From Candidatus Cloacimonadales bacterium (GTDB taxonomy: Bacteria; Cloacimonadota; Cloacimonadia; Cloacimonadales; JAFGVF01): 64,000 bases of DNA. Below are positions 1 through 64,000 of the stretch, in pieces; positions within the stretch are counted from its first letter, which is position 1, and every line of letters begins with the position of its first letter. Position numbers and translations under genes: made by a program. The notes under the pieces are model-generated. The model saw only the letters and a list, made by a program, of their open reading frames with translations. It did no database searches and had not been told where the DNA came from. The stretch spans positions 1,856,001-1,920,000 of the forward strand of contig OY762964.1 of NCBI GenBank assembly GCA_963667035.1, read 5' to 3'.

Positions 1-1
1 C

Positions 2-823
2 TCTTCTGTTAGTTCCGGTGCGACACCTAATATATCTTCCAATAAACTTAATAAAGTACTTGATAAACTTTCAGATGACCCCAGCATAAAAGCAGTTGTT
101 TTAAGAGTTAACAGCCCCGGAGGTTCTTCTCTTGAATCTGACATTATAGCACAAAGAATCAGAATGTTGAAAGAGAAGAAACCCGTAGTTGTGTCAATGG
201 GAAGTGTAGCTGCATCAGGAGGATATTATATCAGTGCACCTTGCGATTATATATACGCCGACCCGTTCACAGTTACAGGTTCTATCGGTGTCATTATGAT
301 GTTCCCTGATGTTAGTAAACTTGGTGAAGATATAGGAATTAAGACAGAAACTATCAGCATGAGTAAGTTCCATAGCGTAAACAACATTTGGTCAGAGCGT
401 TCACCAATGATGTTAGAATCACTTGAGCAAGAAGTAAACTCTGTGTATACTGAATTCAAGAGTGTAGTCTCTCAAGGAAGAAAGATGCCTATGAGTGAAG
501 TTGAGAAGTATGCTCAAGGACGTGTTTGGGGTGCTGATTTAGCATTAAAGCATGGTCTTGTTGATGAAATAGGTACTCTTAACAATGCTGTAAACAAAGC
601 AGCTCAATTAGGTAATCTAGAAGCTTACACAGTTTCAACCTACCCTAGAAAGAAATCTGTGTTCGAATACTTGATGGAGAACAAAGACCATTTATTTTCA
701 ATGGCATTACAAAATCATGGTAGCATCAAATCACAGTTAATGCAAAAAGCTGAGAATCTGGAAAGAATGCTTAATGAATATCGTATGTATATGATAATGC
801 CTTATGAGTTGGAATTTGAATAA
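2..823 (+). CDS. sppA: Signal peptide peptidase SppA (5'-truncated by window edge)
   Basis: Frame is open from base 2 (..KAVVLRVNSPGGS..). S49 motifs VVVSMGSVAASGGYY, TGSIGV and GRVW..A...GLVD. Confidence 0.9.
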   Translation, partial: SSVSSGATPNISSNKLNKVLDKLSDDPSIKAVVLRVNSPGGSSLESDIIAQRIRMLKEKKPVVVSMGSVAASGGYYISAPCDYIYADPFTVTGSIGVIMMFPDVSKLGEDIGIKTETISMSKFHSVNNIWSERSPMMLESLEQEVNSVYTEFKSVVSQGRKMPMSEVEKYAQGRVWGADLALKHGLVDEIGTLNNAVNKAAQLGNLEAYTVSTYPRKKSVFEYLMENKDHLFSMALQNHGSIKSQLMQKAENLERMLNEYRMYMIMPYELEFE

Positions 824-833
824 AGAGGATACA

Positions 834-2339
834 ATGAGAAATGAAATAATAGTAAATGTACATCCTCTTGAAAAACGTCTTGCAGTCCTTGAAAACAATA
901 AGCTTGTTGAGATGATTGTTGAAAAGAAGGACAAAGAAAACGTAGTTAATAATATATATAAAGGTACCGTAAAAGATGTCTTACCCGGAATGGGAGCCGC
1001 TTTTATCGATATAGGTCTTGATAGAACAGCCTTTCTACATTACTCTGATATAGTTGGAGATTTTCTTGAGTATTTCGATCAAGGAATCCCTGATAAGCTT
1101 ATGAATGACCACGATTCATCTAAGATTGGAGATATTTTAAAACCTGGACAAGAGATTGTAGTACAGGTGCAAAAAGGACCTATTAATAAGAAAGGTGCCA
1201 GATTAACGGGGCGTATTTCTCTTCCCGGTAAGTTCCTAGTCTTCTTTCCCAATCAGAGAAAGATAGCTATTTCACGAAAGATTACTAATCAGAATGAACG
1301 TAATCGTATTCGGAATATTCTAAAGGAAGTGAAAGATAAGAATGTAGGACTTATTGTCAGGACAGAAGGTGACGGATGTACTAAAGAGGAATTTGAAACT
1401 GAATATAAAGCCATGAGTAAGACATGGAGATTGATTGAGAAGCAAATTAAACATGCAAAACCTCCACTATGTGTTTTCGAAGAAAATGATTTAGCAAATG
1501 TACTTATTCGTGATTTATTCAGTGCTAAAGTTGATCATCTAGTGATAGATGATAAAGTTTTTACTAAATATATTAAGGGACAGATACAGGATGTTTCTCC
1601 CGAACTAGCTGACAGAGTTGAACATTATCAGGAAGATTCTCCGATTTTTGACGCTTATGGTATCGAGAAGAAAATTGAGTCTATCTTCCAGTCAAAGATT
1701 TATTTACCAAGTGGTGGAAACATTGTTATCGAACAAACCGAAGCAATGGTAGTTATAGACATTAACACCGGTAGCTTTACAGGGAAAACCAGCTATGAGC
1801 AGACTGTGAAAAAGACTAACATCGAAGCAGCAAGAGAGATTGCCAGACAGCTAAGATTGAGGGATTTAAGCGGTATTGTCGTAGTTGACTTTATTGACAT
1901 GAAAGAAGAGAGCAGTAGGGATGAAGTTATGACAGCTCTTAAAAAGGAGCTCAAGAAAGATAGAGCAAAAACAAAAGTCTATCCGTTTGGTCCTCTTGGC
2001 TTAGTAGATATCACACGTAAACGAGTTAGAAACTCTCTTATGTTAAGCTATTCAGAGCAATGTCCTCAATGCTTTGGTACAGGTAGGATAGTGTCCAGAG
2101 ATGCTGTTATGATGAGAATCAATCGTTGGGTGAGTAGAGCCGAGTACTTTTTAGCAAATGACAAGATAAAGATAAAAGTACATTCAAACGTAAGAAAGTA
2201 TTTACTGGATAATCCCAATGCTTTACGAAGTTATAGTCTGAAAGTTGATTTTGAGACAGATGATCTACTAAGACCTGATGAATTTAAAGTGTTGCGTCCT
2301 TCAGACGGAGCGGAAATCACTGAGGAATATAATGCTTGA
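834..2339 (+). CDS. Rne/Rng family ribonuclease (RNase G/E)
   Basis: S1 domain (NIYKGTVKDVLPGMGAAFIDIG), catalytic DINTG and DFIDM, CPQC Zn-link. Start moved to ATG 834 behind an AGAGGA RBS. Confidence 0.92.
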   Translation: MRNEIIVNVHPLEKRLAVLENNKLVEMIVEKKDKENVVNNIYKGTVKDVLPGMGAAFIDIGLDRTAFLHYSDIVGDFLEYFDQGIPDKLMNDHDSSKIGDILKPGQEIVVQVQKGPINKKGARLTGRISLPGKFLVFFPNQRKIAISRKITNQNERNRIRNILKEVKDKNVGLIVRTEGDGCTKEEFETEYKAMSKTWRLIEKQIKHAKPPLCVFEENDLANVLIRDLFSAKVDHLVIDDKVFTKYIKGQIQDVSPELADRVEHYQEDSPIFDAYGIEKKIESIFQSKIYLPSGGNIVIEQTEAMVVIDINTGSFTGKTSYEQTVKKTNIEAAREIARQLRLRDLSGIVVVDFIDMKEESSRDEVMTALKKELKKDRAKTKVYPFGPLGLVDITRKRVRNSLMLSYSEQCPQCFGTGRIVSRDAVMMRINRWVSRAEYFLANDKIKIKVHSNVRKYLLDNPNALRSYSLKVDFETDDLLRPDEFKVLRPSDGAEITEEYNA

Positions 2340-2405
2340 CAGTAGTCCTACCCCAAATTTATTTGCAAAAATCATTAGATGGTTTTAATAATTAAGGAGA
2401 TATAG

Positions 2406-2732
2406 ATGTACGCTATAGTTGAATTTAGAGGTACACAGCTCAAAGTAGAAAACAACGCTGTGGTGAAAGTACCTTATCTCGCTGAGATGAAACAAGGCGA
2501 GAAAGTTGAAATCAGCGATGTTCTTATGCTAAGAACAGACGACGATATCAAAATTGGTACCCCCGTTGTCCCCGATGTAAAAGTCATCGCCGAAGTTATA
2601 TCAGACCCTGAAGATCTTAAATACAGGGATAAGAAAATAATCGTTTTCAAGAAGAAAAAAAGAAAAGGCTTCCGTAAAAAAAGAGGTCACAAGCAGAAAT
2701 ACTCTCTTCTTAGAATTGAAAGCATTAAATAA
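2406..2732 (+). CDS. rplU: 50S ribosomal protein L21
   Basis: MYAIVEFRGTQLKV...KKIIVFKKKKRKGFRKKRGHKQ; upstream of rpmA. Confidence 0.97.
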   Translation: MYAIVEFRGTQLKVENNAVVKVPYLAEMKQGEKVEISDVLMLRTDDDIKIGTPVVPDVKVIAEVISDPEDLKYRDKKIIVFKKKKRKGFRKKRGHKQKYSLLRIESIK

Positions 2733-2750
2733 ACAAAGAGGATTTAGTAC

Positions 2751-3005
2751 ATGGCACATAAGAAAGGTGTTGGAAGTAGTAAGAACGGCCGCGATAGTAA
2801 CCCTCAATATCTGGGTGTTAAGAAATATGGCGGTGAGTTAGTTAAAGCCGGTAACATCATCGTACGTCAGCGTGGGACTAAATTCCATCCTGGCAACAAC
2901 GTTGGCATAGGTAAAGATCACACTATCTTCAGTCTTATTGAAGGTAATGTTAAGTTTGAAACCAAAGCTAAAGGTAGAAAGTTCATCAGCGTTTATCCTG
3001 CATAA
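2751..3005 (+). CDS. rpmA: 50S ribosomal protein L27
   Basis: [16 protein letters not shown]...[13 protein letters not shown]. Confidence 0.98.
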
Positions 3006-3024
3006 ACTTTCCCTACATAAATTT

Positions 3025-3051
3025 AAAAGCCTGCTTTTCAGCAGGCTTTTT
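3025..3051. terminator. Intrinsic (probably bidirectional) terminator
   Basis: AAAAGCCTGC-TTTTCA-GCAGGCTTTTT between convergent genes. Confidence 0.85.
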
Positions 3052-3074
3052 CTTTATTCTTAAAACCATCATTA

Positions 3075-3923
3075 TCAATCAATCCAATTATACACTCTCT
3101 GCTCTGAATTCTCATCTACCAAGAACATAGGATTGAGCTTCTTATCAAACCAATAAGTTTGCCAATGAAGATGGGGACCTGTAGATCTTCCGGTAGAACC
3201 AACCTCTCCTATCACTTGATTACGAGTAACTGTCTGACCTTCTTTAATCTTTATTTTGCTTAAATGGAAATACTCGGAGCTAAGCCCTAAACCGTGATCG
3301 ATGAATATGAAATTACCACTATAATAGAAATCATCAATAAGTACAACAACTCCATCTGCCATTGCTCTTACATTAGCCCCCATACCTTTAGCTATATCGG
3401 TTCCTGTGTGAATACTTTCTTTCCAACCATTGTATACTCGCTTAGAACCGAATTTAGTAGATATTCTTCCAGTATATGTTGGTTGTTGAATCTCATTGAA
3501 ATACTGCTTATCAGTCCTAGATAAAGCCTTTCGAGTGCTAACTTTGATATAGTATTCCTTCTCTAGTCTTTGTTTAAGTTCTTCGCTCTTGGGTGGGTCA
3601 ATCATCTCAGGAGCAACAGTAATGGAATCAATTTGCCCGGCATCGTATCCAGGTATCGGTAAGTTTATTTGTATCCTTTGGCTCGCATTGATATTAATGA
3701 CTAACGTTCCATTTCTGTTCTCTCCCAAACCAAAACCAAAAATAAACTTATCACCATCCATTTTTAACTCCCGGCTATTGAAAGAAATCTGTTCTACATC
3801 TCTAAGAACCTTACCTTGTATCAGGCCACACTCGGTAAAATCACCTGTAAGTTCAACGACCCTCTCAGCCTGTAATCCTAAAATAAAAAGCAACAGGAAA
3901 ACAATAACCATTCTACATCTCAT
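3075..3923 (-). CDS. M23 family metallopeptidase, exported
   Basis: Signal peptide; HTGTDIA (HxxxD), YFHLS and GRSTGPHLH motifs. Confidence 0.9.
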   Translation of the reverse strand: MRCRMVIVFLLLFILGLQAERVVELTGDFTECGLIQGKVLRDVEQISFNSRELKMDGDKFIFGFGLGENRNGTLVININASQRIQINLPIPGYDAGQIDSITVAPEMIDPPKSEELKQRLEKEYYIKVSTRKALSRTDKQYFNEIQQPTYTGRISTKFGSKRVYNGWKESIHTGTDIAKGMGANVRAMADGVVVLIDDFYYSGNFIFIDHGLGLSSEYFHLSKIKIKEGQTVTRNQVIGEVGSTGRSTGPHLHWQTYWFDKKLNPMFLVDENSEQRVYNWID

Positions 3924-4384
3924 TAGTTTACATCTCCCAAATAAATAGGTCCATTATATGACTTATCTCGGATAATTCCCTTTAAAGTCTTGGGATATAG
4001 TCTGACATTTGGTAAACTATCAATATCAATCCATTCTACACCTGTCTGATACGGATCTTTATGTTCACCTACTTCAGGCATACATCCATCAACAAGACTA
4101 GCTTCAAACATAAACTCAATTTGATGTACGTGATTATCAAATTCAGCAAACTCATGATTATCTGAGAGATATTCTCTAATGTAGAGAAGCTTTCCCGGAA
4201 CAACCTCGCAGTTTATCTCTTCTCTACACTCTCTGCGTAAAGTCTCCGGCATCGTCTCATAATGCTCTTGTCCCCCACCAGGTAGTAGATAGAAAATACC
4301 CAGATGGTCCTTACACTTAATCGTTAACAGTTTATCATCTTTTACAATAATTGCCTTTATGGAATTTCTTATTTTCTTAGTCAT
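3923..4384 (-). CDS. NUDIX hydrolase
   Basis: Nudix box GGGQEHYETMPETLRRECREEIN. Confidence 0.9.
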   Translation of the reverse strand: MTKKIRNSIKAIIVKDDKLLTIKCKDHLGIFYLLPGGGQEHYETMPETLRRECREEINCEVVPGKLLYIREYLSDNHEFAEFDNHVHQIEFMFEASLVDGCMPEVGEHKDPYQTGVEWIDIDSLPNVRLYPKTLKGIIRDKSYNGPIYLGDVN

Positions 4385-4504
4385 ATATAACTCCTCTATA
4401 CGAAAACAAGGATTCTAACTATTCATGTAAAGTAAAAGTCATAAAGAAAAGGGTTTTTACAATTACTACATCATTGGAATTGGTATTGATTTCGAGCTAC
4501 TTAT

Positions 4505-5854
4505 TTATTCTATGAGAGCTTCAATTCTTTTTCTTAGCGTTTCACTATCAGGGATTTGTGATGAATATGCCAATTTTCCGTTAATTAGCATAGTAGGAAT
4601 AGATTTTATGTTAAGTGCTTTAATCAAAGCAACTCCCTCTTTTGTAGTTGATTTATACTCCCGTAACTCCACCTTATCCTCTAAGCCTATGATTGACTCA
4701 TGAACAGCTTTCACCATATACAGACAAGGCGGACAAGAACCGGAGTCCTGAGTTATAACTTCAATAATCAGCTTACCGTAGTTTTTATAATCAATTAAGT
4801 CTATGGAATCATTTACAACGTCCATGCTCTCTGCACTAATCGCTTTTTTACACCTGCACTTACAATGTACTGTATCTGCAACTGTAACTAAGTTCTCAAT
4901 AGGAGTATCATAAGGTAAATCACATCCCGGAGCCAAGAGGTAACCTAGTTCTCCCCCATCTTGCAAGCATTCGATTGTATGTTTCATGACTTGCGTTTTA
5001 GTTCCATGAAGTAGAACCTCACCTAGATTCAAGTTTCCACTAAACGATTTCTTATATTTATGACCAAGTTCTCTCATATAGCTCAATGAGATATTATCAT
5101 CTATTGATAAGTTGTCACAATCTGTTTTACACATAACTTCGAGATTACGCGTTGCATCCCCACAGACAAATAAAGAGCTTATCAATCCTGCTTTTCTAAT
5201 CTCTTTAAAAACTCTATTAACATAAGGTGCAACAAAGTTATTAAATTGCCCAGGAGTAATCTGACTTATCATCGGATCAACAACAGCAATAACATCTACT
5301 TTGTTATAAACATAGAACCCAGCTGTTTTCATTGTAATATCCGTACAATAATCCACTACTTCCTTAATCTTTTCAGGTTCTTTAATCATACCGAGTAACA
5401 TGTCATAACCGCATAAATGTAATGCAAGGGTAAATGGTCCCGTCACAAGTCCGTAAAGAGCAATACTTTCTTTGACCTTATCTTTAACTGCATGGATAGC
5501 TTTAGCTATTTCCTTAAAACGATTACTCTCGGTTTTGTATTTTGGTAAGTCTATTAAATCTTTGCTTCTTAATGGATGTGAAACAACAGCAGGAGGTAGT
5601 TTGTCGCTCCACTTTAGTTCACATCCTAATTGCTCAGCCTCTAACTGTAAGTCAAAGACAATAGGTAGCCCATCCGGTTTATATAATTCAACAGCTTTTA
5701 AAAGTCCTTTTGCAATCATTCTCCCCGATTGCAGATACTCATTAGCACTGATACCTAATAATTTACCACCGTGAACTCCGACAAACGGTACCCATGGTAT
5801 ACGATTGGTCTCCTCTCTATGTAATGCATTAATAACGAGTTCTTTACCTGTCAT
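4505..5854 (-). CDS. Uroporphyrinogen decarboxylase / MtaA-CmuA family protein with C-terminal thioredoxin-like domain
   Basis: EAEQLGC, GPFTLA, VVDPM, CGDAT, SGNL and LAPGCDLP motifs. C-terminal SCPPC...SIPTMLING. Confidence 0.8.
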   Translation of the reverse strand: MTGKELVINALHREETNRIPWVPFVGVHGGKLLGISANEYLQSGRMIAKGLLKAVELYKPDGLPIVFDLQLEAEQLGCELKWSDKLPPAVVSHPLRSKDLIDLPKYKTESNRFKEIAKAIHAVKDKVKESIALYGLVTGPFTLALHLCGYDMLLGMIKEPEKIKEVVDYCTDITMKTAGFYVYNKVDVIAVVDPMISQITPGQFNNFVAPYVNRVFKEIRKAGLISSLFVCGDATRNLEVMCKTDCDNLSIDDNISLSYMRELGHKYKKSFSGNLNLGEVLLHGTKTQVMKHTIECLQDGGELGYLLAPGCDLPYDTPIENLVTVADTVHCKCRCKKAISAESMDVVNDSIDLIDYKNYGKLIIEVITQDSGSCPPCLYMVKAVHESIIGLEDKVELREYKSTTKEGVALIKALNIKSIPTMLINGKLAYSSQIPDSETLRKRIEALIE

Positions 5855-5855
5855 A

Positions 5856-6221
5856 CTAATAACTTATCCTTTTAGTTATCTCGAAAGATGTACCTTCTCA
5901 GGGATTACTTTTACAAACAATTGTTACTGAATTCTTATGCACAAGTTCTTTTACCAAAAGCATACCTAAGCCGATTCCCTTCTCATTATCTGTACCTAGA
6001 GTTGTTAGTCTGGATGATTTAAATAGGTTTATTACTTTATCTTTATCCATCCCAACACCATAATCACGAATAGTGATAATCATGTTCTGCTCTTGAACTG
6101 TGTATGACACATCTATCTTTGATGAATTGTGAGAGTACTTAATATCATTTTGAATCACATTTCTAAAGATAGTATTCACGGAAGTTATCTCACCCTTAAT
6201 CTTAGTCTCACTCAAGAGCAA
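5856..6221 (-). pseudogene. Histidine kinase HATPase_c remnant
   Basis: N-box FRNVIQNDIKYS, G1 IRDYGVGM, GTDNEKGIGLG. In-frame TGA (5898-5900) interrupts SNP*EGTSF. No HisKA domain upstream. Confidence 0.75.
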
Positions 6222-6758
6222 TGTTGCAATAATATATAGCGTTTTTATAATAGTCGATAGACATGTAAGTATAACATATATTAGTTAGTATACGATATAT
6301 AAACCTGTCCTCGTTCCGATTGTGTTTTCCTGAATAAAAATATGCTTTCATAAAGTGCTTTAAAGCTTTACATTAATTTATCAAAGCCACCTTTATCTTT
6401 CTTTACAGTATAAACATAAAGTTGCTTCAGACTCTCGACAATGTTCATATCGCCTCCTATTGATATTCTAAAACTCACTATTACATCTCTAATGTCAATC
6501 AATTTCATATATTAATGATGCTTAAACCGTATCTATTTATACATGTGTTTGTTTATCCTGATGGTTAGGCGAATAACAATAGAAATAGTAACTCTTTGAG
6601 CTATGTGCAAGTGATGGCACTCGCACTACAATTAATGTATCGACACAGACGATGTAGATCAAAAGTTATATGTGTGAACCGTCTATGTCAATTCATCTCA
6701 ACAAAGCTTAAAAACTCTCCAATGTTTAGCTTTAAATTTCCGTACATCTCATGAGATG

Positions 6759-6820
6759 CCCGTTAGCTCCCCGTTAGAAACTCGTTACAATAGTAGGGAA
6801 TCAGATTGGAATCAAATTGC
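6759..6820. repeat. 11-bp-period imperfect tandem arrays
   Basis: CCCGTTAGCTC/CCCGTTAGAAA/CTCGTTACAAT, then GGAATCAGATT/GGAATCAAATT. Confidence 0.5.
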
Positions 6821-6910
6821 TATTCGGTCTATATGATATCATTATTGAGAAAGTGCTAATATTCGATGAGAAAACAAAATAGTTGTATAGATTTGAAAGG
6901 ATTTATAGAG

Positions 6911-7000
6911 TATTCGACCCACTTCCGGATCAATGTATCTTTTTATATAGTTTCCATACACTTCGTACATGGCTACTCACATTTAATCCCCTTAGGATTA
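6911..7000 (-). repeat. REP-like palindromic unit (GTAG type), same family as 60612-60828 and 62589-62702
   Basis: Reverse complement TAATCCTAAGGGGATTAAATGTGAGTAGCCATGTACGAAGTGTATGG aligns with the copies at 60715 and 62589. Confidence 0.8.
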
Positions 7001-7003
7001 ACA

Positions 7004-7114
7004 AAATGAATCCTTAGTTTAATGGATAGTAGGTAAATAACTAAGTCCATACATCTGAATCACTCCAATCAACTATGTTTCAATCCTTGATTTAATGGAT
7101 AGTAGGTAAATAAC
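7004..7114 (-). CRISPR. Orphan mini CRISPR array: one intact 38-bp repeat, one 35-bp spacer, one degenerate trailer repeat
   Basis: Repeat 7077-7114 reads GTTATTTACCTACTATCCATTAAATCAAGGATTGAAAC on the minus strand (ATTGAAAC handle). Second copy 7009-7041 is 31/33 identical. Spacer at 7042-7076. No cas genes in the window. Confidence 0.8.
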
Positions 7115-7348
7115 TAATATTCTCACGTATATATTTAAATATCAGATAATTACAAATAAATCTCAGAACTGAATATCTGATAAATTCATGTATGCTGATG
7201 CAAAAAATACATCGGAATTTGCTTCTCGGGAACACGTAAACACTCTATAATAAAGGGCAAAGAGCAGATTTCTATCAATTAAGCAATAATTTTGCCTCAG
7301 GAAAGATAAAATCAGTTTTATATTTATTTTCCAATCAGTAATTGTCAA
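7115..7348 (-). promoter_or_regulatory. Putative CRISPR leader
   Basis: AT-rich non-coding stretch abutting the intact repeat. TTGACA at 7343-7348 (minus). IHF consensus TATCAGATAATTA at 7140-7152. Confidence 0.6.
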
Positions 7349-7795
7349 TTAAATTATAGTGTTAATATAGTGTTTTGTCCTAGAATAGTTGTATTAAACT
7401 ATAAAAAGAAATATTATGGAAGAGAAAGATGAAAAATGAGTTTTTGTAGTATTCAAATAGAATGGATTGGCATGGATAAGGAAGAAAGAACTAAACAAAA
7501 TGAGAAGTACAACTTACCAAACAGTAGATACTAAATATACGCCAATAATACAGATGTCTTAATCAAAATCCATACATAGAAATATTAGCTGTTTACAATG
7601 CTAAAACCTAAAGGCAGACGATTATGTATACTTATACATAATTCATCATAGCCAAATAATACTGACTAATCAATCATCAATATCTGATATAGACTAATTC
7701 ATACTGTTATATCAGTGGTAAGGTTATTGAAGCCTTAAAAGATAATGTAAAGGATGTCCTCTATGGCAATGAATTTGGAAAGAGTAGCAAGTAAC

Positions 7796-8402
7796 ATGAC
7801 AACTGACAATAATAGTAGTAAAATCATTGTTACTAACTACAGATTTGAAAGAAAATTCCATTTGAGCGAACTATCAAGATTCTAAGTTGAGAGTTTTGTT
7901 AAACTACATCCAGCCTTTTTCTCTGAGATATTCTATAAAAGATACATAAATAACATATATCTGGATTCTCATAACTTCACTAATTTACACGAGAATGTTG
8001 ATGGAGCATCGGACAGAATCAAAATTCGAATCAGGTGGTATGGTGATTTGTTCGGATATGTTGAGGAACCAACCCTTGAGATTAAAGCTAAGAGGGGATT
8101 ATTGGGCATGAAAATATCTGCTCATATTGAACCATTTCATTTCTCCAATACTACTGATATAACTTTAATGACGAAGAGTTTAGAATTATAATAGATAGCG
8201 ACCAATCCTTCTATACCGTAAACAAGAAAATAACTTGTTTATGAATCATCATAAAGACAGAGAATCTGTTATCCTGGAACCAAAGTATGGGAAGTATCTA
8301 GACCACAAAGCTAATAACATAACATCTAAATTCCCTTTCAGAGTAACAAGGTCGTTAAAGTATGTGAGTGGACTCCAAAAGATATATCAGCAAGTATTTT
8401 AG
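7796..8402 (+). pseudogene. VTC / polyphosphate polymerase domain protein remnant
   Basis: YRFERKF..*(TAA 7883)..INNIYLDS...DRIKIRIRWYG...LEIKAKRG. Further stops and frameshifts follow; ends FPFRVTRSLKYVSG. Confidence 0.75.
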
Positions 8403-8403
8403 C

Positions 8404-10362
8404 TTAACTATTCATGCTTTTCTGAAAGTACTCCCTCCCTTCATGAGTTATGAATCTGAAGTCACCTTTTCTGAAAATCCAACCCTGCCTTTCGAAGACA
8501 AAGAGTAATGCTAAGCATATCTTTCTGTTGCCGTCAATTAAGTCTCTGAAATCTGATACTTTTACGCCCTCATTTGTTTCATTTAGATGCTTTAATAAAA
8601 CTAAAGCTGTTTTATGTACAATATCCGCATGCAAGTAATGCTCTTCCGACTTGAAAATCCTTTGTTTTTTTACAAGTAATGATAGAACTTGCTTGAAGAA
8701 TTTATCATTAACATTCATTCTTTTTAGCTGTGGTTCCAGCTTGGTAATCAATGGTAGAGTCATATCAGATTCCTTAAAGAAAGATTCAATCATATCAATT
8801 TGTTGTAACTCTTTATCTGATAGCTCTATATGATGTGTGTCAAGGACCCAAGTGTTACCCTCTTTTCTAATCTCCTTGTTCGTTTGCATCTCTGCTAACA
8901 AGAATTTGAATATAGCCAGAAAGTCTTGATTCTGCTCTGCCCCAAGCACTCCCAATAGCTCTTGAATAGTCTTACCTTCCGTATCCAATGGAAATCTCTT
9001 GTGATGAGTAGATAGTTGACTGACAATCCTTTTATGCCACTCCTCAAACCTCTTATTAAACACAAGATATTCTGCTTTAGAAGTGCTAACAAATCTTATT
9101 TCGTTAAGTAAAATCGGACTATTAATTTCTTCTATTCTACTTTCTTTAACATTTAAAACGGTACATATTTCTTCTAAAGTCGGAGGAGTAACACGTTTCT
9201 TAACTTCAGCAATGATCTTAACAATCAAGTCTCCTTCAGATAATGATTCTAACTCTTTTATCAATCTCTTGGGACGTCTCTTATGTTTGTTAGGATGTGC
9301 ATCAATTATAGTACCTCCACCTAATGTTATATCCCCGGAACTATTCCTTATGATAAAATGATCTTTGTATGCCAGAGCAACAGGTTTAGGAAGATGTACT
9401 TGAACGATAGCTTTTTCTCCGTGCATTAGCTTGTTGCTATTAATAAGATGTATCTTTGCGTTACATTGATATGTTCCGGCAAGAAATACTACTTGCGTCC
9501 ATATATTAAACTCACGGAGTTGACTAAAAAGTGTTAGTTCGGCATCAACAAGATTTGTCGTTTGAAGTACTCTATCCGCAACTAGCATTCCTCGCTCAAA
9601 CTCATCATGCCTTAAGCCGACAACATTGAAAGATGCTCTGTCTCCTGAGAATACTTCCTCGACTTCCTTATGATGTCTTTCTATCCGCCTGATTCTCAGT
9701 TCTTTTGCTCCCGGTAAAAGATACAATTTATCCTTTTTAGTAATATGCCCGGATAAAACAGAACCGTTGATAACCGTACCAAAGCCCTGCACTTGGAAAA
9801 TCCTATCAACGAACATCCTGAAGTAGTTCCCAATCTTTCTTTCTTGTGTGAATTCAAACTCTTTGTTCAGTACATTTATCAAATCCTCGAAACCTGCTTT
9901 TGTTTTGGAGGATACCGCAACTATCGGGCAATCTTTGAGAAAAGAGTCATTAATCAGCTCTTTAATTTCTTCTTTTGCTGCCTCAATTAACTCAGAATCA
10001 ACTAAGTCCGATTTTGTTAGAGCAATGAAACCTCTCTTCACTCCTAACATTTTTAAGATATTCAAATGCTCAACTGTTTGAGGCATAACGCCACTATCGG
10101 CAGCAATTACAAGCATTACAAAGTCAATCCCGCTAACACCTGCTATCATAGTGTTTACAAAGTTCTTATGTCCGGGTACATCAACAACCCCAATACTTCT
10201 TTCATCGCTAAGCTGAAGGTTTGTAAAACCCAAGTTAATAGTAATGCCGCGACTCTTTTCTTCTTTATGTGTATCGCAATTAAAACCTGTCAGAGCTTCT
10301 ATTAGAGTAGTTTTACCATGATCTATATGTCCGGCAGTTCCCATGATTAAGTGCTTTTCCAT
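8404..10362 (-). CDS. selB: Selenocysteine-specific translation elongation factor SelB
   Basis: GTAGHIDHGKT, EKSRGITINLGF, DVPGH and TKSD motifs; long winged-helix C-terminus; adjacent to selA. Confidence 0.95.
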   Translation of the reverse strand: MEKHLIMGTAGHIDHGKTTLIEALTGFNCDTHKEEKSRGITINLGFTNLQLSDERSIGVVDVPGHKNFVNTMIAGVSGIDFVMLVIAADSGVMPQTVEHLNILKMLGVKRGFIALTKSDLVDSELIEAAKEEIKELINDSFLKDCPIVAVSSKTKAGFEDLINVLNKEFEFTQERKIGNYFRMFVDRIFQVQGFGTVINGSVLSGHITKKDKLYLLPGAKELRIRRIERHHKEVEEVFSGDRASFNVVGLRHDEFERGMLVADRVLQTTNLVDAELTLFSQLREFNIWTQVVFLAGTYQCNAKIHLINSNKLMHGEKAIVQVHLPKPVALAYKDHFIIRNSSGDITLGGGTIIDAHPNKHKRRPKRLIKELESLSEGDLIVKIIAEVKKRVTPPTLEEICTVLNVKESRIEEINSPILLNEIRFVSTSKAEYLVFNKRFEEWHKRIVSQLSTHHKRFPLDTEGKTIQELLGVLGAEQNQDFLAIFKFLLAEMQTNKEIRKEGNTWVLDTHHIELSDKELQQIDMIESFFKESDMTLPLITKLEPQLKRMNVNDKFFKQVLSLLVKKQRIFKSEEHYLHADIVHKTALVLLKHLNETNEGVKVSDFRDLIDGNRKICLALLFVFERQGWIFRKGDFRFITHEGREYFQKSMNS

Positions 10363-10365
10363 TAC

Positions 10366-11745
10366 CTAACTCCAGATTTGCTTTAAAGTGTTTGCTATAA
10401 TTTCCAGATGTTCTTCCTCCAAGGTTAAGACTTTAAAAACTAACCTTCCATTATCCATCAATCCTACTATTGCAGGATTCTGTTTCATTAGTAGTTTATG
10501 GATTGAAGCTATTTTTTGCCTTTTACCGTCTTTATCGGCAATACAAACCTGCCAGGTAAAGAGTTCTTCTTCAGGAACTGAACCACCTCCAACGAAGCCA
10601 TTACACTTTTCAATGGTAATACTGGCGTTAATATCTAAAAGCATAAAAGCTAGTTTCTCTGCTAATTTCTTTTGTTCATCGTCACTGCGTAACAAATATC
10701 TCATTACAGGAGCCCGATCAGCTAATTCCTTTTCCTTTAAGAAACCCAAAAGAACTGAGTTCAATAGGGATAATGTTACTTTTCCGACTCTAAGCACACG
10801 CATCATCGGATCTTCACCAAGCATTTGTATATACTTCTTTTTACCTACGATAATACCTGCTTGAGCACCACCAATTAGCTTATCACTACTAAAACACACA
10901 ATATCAGCCCCATTAGCTAACGCTTGTTTCACTGACGGTTCTTTGCTTAAAGCAGGATTGTCTATTTCCTTCAAATACCCTGAGCCAATATCATTCACAA
11001 ATATAATATCATTCTTATGTGCCAACTCGGAAAGTTCATTCTCAGGTACATCTTTTGTAAAACCCACTATCTTATAGTTCGAAGTATGGGCTTTAAAAAT
11101 CATAGCAGTGTTTTCATCAATGTTCTGTGCATAATCTCTCAGATGAGTTCTATTAGTCGTGCCTACTTCAACCATCTTCGCTCCGGAAGAGTTCATGATA
11201 TCGGGAATTCTGAATGAACCCCCAATTTCAACAAGCTCACCTCTTGAGATAAGAACTCCTTTCTTTTGAGCTAGTATCTTTAATATCATATATACCGCAC
11301 TGGCATTATTGTTAACAACAATCGCATCTTCAGCACCGGTAAGCTCGCAGATCAAATCTCTCACATGTACATTACGATGTCCTCGCATACCTGTTTCAAG
11401 GTTAAACTCAAGATTTGAATAACTACCAAACAGATCACTAAGTTCATCTAAGGCTGTGTGACTCAAAGGAGCTCTTCCAAGGTTAGTATGGATAACTATT
11501 CCGGTTGCATTAATAACTTTCTTTAGAGTTCTCATTGATTTAGCATGAACTTTTTCAATAACTATATTTGTAATATCTTCTATAGATGGGATAGTCTTAT
11601 CATCTCCTAAGATACCTCTTAACTCGCTAAGCTGTTCACGAATGACTTTCAGAACCAAATCATAATTATATGTATTTATCAATTCTTTTATTTCTATAGA
11701 TTCAAGTAGTTTATTTACACTAGGTATGTTTTTTAAACGGCTCAT
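10366..11745 (-). CDS. selA: L-seryl-tRNA(Sec) selenium transferase
   Basis: VINATGIVIHTNLGRAPL, SRGELVEIGGSFRIP, EVGTTNRTH and FSSDKLIGG (PLP lysine). Confidence 0.96.
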   Translation of the reverse strand: MSRLKNIPSVNKLLESIEIKELINTYNYDLVLKVIREQLSELRGILGDDKTIPSIEDITNIVIEKVHAKSMRTLKKVINATGIVIHTNLGRAPLSHTALDELSDLFGSYSNLEFNLETGMRGHRNVHVRDLICELTGAEDAIVVNNNASAVYMILKILAQKKGVLISRGELVEIGGSFRIPDIMNSSGAKMVEVGTTNRTHLRDYAQNIDENTAMIFKAHTSNYKIVGFTKDVPENELSELAHKNDIIFVNDIGSGYLKEIDNPALSKEPSVKQALANGADIVCFSSDKLIGGAQAGIIVGKKKYIQMLGEDPMMRVLRVGKVTLSLLNSVLLGFLKEKELADRAPVMRYLLRSDDEQKKLAEKLAFMLLDINASITIEKCNGFVGGGSVPEEELFTWQVCIADKDGKRQKIASIHKLLMKQNPAIVGLMDNGRLVFKVLTLEEEHLEIIANTLKQIWS

Positions 11746-11783
11746 TAATCCCCCAATTATTTCAAGTCTGATTTTATTGAATT

Positions 11784-11808
11784 AAAAAAGGGCAGTTCAA
11801 CTGCCCTT
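11784..11808 (-). terminator. Intrinsic terminator after TPR gene
   Basis: AAGGGCAG-TTGAA-CTGCCCTTTTTT on the minus strand. Confidence 0.75.
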
Positions 11809-11835
11809 GTCAACAAATCTTTGTTATTTGAAAGT

Positions 11836-12846
11836 TTATTTCATTGCATCTAAATACTTCTGGGCATGAACTCCGTATTTCTTGTGATCTTTAGCAACTA
11901 TGAAATCAGCCTTTGCTCCTTCCATGTCACCAGTTTTATGCTTTGCAACTCCTCTGAGAAAATAAGCAACAAGCTCTTTGGGATTCTTAGCAATAACTTT
12001 ATCAGCATATTTGATTGTCTGAGTGTAATTGCCTTCTTTGTAATAAAGATTACAAACATAAAGAGCAACTTTAGGGTCATCTTCCTGATTGAGATATTTA
12101 ATAAACCAACTACGAGCATTGTCTGAGTCTTTCAAGCTTTTATACATTACTCCAAGAGACTTATAAAGGTCTGTCCTCTCTTCGGTAGGAGGGTTATTTT
12201 GAAGATAAAGCTTTGTTAGTTCAATTGCCTTGGGATAATCTTTTTTCTTTTTATAAGCATTAATTATATTCTTTGCAATTGCAGGATCATTCTCACTATC
12301 GTTTGCCTGATAGTATTCATACCACTTTATTGCATTAGTATAATCTTTAGTTCTGAAATAGTAATAGTTTCCAACCCTTTTAGCAGCTTTTGCACTAGTA
12401 TTAGTAGCAAGAAAATCTTCAAGCATATTAACGCCAGTCTCTTCTCTGTTAAGATCATTTTTAAGTATATCAAATTTCTGAAGATAGAGCTTTTCGTTAG
12501 CAGGTTCACGTACAATTCTCTTGTCTAAATATTGAAGAGCTTCTTCAAAATTACCGGCTTTGACATTTGCAACAGAAAGATTAGCTTCAAGTATACCTAT
12601 CTGCTCTTCTATAGTAGCTTCTTCATCAGTTTCAGCTAAGAGTACATTATACTTTTCCAAAGCATTCTCATAAGCTCCAACTGCTTTGGCAAAATCATTT
12701 GCGCCAAAGAATTGATCACCTTCTTTAGCTTTTTCAATAGCTTCATTTTTAGCATTGATATAGTCGTTTCCTGTTAAAGCACATAATGGCATTACTGTTG
12801 CTAACAACAACAAAATAAGTGTGATTATTTGTATGGCTTTTTTCAT
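11836..12846 (-). CDS. Exported tetratricopeptide repeat protein
   Basis: Signal peptide; multiple TPR-pattern helices (e.g. AYFLRGVAKHKTGDMEGAKADF). Confidence 0.8.
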   Translation of the reverse strand: MKKAIQIITLILLLLATVMPLCALTGNDYINAKNEAIEKAKEGDQFFGANDFAKAVGAYENALEKYNVLLAETDEEATIEEQIGILEANLSVANVKAGNFEEALQYLDKRIVREPANEKLYLQKFDILKNDLNREETGVNMLEDFLATNTSAKAAKRVGNYYYFRTKDYTNAIKWYEYYQANDSENDPAIAKNIINAYKKKKDYPKAIELTKLYLQNNPPTEERTDLYKSLGVMYKSLKDSDNARSWFIKYLNQEDDPKVALYVCNLYYKEGNYTQTIKYADKVIAKNPKELVAYFLRGVAKHKTGDMEGAKADFIVAKDHKKYGVHAQKYLDAMK

Positions 12847-13036
12847 TCTTCCTCCAGAAGGTTATTTCTTCATAGTTTATTCGATAAAATTCTATTATCA
12901 AATATTCCGTCAATAGTTTTTCTTTCATAAGAACTTCAATAGTTTAGCATAAACTATATAACTTCGGGCATTATAGCATACTTTGTTTGTTTAAACTCAT
13001 TATCTTGTAAAAGTAACTTTAAATATTCGTTGTACT

Positions 13037-13723
13037 TCAGATTACTTTACTTTGAATTAGCATCAATTCTTTGATTCCTACTTTAGCAAGATTGATTAAC
13101 TTATTCATCTCATCATCAGTGAAAGTATTGTTTTCACCTGTTCCTTGAATTTCAACAAATCGACCTTCTTCTGTCATAACAACATTCATATCAACATCAG
13201 CCCGTGAATCAAGGGAATAATCCAGATCAAGTACAGGTTCTCCGTCAATAATGCCAACACTAACAGCTGCTACCTGTCCTGTAATAGGATTCTCGTTTAT
13301 CCTTTTCTCAGAAAGCAGTTTTTGCACTGCATCATTCAAAGCAACCCATGCACCTGTGATTGATGCTGTACGTGTTCCCCCATCAGCTTGAATCACATCA
13401 CAATCAATTTGAATAGTGAATCCATTAAGTTTCTTCAAATCTACAATAGCTCTTAGTGAACGACCTATTAATCTCTGAATCTCTGCAGTTCTACCTGTAA
13501 CTTTACCTTTATTCACTTCTCGATTGAATCTGGTATTTGTACTTGGAGGAATCATACCATATTCAGCTGTTAGCCAACCCTCTTCATTAACTTCACAGAA
13601 TTTTGGTACCCCCTCACTTATAGAAGCAGAACATATAACTTTTGTATTACCTGCTGTTATTAAAACTGACCCGGCAGGATGCATTAGGTAGTTTCTTACT
13701 ATCGTAACATTTCTTAATGACAT
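13037..13723 (-). CDS. rph: Ribonuclease PH
   Basis: [44 protein letters not shown] and EIQGTGE. Start moved to ATG 13723 (GGAG RBS). Confidence 0.96.
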
Positions 13724-13860
13724 ATTATCTCCTTGTATATAAGATAAGGATATTGATAAGCCTGTCAATTAATAAAAGGGTTTCATAACCATTCAACAAT
13801 CCTGATAAGCATTCTATTATCAATCATGACCACCAGCTCAGCTGCTGGTTTTCGTTGTGT

Positions 13861-13888
13861 AAAAAAGAGCCTCTCTTTGGAGGCTCTT
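13861..13888 (-). terminator. Intrinsic terminator
   Basis: AAGAGCCTC-CAAAGA-GAGGCTCTTTTTT on the minus strand. Confidence 0.8.
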
Positions 13889-13904
13889 GAATCGAATAAC
13901 TCTT

Positions 13905-15878
13905 TTATTTAAGTAAAGTTGCTTTTTTTATAATGCATTCTTCATCGGTTAACATTCTAATAAAATAAGTACCGGAAGATTCATTTATTGCATTCCATTC
14001 ATAAGAGTGAGTTCCTTCTTTAAGATAATGGAAGTGTTTATGATGAACTCTTTTTCCCCTAATGTCGTATATATCCAAATCAACTTCTGTATCTCCTTCG
14101 AGTGAAAAGAGTAGTTCGGTCCTAGGATTAAAAGGATTAGGATAAACATTTAAAGAAGTATCGGTAACTATCTCGGGAGTGTCTTCTCCATCGATATCTA
14201 AATCGGTCTTTACATAGAAAGGACCATACATTTGGCTGAGTCCATCCAAATCAATACTCTCAAGCCAATAGAAATATACTTCTGCCATTTCAAATTCTTC
14301 GTCCACAAATACATAACTGTTACCGGTGTTACTTTGGTCGGCAAAAATAGGATTGCCATTTCTTTGTTGCTTAAAAAAACCATTTGAGAATTGATCTCTA
14401 TAAATGTTGTAATTGCTAATATTGCTTTCACTATATGTTTGCCATCTTAGCTCTATCTCATCCTGACTAATTGCATATCCATGGAAACTTCCTAGTATAA
14501 GTGGTAAAGTAAACGACTCTTCCTCTTTAATCCTAATCAAAGTTACAGTACTGAATTGTACTTTAATATTAGCAGATAAGGAGTTTAATTCTTTAAGTTC
14601 CAATGCTATCACATCAGTTGCAGAATCGATTGTGACTATTGCATTACCGTTTGCTGAACCGAAGTCACCTGAATCTTTCTTTTGTAAAGATCTTTTAATT
14701 ATGGCTTTATCAACAATTGTACCACCAATACTTACACTACAATCCACGTCTATATCAACTCCACTCTCTCCCGGATTCGGATAGGTTAGACCAATATAAT
14801 AGCATAGTAAATACTTTCCGGAACTATCGTTAATCGGGGACATCGTGTCAGTTGCAGATGAAAAACTCCAAGATGAACCGTCCCTGATGAAATCTACTTG
14901 ATTCTCCTCTTTAGTCCAAATTCCGGATATTGTGGTAACAGTAATATTGTTATCATCCATCATACTTGTATAAGGTGCTGTTGAAGTACCGTCTAGTGGT
15001 ATAAGAAGGAAATTAGAAGTATTACTGGTAAAGCTTTTATTACTTCCGTCTGCTCTAACTTTAACTGAAACTTCATCTCCTCCGTTAACTGTTATAATCC
15101 CACAAGCCAGAGAATTTCCAAAGTCAGCATTACCATCAACTTGTCTTTGAGCCATAATTGTCGGAGTAGCATCATTTATCGATATACCGGTAAAAAATTC
15201 TGCAACATTTGCTGAGGACATACTTACACTGAGTAATGCATAGTATGTTCCTGCGGCTTCAGGAGATACTGTTAAAGTGTTAGAAGCAAAACTCCATCCG
15301 TTCAATTCTCCTGATGAATAACTGTTAATATCAACCCAATTTGTACCAAGTCTGCTTTGAGTTTGTGCAGTTGTGTTATATATCTCAGCATAATAAGGTG
15401 ATAACGATTCTGTTACCTCATAGATTGCAACCTGGGCATGATAAGCTGTAAAAGAAGTGACATTATTATCACACATAACTTGTAACTTAATACTTTCTCC
15501 ATCAGAAACATTTATTAAGCTTCCACCTGATATATTGCCTACATCAGCGTTTAGTTTCATCCTTCTCTGGTTTGTTGCATAATCTGTAGAGTTTACCTGT
15601 ATTATAGTATTCCATAAGCCTTCCGACCCCTTAAAACTAATAGAATACTTAACATAATAGAGTCCTCCCCCACTTGTATTTGTCAAAGCATTGTTCGAAT
15701 AACTCCATGCAGCTGAAGTAGTACTACTACTCCAGCCGGTTACATCATAATGAGCACCTGATAAAAAAAGCGGGGATCCTGTTTGAGTTGTACCTGAGAC
15801 AATGTACATAGCAGCGTATTCAGCCCCGTAAATAAAAGCAGGCAACAGACATATCAAAAATACTAACAATTTTTTCAT
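13905..15878 (-). CDS. Secreted protein with three C1q/BclA-like beta-domains and FlgD/T9SS-like CTD
   Basis: Signal peptide from MKKLL (GGAGG RBS). Three ~140-aa units with G.Y...Y.I and G.I.V..GD.V motifs. WQTYSESN..NIYR module; VYPNPFNP CTD. Confidence 0.7.
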   Translation of the reverse strand: MKKLLVFLICLLPAFIYGAEYAAMYIVSGTTQTGSPLFLSGAHYDVTGWSSSTTSAAWSYSNNALTNTSGGGLYYVKYSISFKGSEGLWNTIIQVNSTDYATNQRRMKLNADVGNISGGSLINVSDGESIKLQVMCDNNVTSFTAYHAQVAIYEVTESLSPYYAEIYNTTAQTQSRLGTNWVDINSYSSGELNGWSFASNTLTVSPEAAGTYYALLSVSMSSANVAEFFTGISINDATPTIMAQRQVDGNADFGNSLACGIITVNGGDEVSVKVRADGSNKSFTSNTSNFLLIPLDGTSTAPYTSMMDDNNITVTTISGIWTKEENQVDFIRDGSSWSFSSATDTMSPINDSSGKYLLCYYIGLTYPNPGESGVDIDVDCSVSIGGTIVDKAIIKRSLQKKDSGDFGSANGNAIVTIDSATDVIALELKELNSLSANIKVQFSTVTLIRIKEEESFTLPLILGSFHGYAISQDEIELRWQTYSESNISNYNIYRDQFSNGFFKQQRNGNPIFADQSNTGNSYVFVDEEFEMAEVYFYWLESIDLDGLSQMYGPFYVKTDLDIDGEDTPEIVTDTSLNVYPNPFNPRTELLFSLEGDTEVDLDIYDIRGKRVHHKHFHYLKEGTHSYEWNAINESSGTYFIRMLTDEECIIKKATLLK

Positions 15879-16012
15879 AGTACCTCCTATAATTAGTAAC
15901 CCAATACTAATATGTACCAATAAATATGCAAGCACTTTTTATTTTACTAACTAATTAGTCTCTTATTCTTATTATTAGCATAAATCATATTTCACTATTA
16001 AATTATATATAG

Positions 16013-16039
16013 AAAAAGGTACTCATTTGAGTACCTTTT
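16013..16039 (-). terminator. Intrinsic terminator
   Basis: AAAAGGTACTCA-TT-TGAGTACCTTTT palindrome with T-tract. Confidence 0.75.
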
Positions 16040-16057
16040 AATGTTTAGCATAAACTT

Positions 16058-17119
16058 TTAGAATACGAAGCTAACTCCTGCTGAGAATGAATTAGTGTTG
16101 GAAAGGCTATATTCTGTATTAAGCTTAAAGAAGCCACTTCTGAAAGAAGATCCAAGAACCAATCTTGTAGAATCTTCCCCTTCCATTTCGAATTTAATCT
16201 TTTCAACGTCGGTAACACCATCATCCAATTCTGTTGTAAACTCATAACTAACTTCAATATTAGAGCTATCCATCATCAAACCTGCATAAGGCGTAATGTT
16301 AAACATTTTAAGTCCAAATTGTTTTGAAGCTGTCACTCCATAAGTTGAGGCAGTCGTTGTCGCAGTATTTTCAATCTCAAGAGTCTGTGTGTAATATGCA
16401 AGAGCAATATTTATGGGTAAAGGTATCTTCATCCACATTAATGGATTGTGTTGAATTCCTACACCAAAATAAGTCATCTTGCCTAAATCCTGTACATCAT
16501 AAGGTGGTAAAGCACGTAAAGTTATCTGAGTTCCGTAAACGGTACCAAGTTTTAACTGAGGAGTCGCCATCGGGAAAACATCCCAGTCATGCATAATGGC
16601 TTTTACAGGAAGTTCTATCTCGTATTCAGCGAGATTAACTGTCTGTGTTTCACCGTTCACATTTACTTCTACAGGCTGAGCAGGAAATAGTACCTTTACT
16701 TTGTCGTCTTTTTGACCGATAATTGTAGGACCACTAATAGTCACATCAAGATCCTGATTTAAAACTGCATCTACAGCATAAGGTTTTAATGCAGGATCAA
16801 TACTGCTATTATTAACTATATCCTCTGCTTGGCTTTGAGAAAAACCAAAGTCACTATTAACTGAAAATGATTTGTCTCCTGATAAATTAGAGACAGTTGC
16901 TATAAAACCGAACTCTGCATTGATTCCAAAGATTTTAGCTTTAGGGGAATCATTAAACCAACCCGCATTTACGCTTGGTCCAAATACATTGGCTACCGGT
17001 CTGATATATTCTTTTGCAGCCCTACCTGAAAGGTTTTCTAAAGATTCTTCTAAGTCACTAGCAAAAATAGGCATAATAAGAACTAATAAAAACATAACAA
17101 TTATAGTTGTTTTTCTCAT
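16058..17119 (-). CDS. Outer-membrane beta-barrel protein (DUF6588-like)
   Basis: Signal peptide; NAGWF, PQLKLG..GTQITLR and GVGIQH; alternating beta strands; C-terminal Phe. Confidence 0.65.
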   Translation of the reverse strand: MRKTTIIVMFLLVLIMPIFASDLEESLENLSGRAAKEYIRPVANVFGPSVNAGWFNDSPKAKIFGINAEFGFIATVSNLSGDKSFSVNSDFGFSQSQAEDIVNNSSIDPALKPYAVDAVLNQDLDVTISGPTIIGQKDDKVKVLFPAQPVEVNVNGETQTVNLAEYEIELPVKAIMHDWDVFPMATPQLKLGTVYGTQITLRALPPYDVQDLGKMTYFGVGIQHNPLMWMKIPLPINIALAYYTQTLEIENTATTTASTYGVTASKQFGLKMFNITPYAGLMMDSSNIEVSYEFTTELDDGVTDVEKIKFEMEGEDSTRLVLGSSFRSGFFKLNTEYSLSNTNSFSAGVSFVF

Positions 17120-17646
17120 AATTCCTCCACAAATTATTTTATTTAAATAAAGTGGTTAATCTTTGACAATTGTCAATTAATATTTTACCTATTCTACAAT
17201 ACTGTGAGATTACTGAGTAAACAATTCAAACAATGCTAAACAAAGAAGTGATTGAAATTCCTGTTCACAATTACGACTATTATCAACTCAAGTAAAAAAT
17301 GGTATCGGTAATTCCACTTTTATTTCTCTATTATGACTTGAAAAAGCATACTGTTTAAAGGCATATTTCTTTATCTATATATATATCTGTTATCCTGCAT
17401 CAACGTTAATGGTTGTCCTACAATGAGTTTAATATACATCAAGCATAACTCGTGTTTTATCAAGGTATTATATTATAGTTGACAACAAATGTGATTCGCA
17501 AAAAACAGTGCTAACCTCTTTCCTAAGATAAAATTAGTTGAAGTAATTCATTCGGAGAATTTATCTTGACACAATGGTAAGAGTGAAAATCTTTAGACTT
17601 CTAAACAACAGTGCTTGATAAAGATATTAATAGAAAGGAGTTCAAA

Positions 17647-17940
17647 ATGACAAAAGCTGATTTGGTTAAGATCATCTCCAATGAGACAGGAATTATCAGA
17701 AAAGATGTCGCAATCGTAGTGGACAGTTTCTTACAATCTGTAAAGGATAGTATGCGTGATGGTAATCACATTGAAATCCGCGGATTCGGAACTTTCAAAC
17801 TAAGACATAGAAAACCAAGAATGGGTCGCAACCCTAAGACTAACGCTACCGTTAAAGTTCCTGAGAGAATGGTACCTACTTTCAAATTCTCACGTGACTT
17901 CAAAAACGAGATTACCAGTCTTGATTGCAAGGAGGACTAA
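17647..17940 (+). CDS. HU/IHF family DNA-binding protein
   Basis: MTKADLV...IEIRGFGTF...GRNPKT...PTFK; start behind AAGGAG. Confidence 0.93.
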   Translation: MTKADLVKIISNETGIIRKDVAIVVDSFLQSVKDSMRDGNHIEIRGFGTFKLRHRKPRMGRNPKTNATVKVPERMVPTFKFSRDFKNEITSLDCKED

Positions 17941-18029
17941 TGCCCTGTGGTAAGAAAAGAAAACGCCATAAAATAGCTACTCACAAAAGAAAAAAAAGAC
18001 TGCGTAAAAACAGACATAAAAAGAAATAA
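17940..18029 (+). CDS. 30S ribosomal protein bS22 (AURKAIP1/COX24 domain), 29 aa; missing from ORF track
   Basis: MPCGKKRKRHKIATHKRKKRLRKNRHKKK; GGAGG RBS; start overlaps HU stop (TAATG). Confidence 0.85.
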   Translation: MPCGKKRKRHKIATHKRKKRLRKNRHKKK

Positions 18030-18035
18030 ACTTTT

Positions 18036-18061
18036 ACGGTTCCATCTGGAGCCGTTTTTTT
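18036..18061 (+). terminator. Intrinsic terminator
   Basis: ACGGTTCCA-TC-TGGAGCCGT followed by T-run. Confidence 0.8.
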
Positions 18062-18097
18062 GTTTAAAGTGAGTTATTAATCATACCGGAGGTTCAT

Positions 18098-18508
18098 GTG
18101 CACGTTAGTTCAAGCTTTAACAAGTTGATATACAAACAGATTTGTGATTTATGGATTGAAACAGGAATTGCCAATCCGGCAAGACAAGATAGTTACGAGA
18201 TAATAAGCAAAACTCTTAGTCTAGGCGGCATGTTATATACCTTGTGGGACAACAAGCTCCTAATAGGCACAATTTGGCTCTCCAATGACGGAAGAAGAAT
18301 GCATGCTCATCATATGTGTATTCATCCGGATTATCAGGGTAAGGGCTTAGCAAAACTTCTACTCACCCCAGCTCTTGAGTATTCACAAAAATGTGGACTT
18401 CAACCAAAACTGGAAGTACACGAGTCTAATCCCGTAGCTCGTGAATTGTATAAGAAAAACGGTTTTATTGAACTTCCCGGATACATTGTTATGATAAAGA
18501 GGAAGTAA
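18098..18508 (+). CDS. GNAT family N-acetyltransferase
   Basis: IHPDYQGKGLAK (motif A); LEVHESNPVARELYKKNGF. Confidence 0.88.
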   Translation: MHVSSSFNKLIYKQICDLWIETGIANPARQDSYEIISKTLSLGGMLYTLWDNKLLIGTIWLSNDGRRMHAHHMCIHPDYQGKGLAKLLLTPALEYSQKCGLQPKLEVHESNPVARELYKKNGFIELPGYIVMIKRK

Positions 18509-18775
18509 ACTTAAGACTTTCCCAACTAACAAATCAAAGAAATTTCATTTCTTTAGTTAAACAAAGCTTATACAACAAGACCAATTTTTAGGCAGTTATA
18601 AACAGAACTTGGTATTAATGAAATGAAATTAATTTGATATCTATATCTCTGTTTACTTAAACTCTATTCTCTACTTCTCATGTTAATTTGCCTTACAATT
18701 TATTTTTATTTAATTTTCTACTTGACATATTTTATAATATTATTATTACTAATCAATATTATTGTAGGGGAAGTT

Positions 18776-19168
18776 ATGAAAAAATCTTATTATGCTATAT
18801 TGTCTTTATTTCTAGCTTTATTTATTAATCTTTCTAGTACTGAAATTTTAATTCGTGATAGTGTAGATATTTACACAATTAAATCTATACAAATTCGATT
18901 TGATACAGATAGATTCATGCCAATCGAAAGTATTGTAATTGATGAGATAAGTAAGCCGTTTGCCTTTAGTTACGGTAGAATACAGGAAGCTATTAATTGT
19001 TATTCCTATTCAAACAAATTAATGAAGATAGTTCTTGAAGATAAAATCAATCATGAGATTACTATAACCCTTTGTAAATCAGAAAGAGATTCAACAAAAA
19101 TTAGTTACATCTATTTTTTCAATAATATGGATGAATTGATTGAGATCGATTATGAAATCAAATATTAA
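18776..19168 (+). CDS. Hypothetical exported protein (first gene of island operon)
   Basis: MKKSYY signal-peptide start behind GGGGA; overlaps next gene. Confidence 0.6.
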   Translation: MKKSYYAILSLFLALFINLSSTEILIRDSVDIYTIKSIQIRFDTDRFMPIESIVIDEISKPFAFSYGRIQEAINCYSYSNKLMKIVLEDKINHEITITLCKSERDSTKISYIYFFNNMDELIEIDYEIKY

Positions 19169-22100
19169 ACACTATTTGATAATTTATCTCTTTGCTTTAG
19201 TATCGTCCCTAATCCCCTTTGAATTAGAAGCAGATGATTTCACGGTATTGTTTAACCATAATTCTATTACTGCCGGTACAAACTTCTTTGAGTTCAATCT
19301 TGGATTAAATATTAATCCAACATGTTATGCTTCACAAATAGAGATTAGTAATCCTTTTACAATATCTCAGAACAATTTTCCAATGTTTGTTTACCAGATT
19401 CTTATTGGAAGTAATTCAAAAGCAATTCTTCAGTCTGAAAATACCCCTTTAGATTCAACATATGTTACATGGTTTTACCACGAGGAGGAACAAAAGCTAA
19501 TTGTTAAGTTATTTGATAACACTTTTACAAGTTTTATATCAGTTAACTACATTCAGGATATACCTTGTTATGTATCAGAGTCTGAAGAGCTATATATAAA
19601 CATTATTGATAATGGAACTATTCTAAGACCTCAAAATTACGAAATTCCTATAGTGATATCACCATCATCATATCAAACTCTATTAATTGAGTCTTTCTAT
19701 TCAACAAATTATCGTGAAACTGAAGTGATTTATCTTACTTCAGGAGATGTAACTAATCTGTTTGCCATTAAGAGAGATGAATGGGGGAACTACATTGGGA
19801 AAAATGATAACTGTATTTGGAGTATTGAGCCACATATCGGAACTTTTATTTCATTTGAAGGAGGAGTTGAATTTGAAGGTTCATCCTTTGGATATGGGGA
19901 AATTTCCCTTGTTGACGATAATGACTTAACTCTATCTGATACCTGCCCTGTATTTATCGAAACAAACATACCATCACAACTCAATATTTTTGATTCATTT
20001 AATAACCAGATATTAGATACAACAAATCTATTATGCAGTGACTCACTTGCTGTGTATGTAGAAGTAACTGATACTTATGGTAATCAGATAACCGATGCAG
20101 ATATATCATGGAATATAGATCTAATCGGTGACTATCTCTCGTTCGAAAATGGCTATTCGAACGTATTTCATCCTGTGACAGAAACAACTTATACATTAAC
20201 AGTATCTGCCACTGCGAGCGAAACTACTATTGACAATAACCTTACAATAAGTACTTCAACAGGTATTCCTAATATACTTGCTCTTGAGAATGAAAACTTT
20301 AACTTAACCAATAATACCTATAATATTACGGTAGATGATACTTTTACTTTTGATTTTGTCATTAGAGATGACGATGGTAATCCTCATAACTATGAAGAAA
20401 TAACAGTTGAACCTCATTTCAGCTCTACAATTCCACCTATATTATCAGTAGTAGATAACACAGTTAGTTTAAGCATCGATGCAAATGCATCGGGTATAGG
20501 GACCGGTTATATCGAGATAGTAAAGACTTACCAAGGTATACAATATGAATTAAATACTCCTACAATTGTATTCGAAGAAGGTATACCTACTACGATAACA
20601 TTCTATGATACTTCAAGTAACCCAATCACAGAAGTTTCAGATTTATTGTGCAGTGACTCACTTGCTGTGTATGTAGAAGTAATTGATGCTTACGGTAATC
20701 AAATAAACAATGCAAATGTATCATGGAATATAGATTTAACCGGTGATTATCTCTCAATGGGCAATGGCTATTCGACGGTGTTCCATCCTGCGACAGAGAC
20801 AACATACACATTAACAGTATCTGCCACTGCGAGCGAAACTACTATTGATAGCACTCTTATCATTAATACAATAACCGGACTGCCAAATGCACTTGAACTC
20901 GAGAATGAAAACTTTAACTTAACCAATAATACCTATAATATTACGGTAGATGATACTTTTACTTTTGATTTTGTCATTAGAGATGACGATGGTAATCCTC
21001 ATAACTATGAAGAAATAACAGTTGAACCTCATTTCAGCTCTACAATTCCACCTATATTATCAGTAGTAGATAACACAGTTAGTTTAAGCATCGATGCAAA
21101 TGCATCGGGTATAGGGACCGGTTATATCGAGATAGTAAAGACTTACCAAGGTATACAATATGAATTAAATACTCCTACAATTGTATTCGAAGAAGGTATA
21201 CCTACTACGATAACATTCTATGATACTTCAAGTAACCCAATCACAGAAGTTTCAGATTTATTGTGCAGTGACTCACTTGCTGTGTATGTAGAAGTAATTG
21301 ATGCTTACGGTAATCAAATAAACAATGCAAATGTATCATGGAATATAGATTTAACCGGTGATTATCTCTCAATGGGCAATGGCTATTCGACGGTGTTCCA
21401 TCCTGCGACAGAGACAACATACACATTAACAGTATCTGCCACTGCGAGCGAAACTACTATTGACAATAACCTTACAATAAGTACTTCAACAGGTATTCCT
21501 AATATACTTGCTCTTGAGAATGAAAACTTTAACTTAACCAATAATACCTATAATATTACGGTAGATGATACTTTTACTTTTGATTTTGTCATTAGAGATG
21601 ACGATGGTAATCCTCATAACTATGAAGAAATAACAGTTGAACCTCATTTCAGCTCTACAATTCCACCTATATTATCAGTAGTAGATAACACAGTTAGTTT
21701 AAGCATCGATGCAAATGCATCGGGTATAGGGACCGGTTATATCGAGATAGTAAAGACTTACCAAGGTATACAATATGAATTAAATACTCCTACAATTGTA
21801 TTCGAAGAAGGTATACCTACTACGATAACATTCTATGATACTTCAAGTAACCCAATCACAGAAGTTTCAGATTTATTGTGCAGTGACTCACTTGCTGTGT
21901 ATGTAGAAGTAATTGATGCTTACGGTAATCAAATAAACAATGCAAATGTATCATGGAATATAGATTTAACCGGTGACTATCTCTCTATGGGTAATGGCTA
22001 TTCGAACGTATTTCATCCTGTGACAGAAACAACTTATACATTAACAGTATCTGCCACTGCGAGCGAAACTACTATTGATAGCACTCTTATCATTAATACA

Positions 22101-25100
22101 ATAACCGGACTGCCAAATGCACTTGAACTCGAGAATGAAAACTTTAACTTAACCAATAATACCTATAATATTACGGTAGATGATACTTTTACTTTTGATT
22201 TTGTCATTAGAGATGACGATGGTAATCCTCATAACTATGAAGAAATAACAGTTGAACCTCATTTCAGCTCTACAATTCCACCTATATTATCAGTAGTAGA
22301 TAACACAGTTAGTTTAAGCATCGATGCAAATGCATCGGGTATAGGGACCGGTTATATCGAGATAGTAAAGACTTACCAAGGTATACAATATGAATTAAAT
22401 ACTCCTACAATTGTATTCGAAGAAGGTATACCTACTACGATAACATTCTATGATACTTCAAGTAACCCAATCACAGAAGTTTCAGATTTATTGTGCAGTG
22501 ACTCACTTGCTGTGTATGTAGAAGTAATTGATGCTTACGGTAATCAAATAAACAATGCAAATGTATCATGGAATATAGATTTAACCGGTGATTATCTCTC
22601 AATGGGCAATGGCTATTCGACGGTGTTCCATCCTGCGACAGAGACAACATACACATTAACAGTATCTGCCACTGCGAGCGAAACTACTATTGACAATAAC
22701 CTTACAATAAGTACTTCAACAGGTATTCCTAATATACTTGCTCTTGAGAATGAAAACTTTAACTTAACCAATAATACCTATAATATTACGGTAGATGATA
22801 CTTTTACTTTTGATTTTGTCATTAGAGATGACGATGGTAATCCTCATAACTATGAAGAAATAACAGTTGAACCTCATTTCAGCTCTACAATTCCACCTAT
22901 ATTATCAGTAGTAGATAACACAGTTAGTTTAAGCATCGATGCAAATGCATCGGGTATAGGGACCGGTTATATCGAGATAGTAAAGACTTACCAAGGTATA
23001 CAATATGAATTAAATACTCCTACAATTGTATTCGAAGAAGGTATACCTACTACGATAACATTCTATGATACTTCAAGTAACCCAATCACAGAAGTTTCAG
23101 ATTTATTGTGCAGTGACTCACTTGCTGTGTATGTAGAAGTAATTGATGCTTACGGTAATCAAATAAACAATGCAAATGTATCATGGAATATAGATTTAAC
23201 CGGTGATTATCTCTCAATGGGCAATGGCTATTCGACGGTGCTCCATCCTGCGACAGAGACAACATACACATTAACAGTATCTGCCACTGCAAGCGAAACT
23301 ACTATTGATAGCACTCTTATCATTAATACAATAACCGGACTGCCAAATGCACTTGAACTCGAGAATGAAAACTTTAACTTAACCAATAATACCTATAATA
23401 TTACGGTAGATGATACTTTTACTTTTGATTTTGTCATTAGAGATGACGATGGTAATCCGCATAATTATGAAGAAATAACAGTTGAACCTCATTTCAGCTC
23501 TACAATTCCACCTATATTATCAGTAGTAGATAACACAGTTAGTTTAAGCATCGATGCAAATGCATCGGGTATAGGGACCGGTTATATCGAGATAGTAAAG
23601 ACTTACCAAGGTATACAATATGAATTAAATACTCCTACAATTGTGTTAGATGTTGGAACTCCAAGATTCCTATATATCAAGGATGCTCCTTTTCCAATAG
23701 AAGGTAATGATATTAGCTTGTCAGATGTAACTGTTGGCTCATCAGTAGATATGTATGCAATATGTGAAGACCAGCACTACAATAATATTGAGCTAGAACC
23801 TAATGCTTTAAACTGGATTATCTCCCCATTAGAACTAGAAAATAGTATAGAAGTTAATGGTATTTTCGCTACATTTCGTCCAACAACAGCTAGTTCAGAA
23901 GTTACAATAACCGTGAGTTATGTAGATTTTGAAATAAAACATTCAATAGGTCCTTTTAGTATATTTGATAGACCTAACCTTTCATACGTCGATTCAACTT
24001 TGACTCCATTAATTATTAGTCCCGGGGAGGAGATTTGCTTTTCTTTAAACATACGGAATCAAAATCGAGCATGTACAAGTATAGAGTTAAGTACTCAATC
24101 ATACCTTAGTCTTTTTGATTCTCAAACTGGTTCGGAATGCATAAGTCATCTTGAGCAAGAAGTTTCTATAAATGATTCTTCAATTAGTTTGTTAGAGTTT
24201 GAAAAATTAGAAATACCGAATGATTTTACTGCTGAGACATATCCAATCGAGTTACATCTGGATGGCACCTTTTCATGTTTAAATAGTGATGAATTAGGTG
24301 AATACTCTGAAACAATTATTATTGAAAATAATCAAGTCTGCATTTCTAATGTAGTTATAGAAACTGTATCTTCAGTAAATAGTGTTGTCTACCCTGGTGA
24401 TAAAGATACTGTTTTTGTCCAGTTTTCAAACTTTGGTACTCTTGATGTTTCAGTAACAGAGGTTCAGTTAACTTTTAATGGAACAGCAAATAATGATCAT
24501 AATTATGATACAGTTATTGAAAGTTTTTCTCTACCACCAAACTCGTCTAGAACAGAGGAATTCGAAGTTACAGTTAACAACAATGCATCGTTAGGTAATG
24601 TTGTATTGGATGCAAACTTTACAGCTATAAATCAGATTGGAAACCCATATCATGTATCCGATGCTCTATCTACAGATTCATGGGATATAGTAACACCACC
24701 TAATATAGAATATTGTCAATCATCATTGCATGTTAATGGTACTTCATTTGATGGAGAACTACATGTTACTCAAGGACAGAATACAGAATTTTCGTTTAAT
24801 CTACAGAACACTGGAAGTGTTGGAGTGAAACTAATTAGAGACTCAACATATATTGAATATATACATATTGATGGTACAGTTGTAAAAAGTTTAATGACTC
24901 AAGATAGCCTTTTAGTAAATCCTAATGACTCAAGTGCTATTGAATTTTGCTCTATAGAATCTTACTTTCCAAATTTAGGATTAGACACTTTACACTTTAC
25001 TTGTATGGGCATTGATAATAATGCATACAAGTATTCGACAAGTTTTTACATACCGGATCTTTTAACAGTAGTTGATTCATTTTCTCCAATAGTTGAGCAG

Positions 25101-27131
25101 AATAATATCGAGATTGTAAAAACATATCCTGTTAATCCCGAAATCCAATTGTCAAATATTGGAGGAGTTTTAGGAATTTTGTCTGAATCAAATACAAGTT
25201 TAACAATATCTGCTGTAAACTATGAAGAGGAATTAGGTAAACCAATATCAATAGGTATAGATAGTGAAGTAATGCTTATATTTGAGGAGTTTACATTTCC
25301 TGCTGATACTTCACCTCAGGTTGATTTTGTCCTTAATATTGAGGGTGTAGATTCTAACAATGCTTCATTTGCTCATCAGCTCCCAGGAACTTGTAATTTA
25401 AAAAATCCGGTTAGCTTTCAACTACTTTCCTACTCTCCTCATCAAGCAGTTTTAAATGATCAAGCAAGTTTTTCTGTTACAGTTAAAAACAATGGGGGTG
25501 TTTATTTTGACCCAACCGGACAAACCAAAATAAGTTTTATTAAAGATTCAATTAATTTGTTTACTTCTCTGGCTGAAATCGAGACAAGAGTATTATCAGG
25601 AGAAACATCTGAAATAACATTTTTCTCGGAAGAGATTGTTGCTGATATTGATCCAGGAATGGGAGTTTTTGAAGTAGAAATTATAGGCGTAGATTCACAC
25701 AATAATCCAGTTTATGAAACGGTTTCTTTACAAGTTGATATAGAGAATCGAGGATACCCACAAATTGAGTCTGTGTGGTTTATTGATGGAGGTCTAAATG
25801 AAACACCTAATGGTATTGTAGATTCTACTGATGCTTTAAAAGTTTGTTTTGATGATAAGCCGATAATTTCGAATGGCATTAGAGAAAGCTATTCGTTCTT
25901 CCAATTGATTGGTAGAAATGACAGTTTCGGAGAAATCAACACCTCTAAAATTGTAACTAGTGAGGAAATGTATTATACAGGTATAGATAAAGATAGTACT
26001 TTATTTGTACAACTTGCTCAAGATTGCAAGATTAGTCTTCCATATCAAGATAACCATTTTGATGCAGAGATAACACCTTCTTACTTAATCATCAAACCTG
26101 ATATTGAAAGAGATTTATTATGTGATGTAAACAAAGGGGATGCAGGTTTTGAATGTAATAGAACATTACTATCAGACCAACTTAATGAGATTTCTCAACA
26201 CATACCTGGTATTAACATCTGCTCCCATGAAGTAAGAATTCAAGATAATATACCACCATTGTTGTTAAATCCCTATCCAATCGGCAATGCTATGAATGAT
26301 AATTATTACTCTAAATACAGTGATGTATCTATCATGGCATCCGGAAGAAACTATGTTGATTCAAATGTTTTAAGACAAGAACTTATTCAATATTTTACGG
26401 ATTTAGAAGTTGATTCTATGATAAGCAATTATGATACTCTGTATGTAAAACTACAAAGTCTGACAGATGATGATATCAACTTTATTGCGAATAAATTCAA
26501 AAATCACATACCTTCATCAATTGACTTGAATCTTGATAATCTAATTGTGAATCCTTTTGCTCAAATGTATTCTGGATTAAAAGAAGAGTTTATCTCAGTA
26601 GAGTTAACTAACGAGTTTTCAAATTACAATAACTTGACAACAAACTATAATGAAATTGAAGATAAAATATATAATAATTTAACAGTAAAGAGTCAAAATA
26701 CCTTTGATGGCGAGATAACAGCAAAGCTGCAAGTATCAGATCACTATAATCAAACCTATAGTGATACAACCTTCCAATTCATTGTTAGTAAACCAGGAAG
26801 AGATTATATCACTTATGGAAATCAAGAGTATCTTCTTAGGACTGCTCCAAACCCTATTAATTTAAATAGGGATAAAGAGATTTATTTAGAATATATACTA
26901 CCAAACATAGCAGATCACATTGCAATTATAATAGTAGATTCAGGTGGTAACATCGTAAAAAAAATATCTTACACTAATGCGATGGACACAAATACAGGTA
27001 AACATCTTAAGCAAAATTTCTGGAATCTACGTAATGGTAGAGGTGATAGAATATCCAAGGGAATTTACTTAATCTTACTAGAAGTAGATGGTGATGTTAA
27101 AGCCGGATGGCATATTGTCGGAGATAAATAA
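19152..27131 (+). CDS. Giant repetitive Ig-like surface protein with FlgD/T9SS-like CTD
   Basis: Signal peptide; acidic, T/N/S-rich beta sequence; about six 205-aa repeats; C-terminal TAPNP...IVDSGGNIVK...WNLRNGRGDRISKGIYL. Confidence 0.8.
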   Translation: MKSNIKHYLIIYLFALVSSLIPFELEADDFTVLFNHNSITAGTNFFEFNLGLNINPTCYASQIEISNPFTISQNNFPMFVYQILIGSNSKAILQSENTPLDSTYVTWFYHEEEQKLIVKLFDNTFTSFISVNYIQDIPCYVSESEELYINIIDNGTILRPQNYEIPIVISPSSYQTLLIESFYSTNYRETEVIYLTSGDVTNLFAIKRDEWGNYIGKNDNCIWSIEPHIGTFISFEGGVEFEGSSFGYGEISLVDDNDLTLSDTCPVFIETNIPSQLNIFDSFNNQILDTTNLLCSDSLAVYVEVTDTYGNQITDADISWNIDLIGDYLSFENGYSNVFHPVTETTYTLTVSATASETTIDNNLTISTSTGIPNILALENENFNLTNNTYNITVDDTFTFDFVIRDDDGNPHNYEEITVEPHFSSTIPPILSVVDNTVSLSIDANASGIGTGYIEIVKTYQGIQYELNTPTIVFEEGIPTTITFYDTSSNPITEVSDLLCSDSLAVYVEVIDAYGNQINNANVSWNIDLTGDYLSMGNGYSTVFHPATETTYTLTVSATASETTIDSTLIINTITGLPNALELENENFNLTNNTYNITVDDTFTFDFVIRDDDGNPHNYEEITVEPHFSSTIPPILSVVDNTVSLSIDANASGIGTGYIEIVKTYQGIQYELNTPTIVFEEGIPTTITFYDTSSNPITEVSDLLCSDSLAVYVEVIDAYGNQINNANVSWNIDLTGDYLSMGNGYSTVFHPATETTYTLTVSATASETTIDNNLTISTSTGIPNILALENENFNLTNNTYNITVDDTFTFDFVIRDDDGNPHNYEEITVEPHFSSTIPPILSVVDNTVSLSIDANASGIGTGYIEIVKTYQGIQYELNTPTIVFEEGIPTTITFYDTSSNPITEVSDLLCSDSLAVYVEVIDAYGNQINNANVSWNIDLTGDYLSMGNGYSNVFHPVTETTYTLTVSATASETTIDSTLIINTITGLPNALELENENFNLTNNTYNITVDDTFTFDFVIRDDDGNPHNYEEITVEPHFSSTIPPILSVVDNTVSLSIDANASGIGTGYIEIVKTYQGIQYELNTPTIVFEEGIPTTITFYDTSSNPITEVSDLLCSDSLAVYVEVIDAYGNQINNANVSWNIDLTGDYLSMGNGYSTVFHPATETTYTLTVSATASETTIDNNLTISTSTGIPNILALENENFNLTNNTYNITVDDTFTFDFVIRDDDGNPHNYEEITVEPHFSSTIPPILSVVDNTVSLSIDANASGIGTGYIEIVKTYQGIQYELNTPTIVFEEGIPTTITFYDTSSNPITEVSDLLCSDSLAVYVEVIDAYGNQINNANVSWNIDLTGDYLSMGNGYSTVLHPATETTYTLTVSATASETTIDSTLIINTITGLPNALELENENFNLTNNTYNITVDDTFTFDFVIRDDDGNPHNYEEITVEPHFSSTIPPILSVVDNTVSLSIDANASGIGTGYIEIVKTYQGIQYELNTPTIVLDVGTPRFLYIKDAPFPIEGNDISLSDVTVGSSVDMYAICEDQHYNNIELEPNALNWIISPLELENSIEVNGIFATFRPTTASSEVTITVSYVDFEIKHSIGPFSIFDRPNLSYVDSTLTPLIISPGEEICFSLNIRNQNRACTSIELSTQSYLSLFDSQTGSECISHLEQEVSINDSSISLLEFEKLEIPNDFTAETYPIELHLDGTFSCLNSDELGEYSETIIIENNQVCISNVVIETVSSVNSVVYPGDKDTVFVQFSNFGTLDVSVTEVQLTFNGTANNDHNYDTVIESFSLPPNSSRTEEFEVTVNNNASLGNVVLDANFTAINQIGNPYHVSDALSTDSWDIVTPPNIEYCQSSLHVNGTSFDGELHVTQGQNTEFSFNLQNTGSVGVKLIRDSTYIEYIHIDGTVVKSLMTQDSLLVNPNDSSAIEFCSIESYFPNLGLDTLHFTCMGIDNNAYKYSTSFYIPDLLTVVDSFSPIVEQNNIEIVKTYPVNPEIQLSNIGGVLGILSESNTSLTISAVNYEEELGKPISIGIDSEVMLIFEEFTFPADTSPQVDFVLNIEGVDSNNASFAHQLPGTCNLKNPVSFQLLSYSPHQAVLNDQASFSVTVKNNGGVYFDPTGQTKISFIKDSINLFTSLAEIETRVLSGETSEITFFSEEIVADIDPGMGVFEVEIIGVDSHNNPVYETVSLQVDIENRGYPQIESVWFIDGGLNETPNGIVDSTDALKVCFDDKPIISNGIRESYSFFQLIGRNDSFGEINTSKIVTSEEMYYTGIDKDSTLFVQLAQDCKISLPYQDNHFDAEITPSYLIIKPDIERDLLCDVNKGDAGFECNRTLLSDQLNEISQHIPGINICSHEVRIQDNIPPLLLNPYPIGNAMNDNYYSKYSDVSIMASGRNYVDSNVLRQELIQYFTDLEVDSMISNYDTLYVKLQSLTDDDINFIANKFKNHIPSSIDLNLDNLIVNPFAQMYSGLKEEFISVELTNEFSNYNNLTTNYNEIEDKIYNNLTVKSQNTFDGEITAKLQVSDHYNQTYSDTTFQFIVSKPGRDYITYGNQEYLLRTAPNPINLNRDKEIYLEYILPNIADHIAIIIVDSGGNIVKKISYTNAMDTNTGKHLKQNFWNLRNGRGDRISKGIYLILLEVDGDVKAGWHIVGDK
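20030..23644 (+). repeat. Intragenic tandem repeat, 615-bp period, ~5.9 near-identical copies
   Basis: Anchor TGCAGTGACTCAC at 20034, 20649, 21264, 21879, 22494 and 23109. Confidence 0.97.
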
Positions 27132-28114
27132 TGAAGAAATATATCTTAATTGCTACTAACTTACTGCTTGCAGTATTCATATACTGTGGTTCATATTATG
27201 GTGGAGGAGTTAATGCTTGGTTTTCTAATCCAGGAACTGCTAGAGAAATTGGTATGGGAATGACTGGAGTGTCTAATGCTAAAGGAGCTTCTTCTTTTCT
27301 ATGGAATCCTGCGAGATTAGATTCTCTAGATTTGGCAATAACGATAAGCGATTTCGCGAATTCGGAAGACTTATTCTGGTCACAACAGAAGAGTAATGAG
27401 ACTTATTCAGGGCATTTATCTACAGTATATAGAGATTGGGGATTTAATCTTAGATATAAGCAAATCAATCATATCGGATATACCAATTATGATCCATTAA
27501 CAAGTACTATTATTGTTGATAGATGGGAAAATAGTTATGATTGGTCAGCTAATATAAACTACTCTCACAGTTTCAATAGTTCGATAGCTGTAGGTTGCAA
27601 TTTAAGATCATCGTATAATGAAATTTTTGAGAGTAGCTATACCATTGGAAGTGATGTTGGCGGATTAGTACGTTTCCCATATTCCTTTTCAGCTAAAGAT
27701 ATTTATAGATTCCAATACGGAATTGTTCTATCATTAGACTCCGAAATAGGTAACGAAAATCCTGTGTATCAATACAGTCTTGCAAGCGGATTATCTTATA
27801 TAATAAGTGATAATTGGAGCGTTTCAACTGACTTTAAAACAGGTAATTACCAATCGAACTCTATAAGTCTTGGAAGTGAGTATTCTTTGTGGGATCAATT
27901 ATATCTTAGGATAGGTTTAAGTAATTATTTTAGTAGTAAATTTCCGAATGAAGTTCTAAGAACTCCAACAAAACCTTTTGAAGGTTCCACTTATGGAATT
28001 GGTTTCAAAATAAAGAAATTTATGCTTGATGTTTCTCATGTAGTACAAAGCTCAAATTATTATTATTATTATACACAATCAACGACATTTTTATCATTTA
28101 GTTATAGTCGTTAA
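27131..28114 (+). CDS. PorV/PorQ(UPF0164)-like outer-membrane beta-barrel
   Basis: Plug motif GTAREIGMG...SFLWNPA; DVGGL, LGSEY...LYLRIG and GIGFK; aromatic C-terminal strand. Confidence 0.75.
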   Translation: MKKYILIATNLLLAVFIYCGSYYGGGVNAWFSNPGTAREIGMGMTGVSNAKGASSFLWNPARLDSLDLAITISDFANSEDLFWSQQKSNETYSGHLSTVYRDWGFNLRYKQINHIGYTNYDPLTSTIIVDRWENSYDWSANINYSHSFNSSIAVGCNLRSSYNEIFESSYTIGSDVGGLVRFPYSFSAKDIYRFQYGIVLSLDSEIGNENPVYQYSLASGLSYIISDNWSVSTDFKTGNYQSNSISLGSEYSLWDQLYLRIGLSNYFSSKFPNEVLRTPTKPFEGSTYGIGFKIKKFMLDVSHVVQSSNYYYYYTQSTTFLSFSYSR

Positions 28115-30268
28115 ATGGAGGGAAAATATATAATGGTTACATTAGCAACTAATTCCAAACATTCTTTTTGGATAAAAATCAGGATTATCTTTGCTTTCTT
28201 TATTTCACTTGGTGCTATTATGGTTGCCTTGTGTTTCACCATAAATGGTCTAAAAAAGCATCAAGAGAATATAACAACTATAATGATGAGTTCAGATTAT
28301 CTCTCTGCTGCAGTCGATTATTTGCAGAAAACATCTGAGTATTATAATGGTGAAACTAATGAAGAATTTTTGAGCAAAATTGATAAAGAACTTATTAACT
28401 CTAACCAGAACACACGAAGTTTTTTTAGAGCTTTGATCGAAAGAGATTCAACTATCGTAAGTTCATTAGTAGATAAATTTGAGTTAAACTCAAAGATTTA
28501 TCATATAGATGAGCAGTTTTATCAATTTTTTGATCATATTATGTACTTGGTTTATAATGAAGATCCATTAATTTATGAACTTAAATTTCATAGGTTACAT
28601 AAAGAATTGATAATAGTTGCAGAAGATAAGACATCGTTGGAAGTAGAGAAAGATAATAAGAACTACCATTCTATAATTAAAATGCTAAATAGAAGAAGAA
28701 AACGTTTGTTTCTAAACATACTATTGGAGATTTATCATTACTCTTCAATAGATATCGACAGCATAATTCTAGATGAAATCTCGAATATGAATGACGTCAA
28801 AGAAGATATACCATTATATTCTATTTACAGCGGACTTATACGACACGACAAGAACAAGAACAATGAATTCACGCAGATGTTGTTTGAATCCACAAGAAAA
28901 GACCCGACATTAACTAATCAATTAGTCAATTTAAATCTTAGGATTTATAATCGAATAGATAGTTTAACAACAAAGTTTAAAATTGATGAGAGTGAGGATG
29001 AGTATTATAAAAAATATATCGATAGTGCTAGAGATTATTTATATTACTTAGGAATTACATATAATGATCGTATCGCAAATATTGATGAAACAATTTGCAA
29101 TGTTCAGTGTAGGAATTCCTATCAGTATAAGCTAACTGATTGGCTAACATTTTCAATATATATTACTATGGGGATAGTTATTTGTATCTTTTGTATACTT
29201 TCATTAAGATATCATAAGCAGTATAACTTAGATGATGAGTTAACGAAAACAATTTGTACTGATAACCAAGAGTTAAGCGAATTAATGCTGAGTAAATTAG
29301 ATCCTCTGAGTTTATCCAAAAAAAATAATGGGATTAAAATGTATTTACTAAATGTGTTAAAACTTAAAAATGATAACATATACATTCCGAAAGTGCTACA
29401 TGAAGAATATTTAAATGAGTATTATCTGCAAGAAGAGTATGAGAAAGAGAAAATTAGAAATACTTTTGTGTGGCTTATTAGATTGGGTATTATTGGTACA
29501 CTTTTAGGTATATACTTGGCATTTAGTGAAATGCAAAATGGAATGTCTGCAGAAACTGAAGGTGTACATTTTCTTGATACTTTAGTGAAAGCTGTTGGAG
29601 GAAATGCTGTAGCTGTTATTACTAGTTTAGTAGCTCATTTCGTTACATTTTTTTTTGAAGCATCAGTTTGCTTTAAACTGTTTGAATTATCTTCAACAGC
29701 TATGATTAGAGAAATTTACAAACAGTTAATGGATAAAAGTACATTAGAAGATCCATTTAGTGATGCGAGAGAAGATCTCAATAGAATTGTTATAGAATTT
29801 AAATTTTGGTTTGAGATGATTAAGAAATCGAAACTTGAAGAAAAGATTGTTGAGACGACAAATACAATAACAATCTGCAATAATTGTCTAAAATTATTTT
29901 ATTCTAAACTTAGAATAACGATTGAAGAGTCTGATTATATGCACTATTATATAAATAGCCTGATTCAAGTATTAGAAAGTGTTCGAAATGATTTAAGAAA
30001 CATTGATATGATAAGCATTAGCGAAATTTTGGATACATCACTAGAACTAAATGATGCTTTTGAATCAGAACTATTTCTTGTAGAAACTATCAAAGAGAGT
30101 AAAAATATAATCATAGACTCCATTTCATCACTTAGTAAATTTAATCAAACATTGAAAGATTTTGACAGTTCACAAATTGATAAGATTAGTTTGGTCATGA
30201 CTGACATTAGTAAAGCTATCATCAATTTGAAAATTTCGCTTGGAGTAAAAAATGATAACAAAGATTAA
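28115..30268 (+). CDS. MotA/TolQ/ExbB (ZorA-like) proton-channel protein with extra periplasmic domain and long helical tail
   Basis: Four hydrophobic segments. LGIIGTLLGI and GGNAVAVITSL match the MotA/TolQ/ExbB TM signatures. Confidence 0.65.
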   Translation: MEGKYIMVTLATNSKHSFWIKIRIIFAFFISLGAIMVALCFTINGLKKHQENITTIMMSSDYLSAAVDYLQKTSEYYNGETNEEFLSKIDKELINSNQNTRSFFRALIERDSTIVSSLVDKFELNSKIYHIDEQFYQFFDHIMYLVYNEDPLIYELKFHRLHKELIIVAEDKTSLEVEKDNKNYHSIIKMLNRRRKRLFLNILLEIYHYSSIDIDSIILDEISNMNDVKEDIPLYSIYSGLIRHDKNKNNEFTQMLFESTRKDPTLTNQLVNLNLRIYNRIDSLTTKFKIDESEDEYYKKYIDSARDYLYYLGITYNDRIANIDETICNVQCRNSYQYKLTDWLTFSIYITMGIVICIFCILSLRYHKQYNLDDELTKTICTDNQELSELMLSKLDPLSLSKKNNGIKMYLLNVLKLKNDNIYIPKVLHEEYLNEYYLQEEYEKEKIRNTFVWLIRLGIIGTLLGIYLAFSEMQNGMSAETEGVHFLDTLVKAVGGNAVAVITSLVAHFVTFFFEASVCFKLFELSSTAMIREIYKQLMDKSTLEDPFSDAREDLNRIVIEFKFWFEMIKKSKLEEKIVETTNTITICNNCLKLFYSKLRITIEESDYMHYYINSLIQVLESVRNDLRNIDMISISEILDTSLELNDAFESELFLVETIKESKNIIIDSISSLSKFNQTLKDFDSSQIDKISLVMTDISKAIINLKISLGVKNDNKD

Positions 30269-30860
30269 AGTCAGTAAATATTGGGAAAGTATACTATTAA
30301 TCTCTTTAGATACATTTATGTTACTAGCTGTTATGGGTATTACATTGGGCGTAATATTTATTGTGATGAACTCAGAAATACCAAATAAAAAGCCTGATTA
30401 TGCTACTGACTGGGGTAAAATGGCAGAAGAAAGCATTGATGAAATAAGAACAATGAGTTATCTGAAGAATTTGGTGACTAAAGAAGAAATTCCAGGGGAA
30501 GAGAGACTGATTATCAAATATCATAAACTAAATAGCTTATTCAGCTCAAATACTTATGATAGTTTATGGGGAAAGTATTTTCCGCAAAACATTTACGAAA
30601 CAAAAATAGAGTGCTTTGTTGATAATAAAAAAAAATATGACAAAAAATATGGCTCGGGTATCCGAAAGGTCAGTATAAAAGTAGACTTTAAAACGAATAA
30701 TTATGATCAAGAAGTATGCACTATGATTGAGTACAATGGCTATGAAGAAAATAGTGTCTACAAACTGATCCCAGATGCAAATGATGTTTACATATATACT
30801 GGAAATCGCATAAAGAATAATATGCTTGAACTGCTATCTGAACTAAATAATGCAAAATAG
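30252..30860 (+). CDS. Single-TM MotB/ExbD-like partner protein
   Basis: N-terminal TM containing Asp (ISLDTFMLLAVMG); overlaps the MotA-like gene. Confidence 0.5.
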   Translation: MITKIKVSKYWESILLISLDTFMLLAVMGITLGVIFIVMNSEIPNKKPDYATDWGKMAEESIDEIRTMSYLKNLVTKEEIPGEERLIIKYHKLNSLFSSNTYDSLWGKYFPQNIYETKIECFVDNKKKYDKKYGSGIRKVSIKVDFKTNNYDQEVCTMIEYNGYEENSVYKLIPDANDVYIYTGNRIKNNMLELLSELNNAK

Positions 30861-31794
30861 TAAGTCACATATGTTACTTCAAAATCGTTTTTTTTTAGTA
30901 TTAATGCTAATAGTTGTCTTTGTGCATTCTTATTCTCTTGAAATTCGAGAGGATAATGATATGATAAAATATACTTTTGTATATAAAGTTGATGTAAAGT
31001 TTAATGAGTTTAACCAAAAGTTGGAAAAACCTCTACCCTCAAGATCACAAGATAATATAACGCTTGATGTTTTTATCCGAATCAATATCGTTGAGCTTAG
31101 GGGGAACTCTTTTGCTGAAACAAGCCAAATAGATTCGGTAACGTTAAAAGAACTATGTAAAGAAATGTTTATAACATTTAGTAAGGGGAATTCTAAAGGT
31201 TTACATACTCGAATGGAGATAGGTAAAGGTTCTGACAATAAGCAAGTAGGAACTTGGCTTCTGAATAATGATGTAATAAAAGCAAAATTACTGAAAGATC
31301 TCCTCAAGATTTTTTCTCTTCAGAATGACAGTTTATATACAAAACTGTATTCTTTTGATAAACCAAGGATAATAGAAAATAAAAACGAACAAAGCTTTTT
31401 AATCAATAAACCCCCAGAAATCAAAATACACTCTTCAGTCAATACAATAAGTGAACTGCACGAAATAGAATTAGATACTTTTATCTTCCAGAAGAGTACT
31501 ATTGATAAAAATGTTCCGATAGACATAGGTACATGCTACTCTTTCCACAAATCAGATACTATTAAAAATGAAGCTATAGCATTGAAAGATACCGTGAATT
31601 ATGATGCTATAGTGTTTGATGCTAAACCAGACTCGTTATCAAAACTTATATTTTTAAAAAGGAGCAAGGTTAAAGAGTTGCTAAAGGGCTATGTAGGTAA
31701 AAAAGATAGGAAAGTAGAAAAGGAAAATAGAAAGCATGCTATTATTTTATCAATTATCTCAGCTGTTGCTGTAATCCTGTCAGCAATTCGATAG
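30850..31794 (+). CDS. Hypothetical exported protein with C-terminal TM anchor
   Basis: N-terminal hydrophobic segment; C-terminal KHAIILSIISAVAVILSAIR. Confidence 0.6.
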   Translation: MQNSKSHMLLQNRFFLVLMLIVVFVHSYSLEIREDNDMIKYTFVYKVDVKFNEFNQKLEKPLPSRSQDNITLDVFIRINIVELRGNSFAETSQIDSVTLKELCKEMFITFSKGNSKGLHTRMEIGKGSDNKQVGTWLLNNDVIKAKLLKDLLKIFSLQNDSLYTKLYSFDKPRIIENKNEQSFLINKPPEIKIHSSVNTISELHEIELDTFIFQKSTIDKNVPIDIGTCYSFHKSDTIKNEAIALKDTVNYDAIVFDAKPDSLSKLIFLKRSKVKELLKGYVGKKDRKVEKENRKHAIILSIISAVAVILSAIR

Positions 31795-31824
31795 TAACAC
31801 ATCTCATAAGATAGAGATGTTACT
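31793..31824. terminator. Hairpin between convergent operons
   Basis: AGTAACACATCTC...GAGATGTTACT. Confidence 0.55.
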
Positions 31825-31878
31825 CACTAGAGAAGTACTCTTATAACTCTTATAAGCTTTTTAATAATTGAGCAAGAG

Positions 31879-33069
31879 CTAAAAGAATTCAACTGTAACA
31901 GTTTTAACAAACTTCGTACGAAGGATTTTAACCAGATTCTTAATAAGATTACGTCTGATATCAAGTTCTTGAGGTAGATTAGGATCTTGATGAGCTTCAT
32001 TAATTTTTGTGCCTGCCACTATTCTTATAACATCGCTTTCTAAAAGTAGATTAGCCATTTCATAGGCCGAGTTCTTTCCAAAATGCTCATTGTTATCATG
32101 CTCTTTTAGAATAGAATATACTTGTGAGAGCGTTATTGTTCCTTCCGTAATTAAGTCAAATCCCTCCATAGAAGCTTTAGGAGGTACTTTTGAGCCGGAC
32201 CAGAACTTGTTTAAATCCATTTCCACAGGTCGGTTTAGCTCTCTGGAAATGATGTTAGCACTAGTACCACCTGCAATAATCTTTCTTCCGATAAAAGTAT
32301 CGGCAATTTCTGCGTACCTACTGTCGCTTTCCTGATTAAATGGAGGTCCCGTAATCAAAAGTGTCTTTCTCGGTTCTCTATAATAAAATACAGAGCAGGT
32401 AATATCATCTTTGGCTTGATTGTTATCTCTTCGATGAGAGGCTTTCACTATCTCTCTTGCCAATCCTGCAGCAGAAATAAGTGGATTTTCAATACACAGA
32501 CTGGAGACAAACTGATGCAAATCAGCATTTTCCCATCCGAGTGGAGACACAGTCCTTCCAAGTCCACTTTGAGTTACTCCATCAGAGAAAAAGACAATTC
32601 GATCTAAATATTGAAGCTTAAATGAGGAGTAGTAAACCTTGTTTCTACGATTGTTCTTTAGACTGATTTCAATTGTCTCCTTCTCGGGAGTAATTATGCG
32701 ATTATTTCTAATTAGGAGATATGAGGGGTTATCATATTCAATAATTCTAACAAACCCGTCCGGCTCAAGATCAAAGATAGAAAAAGTAGAGTACCCTATT
32801 TTTCTTACAGAGCATACGGGAAGAGTAGACAGTATAACTTCAGCAGCTTTATGAATATCCATTCTATTCTCAATGAACTTTAAAGCCATAGAGGTAGTCA
32901 ATGTTGCCAATACATTTGCTTTAATACCACTACCTAAGCCATCAGCCAATACTGCCACAAGCCTGTTATCTATTGTTGATTTAGCAGAGACAAACTTATC
33001 ACCGGGAACCTTCTGACCTTCTTTGCTAATCTGAAAGAAACCGGTCTCAACAAAGTATTCTTTAATCAT
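31879..33069 (-). CDS. SpoIIE-like PP2C serine phosphatase (HfsC-type)
   Basis: VLADGLGSGIKA, YSTFS, FSDGVTQSG, DDITC, GGTSANI and TEG.ITL. Start at ATG 33069. Confidence 0.88.
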   Translation of the reverse strand: MIKEYFVETGFFQISKEGQKVPGDKFVSAKSTIDNRLVAVLADGLGSGIKANVLATLTTSMALKFIENRMDIHKAAEVILSTLPVCSVRKIGYSTFSIFDLEPDGFVRIIEYDNPSYLLIRNNRIITPEKETIEISLKNNRRNKVYYSSFKLQYLDRIVFFSDGVTQSGLGRTVSPLGWENADLHQFVSSLCIENPLISAAGLAREIVKASHRRDNNQAKDDITCSVFYYREPRKTLLITGPPFNQESDSRYAEIADTFIGRKIIAGGTSANIISRELNRPVEMDLNKFWSGSKVPPKASMEGFDLITEGTITLSQVYSILKEHDNNEHFGKNSAYEMANLLLESDVIRIVAGTKINEAHQDPNLPQELDIRRNLIKNLVKILRTKFVKTVTVEFF

Positions 33070-34765
33070 TTTTATCGTGCTCAAATGAATCAATTACAGA
33101 GTTTAGCAGAATCTCGGTCTCGGAAGCACTCTCTCCCAAAAGGAAAGCAATCTGTTGAACAGTTGTAAGATTAGTCATGATAACCTTCTTAGCTTTCTCG
33201 ATAATCTGTTCTCTATGCATGGAAGGATGAGTAATATCCTGGACTATACCACCAATAATCCTGTGCCCCTCTATCGGGAAGAGGATTAACTTAAGTATCT
33301 TCTTGTTGAAACTAAACTCGGTCTCCAGAAGTTCATTGGGGGAATTAAGAAATGCTTCAAAATAGGAGGAAAAGCTAATAATCCGCTTGAGGTAAGAATC
33401 CGAGAGACCGGGTTTAGCATCATATACGTAAGTTAAATCACCACCTATGATTTCGGCAAAGCGACGATTACATTCAATAACTTTAAGCTTATCATCGACA
33501 ATAATAACTCCTGAAGGCATAGCCTTCAACAGAGCATTTGCCTTATTCATAGCTACAGAACGCATATATGTAACACACATATAAGTCTGAGCATAGCCAT
33601 TCAAAACAGCTGCTGCAAATTCACGACATGTAGAATACCCACATCCTCCACAGTTAAGTTCATCTTTATGTGAACACTTACCTACCTGCCTAAGAACATT
33701 GTTCAACTCAGTTACACTATAATTATTCTCGACAACATCGTTAGTTCTATAATTGTTCCTGATAATCACTTCTCCAATGCTGTCTATCTCACTCACCGAA
33801 TCAATCACATTCTTTTGAACAGCGAGCTTTCTAAGTGAAACTGGAAGCTCTGATGGCATTGAAGGTCCATTAATACAACCACCGGGACAGGCCATAAGTT
33901 CTAGGAAAATCTTTGAGTTTGCATAATCATTTACCGAGTTAAGGATTCCATCTAGCTCCTTGATGTCGGTGAAACTTACAAAATCCGTATCATCATTAGT
34001 ATAAAACTCTCTAACAGTACTAATCATTCCTCCATCTAGAGGATATGCACCGGATTTTCCTGCCTTGAAAGGCTCAAATGAGAGTTCCTCCATTGTATCT
34101 ACAAGTTTAATACCTTTCTTAACAAACATTTCATTTAGTTCTTTAAAAGTAATTGAGATGTCTACATATTCCGGCATAACATCAGATTCATTCTTCTTTG
34201 CTACACAAGGATTAATGAATATTACTGCAGTATCTGCACCATAATGTTCTTTTAGGAATTTTGCATGTGATTGAGCAGGAGATAGCAGTTTGGACAGATA
34301 TTGCGAGAACTCCGGTTTATACTTTGAAATAAACTCATTTACAACAGGACATGCAGATGATATAAGAAGCTTACTATCATTGTTACTAAGTTCCATTGCA
34401 ACTTGTTTTGATACAATTGTAGCTCCTAAAGCTGTCTCGGATACCATACTGAAACCTAACTTCTTTAAAGCGAAAATGATAGTTGAATCGGAACAATCAT
34501 ATACACTTTTATAAGAAGGAGCAAGAGATGCTATTACTCTCTTCCCTGAGTTTAACAACAGTTCGGCTCCTGTAATATCATTTCTCACTCTCTTGGCTTC
34601 AACAGGACATATCTGGGTACATTTACCGCATAATATACACCTTTCAGAATCTACAACTGCACTTCCGTTTTCAACCTTTATAGCTTTAACAGGACAGTGT
34701 CTGATACATTTAAAGCAATCCCTACAACTTGTCTTGTGGGTATAGATAGGAGAAATTCTATTCAT
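33062..34765 (-). CDS. Sensory [FeFe]-hydrogenase-like protein (HydS/HfsB type) with Fe-S and PAS domains
   Basis: Two 4Fe-4S motifs; variant H-cluster motifs ISSACP, NPCVAKKNE and LMACPGGC; CGGCGYSTC; PAS region. Confidence 0.88.
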   Translation of the reverse strand: MNRISPIYTHKTSCRDCFKCIRHCPVKAIKVENGSAVVDSERCILCGKCTQICPVEAKRVRNDITGAELLLNSGKRVIASLAPSYKSVYDCSDSTIIFALKKLGFSMVSETALGATIVSKQVAMELSNNDSKLLISSACPVVNEFISKYKPEFSQYLSKLLSPAQSHAKFLKEHYGADTAVIFINPCVAKKNESDVMPEYVDISITFKELNEMFVKKGIKLVDTMEELSFEPFKAGKSGAYPLDGGMISTVREFYTNDDTDFVSFTDIKELDGILNSVNDYANSKIFLELMACPGGCINGPSMPSELPVSLRKLAVQKNVIDSVSEIDSIGEVIIRNNYRTNDVVENNYSVTELNNVLRQVGKCSHKDELNCGGCGYSTCREFAAAVLNGYAQTYMCVTYMRSVAMNKANALLKAMPSGVIIVDDKLKVIECNRRFAEIIGGDLTYVYDAKPGLSDSYLKRIISFSSYFEAFLNSPNELLETEFSFNKKILKLILFPIEGHRIIGGIVQDITHPSMHREQIIEKAKKVIMTNLTTVQQIAFLLGESASETEILLNSVIDSFEHDKND

Positions 34766-34784
34766 TGTATTGTCCTTTTCAGAG

Positions 34785-34818
34785 GATAGCAGGGAGAGAT
34801 ATACTCTCCCTTACTATC
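34785..34818 (-). other. Intra-operon stem-loop between adh and hydS-like gene
   Basis: GATAG..GGGAGAG-ATATA-CTCTCCC..CTATC; no U-tract on the transcribed strand. Confidence 0.5.
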
Positions 34819-34830
34819 TATGTGTATGTA

Positions 34831-35982
34831 CTAAAACGAGTTTTGATATATCTCAATAACTTCTTCAAGAGAAGCAGTTCTGGGATTTGTTAAGCAGCAA
34901 ACATCTGCCTGAGCATTCTTTGCCAGTTCTGGAAAATCAGACTCTTTAACTACTTCGAGTTCTGAGAGTCCTACCGGAATTCCGACAGCTTCGCTTAAAT
35001 TGCTAATTGCAATAACAGCTTCTTCTGCAGCTTCCATCGGAGCAAGTCCTTCAATATCTACACCAAGAGCAACTGCGATATCAGCAAACTTCTCAGCTTT
35101 AGCTAGAATATTGAATCTACTTACATGAGGAAGCAGAATAGCATTGCATACTCCATGAGGAAGATCATATAATCCACCAAGTTGATGTGCCATAGCATGA
35201 ACATAACCGAGTGAAGCATTATTGAAGGCCATACCGGCTAAAAATTCTGCATTAGCCATCATGTCTCTGGCTTCCATATCATTTCCATTAGCAACTGCTT
35301 TGGGTAAGTACTTTCCAATTAATTCTATAGCTTTGATAGCTGTAGAATCAGTTACAGGAGTTGCAATCGTTGAGACATAAGCTTCAACAGCGTGAGTAAG
35401 TGCATCCATTCCGGTTGCAGCTGTAAGATATTTTGGCATTGATACCATCATTTCAGGATCATTAATAGCTACATCAGGAATGATTCTCCAATCAACAATA
35501 GCCATTTTGATATGTCTGTCAGTGTCTGTAATGATTGTGAAGCGAGTCATTTCACTTGCTGTTCCGGCAGTTGTGTTAACTGCTATGAACGGAGGCATAT
35601 CATTTTCAGATTTATCAACTCCTTCATAATCTCTTATGTTTCCGCCATTACTAACAATAATACCGACGCCTTTAGCCGCATCCATAGGAGAACCGCCACC
35701 AACAGGTATAATTGAATCACATCCGTTAGCTTTGTATACCTCCACGGCATTGTGAACGTTGATATCAGTTGGATTTGGTTGAATATCATCAACAACAGCA
35801 TATTCAATACCTGATTTATCTAAGACATCTAAAACCAACTGAACAATTCCTGTTTGAACAAGAGGTTTATCAGTAACAATTAAAGGTTTCTTTGCTTTCA
35901 GTGTTTTAAGTTCATTGGGAATCTCTTTTACAGAACCGCTTCCCATCAGATTTCGCTTTGGCATAAAGAAATAACTAGTCAT
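34831..35982 (-). CDS. Iron-containing (group III) alcohol dehydrogenase, DhaT/Mdh-like
   Basis: GGGSPMDAAKG, NTTAGTASE, GMDALTHAVE, HAMAHQLGG and PHG motifs. Confidence 0.93.
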   Translation of the reverse strand: MTSYFFMPKRNLMGSGSVKEIPNELKTLKAKKPLIVTDKPLVQTGIVQLVLDVLDKSGIEYAVVDDIQPNPTDINVHNAVEVYKANGCDSIIPVGGGSPMDAAKGVGIIVSNGGNIRDYEGVDKSENDMPPFIAVNTTAGTASEMTRFTIITDTDRHIKMAIVDWRIIPDVAINDPEMMVSMPKYLTAATGMDALTHAVEAYVSTIATPVTDSTAIKAIELIGKYLPKAVANGNDMEARDMMANAEFLAGMAFNNASLGYVHAMAHQLGGLYDLPHGVCNAILLPHVSRFNILAKAEKFADIAVALGVDIEGLAPMEAAEEAVIAISNLSEAVGIPVGLSELEVVKESDFPELAKNAQADVCCLTNPRTASLEEVIEIYQNSF

Positions 35983-36235
35983 TTTTAACTCCTTGATTCT
36001 TTAATGTTGTGCTCAAAATATACTCAATTGATTCAGGCTGAACAACTTTAAATCTTTCATCATCAATAAAAATATTAGGTCCTTCGGAACAATTACCAGT
36101 GCAAAGAGTACCTGTTATTCTTACTTTGTGAGTTAAATTATTTTCGCTAATCCACTTTCTAATAATCTCTAAGTTCTCTTTGTTTTCTCTTGCATAGCAA
36201 GAAGAGCCCATACAGATTTTTATAGTGTGTTCCAT
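35975..36235 (-). CDS. Thioredoxin-like [2Fe-2S] ferredoxin (HfsA-type)
   Basis: ICMGSSC...LCTGNCSEGP. Confidence 0.85.
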   Translation of the reverse strand: MEHTIKICMGSSCYARENKENLEIIRKWISENNLTHKVRITGTLCTGNCSEGPNIFIDDERFKVVQPESIEYILSTTLKNQGVKND

Positions 36236-38251
36236 TTAGACCTCGGCTTTAATGATGTTTATCTCATCATTAAGTCTCGTTAACACCTGTTCTAATGTCG
36301 CATGAGTAATAATTTCTTCACCTACTCTAACTGTAGGTCCCCTATCACATTTCTCTTTGCAGAAAGTTGCCTTAACATCAACAAATCCTGCATTGTTCAT
36401 ATGCTCTACAGACTTGATAATGCCGGAGAGAATCTCTTGTGAGCCTTTAAGGAAACAACTGGTCCCTACGCATACTTTAACTTGAACTTTCTTCTTTTCA
36501 GAACCTTCAATCAGTGCTACGGGTTCTTCATTAATTCTACGCTTCGCATTGTAGTGAGTATGTAAAAGATGATGAGCTTCTTTACTTCCCGGTTCTCCAC
36601 CGAGATAGTTTCTGTAGCATTCCATAATAAACGGATTCTGTTGGGATTTATGCAATTGCATTCTTCTATCAACATTGTAAAGTGCATTTGTTCTATAACT
36701 TCTGGTTTCACGCTCGTGAGTAACAGGTTGACCCGCTCCTGCAATACATCCACCAGGACATGCCATTACTTCAATAATATGGTAGTCACATTCACCTTTC
36801 AGAACAGAATCACATACTCGAGAAGCATTCTTAATACCGTGTACAACTGCTATTTTAAGTGTAGTATCGTTAAGCTGTATTGAAGCCTCTTTTAATCCTT
36901 CACTTCTTCTTACTTCTTTGAATTCTACATCGGATAAGACATTGCCTGTAACTTTCTCATAAGCATATCTAAGTACAGCTTCCGAGACCCCACCAGAGTT
37001 TCCGAAGATTACTCCGGCTCCTGTTGAGAATCCGAAAGGTAAATCAACACTATCAGGGATAAGGTTTTCGAAAACAATACCTGCTTCCTTAATCATCTTA
37101 GCCAACTCTTGAGTAGTGAGAACATAATCAACTATTCTAACACCATTGCGAGTATGTTCAGGTCTTTTATTCTCATATTTCTTAGCTGTACAAGGCATTA
37201 TTGAGACCATAACGATTTCACTTTCGTTTCTGTTTTCTTCAATTGAGAGAGCATGCTTCACAATACTTCCTTGCATCTGTTGAGGAGACATACAGGTTGA
37301 AAGGTTACCTAATAAATCAGGATAAGACTGTTCCGCATATTTAACCCAACCCGGGCAGCAGGAAGTAAACAGAGGCATCTTTTCGTTGCGTTCCAGTCTA
37401 CCGATAAATTCATTAGCTTCTTCTATAACAGTTAAATCAGCACCGAAGGAAGTATCGTATACACGATCAAAACCAAGCAATCTCAAAGCTCTAAAGATTT
37501 TACCGGTAACATCTGTTGCATCCTTCACTCCAAATAGTTCTCCAAGCGCCACTCGAACCGCCGGAGCAATCTGTGCAACAACAAGTTTATCCTTGTTATC
37601 AAGTGCCTTCCATACCTGATGTATCTCACTCTTAGGAACAATTGCACCTGTTGGGCATACAGCTGCACATTGTCCGCAATTTATACACCCGACATCTGCC
37701 AGTGATTTATTAAATGCCGGAGCAACTATTACTTCATCTCCTCTTCCAACAAAATCAATTGCACCAATTCCTTGGATTTCCGTGCAATATCTCACACAAT
37801 CTCCGCAAAGAATACATTTGTTGGGATCGCGTACAAGAGAACATGATTTATCATCTATCGGCTGAGGGTTTTTGGTCGGAGCAAACTTTACATCGTCTAC
37901 TCCCATTCTATCCGCAAGTTCTCTTAACCTACAATCTTCTGATTTATAACAGGTCGTGCATTTGTTATCGTGGTTAGCAAGAAGCAACTTCACAATAGTC
38001 TTACGTGTTTCTCTAATCTCTTGTGTATTAGTACGAATAACCATACCGGCTTTAGGAACGGTTGAACAGCTGGTAACAAGTCCCATTCCTTCAATATCAA
38101 CCAAGCATAGTCTACATGCTCCGTAAACACTCAATTCTGAATGATAACAGAATGTCGGGATATCTATATTTGCTTTACGGCATAGATCTAATAAATTTCT
38201 CTCTCCCTCTATCGGGATGTTTATTCCATTAACTTTTACTGTATCTTTCAT
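36236..38251 (-). CDS. hydA: [FeFe]-hydrogenase catalytic subunit (group A3-like)
   Basis: FTSCCPGW, MPCTAKKYE and EVMACPGGC; N-terminal Fe-S domains; C-terminal CVGTSC..C...C domain. Start at ATG 38251. Confidence 0.95.
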   Translation of the reverse strand: MKDTVKVNGINIPIEGERNLLDLCRKANIDIPTFCYHSELSVYGACRLCLVDIEGMGLVTSCSTVPKAGMVIRTNTQEIRETRKTIVKLLLANHDNKCTTCYKSEDCRLRELADRMGVDDVKFAPTKNPQPIDDKSCSLVRDPNKCILCGDCVRYCTEIQGIGAIDFVGRGDEVIVAPAFNKSLADVGCINCGQCAAVCPTGAIVPKSEIHQVWKALDNKDKLVVAQIAPAVRVALGELFGVKDATDVTGKIFRALRLLGFDRVYDTSFGADLTVIEEANEFIGRLERNEKMPLFTSCCPGWVKYAEQSYPDLLGNLSTCMSPQQMQGSIVKHALSIEENRNESEIVMVSIMPCTAKKYENKRPEHTRNGVRIVDYVLTTQELAKMIKEAGIVFENLIPDSVDLPFGFSTGAGVIFGNSGGVSEAVLRYAYEKVTGNVLSDVEFKEVRRSEGLKEASIQLNDTTLKIAVVHGIKNASRVCDSVLKGECDYHIIEVMACPGGCIAGAGQPVTHERETRSYRTNALYNVDRRMQLHKSQQNPFIMECYRNYLGGEPGSKEAHHLLHTHYNAKRRINEEPVALIEGSEKKKVQVKVCVGTSCFLKGSQEILSGIIKSVEHMNNAGFVDVKATFCKEKCDRGPTVRVGEEIITHATLEQVLTRLNDEINIIKAEV

Positions 38252-38259
38252 GATTCCTC

Positions 38260-40146
38260 CTAGCTGATTGCTCCAAACTTGCACTTTTCAATACATGCAC
38301 CGCATTTGATACATACGTCAGGATCAATAACATGTGCTTCTCTAACGACTCCGCTGATTGCTCCTACGGGACATATCTTTGCACAGAGTGTACATCCCTT
38401 GCATTTCTCAGCATCTATCTCAATAGGACTAAGAGCTTTACATTGTCTTGTAGGGCATTTCTTATCTACAACATGTGCTAAATATTCATCTTTGAAGTAC
38501 TTCATAGTAGAGAGTACCGGTGATGGAGCTGATTTACCCAATCCGCAAAGAGAAGACTTTTGAATTGATTTACCTAAGCTCTCTAGTAACTCCAATGTTT
38601 CTAGTGTACCTTTCCCCTCAATTATATCATCTAGGAGATTAAGCATCTGGCGTGTTCCTTCGCGACAAGGAATGCATTTTCCACAGGATTCGTGAGTCGT
38701 AAATTTCATGAAGAACTTAGCAATTTGAACTATACATGTAGACTTGTTCATTACTACCAGTCCACCTGATCCGACCATTGCATCTATGGATTTTAAAGAA
38801 TCGAAATCCAATGGAATATCTAAGTGATCCGGTGTTAAGCAACCACCTGAAGGTCCACCAATTTGAACAGCTTTGAAATCATCATTATCTATTTCACCTT
38901 CGGAATTAATGACTCCTCCACCGATATCAAATATAATTTCTCTAACGGTTGTTCCGAATGGAACTTCAATAAGACCTGTATTAGCAACATGTCCGGTTAG
39001 AGCAAAAGTCTTTGTTCCGGGAGAATTCTCGGTTCCAACTTTTCTATAAGATTCGGCACCTTGCTCAATAATTCCTGCTATACCTGCTAATGTCTCAACA
39101 TTGTTAATTACGGTTGGTTTACCAAACAATCCTTTCTGGGCAGGATATGGCGGTTTTGGTCTAGGCATGCCGCGTTGACCCTCTATTGAAGCTATAAGAG
39201 CAGTCTCTTCTCCACAAACAAATGCTCCGGCTCCTTCCATTATGTTAAGTTTAAAAGAGAAACCACTTTCGAATACATTATCACCAAGAATTCCCAATTC
39301 TTCCGCCTCTTCGATTGCTCTCTCCATTCTATGAATTGCCAACGGATACTCGGCTCTCACATATATGTATCCTTCATCTGCACCAATTGCTTTTCCTGCA
39401 ATCATCATTCCTTCGATTACAGCATGTGGATTACCTTCAAGAATACTTCTATCCATGAATGCTCCGGGATCACCTTCGTCACCGTTACAAATCACATATT
39501 TCTTTTCTGAGTTTTCAGCAAGGGTATAACGCCATTTAGTACCGGTTGGGAAACCACCGCCACCTCTTCCGCGTAATCCTGAAGTCTCAATAATTCTACA
39601 GATATCAATAGCATCTAAATTGTGATAAACATCATGTGCAATGAAGTAACCCTTGTTTGCAATATATTCTCTAATATCTTCAGGGTCCATATTACCACAT
39701 GCAGCCAATACTGTTCTTTTTTGTTTTGCATAAAATGGTATCTCATTGTAACCTTTACAATGATCTTTGGTTGCAGGATTTACATAAAGAAGTCTATCGA
39801 TTATCTCACCATTCTTCAATGTTGTTTCAATAATCTCATCAACATCATCTACTTTTACGTGAGTATAAAGGAGTCCATCAGGTTGTATAGATAGTAGTGG
39901 TCCTACCTGACAGAAACCCTGACATCCACTCATGGATACGACTGCATGATCTTTGCAATCGTGGTAATCCATTTTAACTTCAGCTTTCATACCTTCTTCA
40001 TTCAATCTTTGAACAAGTCGATCAGCTACTTTTTGAGAGCCGTTAGCAATACATCCGGTTCCACCGCATATTATAATTCTACGTTCCAATTCGTTACGTC
40101 CATCACGATATTGCTTAAAAATTTTATTCAGAGTCTCTTTATTCAC
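38260..40146 (-). CDS. hydB: NADH/FMN-binding hydrogenase subunit (NuoF-like)
   Basis: GLRGRGGGGFP, CNGDEGDPGAFMDR, GAFVCGEE, GGPSGG, SCGKC.PCR; two C-terminal 4Fe-4S motifs. Confidence 0.93.
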   Translation of the reverse strand: MNKETLNKIFKQYRDGRNELERRIIICGGTGCIANGSQKVADRLVQRLNEEGMKAEVKMDYHDCKDHAVVSMSGCQGFCQVGPLLSIQPDGLLYTHVKVDDVDEIIETTLKNGEIIDRLLYVNPATKDHCKGYNEIPFYAKQKRTVLAACGNMDPEDIREYIANKGYFIAHDVYHNLDAIDICRIIETSGLRGRGGGGFPTGTKWRYTLAENSEKKYVICNGDEGDPGAFMDRSILEGNPHAVIEGMMIAGKAIGADEGYIYVRAEYPLAIHRMERAIEEAEELGILGDNVFESGFSFKLNIMEGAGAFVCGEETALIASIEGQRGMPRPKPPYPAQKGLFGKPTVINNVETLAGIAGIIEQGAESYRKVGTENSPGTKTFALTGHVANTGLIEVPFGTTVREIIFDIGGGVINSEGEIDNDDFKAVQIGGPSGGCLTPDHLDIPLDFDSLKSIDAMVGSGGLVVMNKSTCIVQIAKFFMKFTTHESCGKCIPCREGTRQMLNLLDDIIEGKGTLETLELLESLGKSIQKSSLCGLGKSAPSPVLSTMKYFKDEYLAHVVDKKCPTRQCKALSPIEIDAEKCKGCTLCAKICPVGAISGVVREAHVIDPDVCIKCGACIEKCKFGAIS

Positions 40147-40642
40147 CTTGTACCTCCTGTTTTCTGATATCAGAGATTAACTGTAAGGCTTTTTCTTCTG
40201 ATACCAATCCATGCACATCTTCATTAATAAGAACAACAGGAGCTAAACCGCATGCTCCAAGACATGAAACAGTTTCCAAAGTAAACAACATATCATTCGT
40301 TGTTTTATTCTTCTCGGATAAGTTCAGTGTTTCTCTGATAGCTTTTATCAGTTTTCCCGAACCCTTCACATGGCAGGCTGTTCCGTCACAGATCTTTATC
40401 ACATATTTACCCTTAGGTTCTAGTGAGAAATGTGAATAGAAAGTCGCAACTCCATAAACTCTTGCCGGTGGTACACCGAGACATGTTGCAACATAGGTAA
40501 TAACTTCTTGTGGAAGGTAGCGATACTCATCCTGTACTTTTTGCAGGATTGTAATCATTCTGCTAGAATCAAAGTTATAAGCTTCAAGTATGGCATTAAC
40601 TTTTTCAAATTTAGCAGCATTAAGCATTACTCCATTTTCCAT
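40139..40642 (-). CDS. hydC: [2Fe-2S] hydrogenase subunit (NuoE-like)
   Basis: GVATFYSHF, CDGTAC and CLGACGLAP. Confidence 0.92.
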   Translation of the reverse strand: MENGVMLNAAKFEKVNAILEAYNFDSSRMITILQKVQDEYRYLPQEVITYVATCLGVPPARVYGVATFYSHFSLEPKGKYVIKICDGTACHVKGSGKLIKAIRETLNLSEKNKTTNDMLFTLETVSCLGACGLAPVVLINEDVHGLVSEEKALQLISDIRKQEVQGE

Positions 40643-40664
40643 TTAGGACTCCTCATTTATTTTA

Positions 40665-40682
40665 TCGTTATTAATATCACGA
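40665..40682. promoter_or_regulatory. Putative Rex operator upstream of hydC
   Basis: 18-bp imperfect palindrome TCGTTA-TTAATA-TCACGA. Confidence 0.55.
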
Positions 40683-40699
40683 TTAGATACAAAAAAAAG

Positions 40700-41317
40700 C
40701 TAGCTAAGCCGATATTTTAGAACAACTAAGCCTGAGTACAGGTCTGCATTCTCTACTGCCACATCATCAGGTACATTTAGGACTCTTGGTGAAAAGTTCC
40801 AGATACCCTTAAATCCACACTCGACCATCATATCCGCAACTCTCTGAGCAGCATGCGGAGGAGTTGTAATGATTCCTATCTGTACCTGTAATCGACTAGC
40901 TAAATTCACGAATTTCTCCATTGGAAAGATCTGAACATTGTTAACTAATTTGCCTACTTTATCCTTATCCGTATCAAAAGCGGCAATTATCTGCATTCCT
41001 GTTTCGGGGTAACCTTCGTAGCCTAGTAAAGCCGAACCAAGGTTCCCTGCTCCAACCAAGAAAGCCACACTTAAATCTCTCCAATTCAACACTTCAATTA
41101 AACGATCAAGAACAGTCTGAACATGGTAACCGACTTTAGGTATACCTTTCAAACCGACCGATGCAAAGTCTTTTCTCACTTGAGTATCATGTATTAAACT
41201 CATCTCAGAAATAACTCTGGTTGAGATATACTCATTTCCACCCTTTATCAGTCGCCTTAAACAGTCGACATAAACGGGCAATCTTCTTATCAGCGAAATC
41301 TGTAATCCTTTAATCAT
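40700..41317 (-). CDS. rex: Redox-sensing transcriptional repressor Rex
   Basis: RRLPVY, QVRKDF..G..G....GY, VGAGNLGSAL and GIWNFSP. Confidence 0.93.
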   Translation of the reverse strand: MIKGLQISLIRRLPVYVDCLRRLIKGGNEYISTRVISEMSLIHDTQVRKDFASVGLKGIPKVGYHVQTVLDRLIEVLNWRDLSVAFLVGAGNLGSALLGYEGYPETGMQIIAAFDTDKDKVGKLVNNVQIFPMEKFVNLASRLQVQIGIITTPPHAAQRVADMMVECGFKGIWNFSPRVLNVPDDVAVENADLYSGLVVLKYRLS

Positions 41318-41330
41318 ATTAATTCCTTTT

Positions 41331-41374
41331 TCGTGAACAACATCACGATATGTTTAACCTTATTTTCATGTCAA
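41331..41374 (-). promoter_or_regulatory. rex promoter with overlapping Rex operator
   Basis: TTGACA at 41374-41369, 18-bp spacer, then TATCGT, which overlaps the palindrome TCGTGA-ACAACA-TCACGA (41331-41348). Confidence 0.65.
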
Positions 41375-41491
41375 GATAATTCGTACTTTTTTATGCTTAT
41401 CTTTTCCATCTTTTTCTAATTCACCCCTCTTCACCCCCTTTTTGATCATTGCTTAACCAACAAAAAAAAGAGCATGCTTTGGCATGCTCTT

Positions 41492-43153
41492 CAGACTGTT
41501 GACAAAGCTATGAGTAAGATTTCATAGCTTTGTCTTTTTTTAGCTTAAAATAAGAACATCAATCATTGACAAAAACCCCCTTAGTTTATACTTAAACCAT
41601 CATAATTAGAGGTGGTTATGCTTAAAAAAGTTTCTGACACACAGTCCCAAATGGAATTTGTAATAATAGATGATCTTGTCCCGGAAGATCATATTCTACG
41701 CAAGATTGACAGGGTAATAGATTTTAGTTTTATTATGGACCGAACTGCTCATTTGTATTGCCCCGACAACGGTCGTCCCCCAGTGCATCCCATAACTTTC
41801 TTCAAAATGCTTTTTATTGGTTATCTATTTGGTATCCGTTCTGAGCGACAACTAATCAGAGAGATTCAGGTCAATGTAGCATATCGCTGGTTCTTAGGGT
41901 ATGGGCTTACTGATAAAATACCGAGTCATTCTCTCTTCAGCCAGAATCGTCGCAGACGCTTTACTGATAGCACTGTTTTTGAAGAGATTTTCATTGATAT
42001 TGTAAAACTTGGTATCGAGAATGGTTTGGTAGATGGCAAGGTTCTTTATAGCGATTCAACTCATCTGAAAGCTAATGCTAATAAAGGCAAATATGAATCA
42101 ATTAAAGTAGAGACCACACCTCAGAGTTATCTTGAAGATCTAAATAAAACAGTGGATGAAAACCGAAAAGCTCACGGTAAGAAGCCACTCCCACCTAAAG
42201 ACAATGACTTTAAAGGCGGTTCGTCACCCAAAGTTAAAGAGATTAAGTCTAGTAAAACAGATCCTGACAGTGGTTTCATGACGCGAGACAAGAAACCACA
42301 AGGTTTCTTCTATCTTGATCATAGAACCGTAGATCCTAAAGTAAACTTCATAACAGATGTTCATATTACCGCCGGCAATGTGAATGACAGTTCTTGCTAT
42401 ATTGATAGGCTAAAAGTGCAGCAAGAGCGTTTTGGTTTTGATGTCCTGGCAGTAGGTCTTGATGCCGGGTATGATACAGCTAATATATGCAAAGAATTAG
42501 TAGATATGGGAATCATGGGAGTAATAGGTTATCGTCGACTTGGAGGTAAAAAAGGTCTTTTCAAGAAGCGTGATTTTAAGTTCATTTCAGATAGAGACAT
42601 ATACATCTGTCCAGAAGGGAAAGAGCTTAAATATCGAACAACAAACCGTAACGGTTATGATGAATATGCATCCGAGAGTAGCTATTGTAAAAACTGTCCA
42701 ATGCTTAACAAATGCACCGAGAGCAAGAACCATCAAAAAGTTATCATGCGTCATGTATGGGAAGACAGTAGAGAGATTATCCATAAAAACAGGTTAACCT
42801 TTTGTGGCAAAGAGATATACAAAAAACGAAAAGAAACCATTGAGAGAAGCTTTGCAAATGCAAAGCAACTTCATGGTTATCGGTATGCGAAATATCGAGG
42901 TATAGAACGAGTTCGAGAACAAGCATATATGACATCAGTAGTTCAAAACATAAAGAAACTGGTTAAATACCTTTTCAATGGCATATCAGGGAAAGTGGCA
43001 TCAATGTTATTAGCTTTTTATGTTAATATATGCTCTGGTTTAGACGAATATAGAGCTAAATCTCATTATCCTGATATTGTACTCAACTAATCAGAAATAA
43101 ACTTACAATGTAAAAACCCAGTCATTTTCATAACTGGGTTTGTAAACGGTCTG
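41492..43153 (+). mobile_element. IS1182-family insertion sequence with 24-bp flanking direct repeat
   Basis: IRs CAGACTGTTGACAAA and TTTGTAAACGGTCTG. AAGAGCATGCTTTGGCATGCTCTT present at 41468-41491 and 43154-43177. Confidence 0.92.
41612..43090 (+). CDS. IS1182 family transposase
   Basis: DDLVPEDH.LR, GRPP, DSTHLKANA, DPDSG, DAGY and RKETIERSFA motifs. Confidence 0.93.
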   Translation: MVMLKKVSDTQSQMEFVIIDDLVPEDHILRKIDRVIDFSFIMDRTAHLYCPDNGRPPVHPITFFKMLFIGYLFGIRSERQLIREIQVNVAYRWFLGYGLTDKIPSHSLFSQNRRRRFTDSTVFEEIFIDIVKLGIENGLVDGKVLYSDSTHLKANANKGKYESIKVETTPQSYLEDLNKTVDENRKAHGKKPLPPKDNDFKGGSSPKVKEIKSSKTDPDSGFMTRDKKPQGFFYLDHRTVDPKVNFITDVHITAGNVNDSSCYIDRLKVQQERFGFDVLAVGLDAGYDTANICKELVDMGIMGVIGYRRLGGKKGLFKKRDFKFISDRDIYICPEGKELKYRTTNRNGYDEYASESSYCKNCPMLNKCTESKNHQKVIMRHVWEDSREIIHKNRLTFCGKEIYKKRKETIERSFANAKQLHGYRYAKYRGIERVREQAYMTSVVQNIKKLVKYLFNGISGKVASMLLAFYVNICSGLDEYRAKSHYPDIVLN

Positions 43154-43194
43154 AAGAGCATGCTTTGGCATGCTCTTCTTCACAAGTTATTTAT

Positions 43195-44925
43195 CTAAAA
43201 ACTAGGGTGAAAAACTGAAGTATTACTTGGTTTTGTAAACCAATCCAGATTGGATAATCCTCCGGAGTTAGCCCAGTTTCCAAATTCTCTATATGCTTGA
43301 AGAATGGATATATTCTCAATCGGGTGCATATAGTTCCCGGTATAATCAATTATTTCAAATCCCCAAGGTAAGTTCTCATCTGTCAGATACCATCTATCAT
43401 CTACCGGTATTGTAGAATCATTTCCGGTTCCGAATAGTTGTGTATCAGCAAAACTTGTAGCATGTCGTCCGGGTAGATGTATTTCACGCTCCGGATGATA
43501 GAAGTCATGTATAAAGAAATCAGATGATAGGGTAGCTTGAGAGTTACTTATCGGATCCATAGTAATCTCAAAGCTGAAGTTTTGATAAGGAGCGGAAATC
43601 CCAATTCCATTATTTTGATAATAAGGACTTAAACTGTCCAGCATTCCATCTATGACTGTAACCACATCATCATGGATAAAGGAATTTGTATTAGTTGACA
43701 CTAGTTGAATATTAGGATTTTCTACAGGGCTATATAATGATGAGTTACCTGAGTTCTCAGCCCAATCCAACTTCATTTCTAGGACATTATTAAGCGTTGC
43801 ACCGTTACCTCTAACTTCCAAATCAGTCTTTAAGTAAGTATACTCATTATTAGCATTCAATCCAAACTCTTGAGTTATGCCGAGAACAAGATCATTAAAG
43901 TCATAATCACCCGTATCAGGCCACAAATCCTCAAATGCAACAATAAGTTTGCCTTGAGTAGGATAAACTATCTTTATAGACTTATCAGAGTCATTTGGAT
44001 AGTCGTCATCTTCGTCACTTACTCCATCACCATCGCTATCAAGGATTGCCCCTACTCCATAAATACCTATATTATCAATCCAAAAAGCAGAATCATTCGA
44101 ATTGGAATACATAGTTAAAGTCACTTTAGTTGTACCTTCCGGAATTGTAATGTCTCTAGATATATTCTGCCAATAATCCCAGATTCCATGCCAATATGAG
44201 TCAATCCAAACATAGTTATCCCACGTCATAGCTCCATTATCAGCATAGCAAGTCAAATGGATTTGAAGTGCAAAATAACTATTCTGAGGATTGTTAATAT
44301 CAAAGTTAAAGGTTCCTTCCGAGCCTCCGCCAACAGCTACGGATTGGTACAGATAACCTTTCTTGGGATAAGAAAGATAGGTATTACCGTAACTCTCTAT
44401 CAGATTGAAATCATGAGTATAATTCTGATGAGTATAATACCAATTGCCGTCAATTGGAGGGACATAATTGGCGGGAGCCATAGTCAGGTTTCCGTTTTCA
44501 AATCCGGGATTATTCAGAAGATTACTAACGGTTCTATCTTCAATGTTTGATAAATACACATCTATCTTGTAATCAGGACCTAATCCATCCAGTTTCTTTT
44601 CCAGATTATATTTAGGAATAAGTATAGATAAGTCTCCGGCAAGATTGCTATGTCTTCCGTGTAAAGTCACACTTGATTCTTTTGCAATAACAGCAGAAAC
44701 AACTCCTCCTGCACCATCCAGTAATTCTACTCTGAGATTATCTCCTGAGTAACCATGTAGAGTTACATCTACAGTTGCATCGATAATATTATCCCAAGTA
44801 AAGTCTTCCGGTATCTGGAGCTCCCCAATCTCCATATAAGTTTCATTGTCATCTGAAGTACAACCGGTAAACGTTAACATCGCTAGTAGTAAAAGGCTCA
44901 ATATTCCAATTATCCGCTTCATCAT
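43195..44925 (-). CDS. LruC/DUF4842-domain lipoprotein
   Basis: Lipobox FTGC; DSDGDGVSD..DDYP; AFEDLWP..GDYDFND; EIHLPG; LPWG..I; HPIE..I..AY..F..WA.SGG. Confidence 0.82.
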   Translation of the reverse strand: MMKRIIGILSLLLLAMLTFTGCTSDDNETYMEIGELQIPEDFTWDNIIDATVDVTLHGYSGDNLRVELLDGAGGVVSAVIAKESSVTLHGRHSNLAGDLSILIPKYNLEKKLDGLGPDYKIDVYLSNIEDRTVSNLLNNPGFENGNLTMAPANYVPPIDGNWYYTHQNYTHDFNLIESYGNTYLSYPKKGYLYQSVAVGGGSEGTFNFDINNPQNSYFALQIHLTCYADNGAMTWDNYVWIDSYWHGIWDYWQNISRDITIPEGTTKVTLTMYSNSNDSAFWIDNIGIYGVGAILDSDGDGVSDEDDDYPNDSDKSIKIVYPTQGKLIVAFEDLWPDTGDYDFNDLVLGITQEFGLNANNEYTYLKTDLEVRGNGATLNNVLEMKLDWAENSGNSSLYSPVENPNIQLVSTNTNSFIHDDVVTVIDGMLDSLSPYYQNNGIGISAPYQNFSFEITMDPISNSQATLSSDFFIHDFYHPEREIHLPGRHATSFADTQLFGTGNDSTIPVDDRWYLTDENLPWGFEIIDYTGNYMHPIENISILQAYREFGNWANSGGLSNLDWFTKPSNTSVFHPSF

Positions 44926-44959
44926 TCCTCCTAATCAGACTAGCCATAAGAAAGCATAA

Positions 44960-45259
44960 CTACTCTTTTTGAAATCCTATCTTATTATTTTGTGTCTGTT
45001 GCCCCGTTACTTTGATCTCTCCGTATTGTTTTTCGTACATTTCAATGTTTTTCTGTAAGTTAAGCATCATTTGTTTTGCATGTTGAGGTGTTGTTAAAAT
45101 TCTACTCACAATCTTTGCCGAAGGCAATCCGGGCATTAATTTGCCGAAATCCAAGATAAATTCTGCCTGTGAGTTCGTTATCACGAAAAAGTTAGAATAA
45201 ATACCCTCTCCGACATTTTCATCAATTTTCAAATTAAGTTGCTTTTTCTGTTCTTTCAT
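44960..45259 (-). CDS. DUF3467 family protein
   Basis: GIYSN...EFILDF...SRILTTPQHAK...YEKQYGEI. Confidence 0.82.
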   Translation of the reverse strand: MKEQKKQLNLKIDENVGEGIYSNFFVITNSQAEFILDFGKLMPGLPSAKIVSRILTTPQHAKQMMLNLQKNIEMYEKQYGEIKVTGQQTQNNKIGFQKE

Positions 45260-45407
45260 CTATACTCCTAAAATTTATTATGTGTCTATTTGTTTTCCAT
45301 TATGCTAAATATATAATACTAGATTAGTTATTAACGGCAAATATATATTTTAAAATATTCACTGCGAATACAATGGGGGATTTTATAATACGTTCGATAA
45401 TTGTCTA

Positions 45408-46595
45408 TTATTTATTAAATACTAGGAGCGGGACATGCATTTCCTCAGCAGTTTTTCCTCCGTGATAGCCTTTAAACTCTACCCTATCTTCAACTACAAG
45501 ATTATCTTGAAAAACGTAATTATCTTTCATGAAGAGGATATAATCACCGACTCTTTCAAACAATCCTTTGTTTTTAATATCAGGTCCAAACCAACCTTCT
45601 TGAATTACTTCCTCAGAAGATTTAACCTCGCAATATTGAGAAAGATTTGTTTCGATGTAGTCCAGAAACTTTCCGACCCTTGCCGGACGAACATAGCAGA
45701 AAGGTGTTCTTGGTTCGCCCATCAATGGCATTAACAAGCATTCTCTTAATTCGGGATGGTCATCCATGTGCAATACTTGTTCAGGACCAACATTAACAAA
45801 TCCATGATCTGCAGTACCAATGAACAATGAGTTTTCATTATCGTTAGCTTTGCTGATTTCATTCACCAATGTATCAAGTTTCTTCATGTGGACATAGGAT
45901 TCATCGCTATCTATACCGTATTGATGCGAGATTTTATCGAAAGTAGATATATATAAATAGATAAACTTCTTCTTTTCTGTTTTAACTTTCAGAATATCGT
46001 TAACAATATTCGGTATTTCAAGAACATCGTCATAACCGATTCTGGAAGCATTTCCTGAGTGGGATAATGCAAATGGTGTATTTAAGATGTGATTCCCGGA
46101 TATAAGAAAGAAATTACCGTTCATCTTATCGGCAACACCTTTAAAATGATATACTTTCTCTCTATCCACATTCATTTTATCGAATGTTATGTTTGAGTAT
46201 CTTGGCGAGAAGGTAAGTATTGTTGTAGCAGTAGCTAATTCTTTCACATAAGTGTACCAACCGGTCAAACAATGCTCTGATGGAGACATTCCGGTCAAGA
46301 ATGAGGTAATGGCAGAAGCTGTGGTTGAAGGAAATACGGTAGACAATCTATCCTCAAGATGTTCTAATAAGAAAGTTCCTTCACCTCTACGTTGTAAATA
46401 ATTGTACCCCATACCGTCCAGTATGAGAAACAGGTAATTATCGTATTGTTGAATCGGTTTAGGTAAATCCAATTCCAATGCTTTATAATGGCAATCATTA
46501 TCTCCTCCTGCCACTCTCAAAGAAGCGACAAGATTCAAGATACCTTTTTCTTCGTAATCGGGAAATTTTGTAGTATAATCCATAAACTTGTTCAA
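45408..46595 (-). CDS. Alkaline phosphatase superfamily (nucleotide pyrophosphatase-like) protein
   Basis: LDGMG, TVFPSTT, D..SH, TADHG and GYHGG metal ligands. Confidence 0.85.
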   Translation of the reverse strand: MNKFMDYTTKFPDYEEKGILNLVASLRVAGGDNDCHYKALELDLPKPIQQYDNYLFLILDGMGYNYLQRRGEGTFLLEHLEDRLSTVFPSTTASAITSFLTGMSPSEHCLTGWYTYVKELATATTILTFSPRYSNITFDKMNVDREKVYHFKGVADKMNGNFFLISGNHILNTPFALSHSGNASRIGYDDVLEIPNIVNDILKVKTEKKKFIYLYISTFDKISHQYGIDSDESYVHMKKLDTLVNEISKANDNENSLFIGTADHGFVNVGPEQVLHMDDHPELRECLLMPLMGEPRTPFCYVRPARVGKFLDYIETNLSQYCEVKSSEEVIQEGWFGPDIKNKGLFERVGDYILFMKDNYVFQDNLVVEDRVEFKGYHGGKTAEEMHVPLLVFNK

Positions 46596-46802
46596 TTTAT
46601 TTCCTAGTTTCAGTCAAGTTTTTAATAATTGCTTTCTCAATGAAGAACTTTAATTCTTAACACTTGTATCATTCAAAATCCCACAGGAAATGCTGTAACT
46701 CTTAGTATAAATCCGAGTATCATGAAAACCATCGGTAAACGAGAACAGTAACACATCTTCAATTCCTAATCGCTTCCTATTTCACTCCCTTTTTTGTCTC
46801 AT

Positions 46803-48195
46803 AATGGCGAGTGACCCTTAAAAGTATCCACCCTAGGGAGGTCAAAGTTTTACCAAGAAAAATACTACGTAAACTACATGATATAATATCATCAATAGAG
46901 ACCGGTGTCTTTATGGGTTATATACTTGATAAAAATGCAGTTAATCAGTTAAAGGAATATTTTAATGAATTGGATTATTTCTAGAGAAATGCAGAGTAAA
47001 TGTTTCATCCACGCAATGAGCGTAGCGAATGGAGGGGATGAAACATTCGCCTTGAATACTTGGATTATATATATCCTACAAAAAAAGAGTGCCAGCAATC
47101 TAAGAATTAGATATACTGACACTTATGACATATTTAGAGATGAGATTACTCAGTAAAGAATTTAAGTCAAGAACTCTTTTACGGTATCAGATGTATACTC
47201 TTTCAATGCAGCATGGCATATCTGAAACAGCTAGGATGTTAGGCACAACCAGGAAGACTGTTCGTCTCTGGAGAAATAGGTATCTTGAGCTTGGAGAGGC
47301 AGGTCTCGAGAATAAGTCCAGGGTTGGTCAGAAACATCCTCTGAAGATGCCAAAAGATATTGAAGATGCTATCATCAAAGAACGTAAAGATCGTGGCAAT
47401 CCAGGAGCTCGCACTATAGTAAATAATCTGAAATTGCATTACTCAGCAAAGACCGTTCATAAGGTATTAAAGAGACATAAGCTTGTTTTGAAAAGAAAAA
47501 CAAGATACAAGAAAAAGAAAGATATGTCAGCTGTAAGAGCACACTATAAGCCTATGCAGAAACTTCAGCTCGATGTTAAATACCTAAATGATATTGCTAA
47601 ACAGAGTAGAGCATATGAGTCAGGTGCAATACCTATGTTTCAGATTACTGCCAGAGATTACAAGACAGGAATGGTATTTCTAGGCTTTACAAACTATAAA
47701 GATGATCTCTCAACTGCCATTTTTGCGGATTACGTAATTGAATACCTAAAAGGGTTACATTGCTCTCCTAATGATATTACTTTCCAAACAGATAACGGTA
47801 CTGAATTTATTGAACCTCTTCATAGTAGAGTCACAATCTTTGAAGAAATCTTAAACAAACATGGAGTAACTCATGTTCGCATACCTCCAAAATCTCCAAC
47901 ATTCAACAGTGATGTAGAAAGCTTTCACAACACCATAGAACAAGAATTATATGATTATGAAGAGTTTAGAGACATTATATCTTTCATTAGTAAAGTCTTC
48001 ATATATCAGACTTACTACAACCATATTCGTAAAATCAGGACTAGAGGCAACAAGGCCCCCGTTGAGTTAGTCGCAGAATATGGACTTAAGGCTAAAACTG
48101 CTGATTTATGCTTTATCCCCATATTCTGCGACTCTTTTAGAAAGAATTTTCTTGCTAATTACAAAACTGGATACTTTAAAGGGTTACCTCCCACA
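46803..48195 (+). mobile_element. IS481-family-like insertion sequence
   Basis: Imperfect 28-bp IRs at 46803-46830 and 48168-48195 (21/28 match); right end terminates in ACA. Confidence 0.7.
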
Positions 48196-48198
48196 TAG
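47125..48198 (+). CDS. IS481-like DDE transposase
   Basis: N-terminal HTH; QLDVK, QTDNGTEF and VESFH..I..E rve core. Confidence 0.88.
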   Translation: MTYLEMRLLSKEFKSRTLLRYQMYTLSMQHGISETARMLGTTRKTVRLWRNRYLELGEAGLENKSRVGQKHPLKMPKDIEDAIIKERKDRGNPGARTIVNNLKLHYSAKTVHKVLKRHKLVLKRKTRYKKKKDMSAVRAHYKPMQKLQLDVKYLNDIAKQSRAYESGAIPMFQITARDYKTGMVFLGFTNYKDDLSTAIFADYVIEYLKGLHCSPNDITFQTDNGTEFIEPLHSRVTIFEEILNKHGVTHVRIPPKSPTFNSDVESFHNTIEQELYDYEEFRDIISFISKVFIYQTYYNHIRKIRTRGNKAPVELVAEYGLKAKTADLCFIPIFCDSFRKNFLANYKTGYFKGLPPT

Positions 48199-48853
48199 AT
48201 TGCATCATTAGATTTGATCTTACGTGAATATATTAATATTGTAAGCAACACTCTTTTCTCATAGACCCGTTGCCAAGAAGAGCATGACAAATGTAAACAA
48301 TCAGGGAAGTCAAGTATAGCTTAACTTGACACGCAATCAAATTCACTACTTACATATATTTTTATATACCGGTATGTTGTCTGATTGTAAACTAAGTTTG
48401 CATGGCTTTTCCCTTGAAGAAAAAGTTTACGATAGTTCCATTTTACTCAAAGCATAGTACAGTTAGATTAGTGATTTGTTTACAATAAACATACAGCTCT
48501 TTCTAACACATGCTTTATTAATAGGTTAGTACTTATATATCTATCATTTGAGAAAGGAATTAGTTGCTAAAATTTAATTTTTACTTTACACAGAATCACA
48601 ATAATGTAGCTTCTGTCCTTAAAAGTTGTGTCTTGAAGGGGAAAAATCAATATATGACTACATAGCCTATTCAGTTTCATGAGTTTCTAAGAGCTTAGAG
48701 AGTGTGAATTGAATTCAATGAATAAGAGCAAAAAAAGGAGTAAAGGACCATTCTATCATTTGACTTTATAAAAAAATGGAACGCATATTGCATGTGAAAC
48801 CTGAATATATATATAGATATAAGCAAAACCTAAAAAAAGAGGTAACAAGAACT

Positions 48854-51800
48854 ATGAAAAAGGATCCACTGCTTTTACTTTTGGCAGTATTGTTATTTGT
48901 AACATTACCATTAATGGCAAGTAATGATATTGAAGCCTCAACAGTAAAAAACTTTGAAGTGCTGGAATCAACCGGTAATTCAACAATTATCCAATTCAAC
49001 TTACCTAAGTTCCAAGTAGAAACTCAGAAGTTGAACGGAATGACTTTCAATAAGATTGAAACAGAATGTGACGGTTATGTGCCTGAATTGGGCAAACCTG
49101 AGCTTCCACTATACTCGACAATGGTTGCAATACCATACAGTGGTTCAGTCTCTTTAGAAGTTGTTAACAAATCCTCTTACCAGATAGATAATTTCACAGC
49201 AGTTCCGGCACAGGATTACACTGTGGAAAATGAAATGGAAAGATCTTTTGCTATCAATGAAGAATTTTACAATTCTGATGTACAATATCCTGAAGTTGCT
49301 GAATCAATCTCAGATCCTATGATCGTTAGAGATTTCCGTGTTGTCGCATTGACATTTAGCCCTTTCACATACAATCCGGCTACCAGAAGTTTAACTGTTA
49401 ACGAAAACATTACATATAAACTTTCATACGATAGTGCTCCTAGTGTTAACGAAATGGAAGCACCTATCATGTATTCACCAAGTTTTAAGCCTCTATATCG
49501 TAGCATGATTGTTAATTATGACTTAGTCGTAGACAGATCAATCCCTACCGATAATATGAGACTTCTCATTATATACGGTGCAGGTGGGGATGCAACGTTT
49601 AATGCAAAGCTAGATGAATTTGTTAAATGGAAAAAACAGAAAGGTTATAAAGTTACTACACAATCAACAAGTGTAATTGGAACTACAACCGATGATATTC
49701 ATGCATATATTCAGAGCAAATACAACAATATATATACTAGACCGGAATACATAACTCTTGTTGGTGATGTAAATGGTGCATTTAATATTAGTTGCTACAC
49801 TGTACATGGTGGCTCATCTGATTATCCATATACTTATCTTGCCGGTGAGGACATCATGGGTGATGTATTTATCGGTCGTATGCCAATTGAGAATGTTGAT
49901 GATTTTCTAACTATGGCTAATAAAGTATTCTATTTTGAAAGAGATACTGTTCCTGTACCTCCAACATGGTATAATCACATGCTTCTTGTTGGATATACGA
50001 ATTCAGCCGGTCAATCATCAATGTATGTTAATAAATTCATGAAAGACTCAGGTTTAAGAGTAAATCCCGATTATACTTTCACGGAAATATACGGAACTCC
50101 AACGGCAACAGCTATGCAACAAACTCTCAATCAGGGTGCAGCTTTCTTCATGTATAGAGGTTGGGTTGGTATGAATGGTTGGGATTACCCATCAGAAAAT
50201 GAGTTTACCAATGGTAACAGGATGACTCATTGTATCATTAACACTTGCGGTACAGGTAACTTTAATGGTACCGACGCAACAGATTCTATAGTTAGATATG
50301 GTTCACCTGCAGCTCCTAAAGGTGCGATTACAGCTATCGGTATGGCTACATCAAGTACTCATACTTTGATGAACAATGTACTTTCATCACAAACAGTCAA
50401 CGGTATTTTCAGCCTTGGCTACAGAAACATGAGTGCTCCACTTCTATCATCAAAGATACTTCTTTATATGGTTTATCATGATTTCATGATTGATTATGCC
50501 GAAAAATTCCCTGGTTGGTGTAACCTTATGGGTGACCCGACTGTTGAAGTATTTATCAGCCCTCCGGACCACATTGATGCTGATTATCCAATGGAAGTAT
50601 TCCCGGGACAAACATGTTACCCTGTAACAGTTAAAGATGATAATGGTGATCCTATAGTTGGAGCTATCGTTACAATAGTAAACGATGATATGCATCTTAT
50701 TCTTGAAACAGATGTAAACGGTAATGCAGTTTTCGAATTACCTGATGATCTTACTGAAAATACTACTTTCACAGTAACTGTTTCACAACATGATTATGTA
50801 CCTGAATTCGACAACATCACCGTTCATGCAGATGATGGAATTCATATTGCCAGTTATGAGATACTTGATGCGGATAATGGTAATAATGACGGAACTCCTG
50901 ATGCAAGCGAAACTTTCTTTGTTAATATCACTTTAACAAATCCGGGAGCAACAGCAATCAACGCAGCAAACGTTGAGATTAGTTCTGAGGATCCTTATAT
51001 AAATATTTTACAAAACACATCAGCTTTCGGCACAATTGCTTCGGGAGCTAGTGTTTCTAATGCAACCCCTTATGAAATGCATGTCTATGGCAGTTGTCCT
51101 GAACAATATATGGCATCAATTAAGCTTCAAGTTGTTGGAGAACCTTACGAAACTTACTTAGGTTTAGATATTCGTAACGGCAATATTGATGTCGATTCTT
51201 ATACAATTTACGATAATAATGGAATTCTTGAACCGGGTGAAACTGCATGGATGAGTCTAAGCCTTATTAACAATGGTGAACATACAATTGCAGGACTTCA
51301 TGCTGAACTTTCCAGCACAAGCAATCTTGTCTACTTTGATGACAATCAAGCTTACTATGGCTATGCTATTCCGGGTACAGTAATCACAAACATTACAGAC
51401 GGTTTATATGTTACTGCAAGAAATCAACTCTTAACAGGAACTGATATTGTAATTGACCTTCACCTTTATAATGATGACGGTTATGATGAATGGGATAAGC
51501 TTTATATCTCTACAGGCTCACAAAACATTGGTCACCCATCAGGTCCTGATGCATTCGGTCACTACATCTATCATATGGATGATACAGACTGGGCAGATGC
51601 ACCTACTTATAACTGGATAGAAATCATTCCTTCTCAAGGTGGAAACGGAACAGAGTTTACCGGTCACTCAGACACAGGTACTGACGACGGTGACGGTGAC
51701 ATCACAATGTCTGATACAATAGACAACACTGATTTACCTTTCACATTCACTTGGTACGGTGTTGACTATGATGAAGTTTATATCTGTACTAACGGTTTCT

Positions 51801-53800
51801 TTACATTCCATCCTACAGAGGTTGGTACATTCAGAAACTATCCTATCCCCGGAACAATGTCACCACAACCTGTGATTGCTCCATTCTGGGATGATATGTT
51901 CTATACAGGAAACCAAGGTGTTTTCCACTACTACGATACTACAAACCACTACTTCATCATTGAATGGTGGGGAACCAACGGTTTCAACCCAAATTATGAT
52001 GAAAGATTCCAAGTAATTCTTTATGACCCTGCGTACTATCCAACATCTACCGGTGATGGTATGGTTAAAATCCAATACCACACACATAACGATGTAGATA
52101 CAGGTGACACTTCAGCATATCCTCCATTGGCAGGACAATACTCAACTGTTGGCTTCTGTAACTATGATGCAACTGACGGTTTACAGTATGTATTTGATCA
52201 GGATTATATTGCTACAGGTCAACCTATTTCTAATGGTACAGCTCTTTTGATTACAGGTGAGCCTTATGTTAACGTAGCTCCAAGTTTAGCTTTAGAAAGC
52301 TTAACTATTGATGAAGCTAACGAAAACGGTTATGTTGAACCTGGAGAATCAATAAATATCTTTGCAAGTATCACAAACTCAGGTATCGAAGAAGCTGAGA
52401 ATGTAGTAGCTGTAATTAGTTCTACAGATGCTAACATAGGCTTTGTAGTAGATACAATAACTTATGAATCAGTACCCGGTAGTGATGGTATTGCTGTAAA
52501 CAGTTCACCTTTCACAGCTATGATTTCTCCTTCAGCAACCGAAGGATATGAAATCCCTGTTACTATTGATCTTGCAACTCAAAACAACTCTTGGCAGGTA
52601 AACGGAGTTATTACCGTTTCATCTCCTCAGATTAGTTTTTCAAGTGCAATGATTTGTGATTATGAAGCCGGTAATAGTAATGGTATTGCTGATCAGAATG
52701 AGAACGTATCGCTTGTACTTAATCTTCATAATCCTAGTCTTGCAGATATCGAAAACGTTCAGGTAAGTGTTACAACAGAAAATCCTAACGTTGCAGTTAA
52801 CGGAGAAACAACTTTAGCTGCCATTCCTGCTGAAGGTAGCATTCAAGCAGTTTGGCAACTCAACATTCTCAGTGCTGTTTCAACCGGAACAATTGTTATT
52901 TTCAATGTTGAAGTTCAATCAAACTCTTCATTGACTACTAACGAAACTGTTCAGCTAACAGTTGGACAAGCTAGTCTTCCTGCTTGTGGTGTAATTACAG
53001 GTACAGTCAGCGTTGATTCAGGTGATGTAGCTCTTGAAGATATCTTTGTATCTGCAGGCGACTATGGTCGCTTTGCTGTTGCAGACGGTGAATTCAGAGT
53101 TTATCCTCCGGTTGGAATGTATGATGTTGTAGCTTCTCTTGAATACTATGCTTCTGACGTTGCAACAGAAATTCCTATTACTAATAGCAATCATGTAGTT
53201 ACCGATATAGAATTAGAGCTTGAATATCTTGCTCCTGCAACAGGTTTAGACGGTTCTTTCAATGAAAGAGAATTTACTCTTACTTGGACTGCTCCTACTA
53301 CTTCACTTGTTATAGACAACTATTCAGTATATCGAAAGATTAATGATGATGATTATGAAATGATCGATACCTCTGAAACTGAAGAATATCTTGATGACAT
53401 CTCTGATAATGATGGATTATATTTCTACTATGTAGTAGTTAATTATACTGATGGAAATAGTGAAAACTCAACCGTGTATTCATTCGATACTTCTACAGGT
53501 GCCGGAGACTTAGTAACTCCAAACGTTACAGCATTGTATGGCAACTATCCAAACCCATTCAATCCTGAAACAAACATTTCATTCTCACTAGCTAAAGACC
53601 AGAATGTTAAGATTTCTATCTACAACATCCGTGGTCAGTTAGTAAGAAACCTTACAAACGAAGTACACAAAGCCGGTAGAAATACTATCGTCTGGGATGG
53701 AACTGATAATTACAACAGAGGTTGTGCATCAGGTCTTTACATGTATCGCTTCGAGACTAAGGGTATTAGCACAGTTAAGAAAGCAATGCTTCTTAAATAA
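48854..53800 (+). CDS. C25 (gingipain-like) peptidase family protein with propeptide, Ig-like domains and FlgD/T9SS-like CTD
   Basis: G.PELP propeptide; WKKQKG, LVGD, SDYPY, IGRM, TCGTG and NLMGDP; GPDAFGH module; NYPNPFNP CTD. Start MKKDP behind GAGG. Confidence 0.88.
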   Translation: MKKDPLLLLLAVLLFVTLPLMASNDIEASTVKNFEVLESTGNSTIIQFNLPKFQVETQKLNGMTFNKIETECDGYVPELGKPELPLYSTMVAIPYSGSVSLEVVNKSSYQIDNFTAVPAQDYTVENEMERSFAINEEFYNSDVQYPEVAESISDPMIVRDFRVVALTFSPFTYNPATRSLTVNENITYKLSYDSAPSVNEMEAPIMYSPSFKPLYRSMIVNYDLVVDRSIPTDNMRLLIIYGAGGDATFNAKLDEFVKWKKQKGYKVTTQSTSVIGTTTDDIHAYIQSKYNNIYTRPEYITLVGDVNGAFNISCYTVHGGSSDYPYTYLAGEDIMGDVFIGRMPIENVDDFLTMANKVFYFERDTVPVPPTWYNHMLLVGYTNSAGQSSMYVNKFMKDSGLRVNPDYTFTEIYGTPTATAMQQTLNQGAAFFMYRGWVGMNGWDYPSENEFTNGNRMTHCIINTCGTGNFNGTDATDSIVRYGSPAAPKGAITAIGMATSSTHTLMNNVLSSQTVNGIFSLGYRNMSAPLLSSKILLYMVYHDFMIDYAEKFPGWCNLMGDPTVEVFISPPDHIDADYPMEVFPGQTCYPVTVKDDNGDPIVGAIVTIVNDDMHLILETDVNGNAVFELPDDLTENTTFTVTVSQHDYVPEFDNITVHADDGIHIASYEILDADNGNNDGTPDASETFFVNITLTNPGATAINAANVEISSEDPYINILQNTSAFGTIASGASVSNATPYEMHVYGSCPEQYMASIKLQVVGEPYETYLGLDIRNGNIDVDSYTIYDNNGILEPGETAWMSLSLINNGEHTIAGLHAELSSTSNLVYFDDNQAYYGYAIPGTVITNITDGLYVTARNQLLTGTDIVIDLHLYNDDGYDEWDKLYISTGSQNIGHPSGPDAFGHYIYHMDDTDWADAPTYNWIEIIPSQGGNGTEFTGHSDTGTDDGDGDITMSDTIDNTDLPFTFTWYGVDYDEVYICTNGFFTFHPTEVGTFRNYPIPGTMSPQPVIAPFWDDMFYTGNQGVFHYYDTTNHYFIIEWWGTNGFNPNYDERFQVILYDPAYYPTSTGDGMVKIQYHTHNDVDTGDTSAYPPLAGQYSTVGFCNYDATDGLQYVFDQDYIATGQPISNGTALLITGEPYVNVAPSLALESLTIDEANENGYVEPGESINIFASITNSGIEEAENVVAVISSTDANIGFVVDTITYESVPGSDGIAVNSSPFTAMISPSATEGYEIPVTIDLATQNNSWQVNGVITVSSPQISFSSAMICDYEAGNSNGIADQNENVSLVLNLHNPSLADIENVQVSVTTENPNVAVNGETTLAAIPAEGSIQAVWQLNILSAVSTGTIVIFNVEVQSNSSLTTNETVQLTVGQASLPACGVITGTVSVDSGDVALEDIFVSAGDYGRFAVADGEFRVYPPVGMYDVVASLEYYASDVATEIPITNSNHVVTDIELELEYLAPATGLDGSFNEREFTLTWTAPTTSLVIDNYSVYRKINDDDYEMIDTSETEEYLDDISDNDGLYFYYVVVNYTDGNSENSTVYSFDTSTGAGDLVTPNVTALYGNYPNPFNPETNISFSLAKDQNVKISIYNIRGQLVRNLTNEVHKAGRNTIVWDGTDNYNRGCASGLYMYRFETKGISTVKKAMLLK

Positions 53801-53817
53801 ATAAGTCAATCTATAAT

Positions 53818-53850
53818 AAAAGAGGTTATCGTTTATTGATAACCTCTTTT
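53818..53850. terminator. Bidirectional intrinsic terminator
   Basis: AAAAGAGGTTATC-GTTTATT-GATAACCTCTTTT. Confidence 0.85.
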
Positions 53851-53866
53851 CTATTAATCTAAAAAA

Positions 53867-54871
53867 CTATACTTCCGTAACTATTCCCCGCTTCCGTAAC
53901 TCTCTGATTGTTGTCTTTGTTATATCGCTCTTTAGTTTATACTCTGCTCTAATATCATAGACATAAGCTTTAACCTTCATGTGAATCATTGACTTGTCTT
54001 CAAACATCTTATTAGAGAATACAACCCCGATAGGTTTCTTCAAGTAAACATATCTAGATACGGCAGCAGCTTTGTAACCTATCTCATAAGCTTGCTCCAA
54101 ATCGGTATCAACTGGTAAGTATATATCTGACACAACCTGACAGTTGTTTTCACCAAAGTTAGCATTAGAAACCATTTTATTTGTTACTTCACTATTGGGA
54201 ACAGAGACAACACTATCATCGGGAGTTACAATTCTTATACTTCTCAATCCGATACTGATTACTTCCCCGTAATAACCGCCAACTTCTATTTTGTCTCCAA
54301 CTTGGAAAGGTCTGTCGAACAAAATCATTATCCCACTAAAGATATTTTTAAGTATATCTTGAGAAGCAAATCCGACAGCTACTCCGGCAGAAGTAACAAC
54401 AGCAAAAAGCGTTTCAACAGGAGGGGCAATTACAATCTGTACTACAAAGTAAATAGCAAAAGTCCAGCTTCCAATCCTAAATATTGGAATAATCCTTTTT
54501 ATGATTAAGCGCCAGTTATCCTTTTTTTCAGATACTGTATTCAAAATATTACTAATAAACTTAATAACAACTCCTACGATTAGGAGTAATATTATTGAAG
54601 TGAGAATTTTTCCGAATGACAATCTGAATGCATCTTTGGCTTTGGGAGTGGAGTTTGACTTAATCTTCTTAATACCCAAATTGTCCATTGTCCTATCAAA
54701 CATACTCACTTTCACCTGATTATTTACCGAATCTGCTTCAGTTACAAAAATAGAAGTAGTGTCAATAGTAGCTTTAGGCAACACGGGTGCAATATGCAAA
54801 GAATCTTCAAAAGCAAAAACCAATGTGGAAACCAATAGGATTAATAATAGTGATAAACGTTTCATATTCAC
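53867..54871 (-). CDS. MscS family mechanosensitive channel
   Basis: AVGFASQDILKNIFSG...RPFQVGD.I...GEV..IGLRS...VPNS. Confidence 0.9.
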   Translation of the reverse strand: MNMKRLSLLLILLVSTLVFAFEDSLHIAPVLPKATIDTTSIFVTEADSVNNQVKVSMFDRTMDNLGIKKIKSNSTPKAKDAFRLSFGKILTSIILLLIVGVVIKFISNILNTVSEKKDNWRLIIKRIIPIFRIGSWTFAIYFVVQIVIAPPVETLFAVVTSAGVAVGFASQDILKNIFSGIMILFDRPFQVGDKIEVGGYYGEVISIGLRSIRIVTPDDSVVSVPNSEVTNKMVSNANFGENNCQVVSDIYLPVDTDLEQAYEIGYKAAAVSRYVYLKKPIGVVFSNKMFEDKSMIHMKVKAYVYDIRAEYKLKSDITKTTIRELRKRGIVTEV

Positions 54872-54872
54872 C

Positions 54873-57800
54873 TCACATCAACAGATTCTTTGTCGTTAAT
54901 ATCTGCACAACAGGTCGAAACAGATAAGGATGTATTTTAAAATGTCCGTCTTCATCGACAATTATACTCTTATCACAAAGACTATTGATAATCAAAGTAG
55001 CAGTCTCTATCTTCATATTGAATATTGTAGCCGTCTGTTTTATAGTTAGCACTCCGTGTTGAAGTAAAGCGGTAAGTACAAACAGACTTTCTTCGGAAAG
55101 AGCATTAAGAAAAGCAGAATCAACTTTCACTCCTGAACTGACAATGAGATAGTCTTTTTCTACCTTTTGGATTGCCTGTAAAGACAGTTGCATAGCAACC
55201 ATAAGATTACCTCCGGACGCAGCGGCTAGACGAGTAAAGAATTTCTGTTCCAGATAGTTTTGTTTCTCTTTAGAGCTCTTACATTTCTTATATGCCTTAG
55301 AGTTGACATCGTCTTCCGAAGGAGTATAGATTACCTGATATCCACTAATCCTCTGCCTTTTTGTTATCACATTCTTAATCTCTTCAACATTCAAATTACC
55401 TAAATCAATTACTTTAGTAAAATGAGGTTTCACATTTGATACTACTTGAAGATAATCCCAGCTATATTTGTTTCCGGTAACAATCCAGAAAACATTCTTT
55501 TGCGTTCTATTCATTAGTAAGATAAAGTCATTTAGCAGTTTAAAACCATCGACTGTACGAAGGTAAAGATTATTAAAATTCTCACAGATTAGTACTATTT
55601 TCTGTTCAAGTTTCAGCAATTGGTTAGCAAGTTCACTCAAATTGCTTATGTTCTCCAATTCAAATGCTTTTGTCAGTACCTCTGTTAATTCTACTTCGCT
55701 TAGAATAGTTCTATCTATAGTAACACTAACAACCTTTTCTTTCTTGAAGACCATATTCCTCATGAAGTTCAGGAGACTTGTCTTCCCGCTACCTGTCTCT
55801 CCGTAAACCATAACTTTAGCAGGATGAGAGTTCTTGAAGTTATTGTACTGATTATTGATTGCTTCAATTTCTTTCTTTCTCATCACAAACAATCTGTTAT
55901 CAGTAACAGGATTATTTTCATACAGCTTTTGGAATATGTAAGGTAATTTCTCAAATAGTAGTTCACTTTCTCTCAGAAGATGTGCTATATGTTCATGCAC
56001 ATCTTCCGAAGCCGTTTCTATTCCCGCCATTTCTTTAATCTTATGATAGCGTCCCATTAGCAGAGAAAGTATATTAAATATGAAATCCCACACTATCTTA
56101 ATATATTTTTTCACAAAACTTAATCCTGAGAACAACACTTTACGGTACTGTTCTCTAGCCATAGCCTTTGTAATTCTGCTTCTGATACTACTAACTGTTG
56201 CAGGATCCAAGAATGATGTAAGACTTGTTCCACTCACCAGTGCTAGTTTCTTAATATTCTCGGTCACTTCCTCAACCAACTGCCTATCGTTCTTTTCCGA
56301 TTCGTTGAGTAAGGCAATAACACGATTTATTGCTTCTACAATCATATTAATGGCTTTCTGATGTTCTTCATGATTCTCATGCTTTTGAAGATGTTCAATA
56401 GCAAGTTCAGAGTTAAATACCAGTATGTTATCGAATTCTGAGATATTCCTTATTGTCTTATTCTGTTTACTGCTGATTCTGGTTTTAATACTTTCTACAT
56501 CCTTGGACAAATCCTGTAGTATCTCTTCTTTGATTATCTTTTTCAAGGCAAAGCTGGCAGTAACCGAATTAGGAATTTCCTGAGTTAAATCCAATTGCAA
56601 AAGAATCGAGTAATCTTCAGGAAGTGCTTCAATGCTTTTATTTAAATCTTCCCAAAAGCTTTGGACTGTCACCAATAAATCATTGTGTATTAACTGTTGA
56701 AGAGCTTCCGTAATCAATTCTTCTCTGAATCTTTTTCTAAACAACTCGGTCTTACGTGTAAGCTCCTTATCTGTTATTGATAAATCCTTGAACTGGTCAA
56801 CTTCATAAGAAAACCTTTCAATAGCTTCACGCAATGCTGAATACTTCTTTAGTGCATTGTTCTCAAATCGATTGTTTATATTATCAAGAATTCGATTCTT
56901 ACTCTTTCTTAAAACAGCTACAGTTTGACTCATATCCAAGTCTTTAAGCCACTCTCCCCTCTCTCCCGTAAAAATCTGTTCCCATTTCAGGAGGGTATTA
57001 CTGATAATCCGTTCTTGATTCTTTATCCTCAGATGCTTAATCCTGCCGATGTATAGTTTCGTTGGCAAAAGGAAAGTCCCTGCATTCATAAAAGCAATCT
57101 CGAGTATTTCATTGATTCCCGGTGACACTTGCTCAACAGTATCTCTAACTCTTTGCTCAGTAGTTTTGAATAATTCCAGCTTTTCAAGGAATTCCTTTTT
57201 CTTCTCTGCTAATACATCATTTAGAGCTATTAGCTTATCTGCATTCTCTTCATCATCTTTAAGTCTGAAACATCTTACTGTCAGATTCATAATCTCATGG
57301 TTCAGATGAATTAGATATGCATAATTACGAAATATTTCGGGGATTGTTTCAATAAGCATGTTTTTAACGGGAAGGTATAGATAAAAATGTAACAGGTCAT
57401 GTTGGTCAAAAGAACGAACTTTGTTAACTTTAGCCATTATCTGCTCTTCCGACCAACTTCTGTTACGAAGTTTACATACACCCTTCCTAATCTTCCAAAG
57501 CATTCTCTGATTGGATTTCCAGATTATTATTTTGTATCTGTCCGATTCGCTTCTTTTGTAAAAATCATAAGGTAACGAGTACTCGGCAAACTGTGGAATC
57601 TTTGCTAACATTTCTTCATAGTAAGTCTGCCACACTCCGAGAATCTTATCTTCTCTAATTGACTCGGAAAACCTGAAACTATTCTTGATTAATCTACTGT
57701 TCAACCCTAGTAATCTTTCCAGATCTTCCAGTCCTATCTTCGCACTATCGGAAGGATATGTCCTAAAGAGTCTTTCTAATTCCGTTACATCCCTTTGAAA

Positions 57801-57881
57801 AAACTCCAGCCATACTCCAACCTGATTAATAATACCCCTTTCACTTTTTGAAAGCAGTTCTTTAATTTGATTAGGATTCAT
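54873..57881 (-). CDS. Large helical protein with C-terminal P-loop ATPase domain
   Basis: Walker A GETGSGKT; degenerate Walker B VLICEN; SGGN..A motif and winged-helix-like tail. Confidence 0.7.
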   Translation of the reverse strand: MNPNQIKELLSKSERGIINQVGVWLEFFQRDVTELERLFRTYPSDSAKIGLEDLERLLGLNSRLIKNSFRFSESIREDKILGVWQTYYEEMLAKIPQFAEYSLPYDFYKRSESDRYKIIIWKSNQRMLWKIRKGVCKLRNRSWSEEQIMAKVNKVRSFDQHDLLHFYLYLPVKNMLIETIPEIFRNYAYLIHLNHEIMNLTVRCFRLKDDEENADKLIALNDVLAEKKKEFLEKLELFKTTEQRVRDTVEQVSPGINEILEIAFMNAGTFLLPTKLYIGRIKHLRIKNQERIISNTLLKWEQIFTGERGEWLKDLDMSQTVAVLRKSKNRILDNINNRFENNALKKYSALREAIERFSYEVDQFKDLSITDKELTRKTELFRKRFREELITEALQQLIHNDLLVTVQSFWEDLNKSIEALPEDYSILLQLDLTQEIPNSVTASFALKKIIKEEILQDLSKDVESIKTRISSKQNKTIRNISEFDNILVFNSELAIEHLQKHENHEEHQKAINMIVEAINRVIALLNESEKNDRQLVEEVTENIKKLALVSGTSLTSFLDPATVSSIRSRITKAMAREQYRKVLFSGLSFVKKYIKIVWDFIFNILSLLMGRYHKIKEMAGIETASEDVHEHIAHLLRESELLFEKLPYIFQKLYENNPVTDNRLFVMRKKEIEAINNQYNNFKNSHPAKVMVYGETGSGKTSLLNFMRNMVFKKEKVVSVTIDRTILSEVELTEVLTKAFELENISNLSELANQLLKLEQKIVLICENFNNLYLRTVDGFKLLNDFILLMNRTQKNVFWIVTGNKYSWDYLQVVSNVKPHFTKVIDLGNLNVEEIKNVITKRQRISGYQVIYTPSEDDVNSKAYKKCKSSKEKQNYLEQKFFTRLAAASGGNLMVAMQLSLQAIQKVEKDYLIVSSGVKVDSAFLNALSEESLFVLTALLQHGVLTIKQTATIFNMKIETATLIINSLCDKSIIVDEDGHFKIHPYLFRPVVQILTTKNLLM

Positions 57882-58044
57882 AATCAGCCATCTCTTTGTT
57901 AAACTTTCAGATAATATACATTAGTTGGTGTAAAATGTCACGTAAAATATTGAATCAATCTAATATTCTTCTGATTCACGGATTTTTCTCAACTTGAAAT
58001 TCTGTGATTGTTTACACTAATCCCTTTACCAAAGCCTTAATTTC

Positions 58045-58139
58045 CCACTGTGTCTCCACTGTGCACGCACTGTGAACCCAGTGAAACAATGCGTTGGCAG
58101 TGCCTTCATAGTGGGTGCACAGTGCAAACACAGTGCGTT
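58045..58139. repeat. 11-bp-period array with inverted halves
   Basis: CACTGTG three times at 11-bp spacing, then five CA(C)AGTG-like units at 11-bp spacing. Confidence 0.7.
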
Positions 58140-58213
58140 GCTTAAACTTGACATCAAAGAGCCTGAAAGGGACATTAAATATGCGTAACTTACTGCAAAT
58201 TGCACTGTAAAGC

Positions 58214-60400
58214 TTATTTAAGTAGCATCATCTTCTTGGTTATCGTATTCCTTTCTGTCTTCAAACTATAGAAATACACTCCGGAAGATAAAGCGCTATT
58301 ATTATCATCTTTTCCATCCCATACCACCGAGTGTGCTCCCGCTCCCAATCTATCCTGCACTAAATTAACGACTTTCTGACCTCTTATATTGTATATATCA
58401 ATACTCACATTCGTTTCTTTATCAATACTAAAATTGATCTGCGTAGTAGGATTAAAGGGGTTGGGATAGTTACCCTGTAGCTCTGTAACATGACTATTTA
58501 CTACAATATCCTCATCGATTGAAGCAGGTTCGTCTGAAACACCATTCAATGGTACGGGGAGCACTCTATCATCATTATAAGTTACTATGATGTTCGCATT
58601 ATGATTTTCTACCGATGACGGAGTAAACTGAGCCTTGATTTCAATATTCTGATAAGTCTCTAACTCTACAGGTAGTACAGTATCGTTAAGTAATGAGAAA
58701 TTCAAGTTATCGGAAAGTGCAATTGATTGGATCAAAACACCGTTAACCCCTCTATTTTCTAAAAGAAAACTGACTGTATCTGAAACGGTATGAGCATGAA
58801 TCTCATCAAAATAGTATAATCCTGGAATAGACACTAAACTTGTACTATCAGCAAAATCAGAATAGTAGAATCTGGTATTGGGAATAAGATAGAGTCTCTC
58901 TCTAGCTTCCGGTAAGGCATTAGTGTCAATCTGGTTTGTATAGTTATATGTCACTAAGCTTCTTTTACTACTTACAGCTGAACTATAAAAACTTGTATTT
59001 ATTTTATCGTTGTTATACTGATTCTCATTTACTGCTATTACCAAGTTGTCGATACCATTCTGAATGAAAGGTGTATCCAGGTCAAAAATGTACCACCCGT
59101 CCTTATTGATTTCAGGTAAAGGACCTGAATATACTTCTGTAAGTTGAGAGTTGGGAACCCAGTCATTAAGATTTGAGAAAGAGCTGTTTGCTGTATGCCC
59201 CATATATATAGTCCAATCGTTGCTGTTTACTAAATCAAATTCCTCCGTGTAACAGTAGCCAAGCTTTGATATTTCATTTCCGTAACCAAATTCATCCTGT
59301 AAATAAATTGATTGAGAGTAAGAGTATCCTGCATAAGGATATATGGGAAGCATCTCTGTTTCTCTTCCTTCTCCAACGCTAACTGTATTCATCCCTATCC
59401 TGGTATGAAAACAGAATGTATCTTCGGATGTCATTGTAGAGTTTCGTGAAACAACTTTCCAGAAATATAATGTATCGTAATCAAGTTCGGATGGTATATA
59501 TGTCCCTATTTCTAGAGCTGTTGCATTATTAACAACTCTGTTAAGAGGTGGATTGGTAGTATCAAAGTAAAGATCATAATACTCAGTGTTAGCATCGAAC
59601 TCCCAAGTGAGTACAGGTTGAATAGAGATGTTTTCCGAGCCGATTGATGGTGCCGTATTACTAATATGGAGATTAGATCCGTAATCTGTTGTAAACTCTA
59701 TAACCGAGGACTGGGTAAGACCGACACCATTTTGGATAAGACATCTATATGTTGTAGAAGGGATTAACTCGTAAGGAGGAGTGAACATACCATAGGTTCC
59801 CGCAGGCTCATTGATAACATATTCTACCATGTCGTTCAGGTTTGTACCAAAACTAACACTATAAGTATCAACTTTGCTTCCAAAATCCCATGTTATTGTT
59901 GGTGCCAAGGAAATAGAGGTGCTATTATCAAGTGGAATGCTCGTACTTATACGTTGAGGAATGTACGGATAATATGAGCCATTCATTCCATCAAAATAGG
60001 CTACACGATATTCACCGGTTATATTCCCGGCACTCTCAATGCAGATATAATATGTTGAATATGGTGAGAGATTCACATCATCTATAGTCACCACAGTGCT
60101 TGTTCCACTACCACTATCAGAGTACAAAACAGATAATGATTCATCTAGTATATATGCAAATGGATTAAAGCTTATTCCATACACCATAACAGAATGATTT
60201 GAAGCATAATCAGATGTTGTAAAACGATAGAACACATCATTTGAAGAGTTTCCGAATGTATCTGTCATGATTGATGTATCCCCTGCATCTATCATAGGAT
60301 AGCTTGTAAATTCAACTGCTGTTTCAAAGGTGTCTCCCCCAATGCAATAAATAAAAGAAATAGAGAGTAATAAAATAATCGATAAACAAACCTTTAACAT
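58214..60400 (-). CDS. Secreted Ig/FN3-like multidomain protein with FlgD/T9SS-like CTD
   Basis: Signal peptide; two P.LTW...Y..YF units; LPIYPY.GYSYSQSIY module; NYPNPFNP CTD. Confidence 0.78.
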   Translation of the reverse strand: MLKVCLSIILLLSISFIYCIGGDTFETAVEFTSYPMIDAGDTSIMTDTFGNSSNDVFYRFTTSDYASNHSVMVYGISFNPFAYILDESLSVLYSDSGSGTSTVVTIDDVNLSPYSTYYICIESAGNITGEYRVAYFDGMNGSYYPYIPQRISTSIPLDNSTSISLAPTITWDFGSKVDTYSVSFGTNLNDMVEYVINEPAGTYGMFTPPYELIPSTTYRCLIQNGVGLTQSSVIEFTTDYGSNLHISNTAPSIGSENISIQPVLTWEFDANTEYYDLYFDTTNPPLNRVVNNATALEIGTYIPSELDYDTLYFWKVVSRNSTMTSEDTFCFHTRIGMNTVSVGEGRETEMLPIYPYAGYSYSQSIYLQDEFGYGNEISKLGYCYTEEFDLVNSNDWTIYMGHTANSSFSNLNDWVPNSQLTEVYSGPLPEINKDGWYIFDLDTPFIQNGIDNLVIAVNENQYNNDKINTSFYSSAVSSKRSLVTYNYTNQIDTNALPEARERLYLIPNTRFYYSDFADSTSLVSIPGLYYFDEIHAHTVSDTVSFLLENRGVNGVLIQSIALSDNLNFSLLNDTVLPVELETYQNIEIKAQFTPSSVENHNANIIVTYNDDRVLPVPLNGVSDEPASIDEDIVVNSHVTELQGNYPNPFNPTTQINFSIDKETNVSIDIYNIRGQKVVNLVQDRLGAGAHSVVWDGKDDNNSALSSGVYFYSLKTERNTITKKMMLLK

Positions 60401-60611
60401 GTATCCTCCTTATTTTACACATATCAAAGTCTCGTGCCCTAATGTTATTTAACTCATTGCAATTATAATTGTCAAACAATTTACTGTATAAACTCTTCGT
60501 ATATATATTGTATGATTCCACATATTAAAGCATCGGATATCAGTGTTTTAAAACCCGTGATATGAATAGCTAAAACATTGCATAATGATACATTGATGCC
60601 ATCATTTAACG

Positions 60612-60828
60612 TATTGAACCCCGTTGGGGTTCTTGTCATTTGCGTGTAATCTAACCCCGAATTGCATTCGGGGCTAGTCACATTTAATCCTTTCAGGATT
60701 AGCTTTGGTAGAGATAATCCTGAAAGGATTAAATGTGAGTAGCCATGTATGAAATGCATGGTATAAATCAAAGGATGAATCTATTCAACCCCAACGGGGT
60801 TTAATCCATTTAATTGTTGAGAAACAAT
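60612..60828. repeat. Inverted REP doublet (REPIN-like)
   Basis: Left unit 60612-60701 is an inverted copy of right unit 60715-60805; each unit carries three small hairpins. Confidence 0.85.
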
Positions 60829-60940
60829 ATTACATACTCTCTAAATGATAATGAATAATGAAATGACTCCTCATATGTAAAAATTCATATTGACATCCTA
60901 ATCATGAGATTAAATAAATTAAATCACATGGAGGTGCATT

Positions 60941-62290
60941 ATGGAAGAAAACAAAGTACGATTAAATCCACCTAAGATAGAAATACCTGCAGGAAATCCT
61001 TATATCAATGATGTATTTGGTAATAGGAAACAATTCGGAGATTCCTTAATCAACTTAATAAAACGCGTTGAAGACAATCTTGTAATATGTCTTGATGCCC
61101 AGTGGGGAGATGGGAAGACTACTTTCCTTAAAATGTGGGAACAAGGTTTGGAGGATAAAGGATACCATTATATCCACTACGATGCATTTAAGCATGATTA
61201 CACTGAAGATCCATTTTTTACAATCTGTGCAGAGATTTACAACTTACCAATTCTTGACACAAAGAATGAAAATTTCAAGAGAAAAGCAATCAATGTAGGA
61301 AAAAAGATTCTTACAACTAGTCTCAAAATTGCAGTGAAAGCAGGAACTATCGGCATTCTTGATGGGAAAGTTATTGATGAAATTGGTCAAGATGTTAGCC
61401 AAAGTGTTAGTGATATAGCAGGCTCAACCCTTGAAGAGTACTTCGAAGATTATAACAAAGAGCAAAAAGCTATTAATGACTTTAGAAGCAATCTTGAGTC
61501 GATTACTGATATGATTAGAAATGATTCAAGCATTGATTTTCCCCTAGTTGTCATAGTTGATGAACTAGATAGGTGTAGACCAGATTTTGCATTAAAAGTA
61601 TTAGAAAGAATAAAACATTATTTCGATATTTCTAACCTTGTCTTTGTTATTGCAACAAATACAAAGCAACTTGAGACAATTATCAAATCAAACTATGGAA
61701 ATGATATTGATGCTTCTAACTATCTTCAAAAATTCTTTACATTGAAGCTAGTTTTCCCAAAAAATCATAAAAGAACAATTTATGATGCTGATGACTACAC
61801 TAATTATGCTCAATATATGCGGGATTACCATCAGCTTAATTACCCAATCAACGAGTATCCTTTCAAACTTGTTGCAGGTTATTCAAGATATTATGGTTTC
61901 TCTTTAAGAAACATGGAAAACATTTTCAAAAAACTGCAATTATATAACCTTATGCATGTACATGGGTTTACAGATCCTGTAATAGTTGTTATGTTATCAA
62001 TTATTGAATTCGTAGATTACAAACTTTTGGAGGAATTGTCTAAAAATATTGTTTCATACAATGAAATAGTCAGTAAGCTTGATTTAGATAAAGGGAGAAT
62101 ATCCTTGATTGATGAACATACCCTTAAAGGTCTAGATGACCGATTGAAACTATATCTATTAAATGATTCTGAGTTAAATGATCCAGACTTCATTAGTGAA
62201 AAAATGAATCTTTTTGAAGTATATATGAATAGATTGGAAGTAATACCATTTATTTGTAAAGAATATATGACTATTAACAAACTAGTCTAA
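60941..62290 (+). CDS. KAP family P-loop NTPase
   Basis: DAQWGDGKT, YDAF..D...DP, VIVDELDRCRP..A..VLE.IKH and YLQKFF. Confidence 0.9.
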   Translation: MEENKVRLNPPKIEIPAGNPYINDVFGNRKQFGDSLINLIKRVEDNLVICLDAQWGDGKTTFLKMWEQGLEDKGYHYIHYDAFKHDYTEDPFFTICAEIYNLPILDTKNENFKRKAINVGKKILTTSLKIAVKAGTIGILDGKVIDEIGQDVSQSVSDIAGSTLEEYFEDYNKEQKAINDFRSNLESITDMIRNDSSIDFPLVVIVDELDRCRPDFALKVLERIKHYFDISNLVFVIATNTKQLETIIKSNYGNDIDASNYLQKFFTLKLVFPKNHKRTIYDADDYTNYAQYMRDYHQLNYPINEYPFKLVAGYSRYYGFSLRNMENIFKKLQLYNLMHVHGFTDPVIVVMLSIIEFVDYKLLEELSKNIVSYNEIVSKLDLDKGRISLIDEHTLKGLDDRLKLYLLNDSELNDPDFISEKMNLFEVYMNRLEVIPFICKEYMTINKLV

Positions 62291-62404
62291 GACACTAATG
62301 TAGCATAGTCCTTTGTGATCGATTTTTCACTTTGACAAATTTTGTGTTTATTGCAATAGGTATAACAAATATACAATAAAAGGCTAAACTAGATTGGAGG
62401 TAAA

Positions 62405-62588
62405 ATGAGTTTCTTTTGGTAGATATTAGTTTTCTTTACTATAGCTGTTATAGTAGAAATTGTTTCGATAATAAATACGAATAAAAGAAGGAATAATGTT
62501 GAAACAAAACTTAATAGTCTTCCAAATTTCTTAGTATCTCAGAAAATAATTGCAAATGATGTATTGAATGGATTAGCTATAGCAAGAA
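62405..62588 (+). pseudogene. Truncated small membrane protein gene
   Basis: GGAGG RBS; MSFFW*(TAG 62420)ILVFFTIAVIVEIV...; reading frame runs into the REP copy at 62589. Confidence 0.5.
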
Positions 62589-62702
62589 TAATCCCTATGG
62601 GATTAAATGTGAGTAGCCATGTATGAAATGCATGGTATAAATCAAAGATATAATCTATTCAACCCCAACGGGGTTTAATCCATTTAATGGTAGGGAAACA
62701 AT
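62589..62702 (+). repeat. REP unit; 114-bp direct repeat of 60715-60828
   Basis: Shared GGATTAAATGTGAGTAGCCATGTATGAAATGCATGGTATAAATCAAAG and TCTATTCAACCCCAACGGGGTTTAATCCATTTAAT. Confidence 0.9.
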
Positions 62703-63628
62703 TACCTACTCTTCACCATAATATAGACAAAGAATGGAGCTCCGAGGAATGATGTAATGATTCCAACCGGGAGTTCCATGACCGCAATGTGCATGGAAAG
62801 GAAATCGCAGAGAATCAGGAAAAGTGAACCTACTAATATACTTAGTGGATACACCTTCTTTTGGTCAGGACCGGCAAGCATCCTGACTATATGAGGGATT
62901 ATGAGCCCGATAAAGCCTATTATACCGGCAAAAGAAACTGTTATCCCTATCAGTAGTGACGTAATCACAAAAATCTGTAATCGAAGTCGTTTTACATTTA
63001 TACCAAGACTACCTGCTGACAAATCACCGGTACTGACAATATTCAACTTCAACGAAAGAAGATACAGATAAACAAGTAGTAATATGGAAACAATACCTAT
63101 AACAGTGAATGCCTGCCACTCGGCATTAGTAAAGACTCTTCCAAGATTACCCATAAGTACGTTAATTATGATTCCGATATCCTGTTGATTCAAATACATA
63201 AGCAATGATATACATGCAGAGAAGAACATACCTGCTATAATCCCTGATAATAAAAGCTTTGAGCTGTCTCTCCAACCACCTATATGAGCTATACTCCAGA
63301 CAATGATCATTGTCACTAAAGCTCCAGAGAATCCGGCAATCGGCATAAGCCAAATCATTCCAGATAGCCCTGCCAAAGTTGCAAAGAAAGCACTACCGGA
63401 TGATATACCCAGAATGTATGGTTCAGCTAGCGGATTATTGAGCATCATCTGATAGATTGAACCGCAGCCAGCAAGTACTGCTCCGACCAATAATCCAAGC
63501 AATAATCTAGGTAATCTGACTTGCATGATGATGAATTGGGAGTCCACTTTGAATGTCAGGAACAGATAGATAAGCACTGCACCCAGAACGGAAATAACAA
63601 GAGTAGAGATAAAGAGTTTATTCTTCAT
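62702..63628 (-). CDS. FecCD/BtuC family ABC transporter permease
   Basis: VRLPR, NPLAEPYILGISSG, GIIGFIGLIIPHIVR and LPVGIITSFLGAPFF. Confidence 0.92.
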   Translation of the reverse strand: MKNKLFISTLVISVLGAVLIYLFLTFKVDSQFIIMQVRLPRLLLGLLVGAVLAGCGSIYQMMLNNPLAEPYILGISSGSAFFATLAGLSGMIWLMPIAGFSGALVTMIIVWSIAHIGGWRDSSKLLLSGIIAGMFFSACISLLMYLNQQDIGIIINVLMGNLGRVFTNAEWQAFTVIGIVSILLLVYLYLLSLKLNIVSTGDLSAGSLGINVKRLRLQIFVITSLLIGITVSFAGIIGFIGLIIPHIVRMLAGPDQKKVYPLSILVGSLFLILCDFLSMHIAVMELPVGIITSFLGAPFFVYIMVKSR

Positions 63629-64000
63629 ATTGAGTAAAGATGCTGTTCAGAGCTTTCAAACCAAGCACAAATCTTGGACCTGCTCTAAAGATGTAATCGG
63701 GATTAATTGATTCTTCACCGTATACTTTTCCTGATTTAACAGCTTTAATGTTCTGCCATCCTTTTCTGGCACGGAAATCATCTAAAGTAGTCTTTGAAAA
63801 TGATAGTATTATATCGGGATTAGCAGTAATCACTTTCTCGGGTTTTACGCGTGAGTAATCTCTCTCCAGTTCGGAAAAGATATTGTTACCACCTGCAAGT
63901 TCAATGAGTTCTCCGACAAAAGAATTGTCCGTAACGCTCATCAAAGGATTGTTCCAGATTTCAAGGTATACATCGGGACGCTTTTCTCTATTACTCTTAT
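63618..64000 (-). CDS. BtuF/FecB-like periplasmic binding protein (5'-truncated by window edge)
   Basis: Frame open to the edge (..RPDVYLEIWNNPLMS..); ELAGGNNIF, NPDII, W..IKAVK.GKV and RAGPR. Confidence 0.85.
   Translation of the reverse strand, partial: KSNREKRPDVYLEIWNNPLMSVTDNSFVGELIELAGGNNIFSELERDYSRVKPEKVITANPDIILSFSKTTLDDFRARKGWQNIKAVKSGKVYGEESINPDYIFRAGPRFVLGLKALNSIFTQYEE

Follow-up and report, generated by a model that had tools for sequence, protein, structure and literature searches.

A putative cargo-carrier-motor cassette of the type 9 secretion world on an AT-rich island of a Candidatus Cloacimonadales genome

The stretch of DNA analyzed here (64,000 nucleotides from a Candidatus Cloacimonadales bacterium, hereafter the window) contains six clustered genes, whose products include a giant surface protein, an outer-membrane barrel and a remote relative of ion-driven motor proteins. 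The original prediction was of an undescribed and self-contained module connecting the motor to a surface filament. The cassette does appear to be undescribed, as it has no counterpart in PADLOC and no published description of it was found in the literature. The reading favored here, which is held tentatively and at somewhat less than an even chance, is that the island constitutes a portable unit of cargo, carrier and motor from the world of type 9 secretion systems (T9SS).

The island and its six genes

The cassette occupies a 13.4-kb AT-rich island carrying six genes, which overlap or abut and are all encoded on the + strand (Table 1). Its G+C content of 31.6%, compared with 35.6% for the genome, bears out the claim that it is AT-richer than its surroundings, and only 0.3% of the 13.4-kb windows genome-wide reach so low a value. 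When the DNA of five relatives was searched, the same-genus genome G001 gave matches to window positions 15001-18511 and 31880-34900 with nothing between them, and the two flanks sit approximately 300 kb apart in that genome; the two island borders have no terminal repeat of at least 11 nt in common. The cassette was probably acquired horizontally.

The junctions could be read directly from the sequence: A and B overlap, B and C have one base in common (TAATG), C and D abut (TAA ATG), and the D/E and E/F pairs overlap by 17 and 11 nt, respectively. Together with the reading frames this upholds the predicted layout of coupled same-strand genes and indicates that they are translationally coupled. 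A closing hairpin had also been described, and an imperfect stem of 11 pairs is indeed present after the last stop codon, but it has no U-run, was not called as a terminator by the terminator scan, and lies in a 91-nt spacer after F, the folding energy of which (−17.8 kcal/mol) has a z of −1.23 relative to shuffled sequences.

Table 1. Features of the cassette (window coordinates; alternative starts separated by a slash)
Feature	Position	Strand	Basis
AT-rich cassette island	18512..31879	.	relatives' DNA search, G+C, border check
A, 130-aa protein, N-terminal signal-like segment	18776..19168 (ORF 18680/18776..19168)	+	ORF list, hydropathy
B, giant surface protein with signal peptide, Ig-like repeats and CTD	19152..27131 (ORF 19140/19152..27131)	+	ORF list, Pfam
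Six tandem 615-bp (205-aa) repeats in B	19959..23651	+	repeat spacing 615 x5, motif spacing
CTD of B, last 100 aa, divergent T9SS type-A / FlgD_ig-like sorting domain	26829..27128	+	profiles, alignment
C, outer-membrane barrel of 327 aa, PorV/PorQ family (FadL superfamily), predicted to carry the CTD of B	27131..28114	+	ORF list, profiles
D, 717-aa remote MotA/ExbB/TolQ-superfamily protein	28115..30268	+	ORF list, Pfam, hydropathy, AF2, Foldseek, VIA
Motor core of D, aa 338-547	29126..29755	+	alignments A1, A2, A4, PDB profile, hhalign
E, single-pass membrane protein of 202 aa with its helix at aa 9-41	30252..30860	+	ORF list, alignments A3, A8, AF2
F, 314-aa protein, N-terminal signal-like segment, hydrophobic C-terminal end aa 295-313	30850..31794	+	ORF list, hydropathy
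Imperfect hairpin following the final stop codon; no canonical terminator	31793..31824	+	sequence, fold, terminator scan

The surface protein, its barrel and the motor-like pair

The first gene product, A, has no match in Pfam, NCBIfam or PADLOC, and among the five loci with upstream DNA a small signal-peptide protein is found at its place only in the window and in L010, so that A is accessory to the cassette and outside its core. B is 2663 aa long when counted from the TTG at 19140 and shows Ig-like matches to the Pfam families Big_1 and Glyco_hydro2_C5; its six tandem repeats are 81-100% identical at the protein level. Over its final 470-820 aa, B shows homology to the counterparts that occupy this position in G013 (E 9e-50) and L010 (E 4e-45). 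The C-terminal domain (CTD) is divergent, in that the window copy reaches 15.2 bits with FlgD_ig, which is below the cut-off, and 16 bits with TIGR04183 against a cut-off of 23. FlgD_ig does, however, exceed its cut-off in three of eight homologous B tails, at E up to 0.1 the PorU CTD region is matched by all six and TIGR04183 by five of the six B-type tails, and the alignment of these CTDs (A7) contains conserved motifs. Roughly 45 PorU-CTD-like tails are encoded in the same genome and the CTD of B is not among them, which fits a private carrier.

Such a carrier may be encoded by the following gene. The proposed PorV-like nature of C is corroborated by a match to the NCBIfam PorV_fam (PorV/PorQ family) at E 4.3e-17, even though its 62.7 bits stay below the cut-off of 90, and by PorV (6h3i) as the best solved relative of its profile (E 3.6e-8); the profile also matches the FadL-family proteins TbuX, CymD and TodX in the PDB (E 5e-4 to 0.075). 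The suggested pairing of the barrel with the CTD obtained a complex-prediction score of 0.80, a level that 116 of 157 solved complexes and 2 of 215 mismatched pairs attain, as compared to 0.01 for the best control, with at least 79% of contacts agreeing between runs and a partner pLDDT of at least 84. The prediction supports binding of the CTD by C, though its high score may stem from resemblance to PorV-CTD complexes of solved structure (8gl6 and other PorV entries).

D contains four hydrophobic segments (aa 24-42, 344-362, 451-469 and 494-523), the first two of which are separated by an insert of roughly 300 aa, and its helical tail is about 190 aa long; a helical cytoplasmic tail is kept throughout the D family. 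Pfam MotA_ExbB reaches 21.7 bits in the window copy, against a cut-off of 22.9, and is found at E up to 0.01 in 13 of 33 family members. The residues W453, R456, G458, I459, G461, T462, G465 and A507 of the core are invariant (alignments A1, A2 and A4), and its profile matches, among solved chains, ZorA (8qyh, E 5.7e-5), TolQ (8vlw, E 1.4e-3) and ExbB (E 2.3), while hhalign against the ExbB-type proteins of the same genome gives 85% probability (E 6.5e-6). In Foldseek, where ExbB and TolQ come out on top, the ranked matches shown above rank 50 are all ExbB, TolQ, ZorA or MotA chains, the best having E 7e-3 and a TM of 0.60 by target, with nothing at E 1e-3 or better; a VIA search placed ZorA, ExbB and TolQ (Z 10.1-10.7) level with generic helical bundles. 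The invariant T462 is aligned to Thr147 of ZorA, a residue of the ion filter (PMC11946911). D is thus a remote MotA/ExbB/TolQ relative with ZorA as the nearest, and the MotA/ExbB-type fold claimed for it is backed by agreement of the core profile, hhalign and Foldseek. The cargo-carrier-motor reading assigns no role to the cytoplasmic coiled-coil tail of D.

The claim of a MotB-like partner stands in part. E does have a single helix with an invariant Asp20 at its start (13 of 13 sequences) and an invariant Gly29 (alignments A3 and A8), and this helix is modeled by AF2 with a pLDDT of 92-98, whereas the remainder stays below 60 and forms no recognized fold. The tests run do not bear out homology to MotB, ExbD or TolR: E has no family match in Pfam, NCBIfam or PADLOC, none in the PDB and none to the MotB, ExbD or OmpA families, hhalign against ExbD-type proteins yields 0.2% probability, and no peptidoglycan-binding domain was found with Pfam and NCBIfam. 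Neither Pfam nor NCBIfam matches F to a TonB or TolA family; its architecture recurs, without sequence similarity, at the same place in all eight loci with DNA beyond E, and F might connect the inner membrane with the periplasm.

Recurrence of the cassette and a model for its action

Recurrence of the gene combination had been set beforehand as a test, and the order B-C-D-E-F was found in ten of ten distinct loci, in several lineages and as far as the contigs extend (12 records, of which L014 duplicates L012 and L018 has a D identical to that of L017). C lies immediately 5′ of D in all ten, E follows D in the nine with enough DNA, an F-type protein comes next in eight of eight, and C is preceded by a large ORF of the B type in eight of eight. 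This arrangement persists even though divergence between loci has made the body of B and the F sequence unrecognizable. The hosts include one MAG each from Melioribacteraceae and Neomarinimicrobiota. The cassette turned up in 2 of the 232 genomes from the phylum of the window and in 1 of 401 genomes, a frequency much too low for a general T9SS motor of these phyla.

SprA was found in five of the six host genomes, i.e. the window's own, which also has PorU, and four of the five others, with no match in host G235. GldM was matched in none of the six hosts, though its model matches 15 of 61 genomes in the phylum of G232; the GldL model was also silent in the hosts, in a search that had no positive control. 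The genome of the window has separate, ordinary ExbBD-type sets of its own. Since B carries a T9SS-type tail and five of six hosts have SprA, the host translocon is probably needed by the cassette; cargo, barrel and motor-like genes do occur together as originally predicted, but the self-containment of the module is doubtful.

In the model proposed here, B, a giant and repeat-rich surface protein, would be exported by Sec, after which its divergent CTD would be bound by the cassette's own barrel C and the host SprA translocon would presumably take it across the outer membrane. D and E would form an ion-driven inner-membrane motor, probably of the 5:2 class, in which two E helices are enclosed by a D pentamer with Asp20 of E facing Thr462 of D. 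We infer that the work of this motor is handed across the periplasm to the C-B complex, for which the periplasmic part of E, the variable periplasmic insert of D and the doubly anchored F are possible routes. Its most likely job would be to draw carrier and cargo together away from the translocon, thereby deploying the adhesin, as the GldLM energy chain does in Flavobacterium; in F. johnsoniae, extraction of the carrier-substrate pair from the translocon needs energy (PMC10994853). If this reading is true, a single surface protein would have its own private power supply.

Competing readings and relation to known systems

A rather unlikely alternative is that the host T9SS exports B as usual and that the D-E motor acts only after export, in surface movement or tension, so that the C-anchored adhesin would be moved, rotated or pulled in a minimal form of gliding or retraction, or the tension on it would be reported to the cytoplasm via the tail of D. 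This is consistent with the long, repeat-rich and filament-like nature of B, with the family-wide tail of D, which suits signaling or docking, and with Flavobacterium, where one and the same energy chain serves both to extract carrier-cargo pairs and to propel adhesins anchored by carriers (PMC10994853); it is opposed by the cassette having no GldJ/GldK-like track or ring protein by Pfam or NCBIfam. Far less credible, indeed very improbable, is that the cargo-barrel pair and the D-E-F set are independent units that merely travel together on one island, given that C and D are adjacent in every distinct locus, in distant lineages and despite the divergence of B and F, and that the genes are, as read from their junctions, translationally coupled.

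An envelope sensor or defense system resembling Zorya, in which B and the barrel would sense or decoy a phage or envelope attack and the tail of D would relay it to effectors encoded elsewhere, is improbable as well. ZorA, which together with ZorB makes up a 5:2 motor whose cytoplasmic tail is long (8qyd, 8qyh and 8vvn in the PDB), is the closest solved sequence relative of the D core and shares with D the ion-filter Thr and the possession of a tail (PMC11946911); E has an essential-type Asp in a single helix, as ZorB does; across the 401 genomes the core profile has just one further match, a genuine type I Zorya operon; and the cassette is rare, patchy and AT-rich in the manner of defense islands, with a PLD-like gene following the G013 copy. 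However, PADLOC detected no ZorA-core, ZorB, ZorC, ZorD or ZorE in the window and gave only weak, tail-level coiled-coil matches for six other D proteins, as opposed to 181-992 bits in a true Zorya control (181 for ZorA itself). Furthermore, D differs from ZorA in its extra N-terminal membrane segment and periplasmic insert and in a tail of about 190 aa, where that of ZorA extends about 70 nm (PMC11946911), and E differs from ZorB in having no peptidoglycan-binding domain. The neighbors of D-E are a barrel and a giant surface protein, the genes downstream vary, and neither a nuclease nor a helicase gene accompanies the cassette consistently across loci.

Less probable still is uptake or envelope maintenance of the Ton/Tol kind, in which C would be a FadL-type channel, D-E an ExbBD/TolQR-like motor, F the equivalent of TonB or TolA, and B mere neighboring cargo. 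ExbB-ExbD-TonB and TolQ-TolR-TolA do provide the top structural matches of the D core and deliver the work of an inner-membrane motor to an outer-membrane barrel, and tonB and tolA come after the motor genes, as does the gene of the membrane-anchored F; the FadL-family matches of C point in the same direction. Against this, C is far closer to PorV, is predicted to bind the CTD and is not a TonB-dependent receptor, B with its conserved CTD precedes it in eight of eight loci, E is by the tests run not homologous to ExbD or TolR, and F is anchored differently, at both ends. The original statement that TonB, TolA, flagellar and ZorC/D/E genes are absent agrees with Pfam, NCBIfam and PADLOC, which returned no match to them.

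In the Agl-Glt gliding machinery of Myxococcus, a TolQR-type motor is coupled, by way of the periplasm, to a surface adhesin as well as to barrels of the outer membrane, but its components and lineage are different, making it a conceptual parallel only. The cargo-carrier-motor reading places the cassette beside the known T9SS, which comprises CTD cargo, a PorV or PorP/SprF-type carrier, the SprA translocon, a GldLM/PorLM motor and the Hub. Both combine a cargo that bears an Ig-like sorting domain at its C-terminus with a barrel of the PorV family (CTD binding being predicted in the cassette) and a motor of the inner membrane, putatively ion-driven in the cassette, within the same functional set, and the hosts have SprA and PorU. 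The motor of the cassette is not GldL/GldM, as D belongs to the MotA/ExbB/TolQ superfamily and E bears an Asp in the way of MotB, ExbD or ZorB, and there are no GldK/N ring genes within it; unlike T9SS, the cassette encodes its carrier and motor together with a single cargo, on a rare and mobile-looking island.

The cassette and its setting

The six cassette genes A to F (see table), which the original prediction had described as a coupled run on one strand, overlap or abut at every junction from A to F, as is seen on direct reading of the sequence. Its claim that this run is AT-rich also held, with 31.6% G+C over window positions 18512-31879 against 35.6% for the 3.1-Mb genome and an equally low value in just 0.3% of windows of the same length genome-wide. 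The closing hairpin stood only in part: an imperfect stem is present, but it has no U-run, a z of -1.23 and no entry in the terminator scan list.

Genes of the cassette, in window coordinates; alternative starts are separated by a slash
Gene	Position	Strand	Type
A	18680/18776-19168	+	ORF
B	19140/19152-27131	+	ORF
C	27131-28114	+	ORF
D	28115-30268	+	ORF
E	30252-30860	+	ORF
F	30850-31794	+	ORF

In a DNA search of five relatives, a same-genus genome (G001) aligned to window 15001-18511 and 31880-34900 with nothing between, and on G001:C4 these two flanks are separated by about 300 kb and inverted relative to each other. Since the flanks match, the middle is absent and the flanks are separated and inverted, the cassette is an island at a synteny break, at the borders of which no terminal repeats of at least 11 nt were found. 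Just to the left of the island, window 13905-17119 (minus strand) holds a protein of 676 aa that carries a Por_Secre_tail C-terminal sorting domain (CTD) and, beside it, a DUF6588 protein, and further PorU-CTD-like tails occur in the window at about 53540-53779 (+) and 58244-58477 (-).

Related loci were collected from the genomes of relatives, from a species-genome collection (searched with a 10-row alignment) and from metagenomes, and 10 distinct loci remained after a duplicate (L014, equal to L012) had been dropped and an identical pair (L018 and L017) merged. The recurrence of the gene combination elsewhere, as originally predicted, is evident in all 10, where C directly precedes D; E follows D in 9/9 loci whose DNA reaches far enough, an F-type protein comes next in 8/8, and a large ORF lies upstream of C in 8/8. 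The small signal-peptide protein A occupies its place only in the window and in one other locus (L010). The genes 3' of the cassette vary between loci, as in genome G013, L017 and L019: the first has a PLD-like protein (L009, 6454-8109, minus strand), the second a 1074-aa WD40 protein (13335-16559), and the third a WD40 protein together with a 1254-aa PD40-M23 peptidase-OmpA protein (10496-15216). Among the hosts, those that bear a name are a MAG of the Melioribacteraceae and one of the Neomarinimicrobiota. The cassette is present in 2/232 genomes of the window's own phylum (0/3 of the same genus and 0/8 of the same family) and in 1/401 genomes sampled from the phylum of another host, G232. 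In the window's own genome, BLASTP and HMMs built here returned no paralogues of A to F, with C matching only other PorV-family genes, and the profile of the D-family alignment gave weak matches, at E 1.4e-6 and worse.

The putative motor pair

The protein D has four hydrophobic segments, with an insert of about 300 aa between the first and the second, and its helical tail measures about 190 aa. A word-indexed search with D returned D itself alone, and an exhaustive HMMER search against 1.84 billion representatives yielded 32 relatives with E values between 1.5e-10 and 5.5e-4. Against the Pfam model MotA_ExbB (PF01618), D scored 21.7 bits for a cut-off of 22.9, and in a six-frame search of the genome 23.0 bits, above that cut-off; the same model was matched by 13 of the 33 D-family sequences at E up to 0.01, the best at 2.4e-9. 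Invariant columns of the family are W453, R456, G458, I459, G461, T462, G465 and A507, with T503 nearly so, and the last two membrane helices of D show the trait of the superfamily, namely a Gly-rich motif and a polar ion-path Thr. In the PDB profile alignment, T462 of D falls on Thr147 of ZorA and, by our own count, the polar Asn498 falls on ZorA Ser184, the roles of these ZorA residues being treated in the consulted part of PMC11946911. A profile of full-length D gave PDB matches dominated by coiled-coil proteins and was replaced by an alignment of the core only. This core profile, built from 10 loci, matched solved chains of ZorA (E 5.7e-5) and TolQ (E 1.4e-3), followed by Shewanella ZorA (E 6.6e-3) and ExbB (E 2.3), and hhalign related the D family to the genome's own five ExbB/MotA-type proteins with a probability of 85%.

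The AF2 model of D is poor overall (pLDDT 57.9) and fair in the core (66-84). In Foldseek, all of the matches listed above rank 50 for the core were ExbB, TolQ, ZorA or MotA, the best at E 7e-3 with a TM score of 0.60 by target and none at E 1e-3. In VIA, ZorA, ExbB and TolQ came on top with Z of 10.1-10.7, level with designed or generic helical bundles and CorA; ExbB gave Z 10.3 (rmsd 4.5, 215 aligned) and TolQ Z 10.1 (rmsd 4.7, 209 aligned). The modeled core, placed by Foldseek with ExbB, TolQ, ZorA and MotA, has a fold of the ExbB/TolQ/MotA type, and the MotA/ExbB fold predicted for D is thereby supported. Our conclusion places D within the MotA/ExbB/TolQ superfamily, as a remote member with ZorA as its nearest relative.

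The protein E has one membrane helix predicted with confidence (pLDDT 92-98 in AF2), the rest of the model not being confident, with Asp20 and Gly29 invariant and the aspartate kept in 13/13 sequences. It had no match in Pfam, NCBIfam or PADLOC, nothing below E 0.5 in the PDB, and an hhalign probability of 0.2% for homology to the ExbD-type proteins of its own genome; neither an OmpA-type peptidoglycan-binding domain nor ExbD/TolR homology was found in it. Only seven E-type proteins occur in 5.8 billion clusters, the sole named one being annotated as hypothetical. It fits the part of a motor B subunit only through its operon position and its Asp-bearing helix, so that the MotA/MotB-like motor of the original prediction stands for D, as a member of the superfamily, but not for E as an ExbD-type homologue. 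In the protein F the N-terminus is signal-like and the C-terminal end hydrophobic, and this architecture is alike in the F proteins of different loci, among which sequence similarity was undetectable. The ESM Atlas gave no usable match for either F or E.

Surface protein, barrel and host secretion system

The giant protein B (2663 aa) has a signal peptide, Ig-like matches and six tandem repeats of 205 aa with a mutual identity of 81-100%, an array missed by Tandem Repeats Finder because its 615-bp period exceeds the limit of the program. The C-terminal 470-820 aa of B are homologous to proteins at the equivalent position of other loci; the B-type copy in G013 has no signal peptide, and its similarity is confined to the C-terminal 820 aa of B. 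The tail of B in the window scored 16 bits with TIGR04183 (cut-off 23) and 15.2 with FlgD_ig (cut-off 27), and FlgD_ig is above its cut-off in 3/8 of the homologous tails. At E up to 0.1, B-type tails matched the PorU CTD region in 6/6 cases and TIGR04183 in 5/6, the best at 2.2e-7. Judged from these profile matches, the last 100 aa of B are probably a divergent CTD of the T9SS (type 9 secretion system) kind. In another of the related loci, the B-type gene (L011, 6611-8209) contains a masked run reading as X, and its tail is not judgeable.

The barrel protein C matched the NCBIfam model PorV_fam at E 4.3e-17 with 62.7 bits (cut-off 90), and the best solved match of its family profile was Flavobacterium johnsoniae PorV (6h3i, E 3.6e-8), with FadL-type channels coming next; by sequence, C is a probable member of the PorV/PorQ family of barrels. 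In a complex prediction that combined C (8-row alignment) with the last 100 aa of B (6-row alignment), a score of 0.80 was obtained, the best control reaching 0.01, with a contact agreement between runs of at least 79% and a partner pLDDT of at least 84. This mark was attained by 116/157 solved complexes and by 2/215 mismatched pairs. Because solved PorV-CTD complexes exist (as described in the consulted part of PMC10994853 and seen in the PorV entries among the PDB matches), this predicted score may reflect resemblance to them rather than binding.

The host genome has SprA above the cut-off and PorU at 615.5 bits, no fewer than five genes that pass the PorV/PorQ-family cut-off, ordinary sets of the ExbBD type and about 45 PorU-CTD-like tails, the tail of B not being among them; SprA is present in 4/5 other host genomes. 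GldL and GldM (TIGR03513, TIGR03517) gave no match in the window's genome, the GldL model being without a positive control, and GldM gave none in the five other hosts, hence in 0/6, the model itself matching in 15/61 genomes of the G232 phylum as a control. At G000:C1:243422-252952 of the window's own genome, a 1029-aa TonB-receptor-like gene, an ExbB-like gene, two ExbD-like genes and genes for 217 and 1018 aa are directly followed by a PorV-family gene (185 bits), the second case in this genome of motor genes placed beside PorV. A gene pair for MotA-like (245 aa) and MotB-like (218 aa) proteins lies at G000:C1:2799986-2801372.

Possible modes of action and known systems

In F. johnsoniae, according to the consulted part of PMC10994853, the translocon is the place where the carrier binds the CTD, the carrier-cargo pair is extracted with energy from the GldLM chain, and carrier-anchored adhesins are propelled by that same chain. 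By analogy, the cassette might comprise a cargo, a private carrier and a private motor that use the translocon of the host, a reading that we favor tentatively. For its mechanism we infer a link between motor and barrel, a 5:2 stoichiometry of the motor, and roles for F, for A and for the insert and the tail of D.

An alternative that takes up the propulsion side of the same analogy, in which the displayed adhesin would be moved or put under tension, appears unlikely. Still less probable is Zorya-like sensing or defence, for which ZorA as the nearest relative of D speaks. In agreement with the original prediction that ZorC, ZorD and ZorE are absent from the cassette, PADLOC was silent on the window proteins A and C to F, giving neither ZorA/ZorB nor any other defence match, and of six other D proteins two had no match and four had weak, tail-level coiled-coil matches. 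The same models recognized a complete type I Zorya operon used as a control (L024, G291:C7, 2986-10343, minus strand), with ZorA at 181 bits, ZorB at 213, ZorC at 188 and ZorD at 992, and this operon was, besides the cassette, the only match of the motor-core profile in the 401 genomes (E 2.6e-9). The cassette shows that ZorA-like motors also exist outside defence operons.

Transport of a FadL/Ton-like kind, which the FadL-type channels among the matches of C would suit and the CTD-like tail of B and the better match of C to PorV would not, is given little credence. That the cargo-barrel pair and the motor set are mere neighbors is the least credible of these explanations, the order of C and D being the same at every distinct locus.

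The favored reading of a cargo with its own carrier and motor can be taken further, to a doubtful proposal in which D and E would be a new clade of 5:2 ion-driven motors devoted to a single pair of PorV-like carrier and giant adhesin. The cassette would then be a transferable machine of minimal size that spans the envelope, its periplasmic link being of a new kind and made by the E domain, the D insert and the doubly anchored F. If true, this could reveal the way in which FCB-group members that are SprA-positive and GldLM-negative energize type 9 carriers. Should the parts cooperate, no smaller unit would be known that couples the energy of the membrane to one cargo of the outer membrane. The cassette would in that case lend itself naturally to tests of how force is transferred over the periplasm, and would offer a clue to the powering of type 9-like export beyond the classic Bacteroidia.

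Full-text literature searches, in the portions of the sources that they covered, returned no publication that describes this combination of genes. ZorAB was excluded from the phylogeny in a survey of MotAB relatives (PMC12505986), which, in the part consulted, does not mention such operons, and the T9SS content of PMC8542988 is a reference only.

The cassette has to be set beside the systems in which related motors work. To our knowledge, the known tasks of 5:2 ion-driven motors are few, these being flagellar rotation, the Ton and Tol systems, gliding with type 9 secretion, and Zorya defence. The candidate motor described here belongs to a very remote clade whose genes, in the loci found, invariably lie with those for a PorV-like carrier barrel and for a giant surface protein that bears a CTD. 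It differs from the GldLM/PorLM motor of the T9SS in that neither D, E nor any other gene matches the GldM model in the six hosts or the GldL model in the window's own genome, and from the Zorya system in that ZorA, ZorB and their partners are recognized by defence models, whereas the window proteins A and C to F are not.
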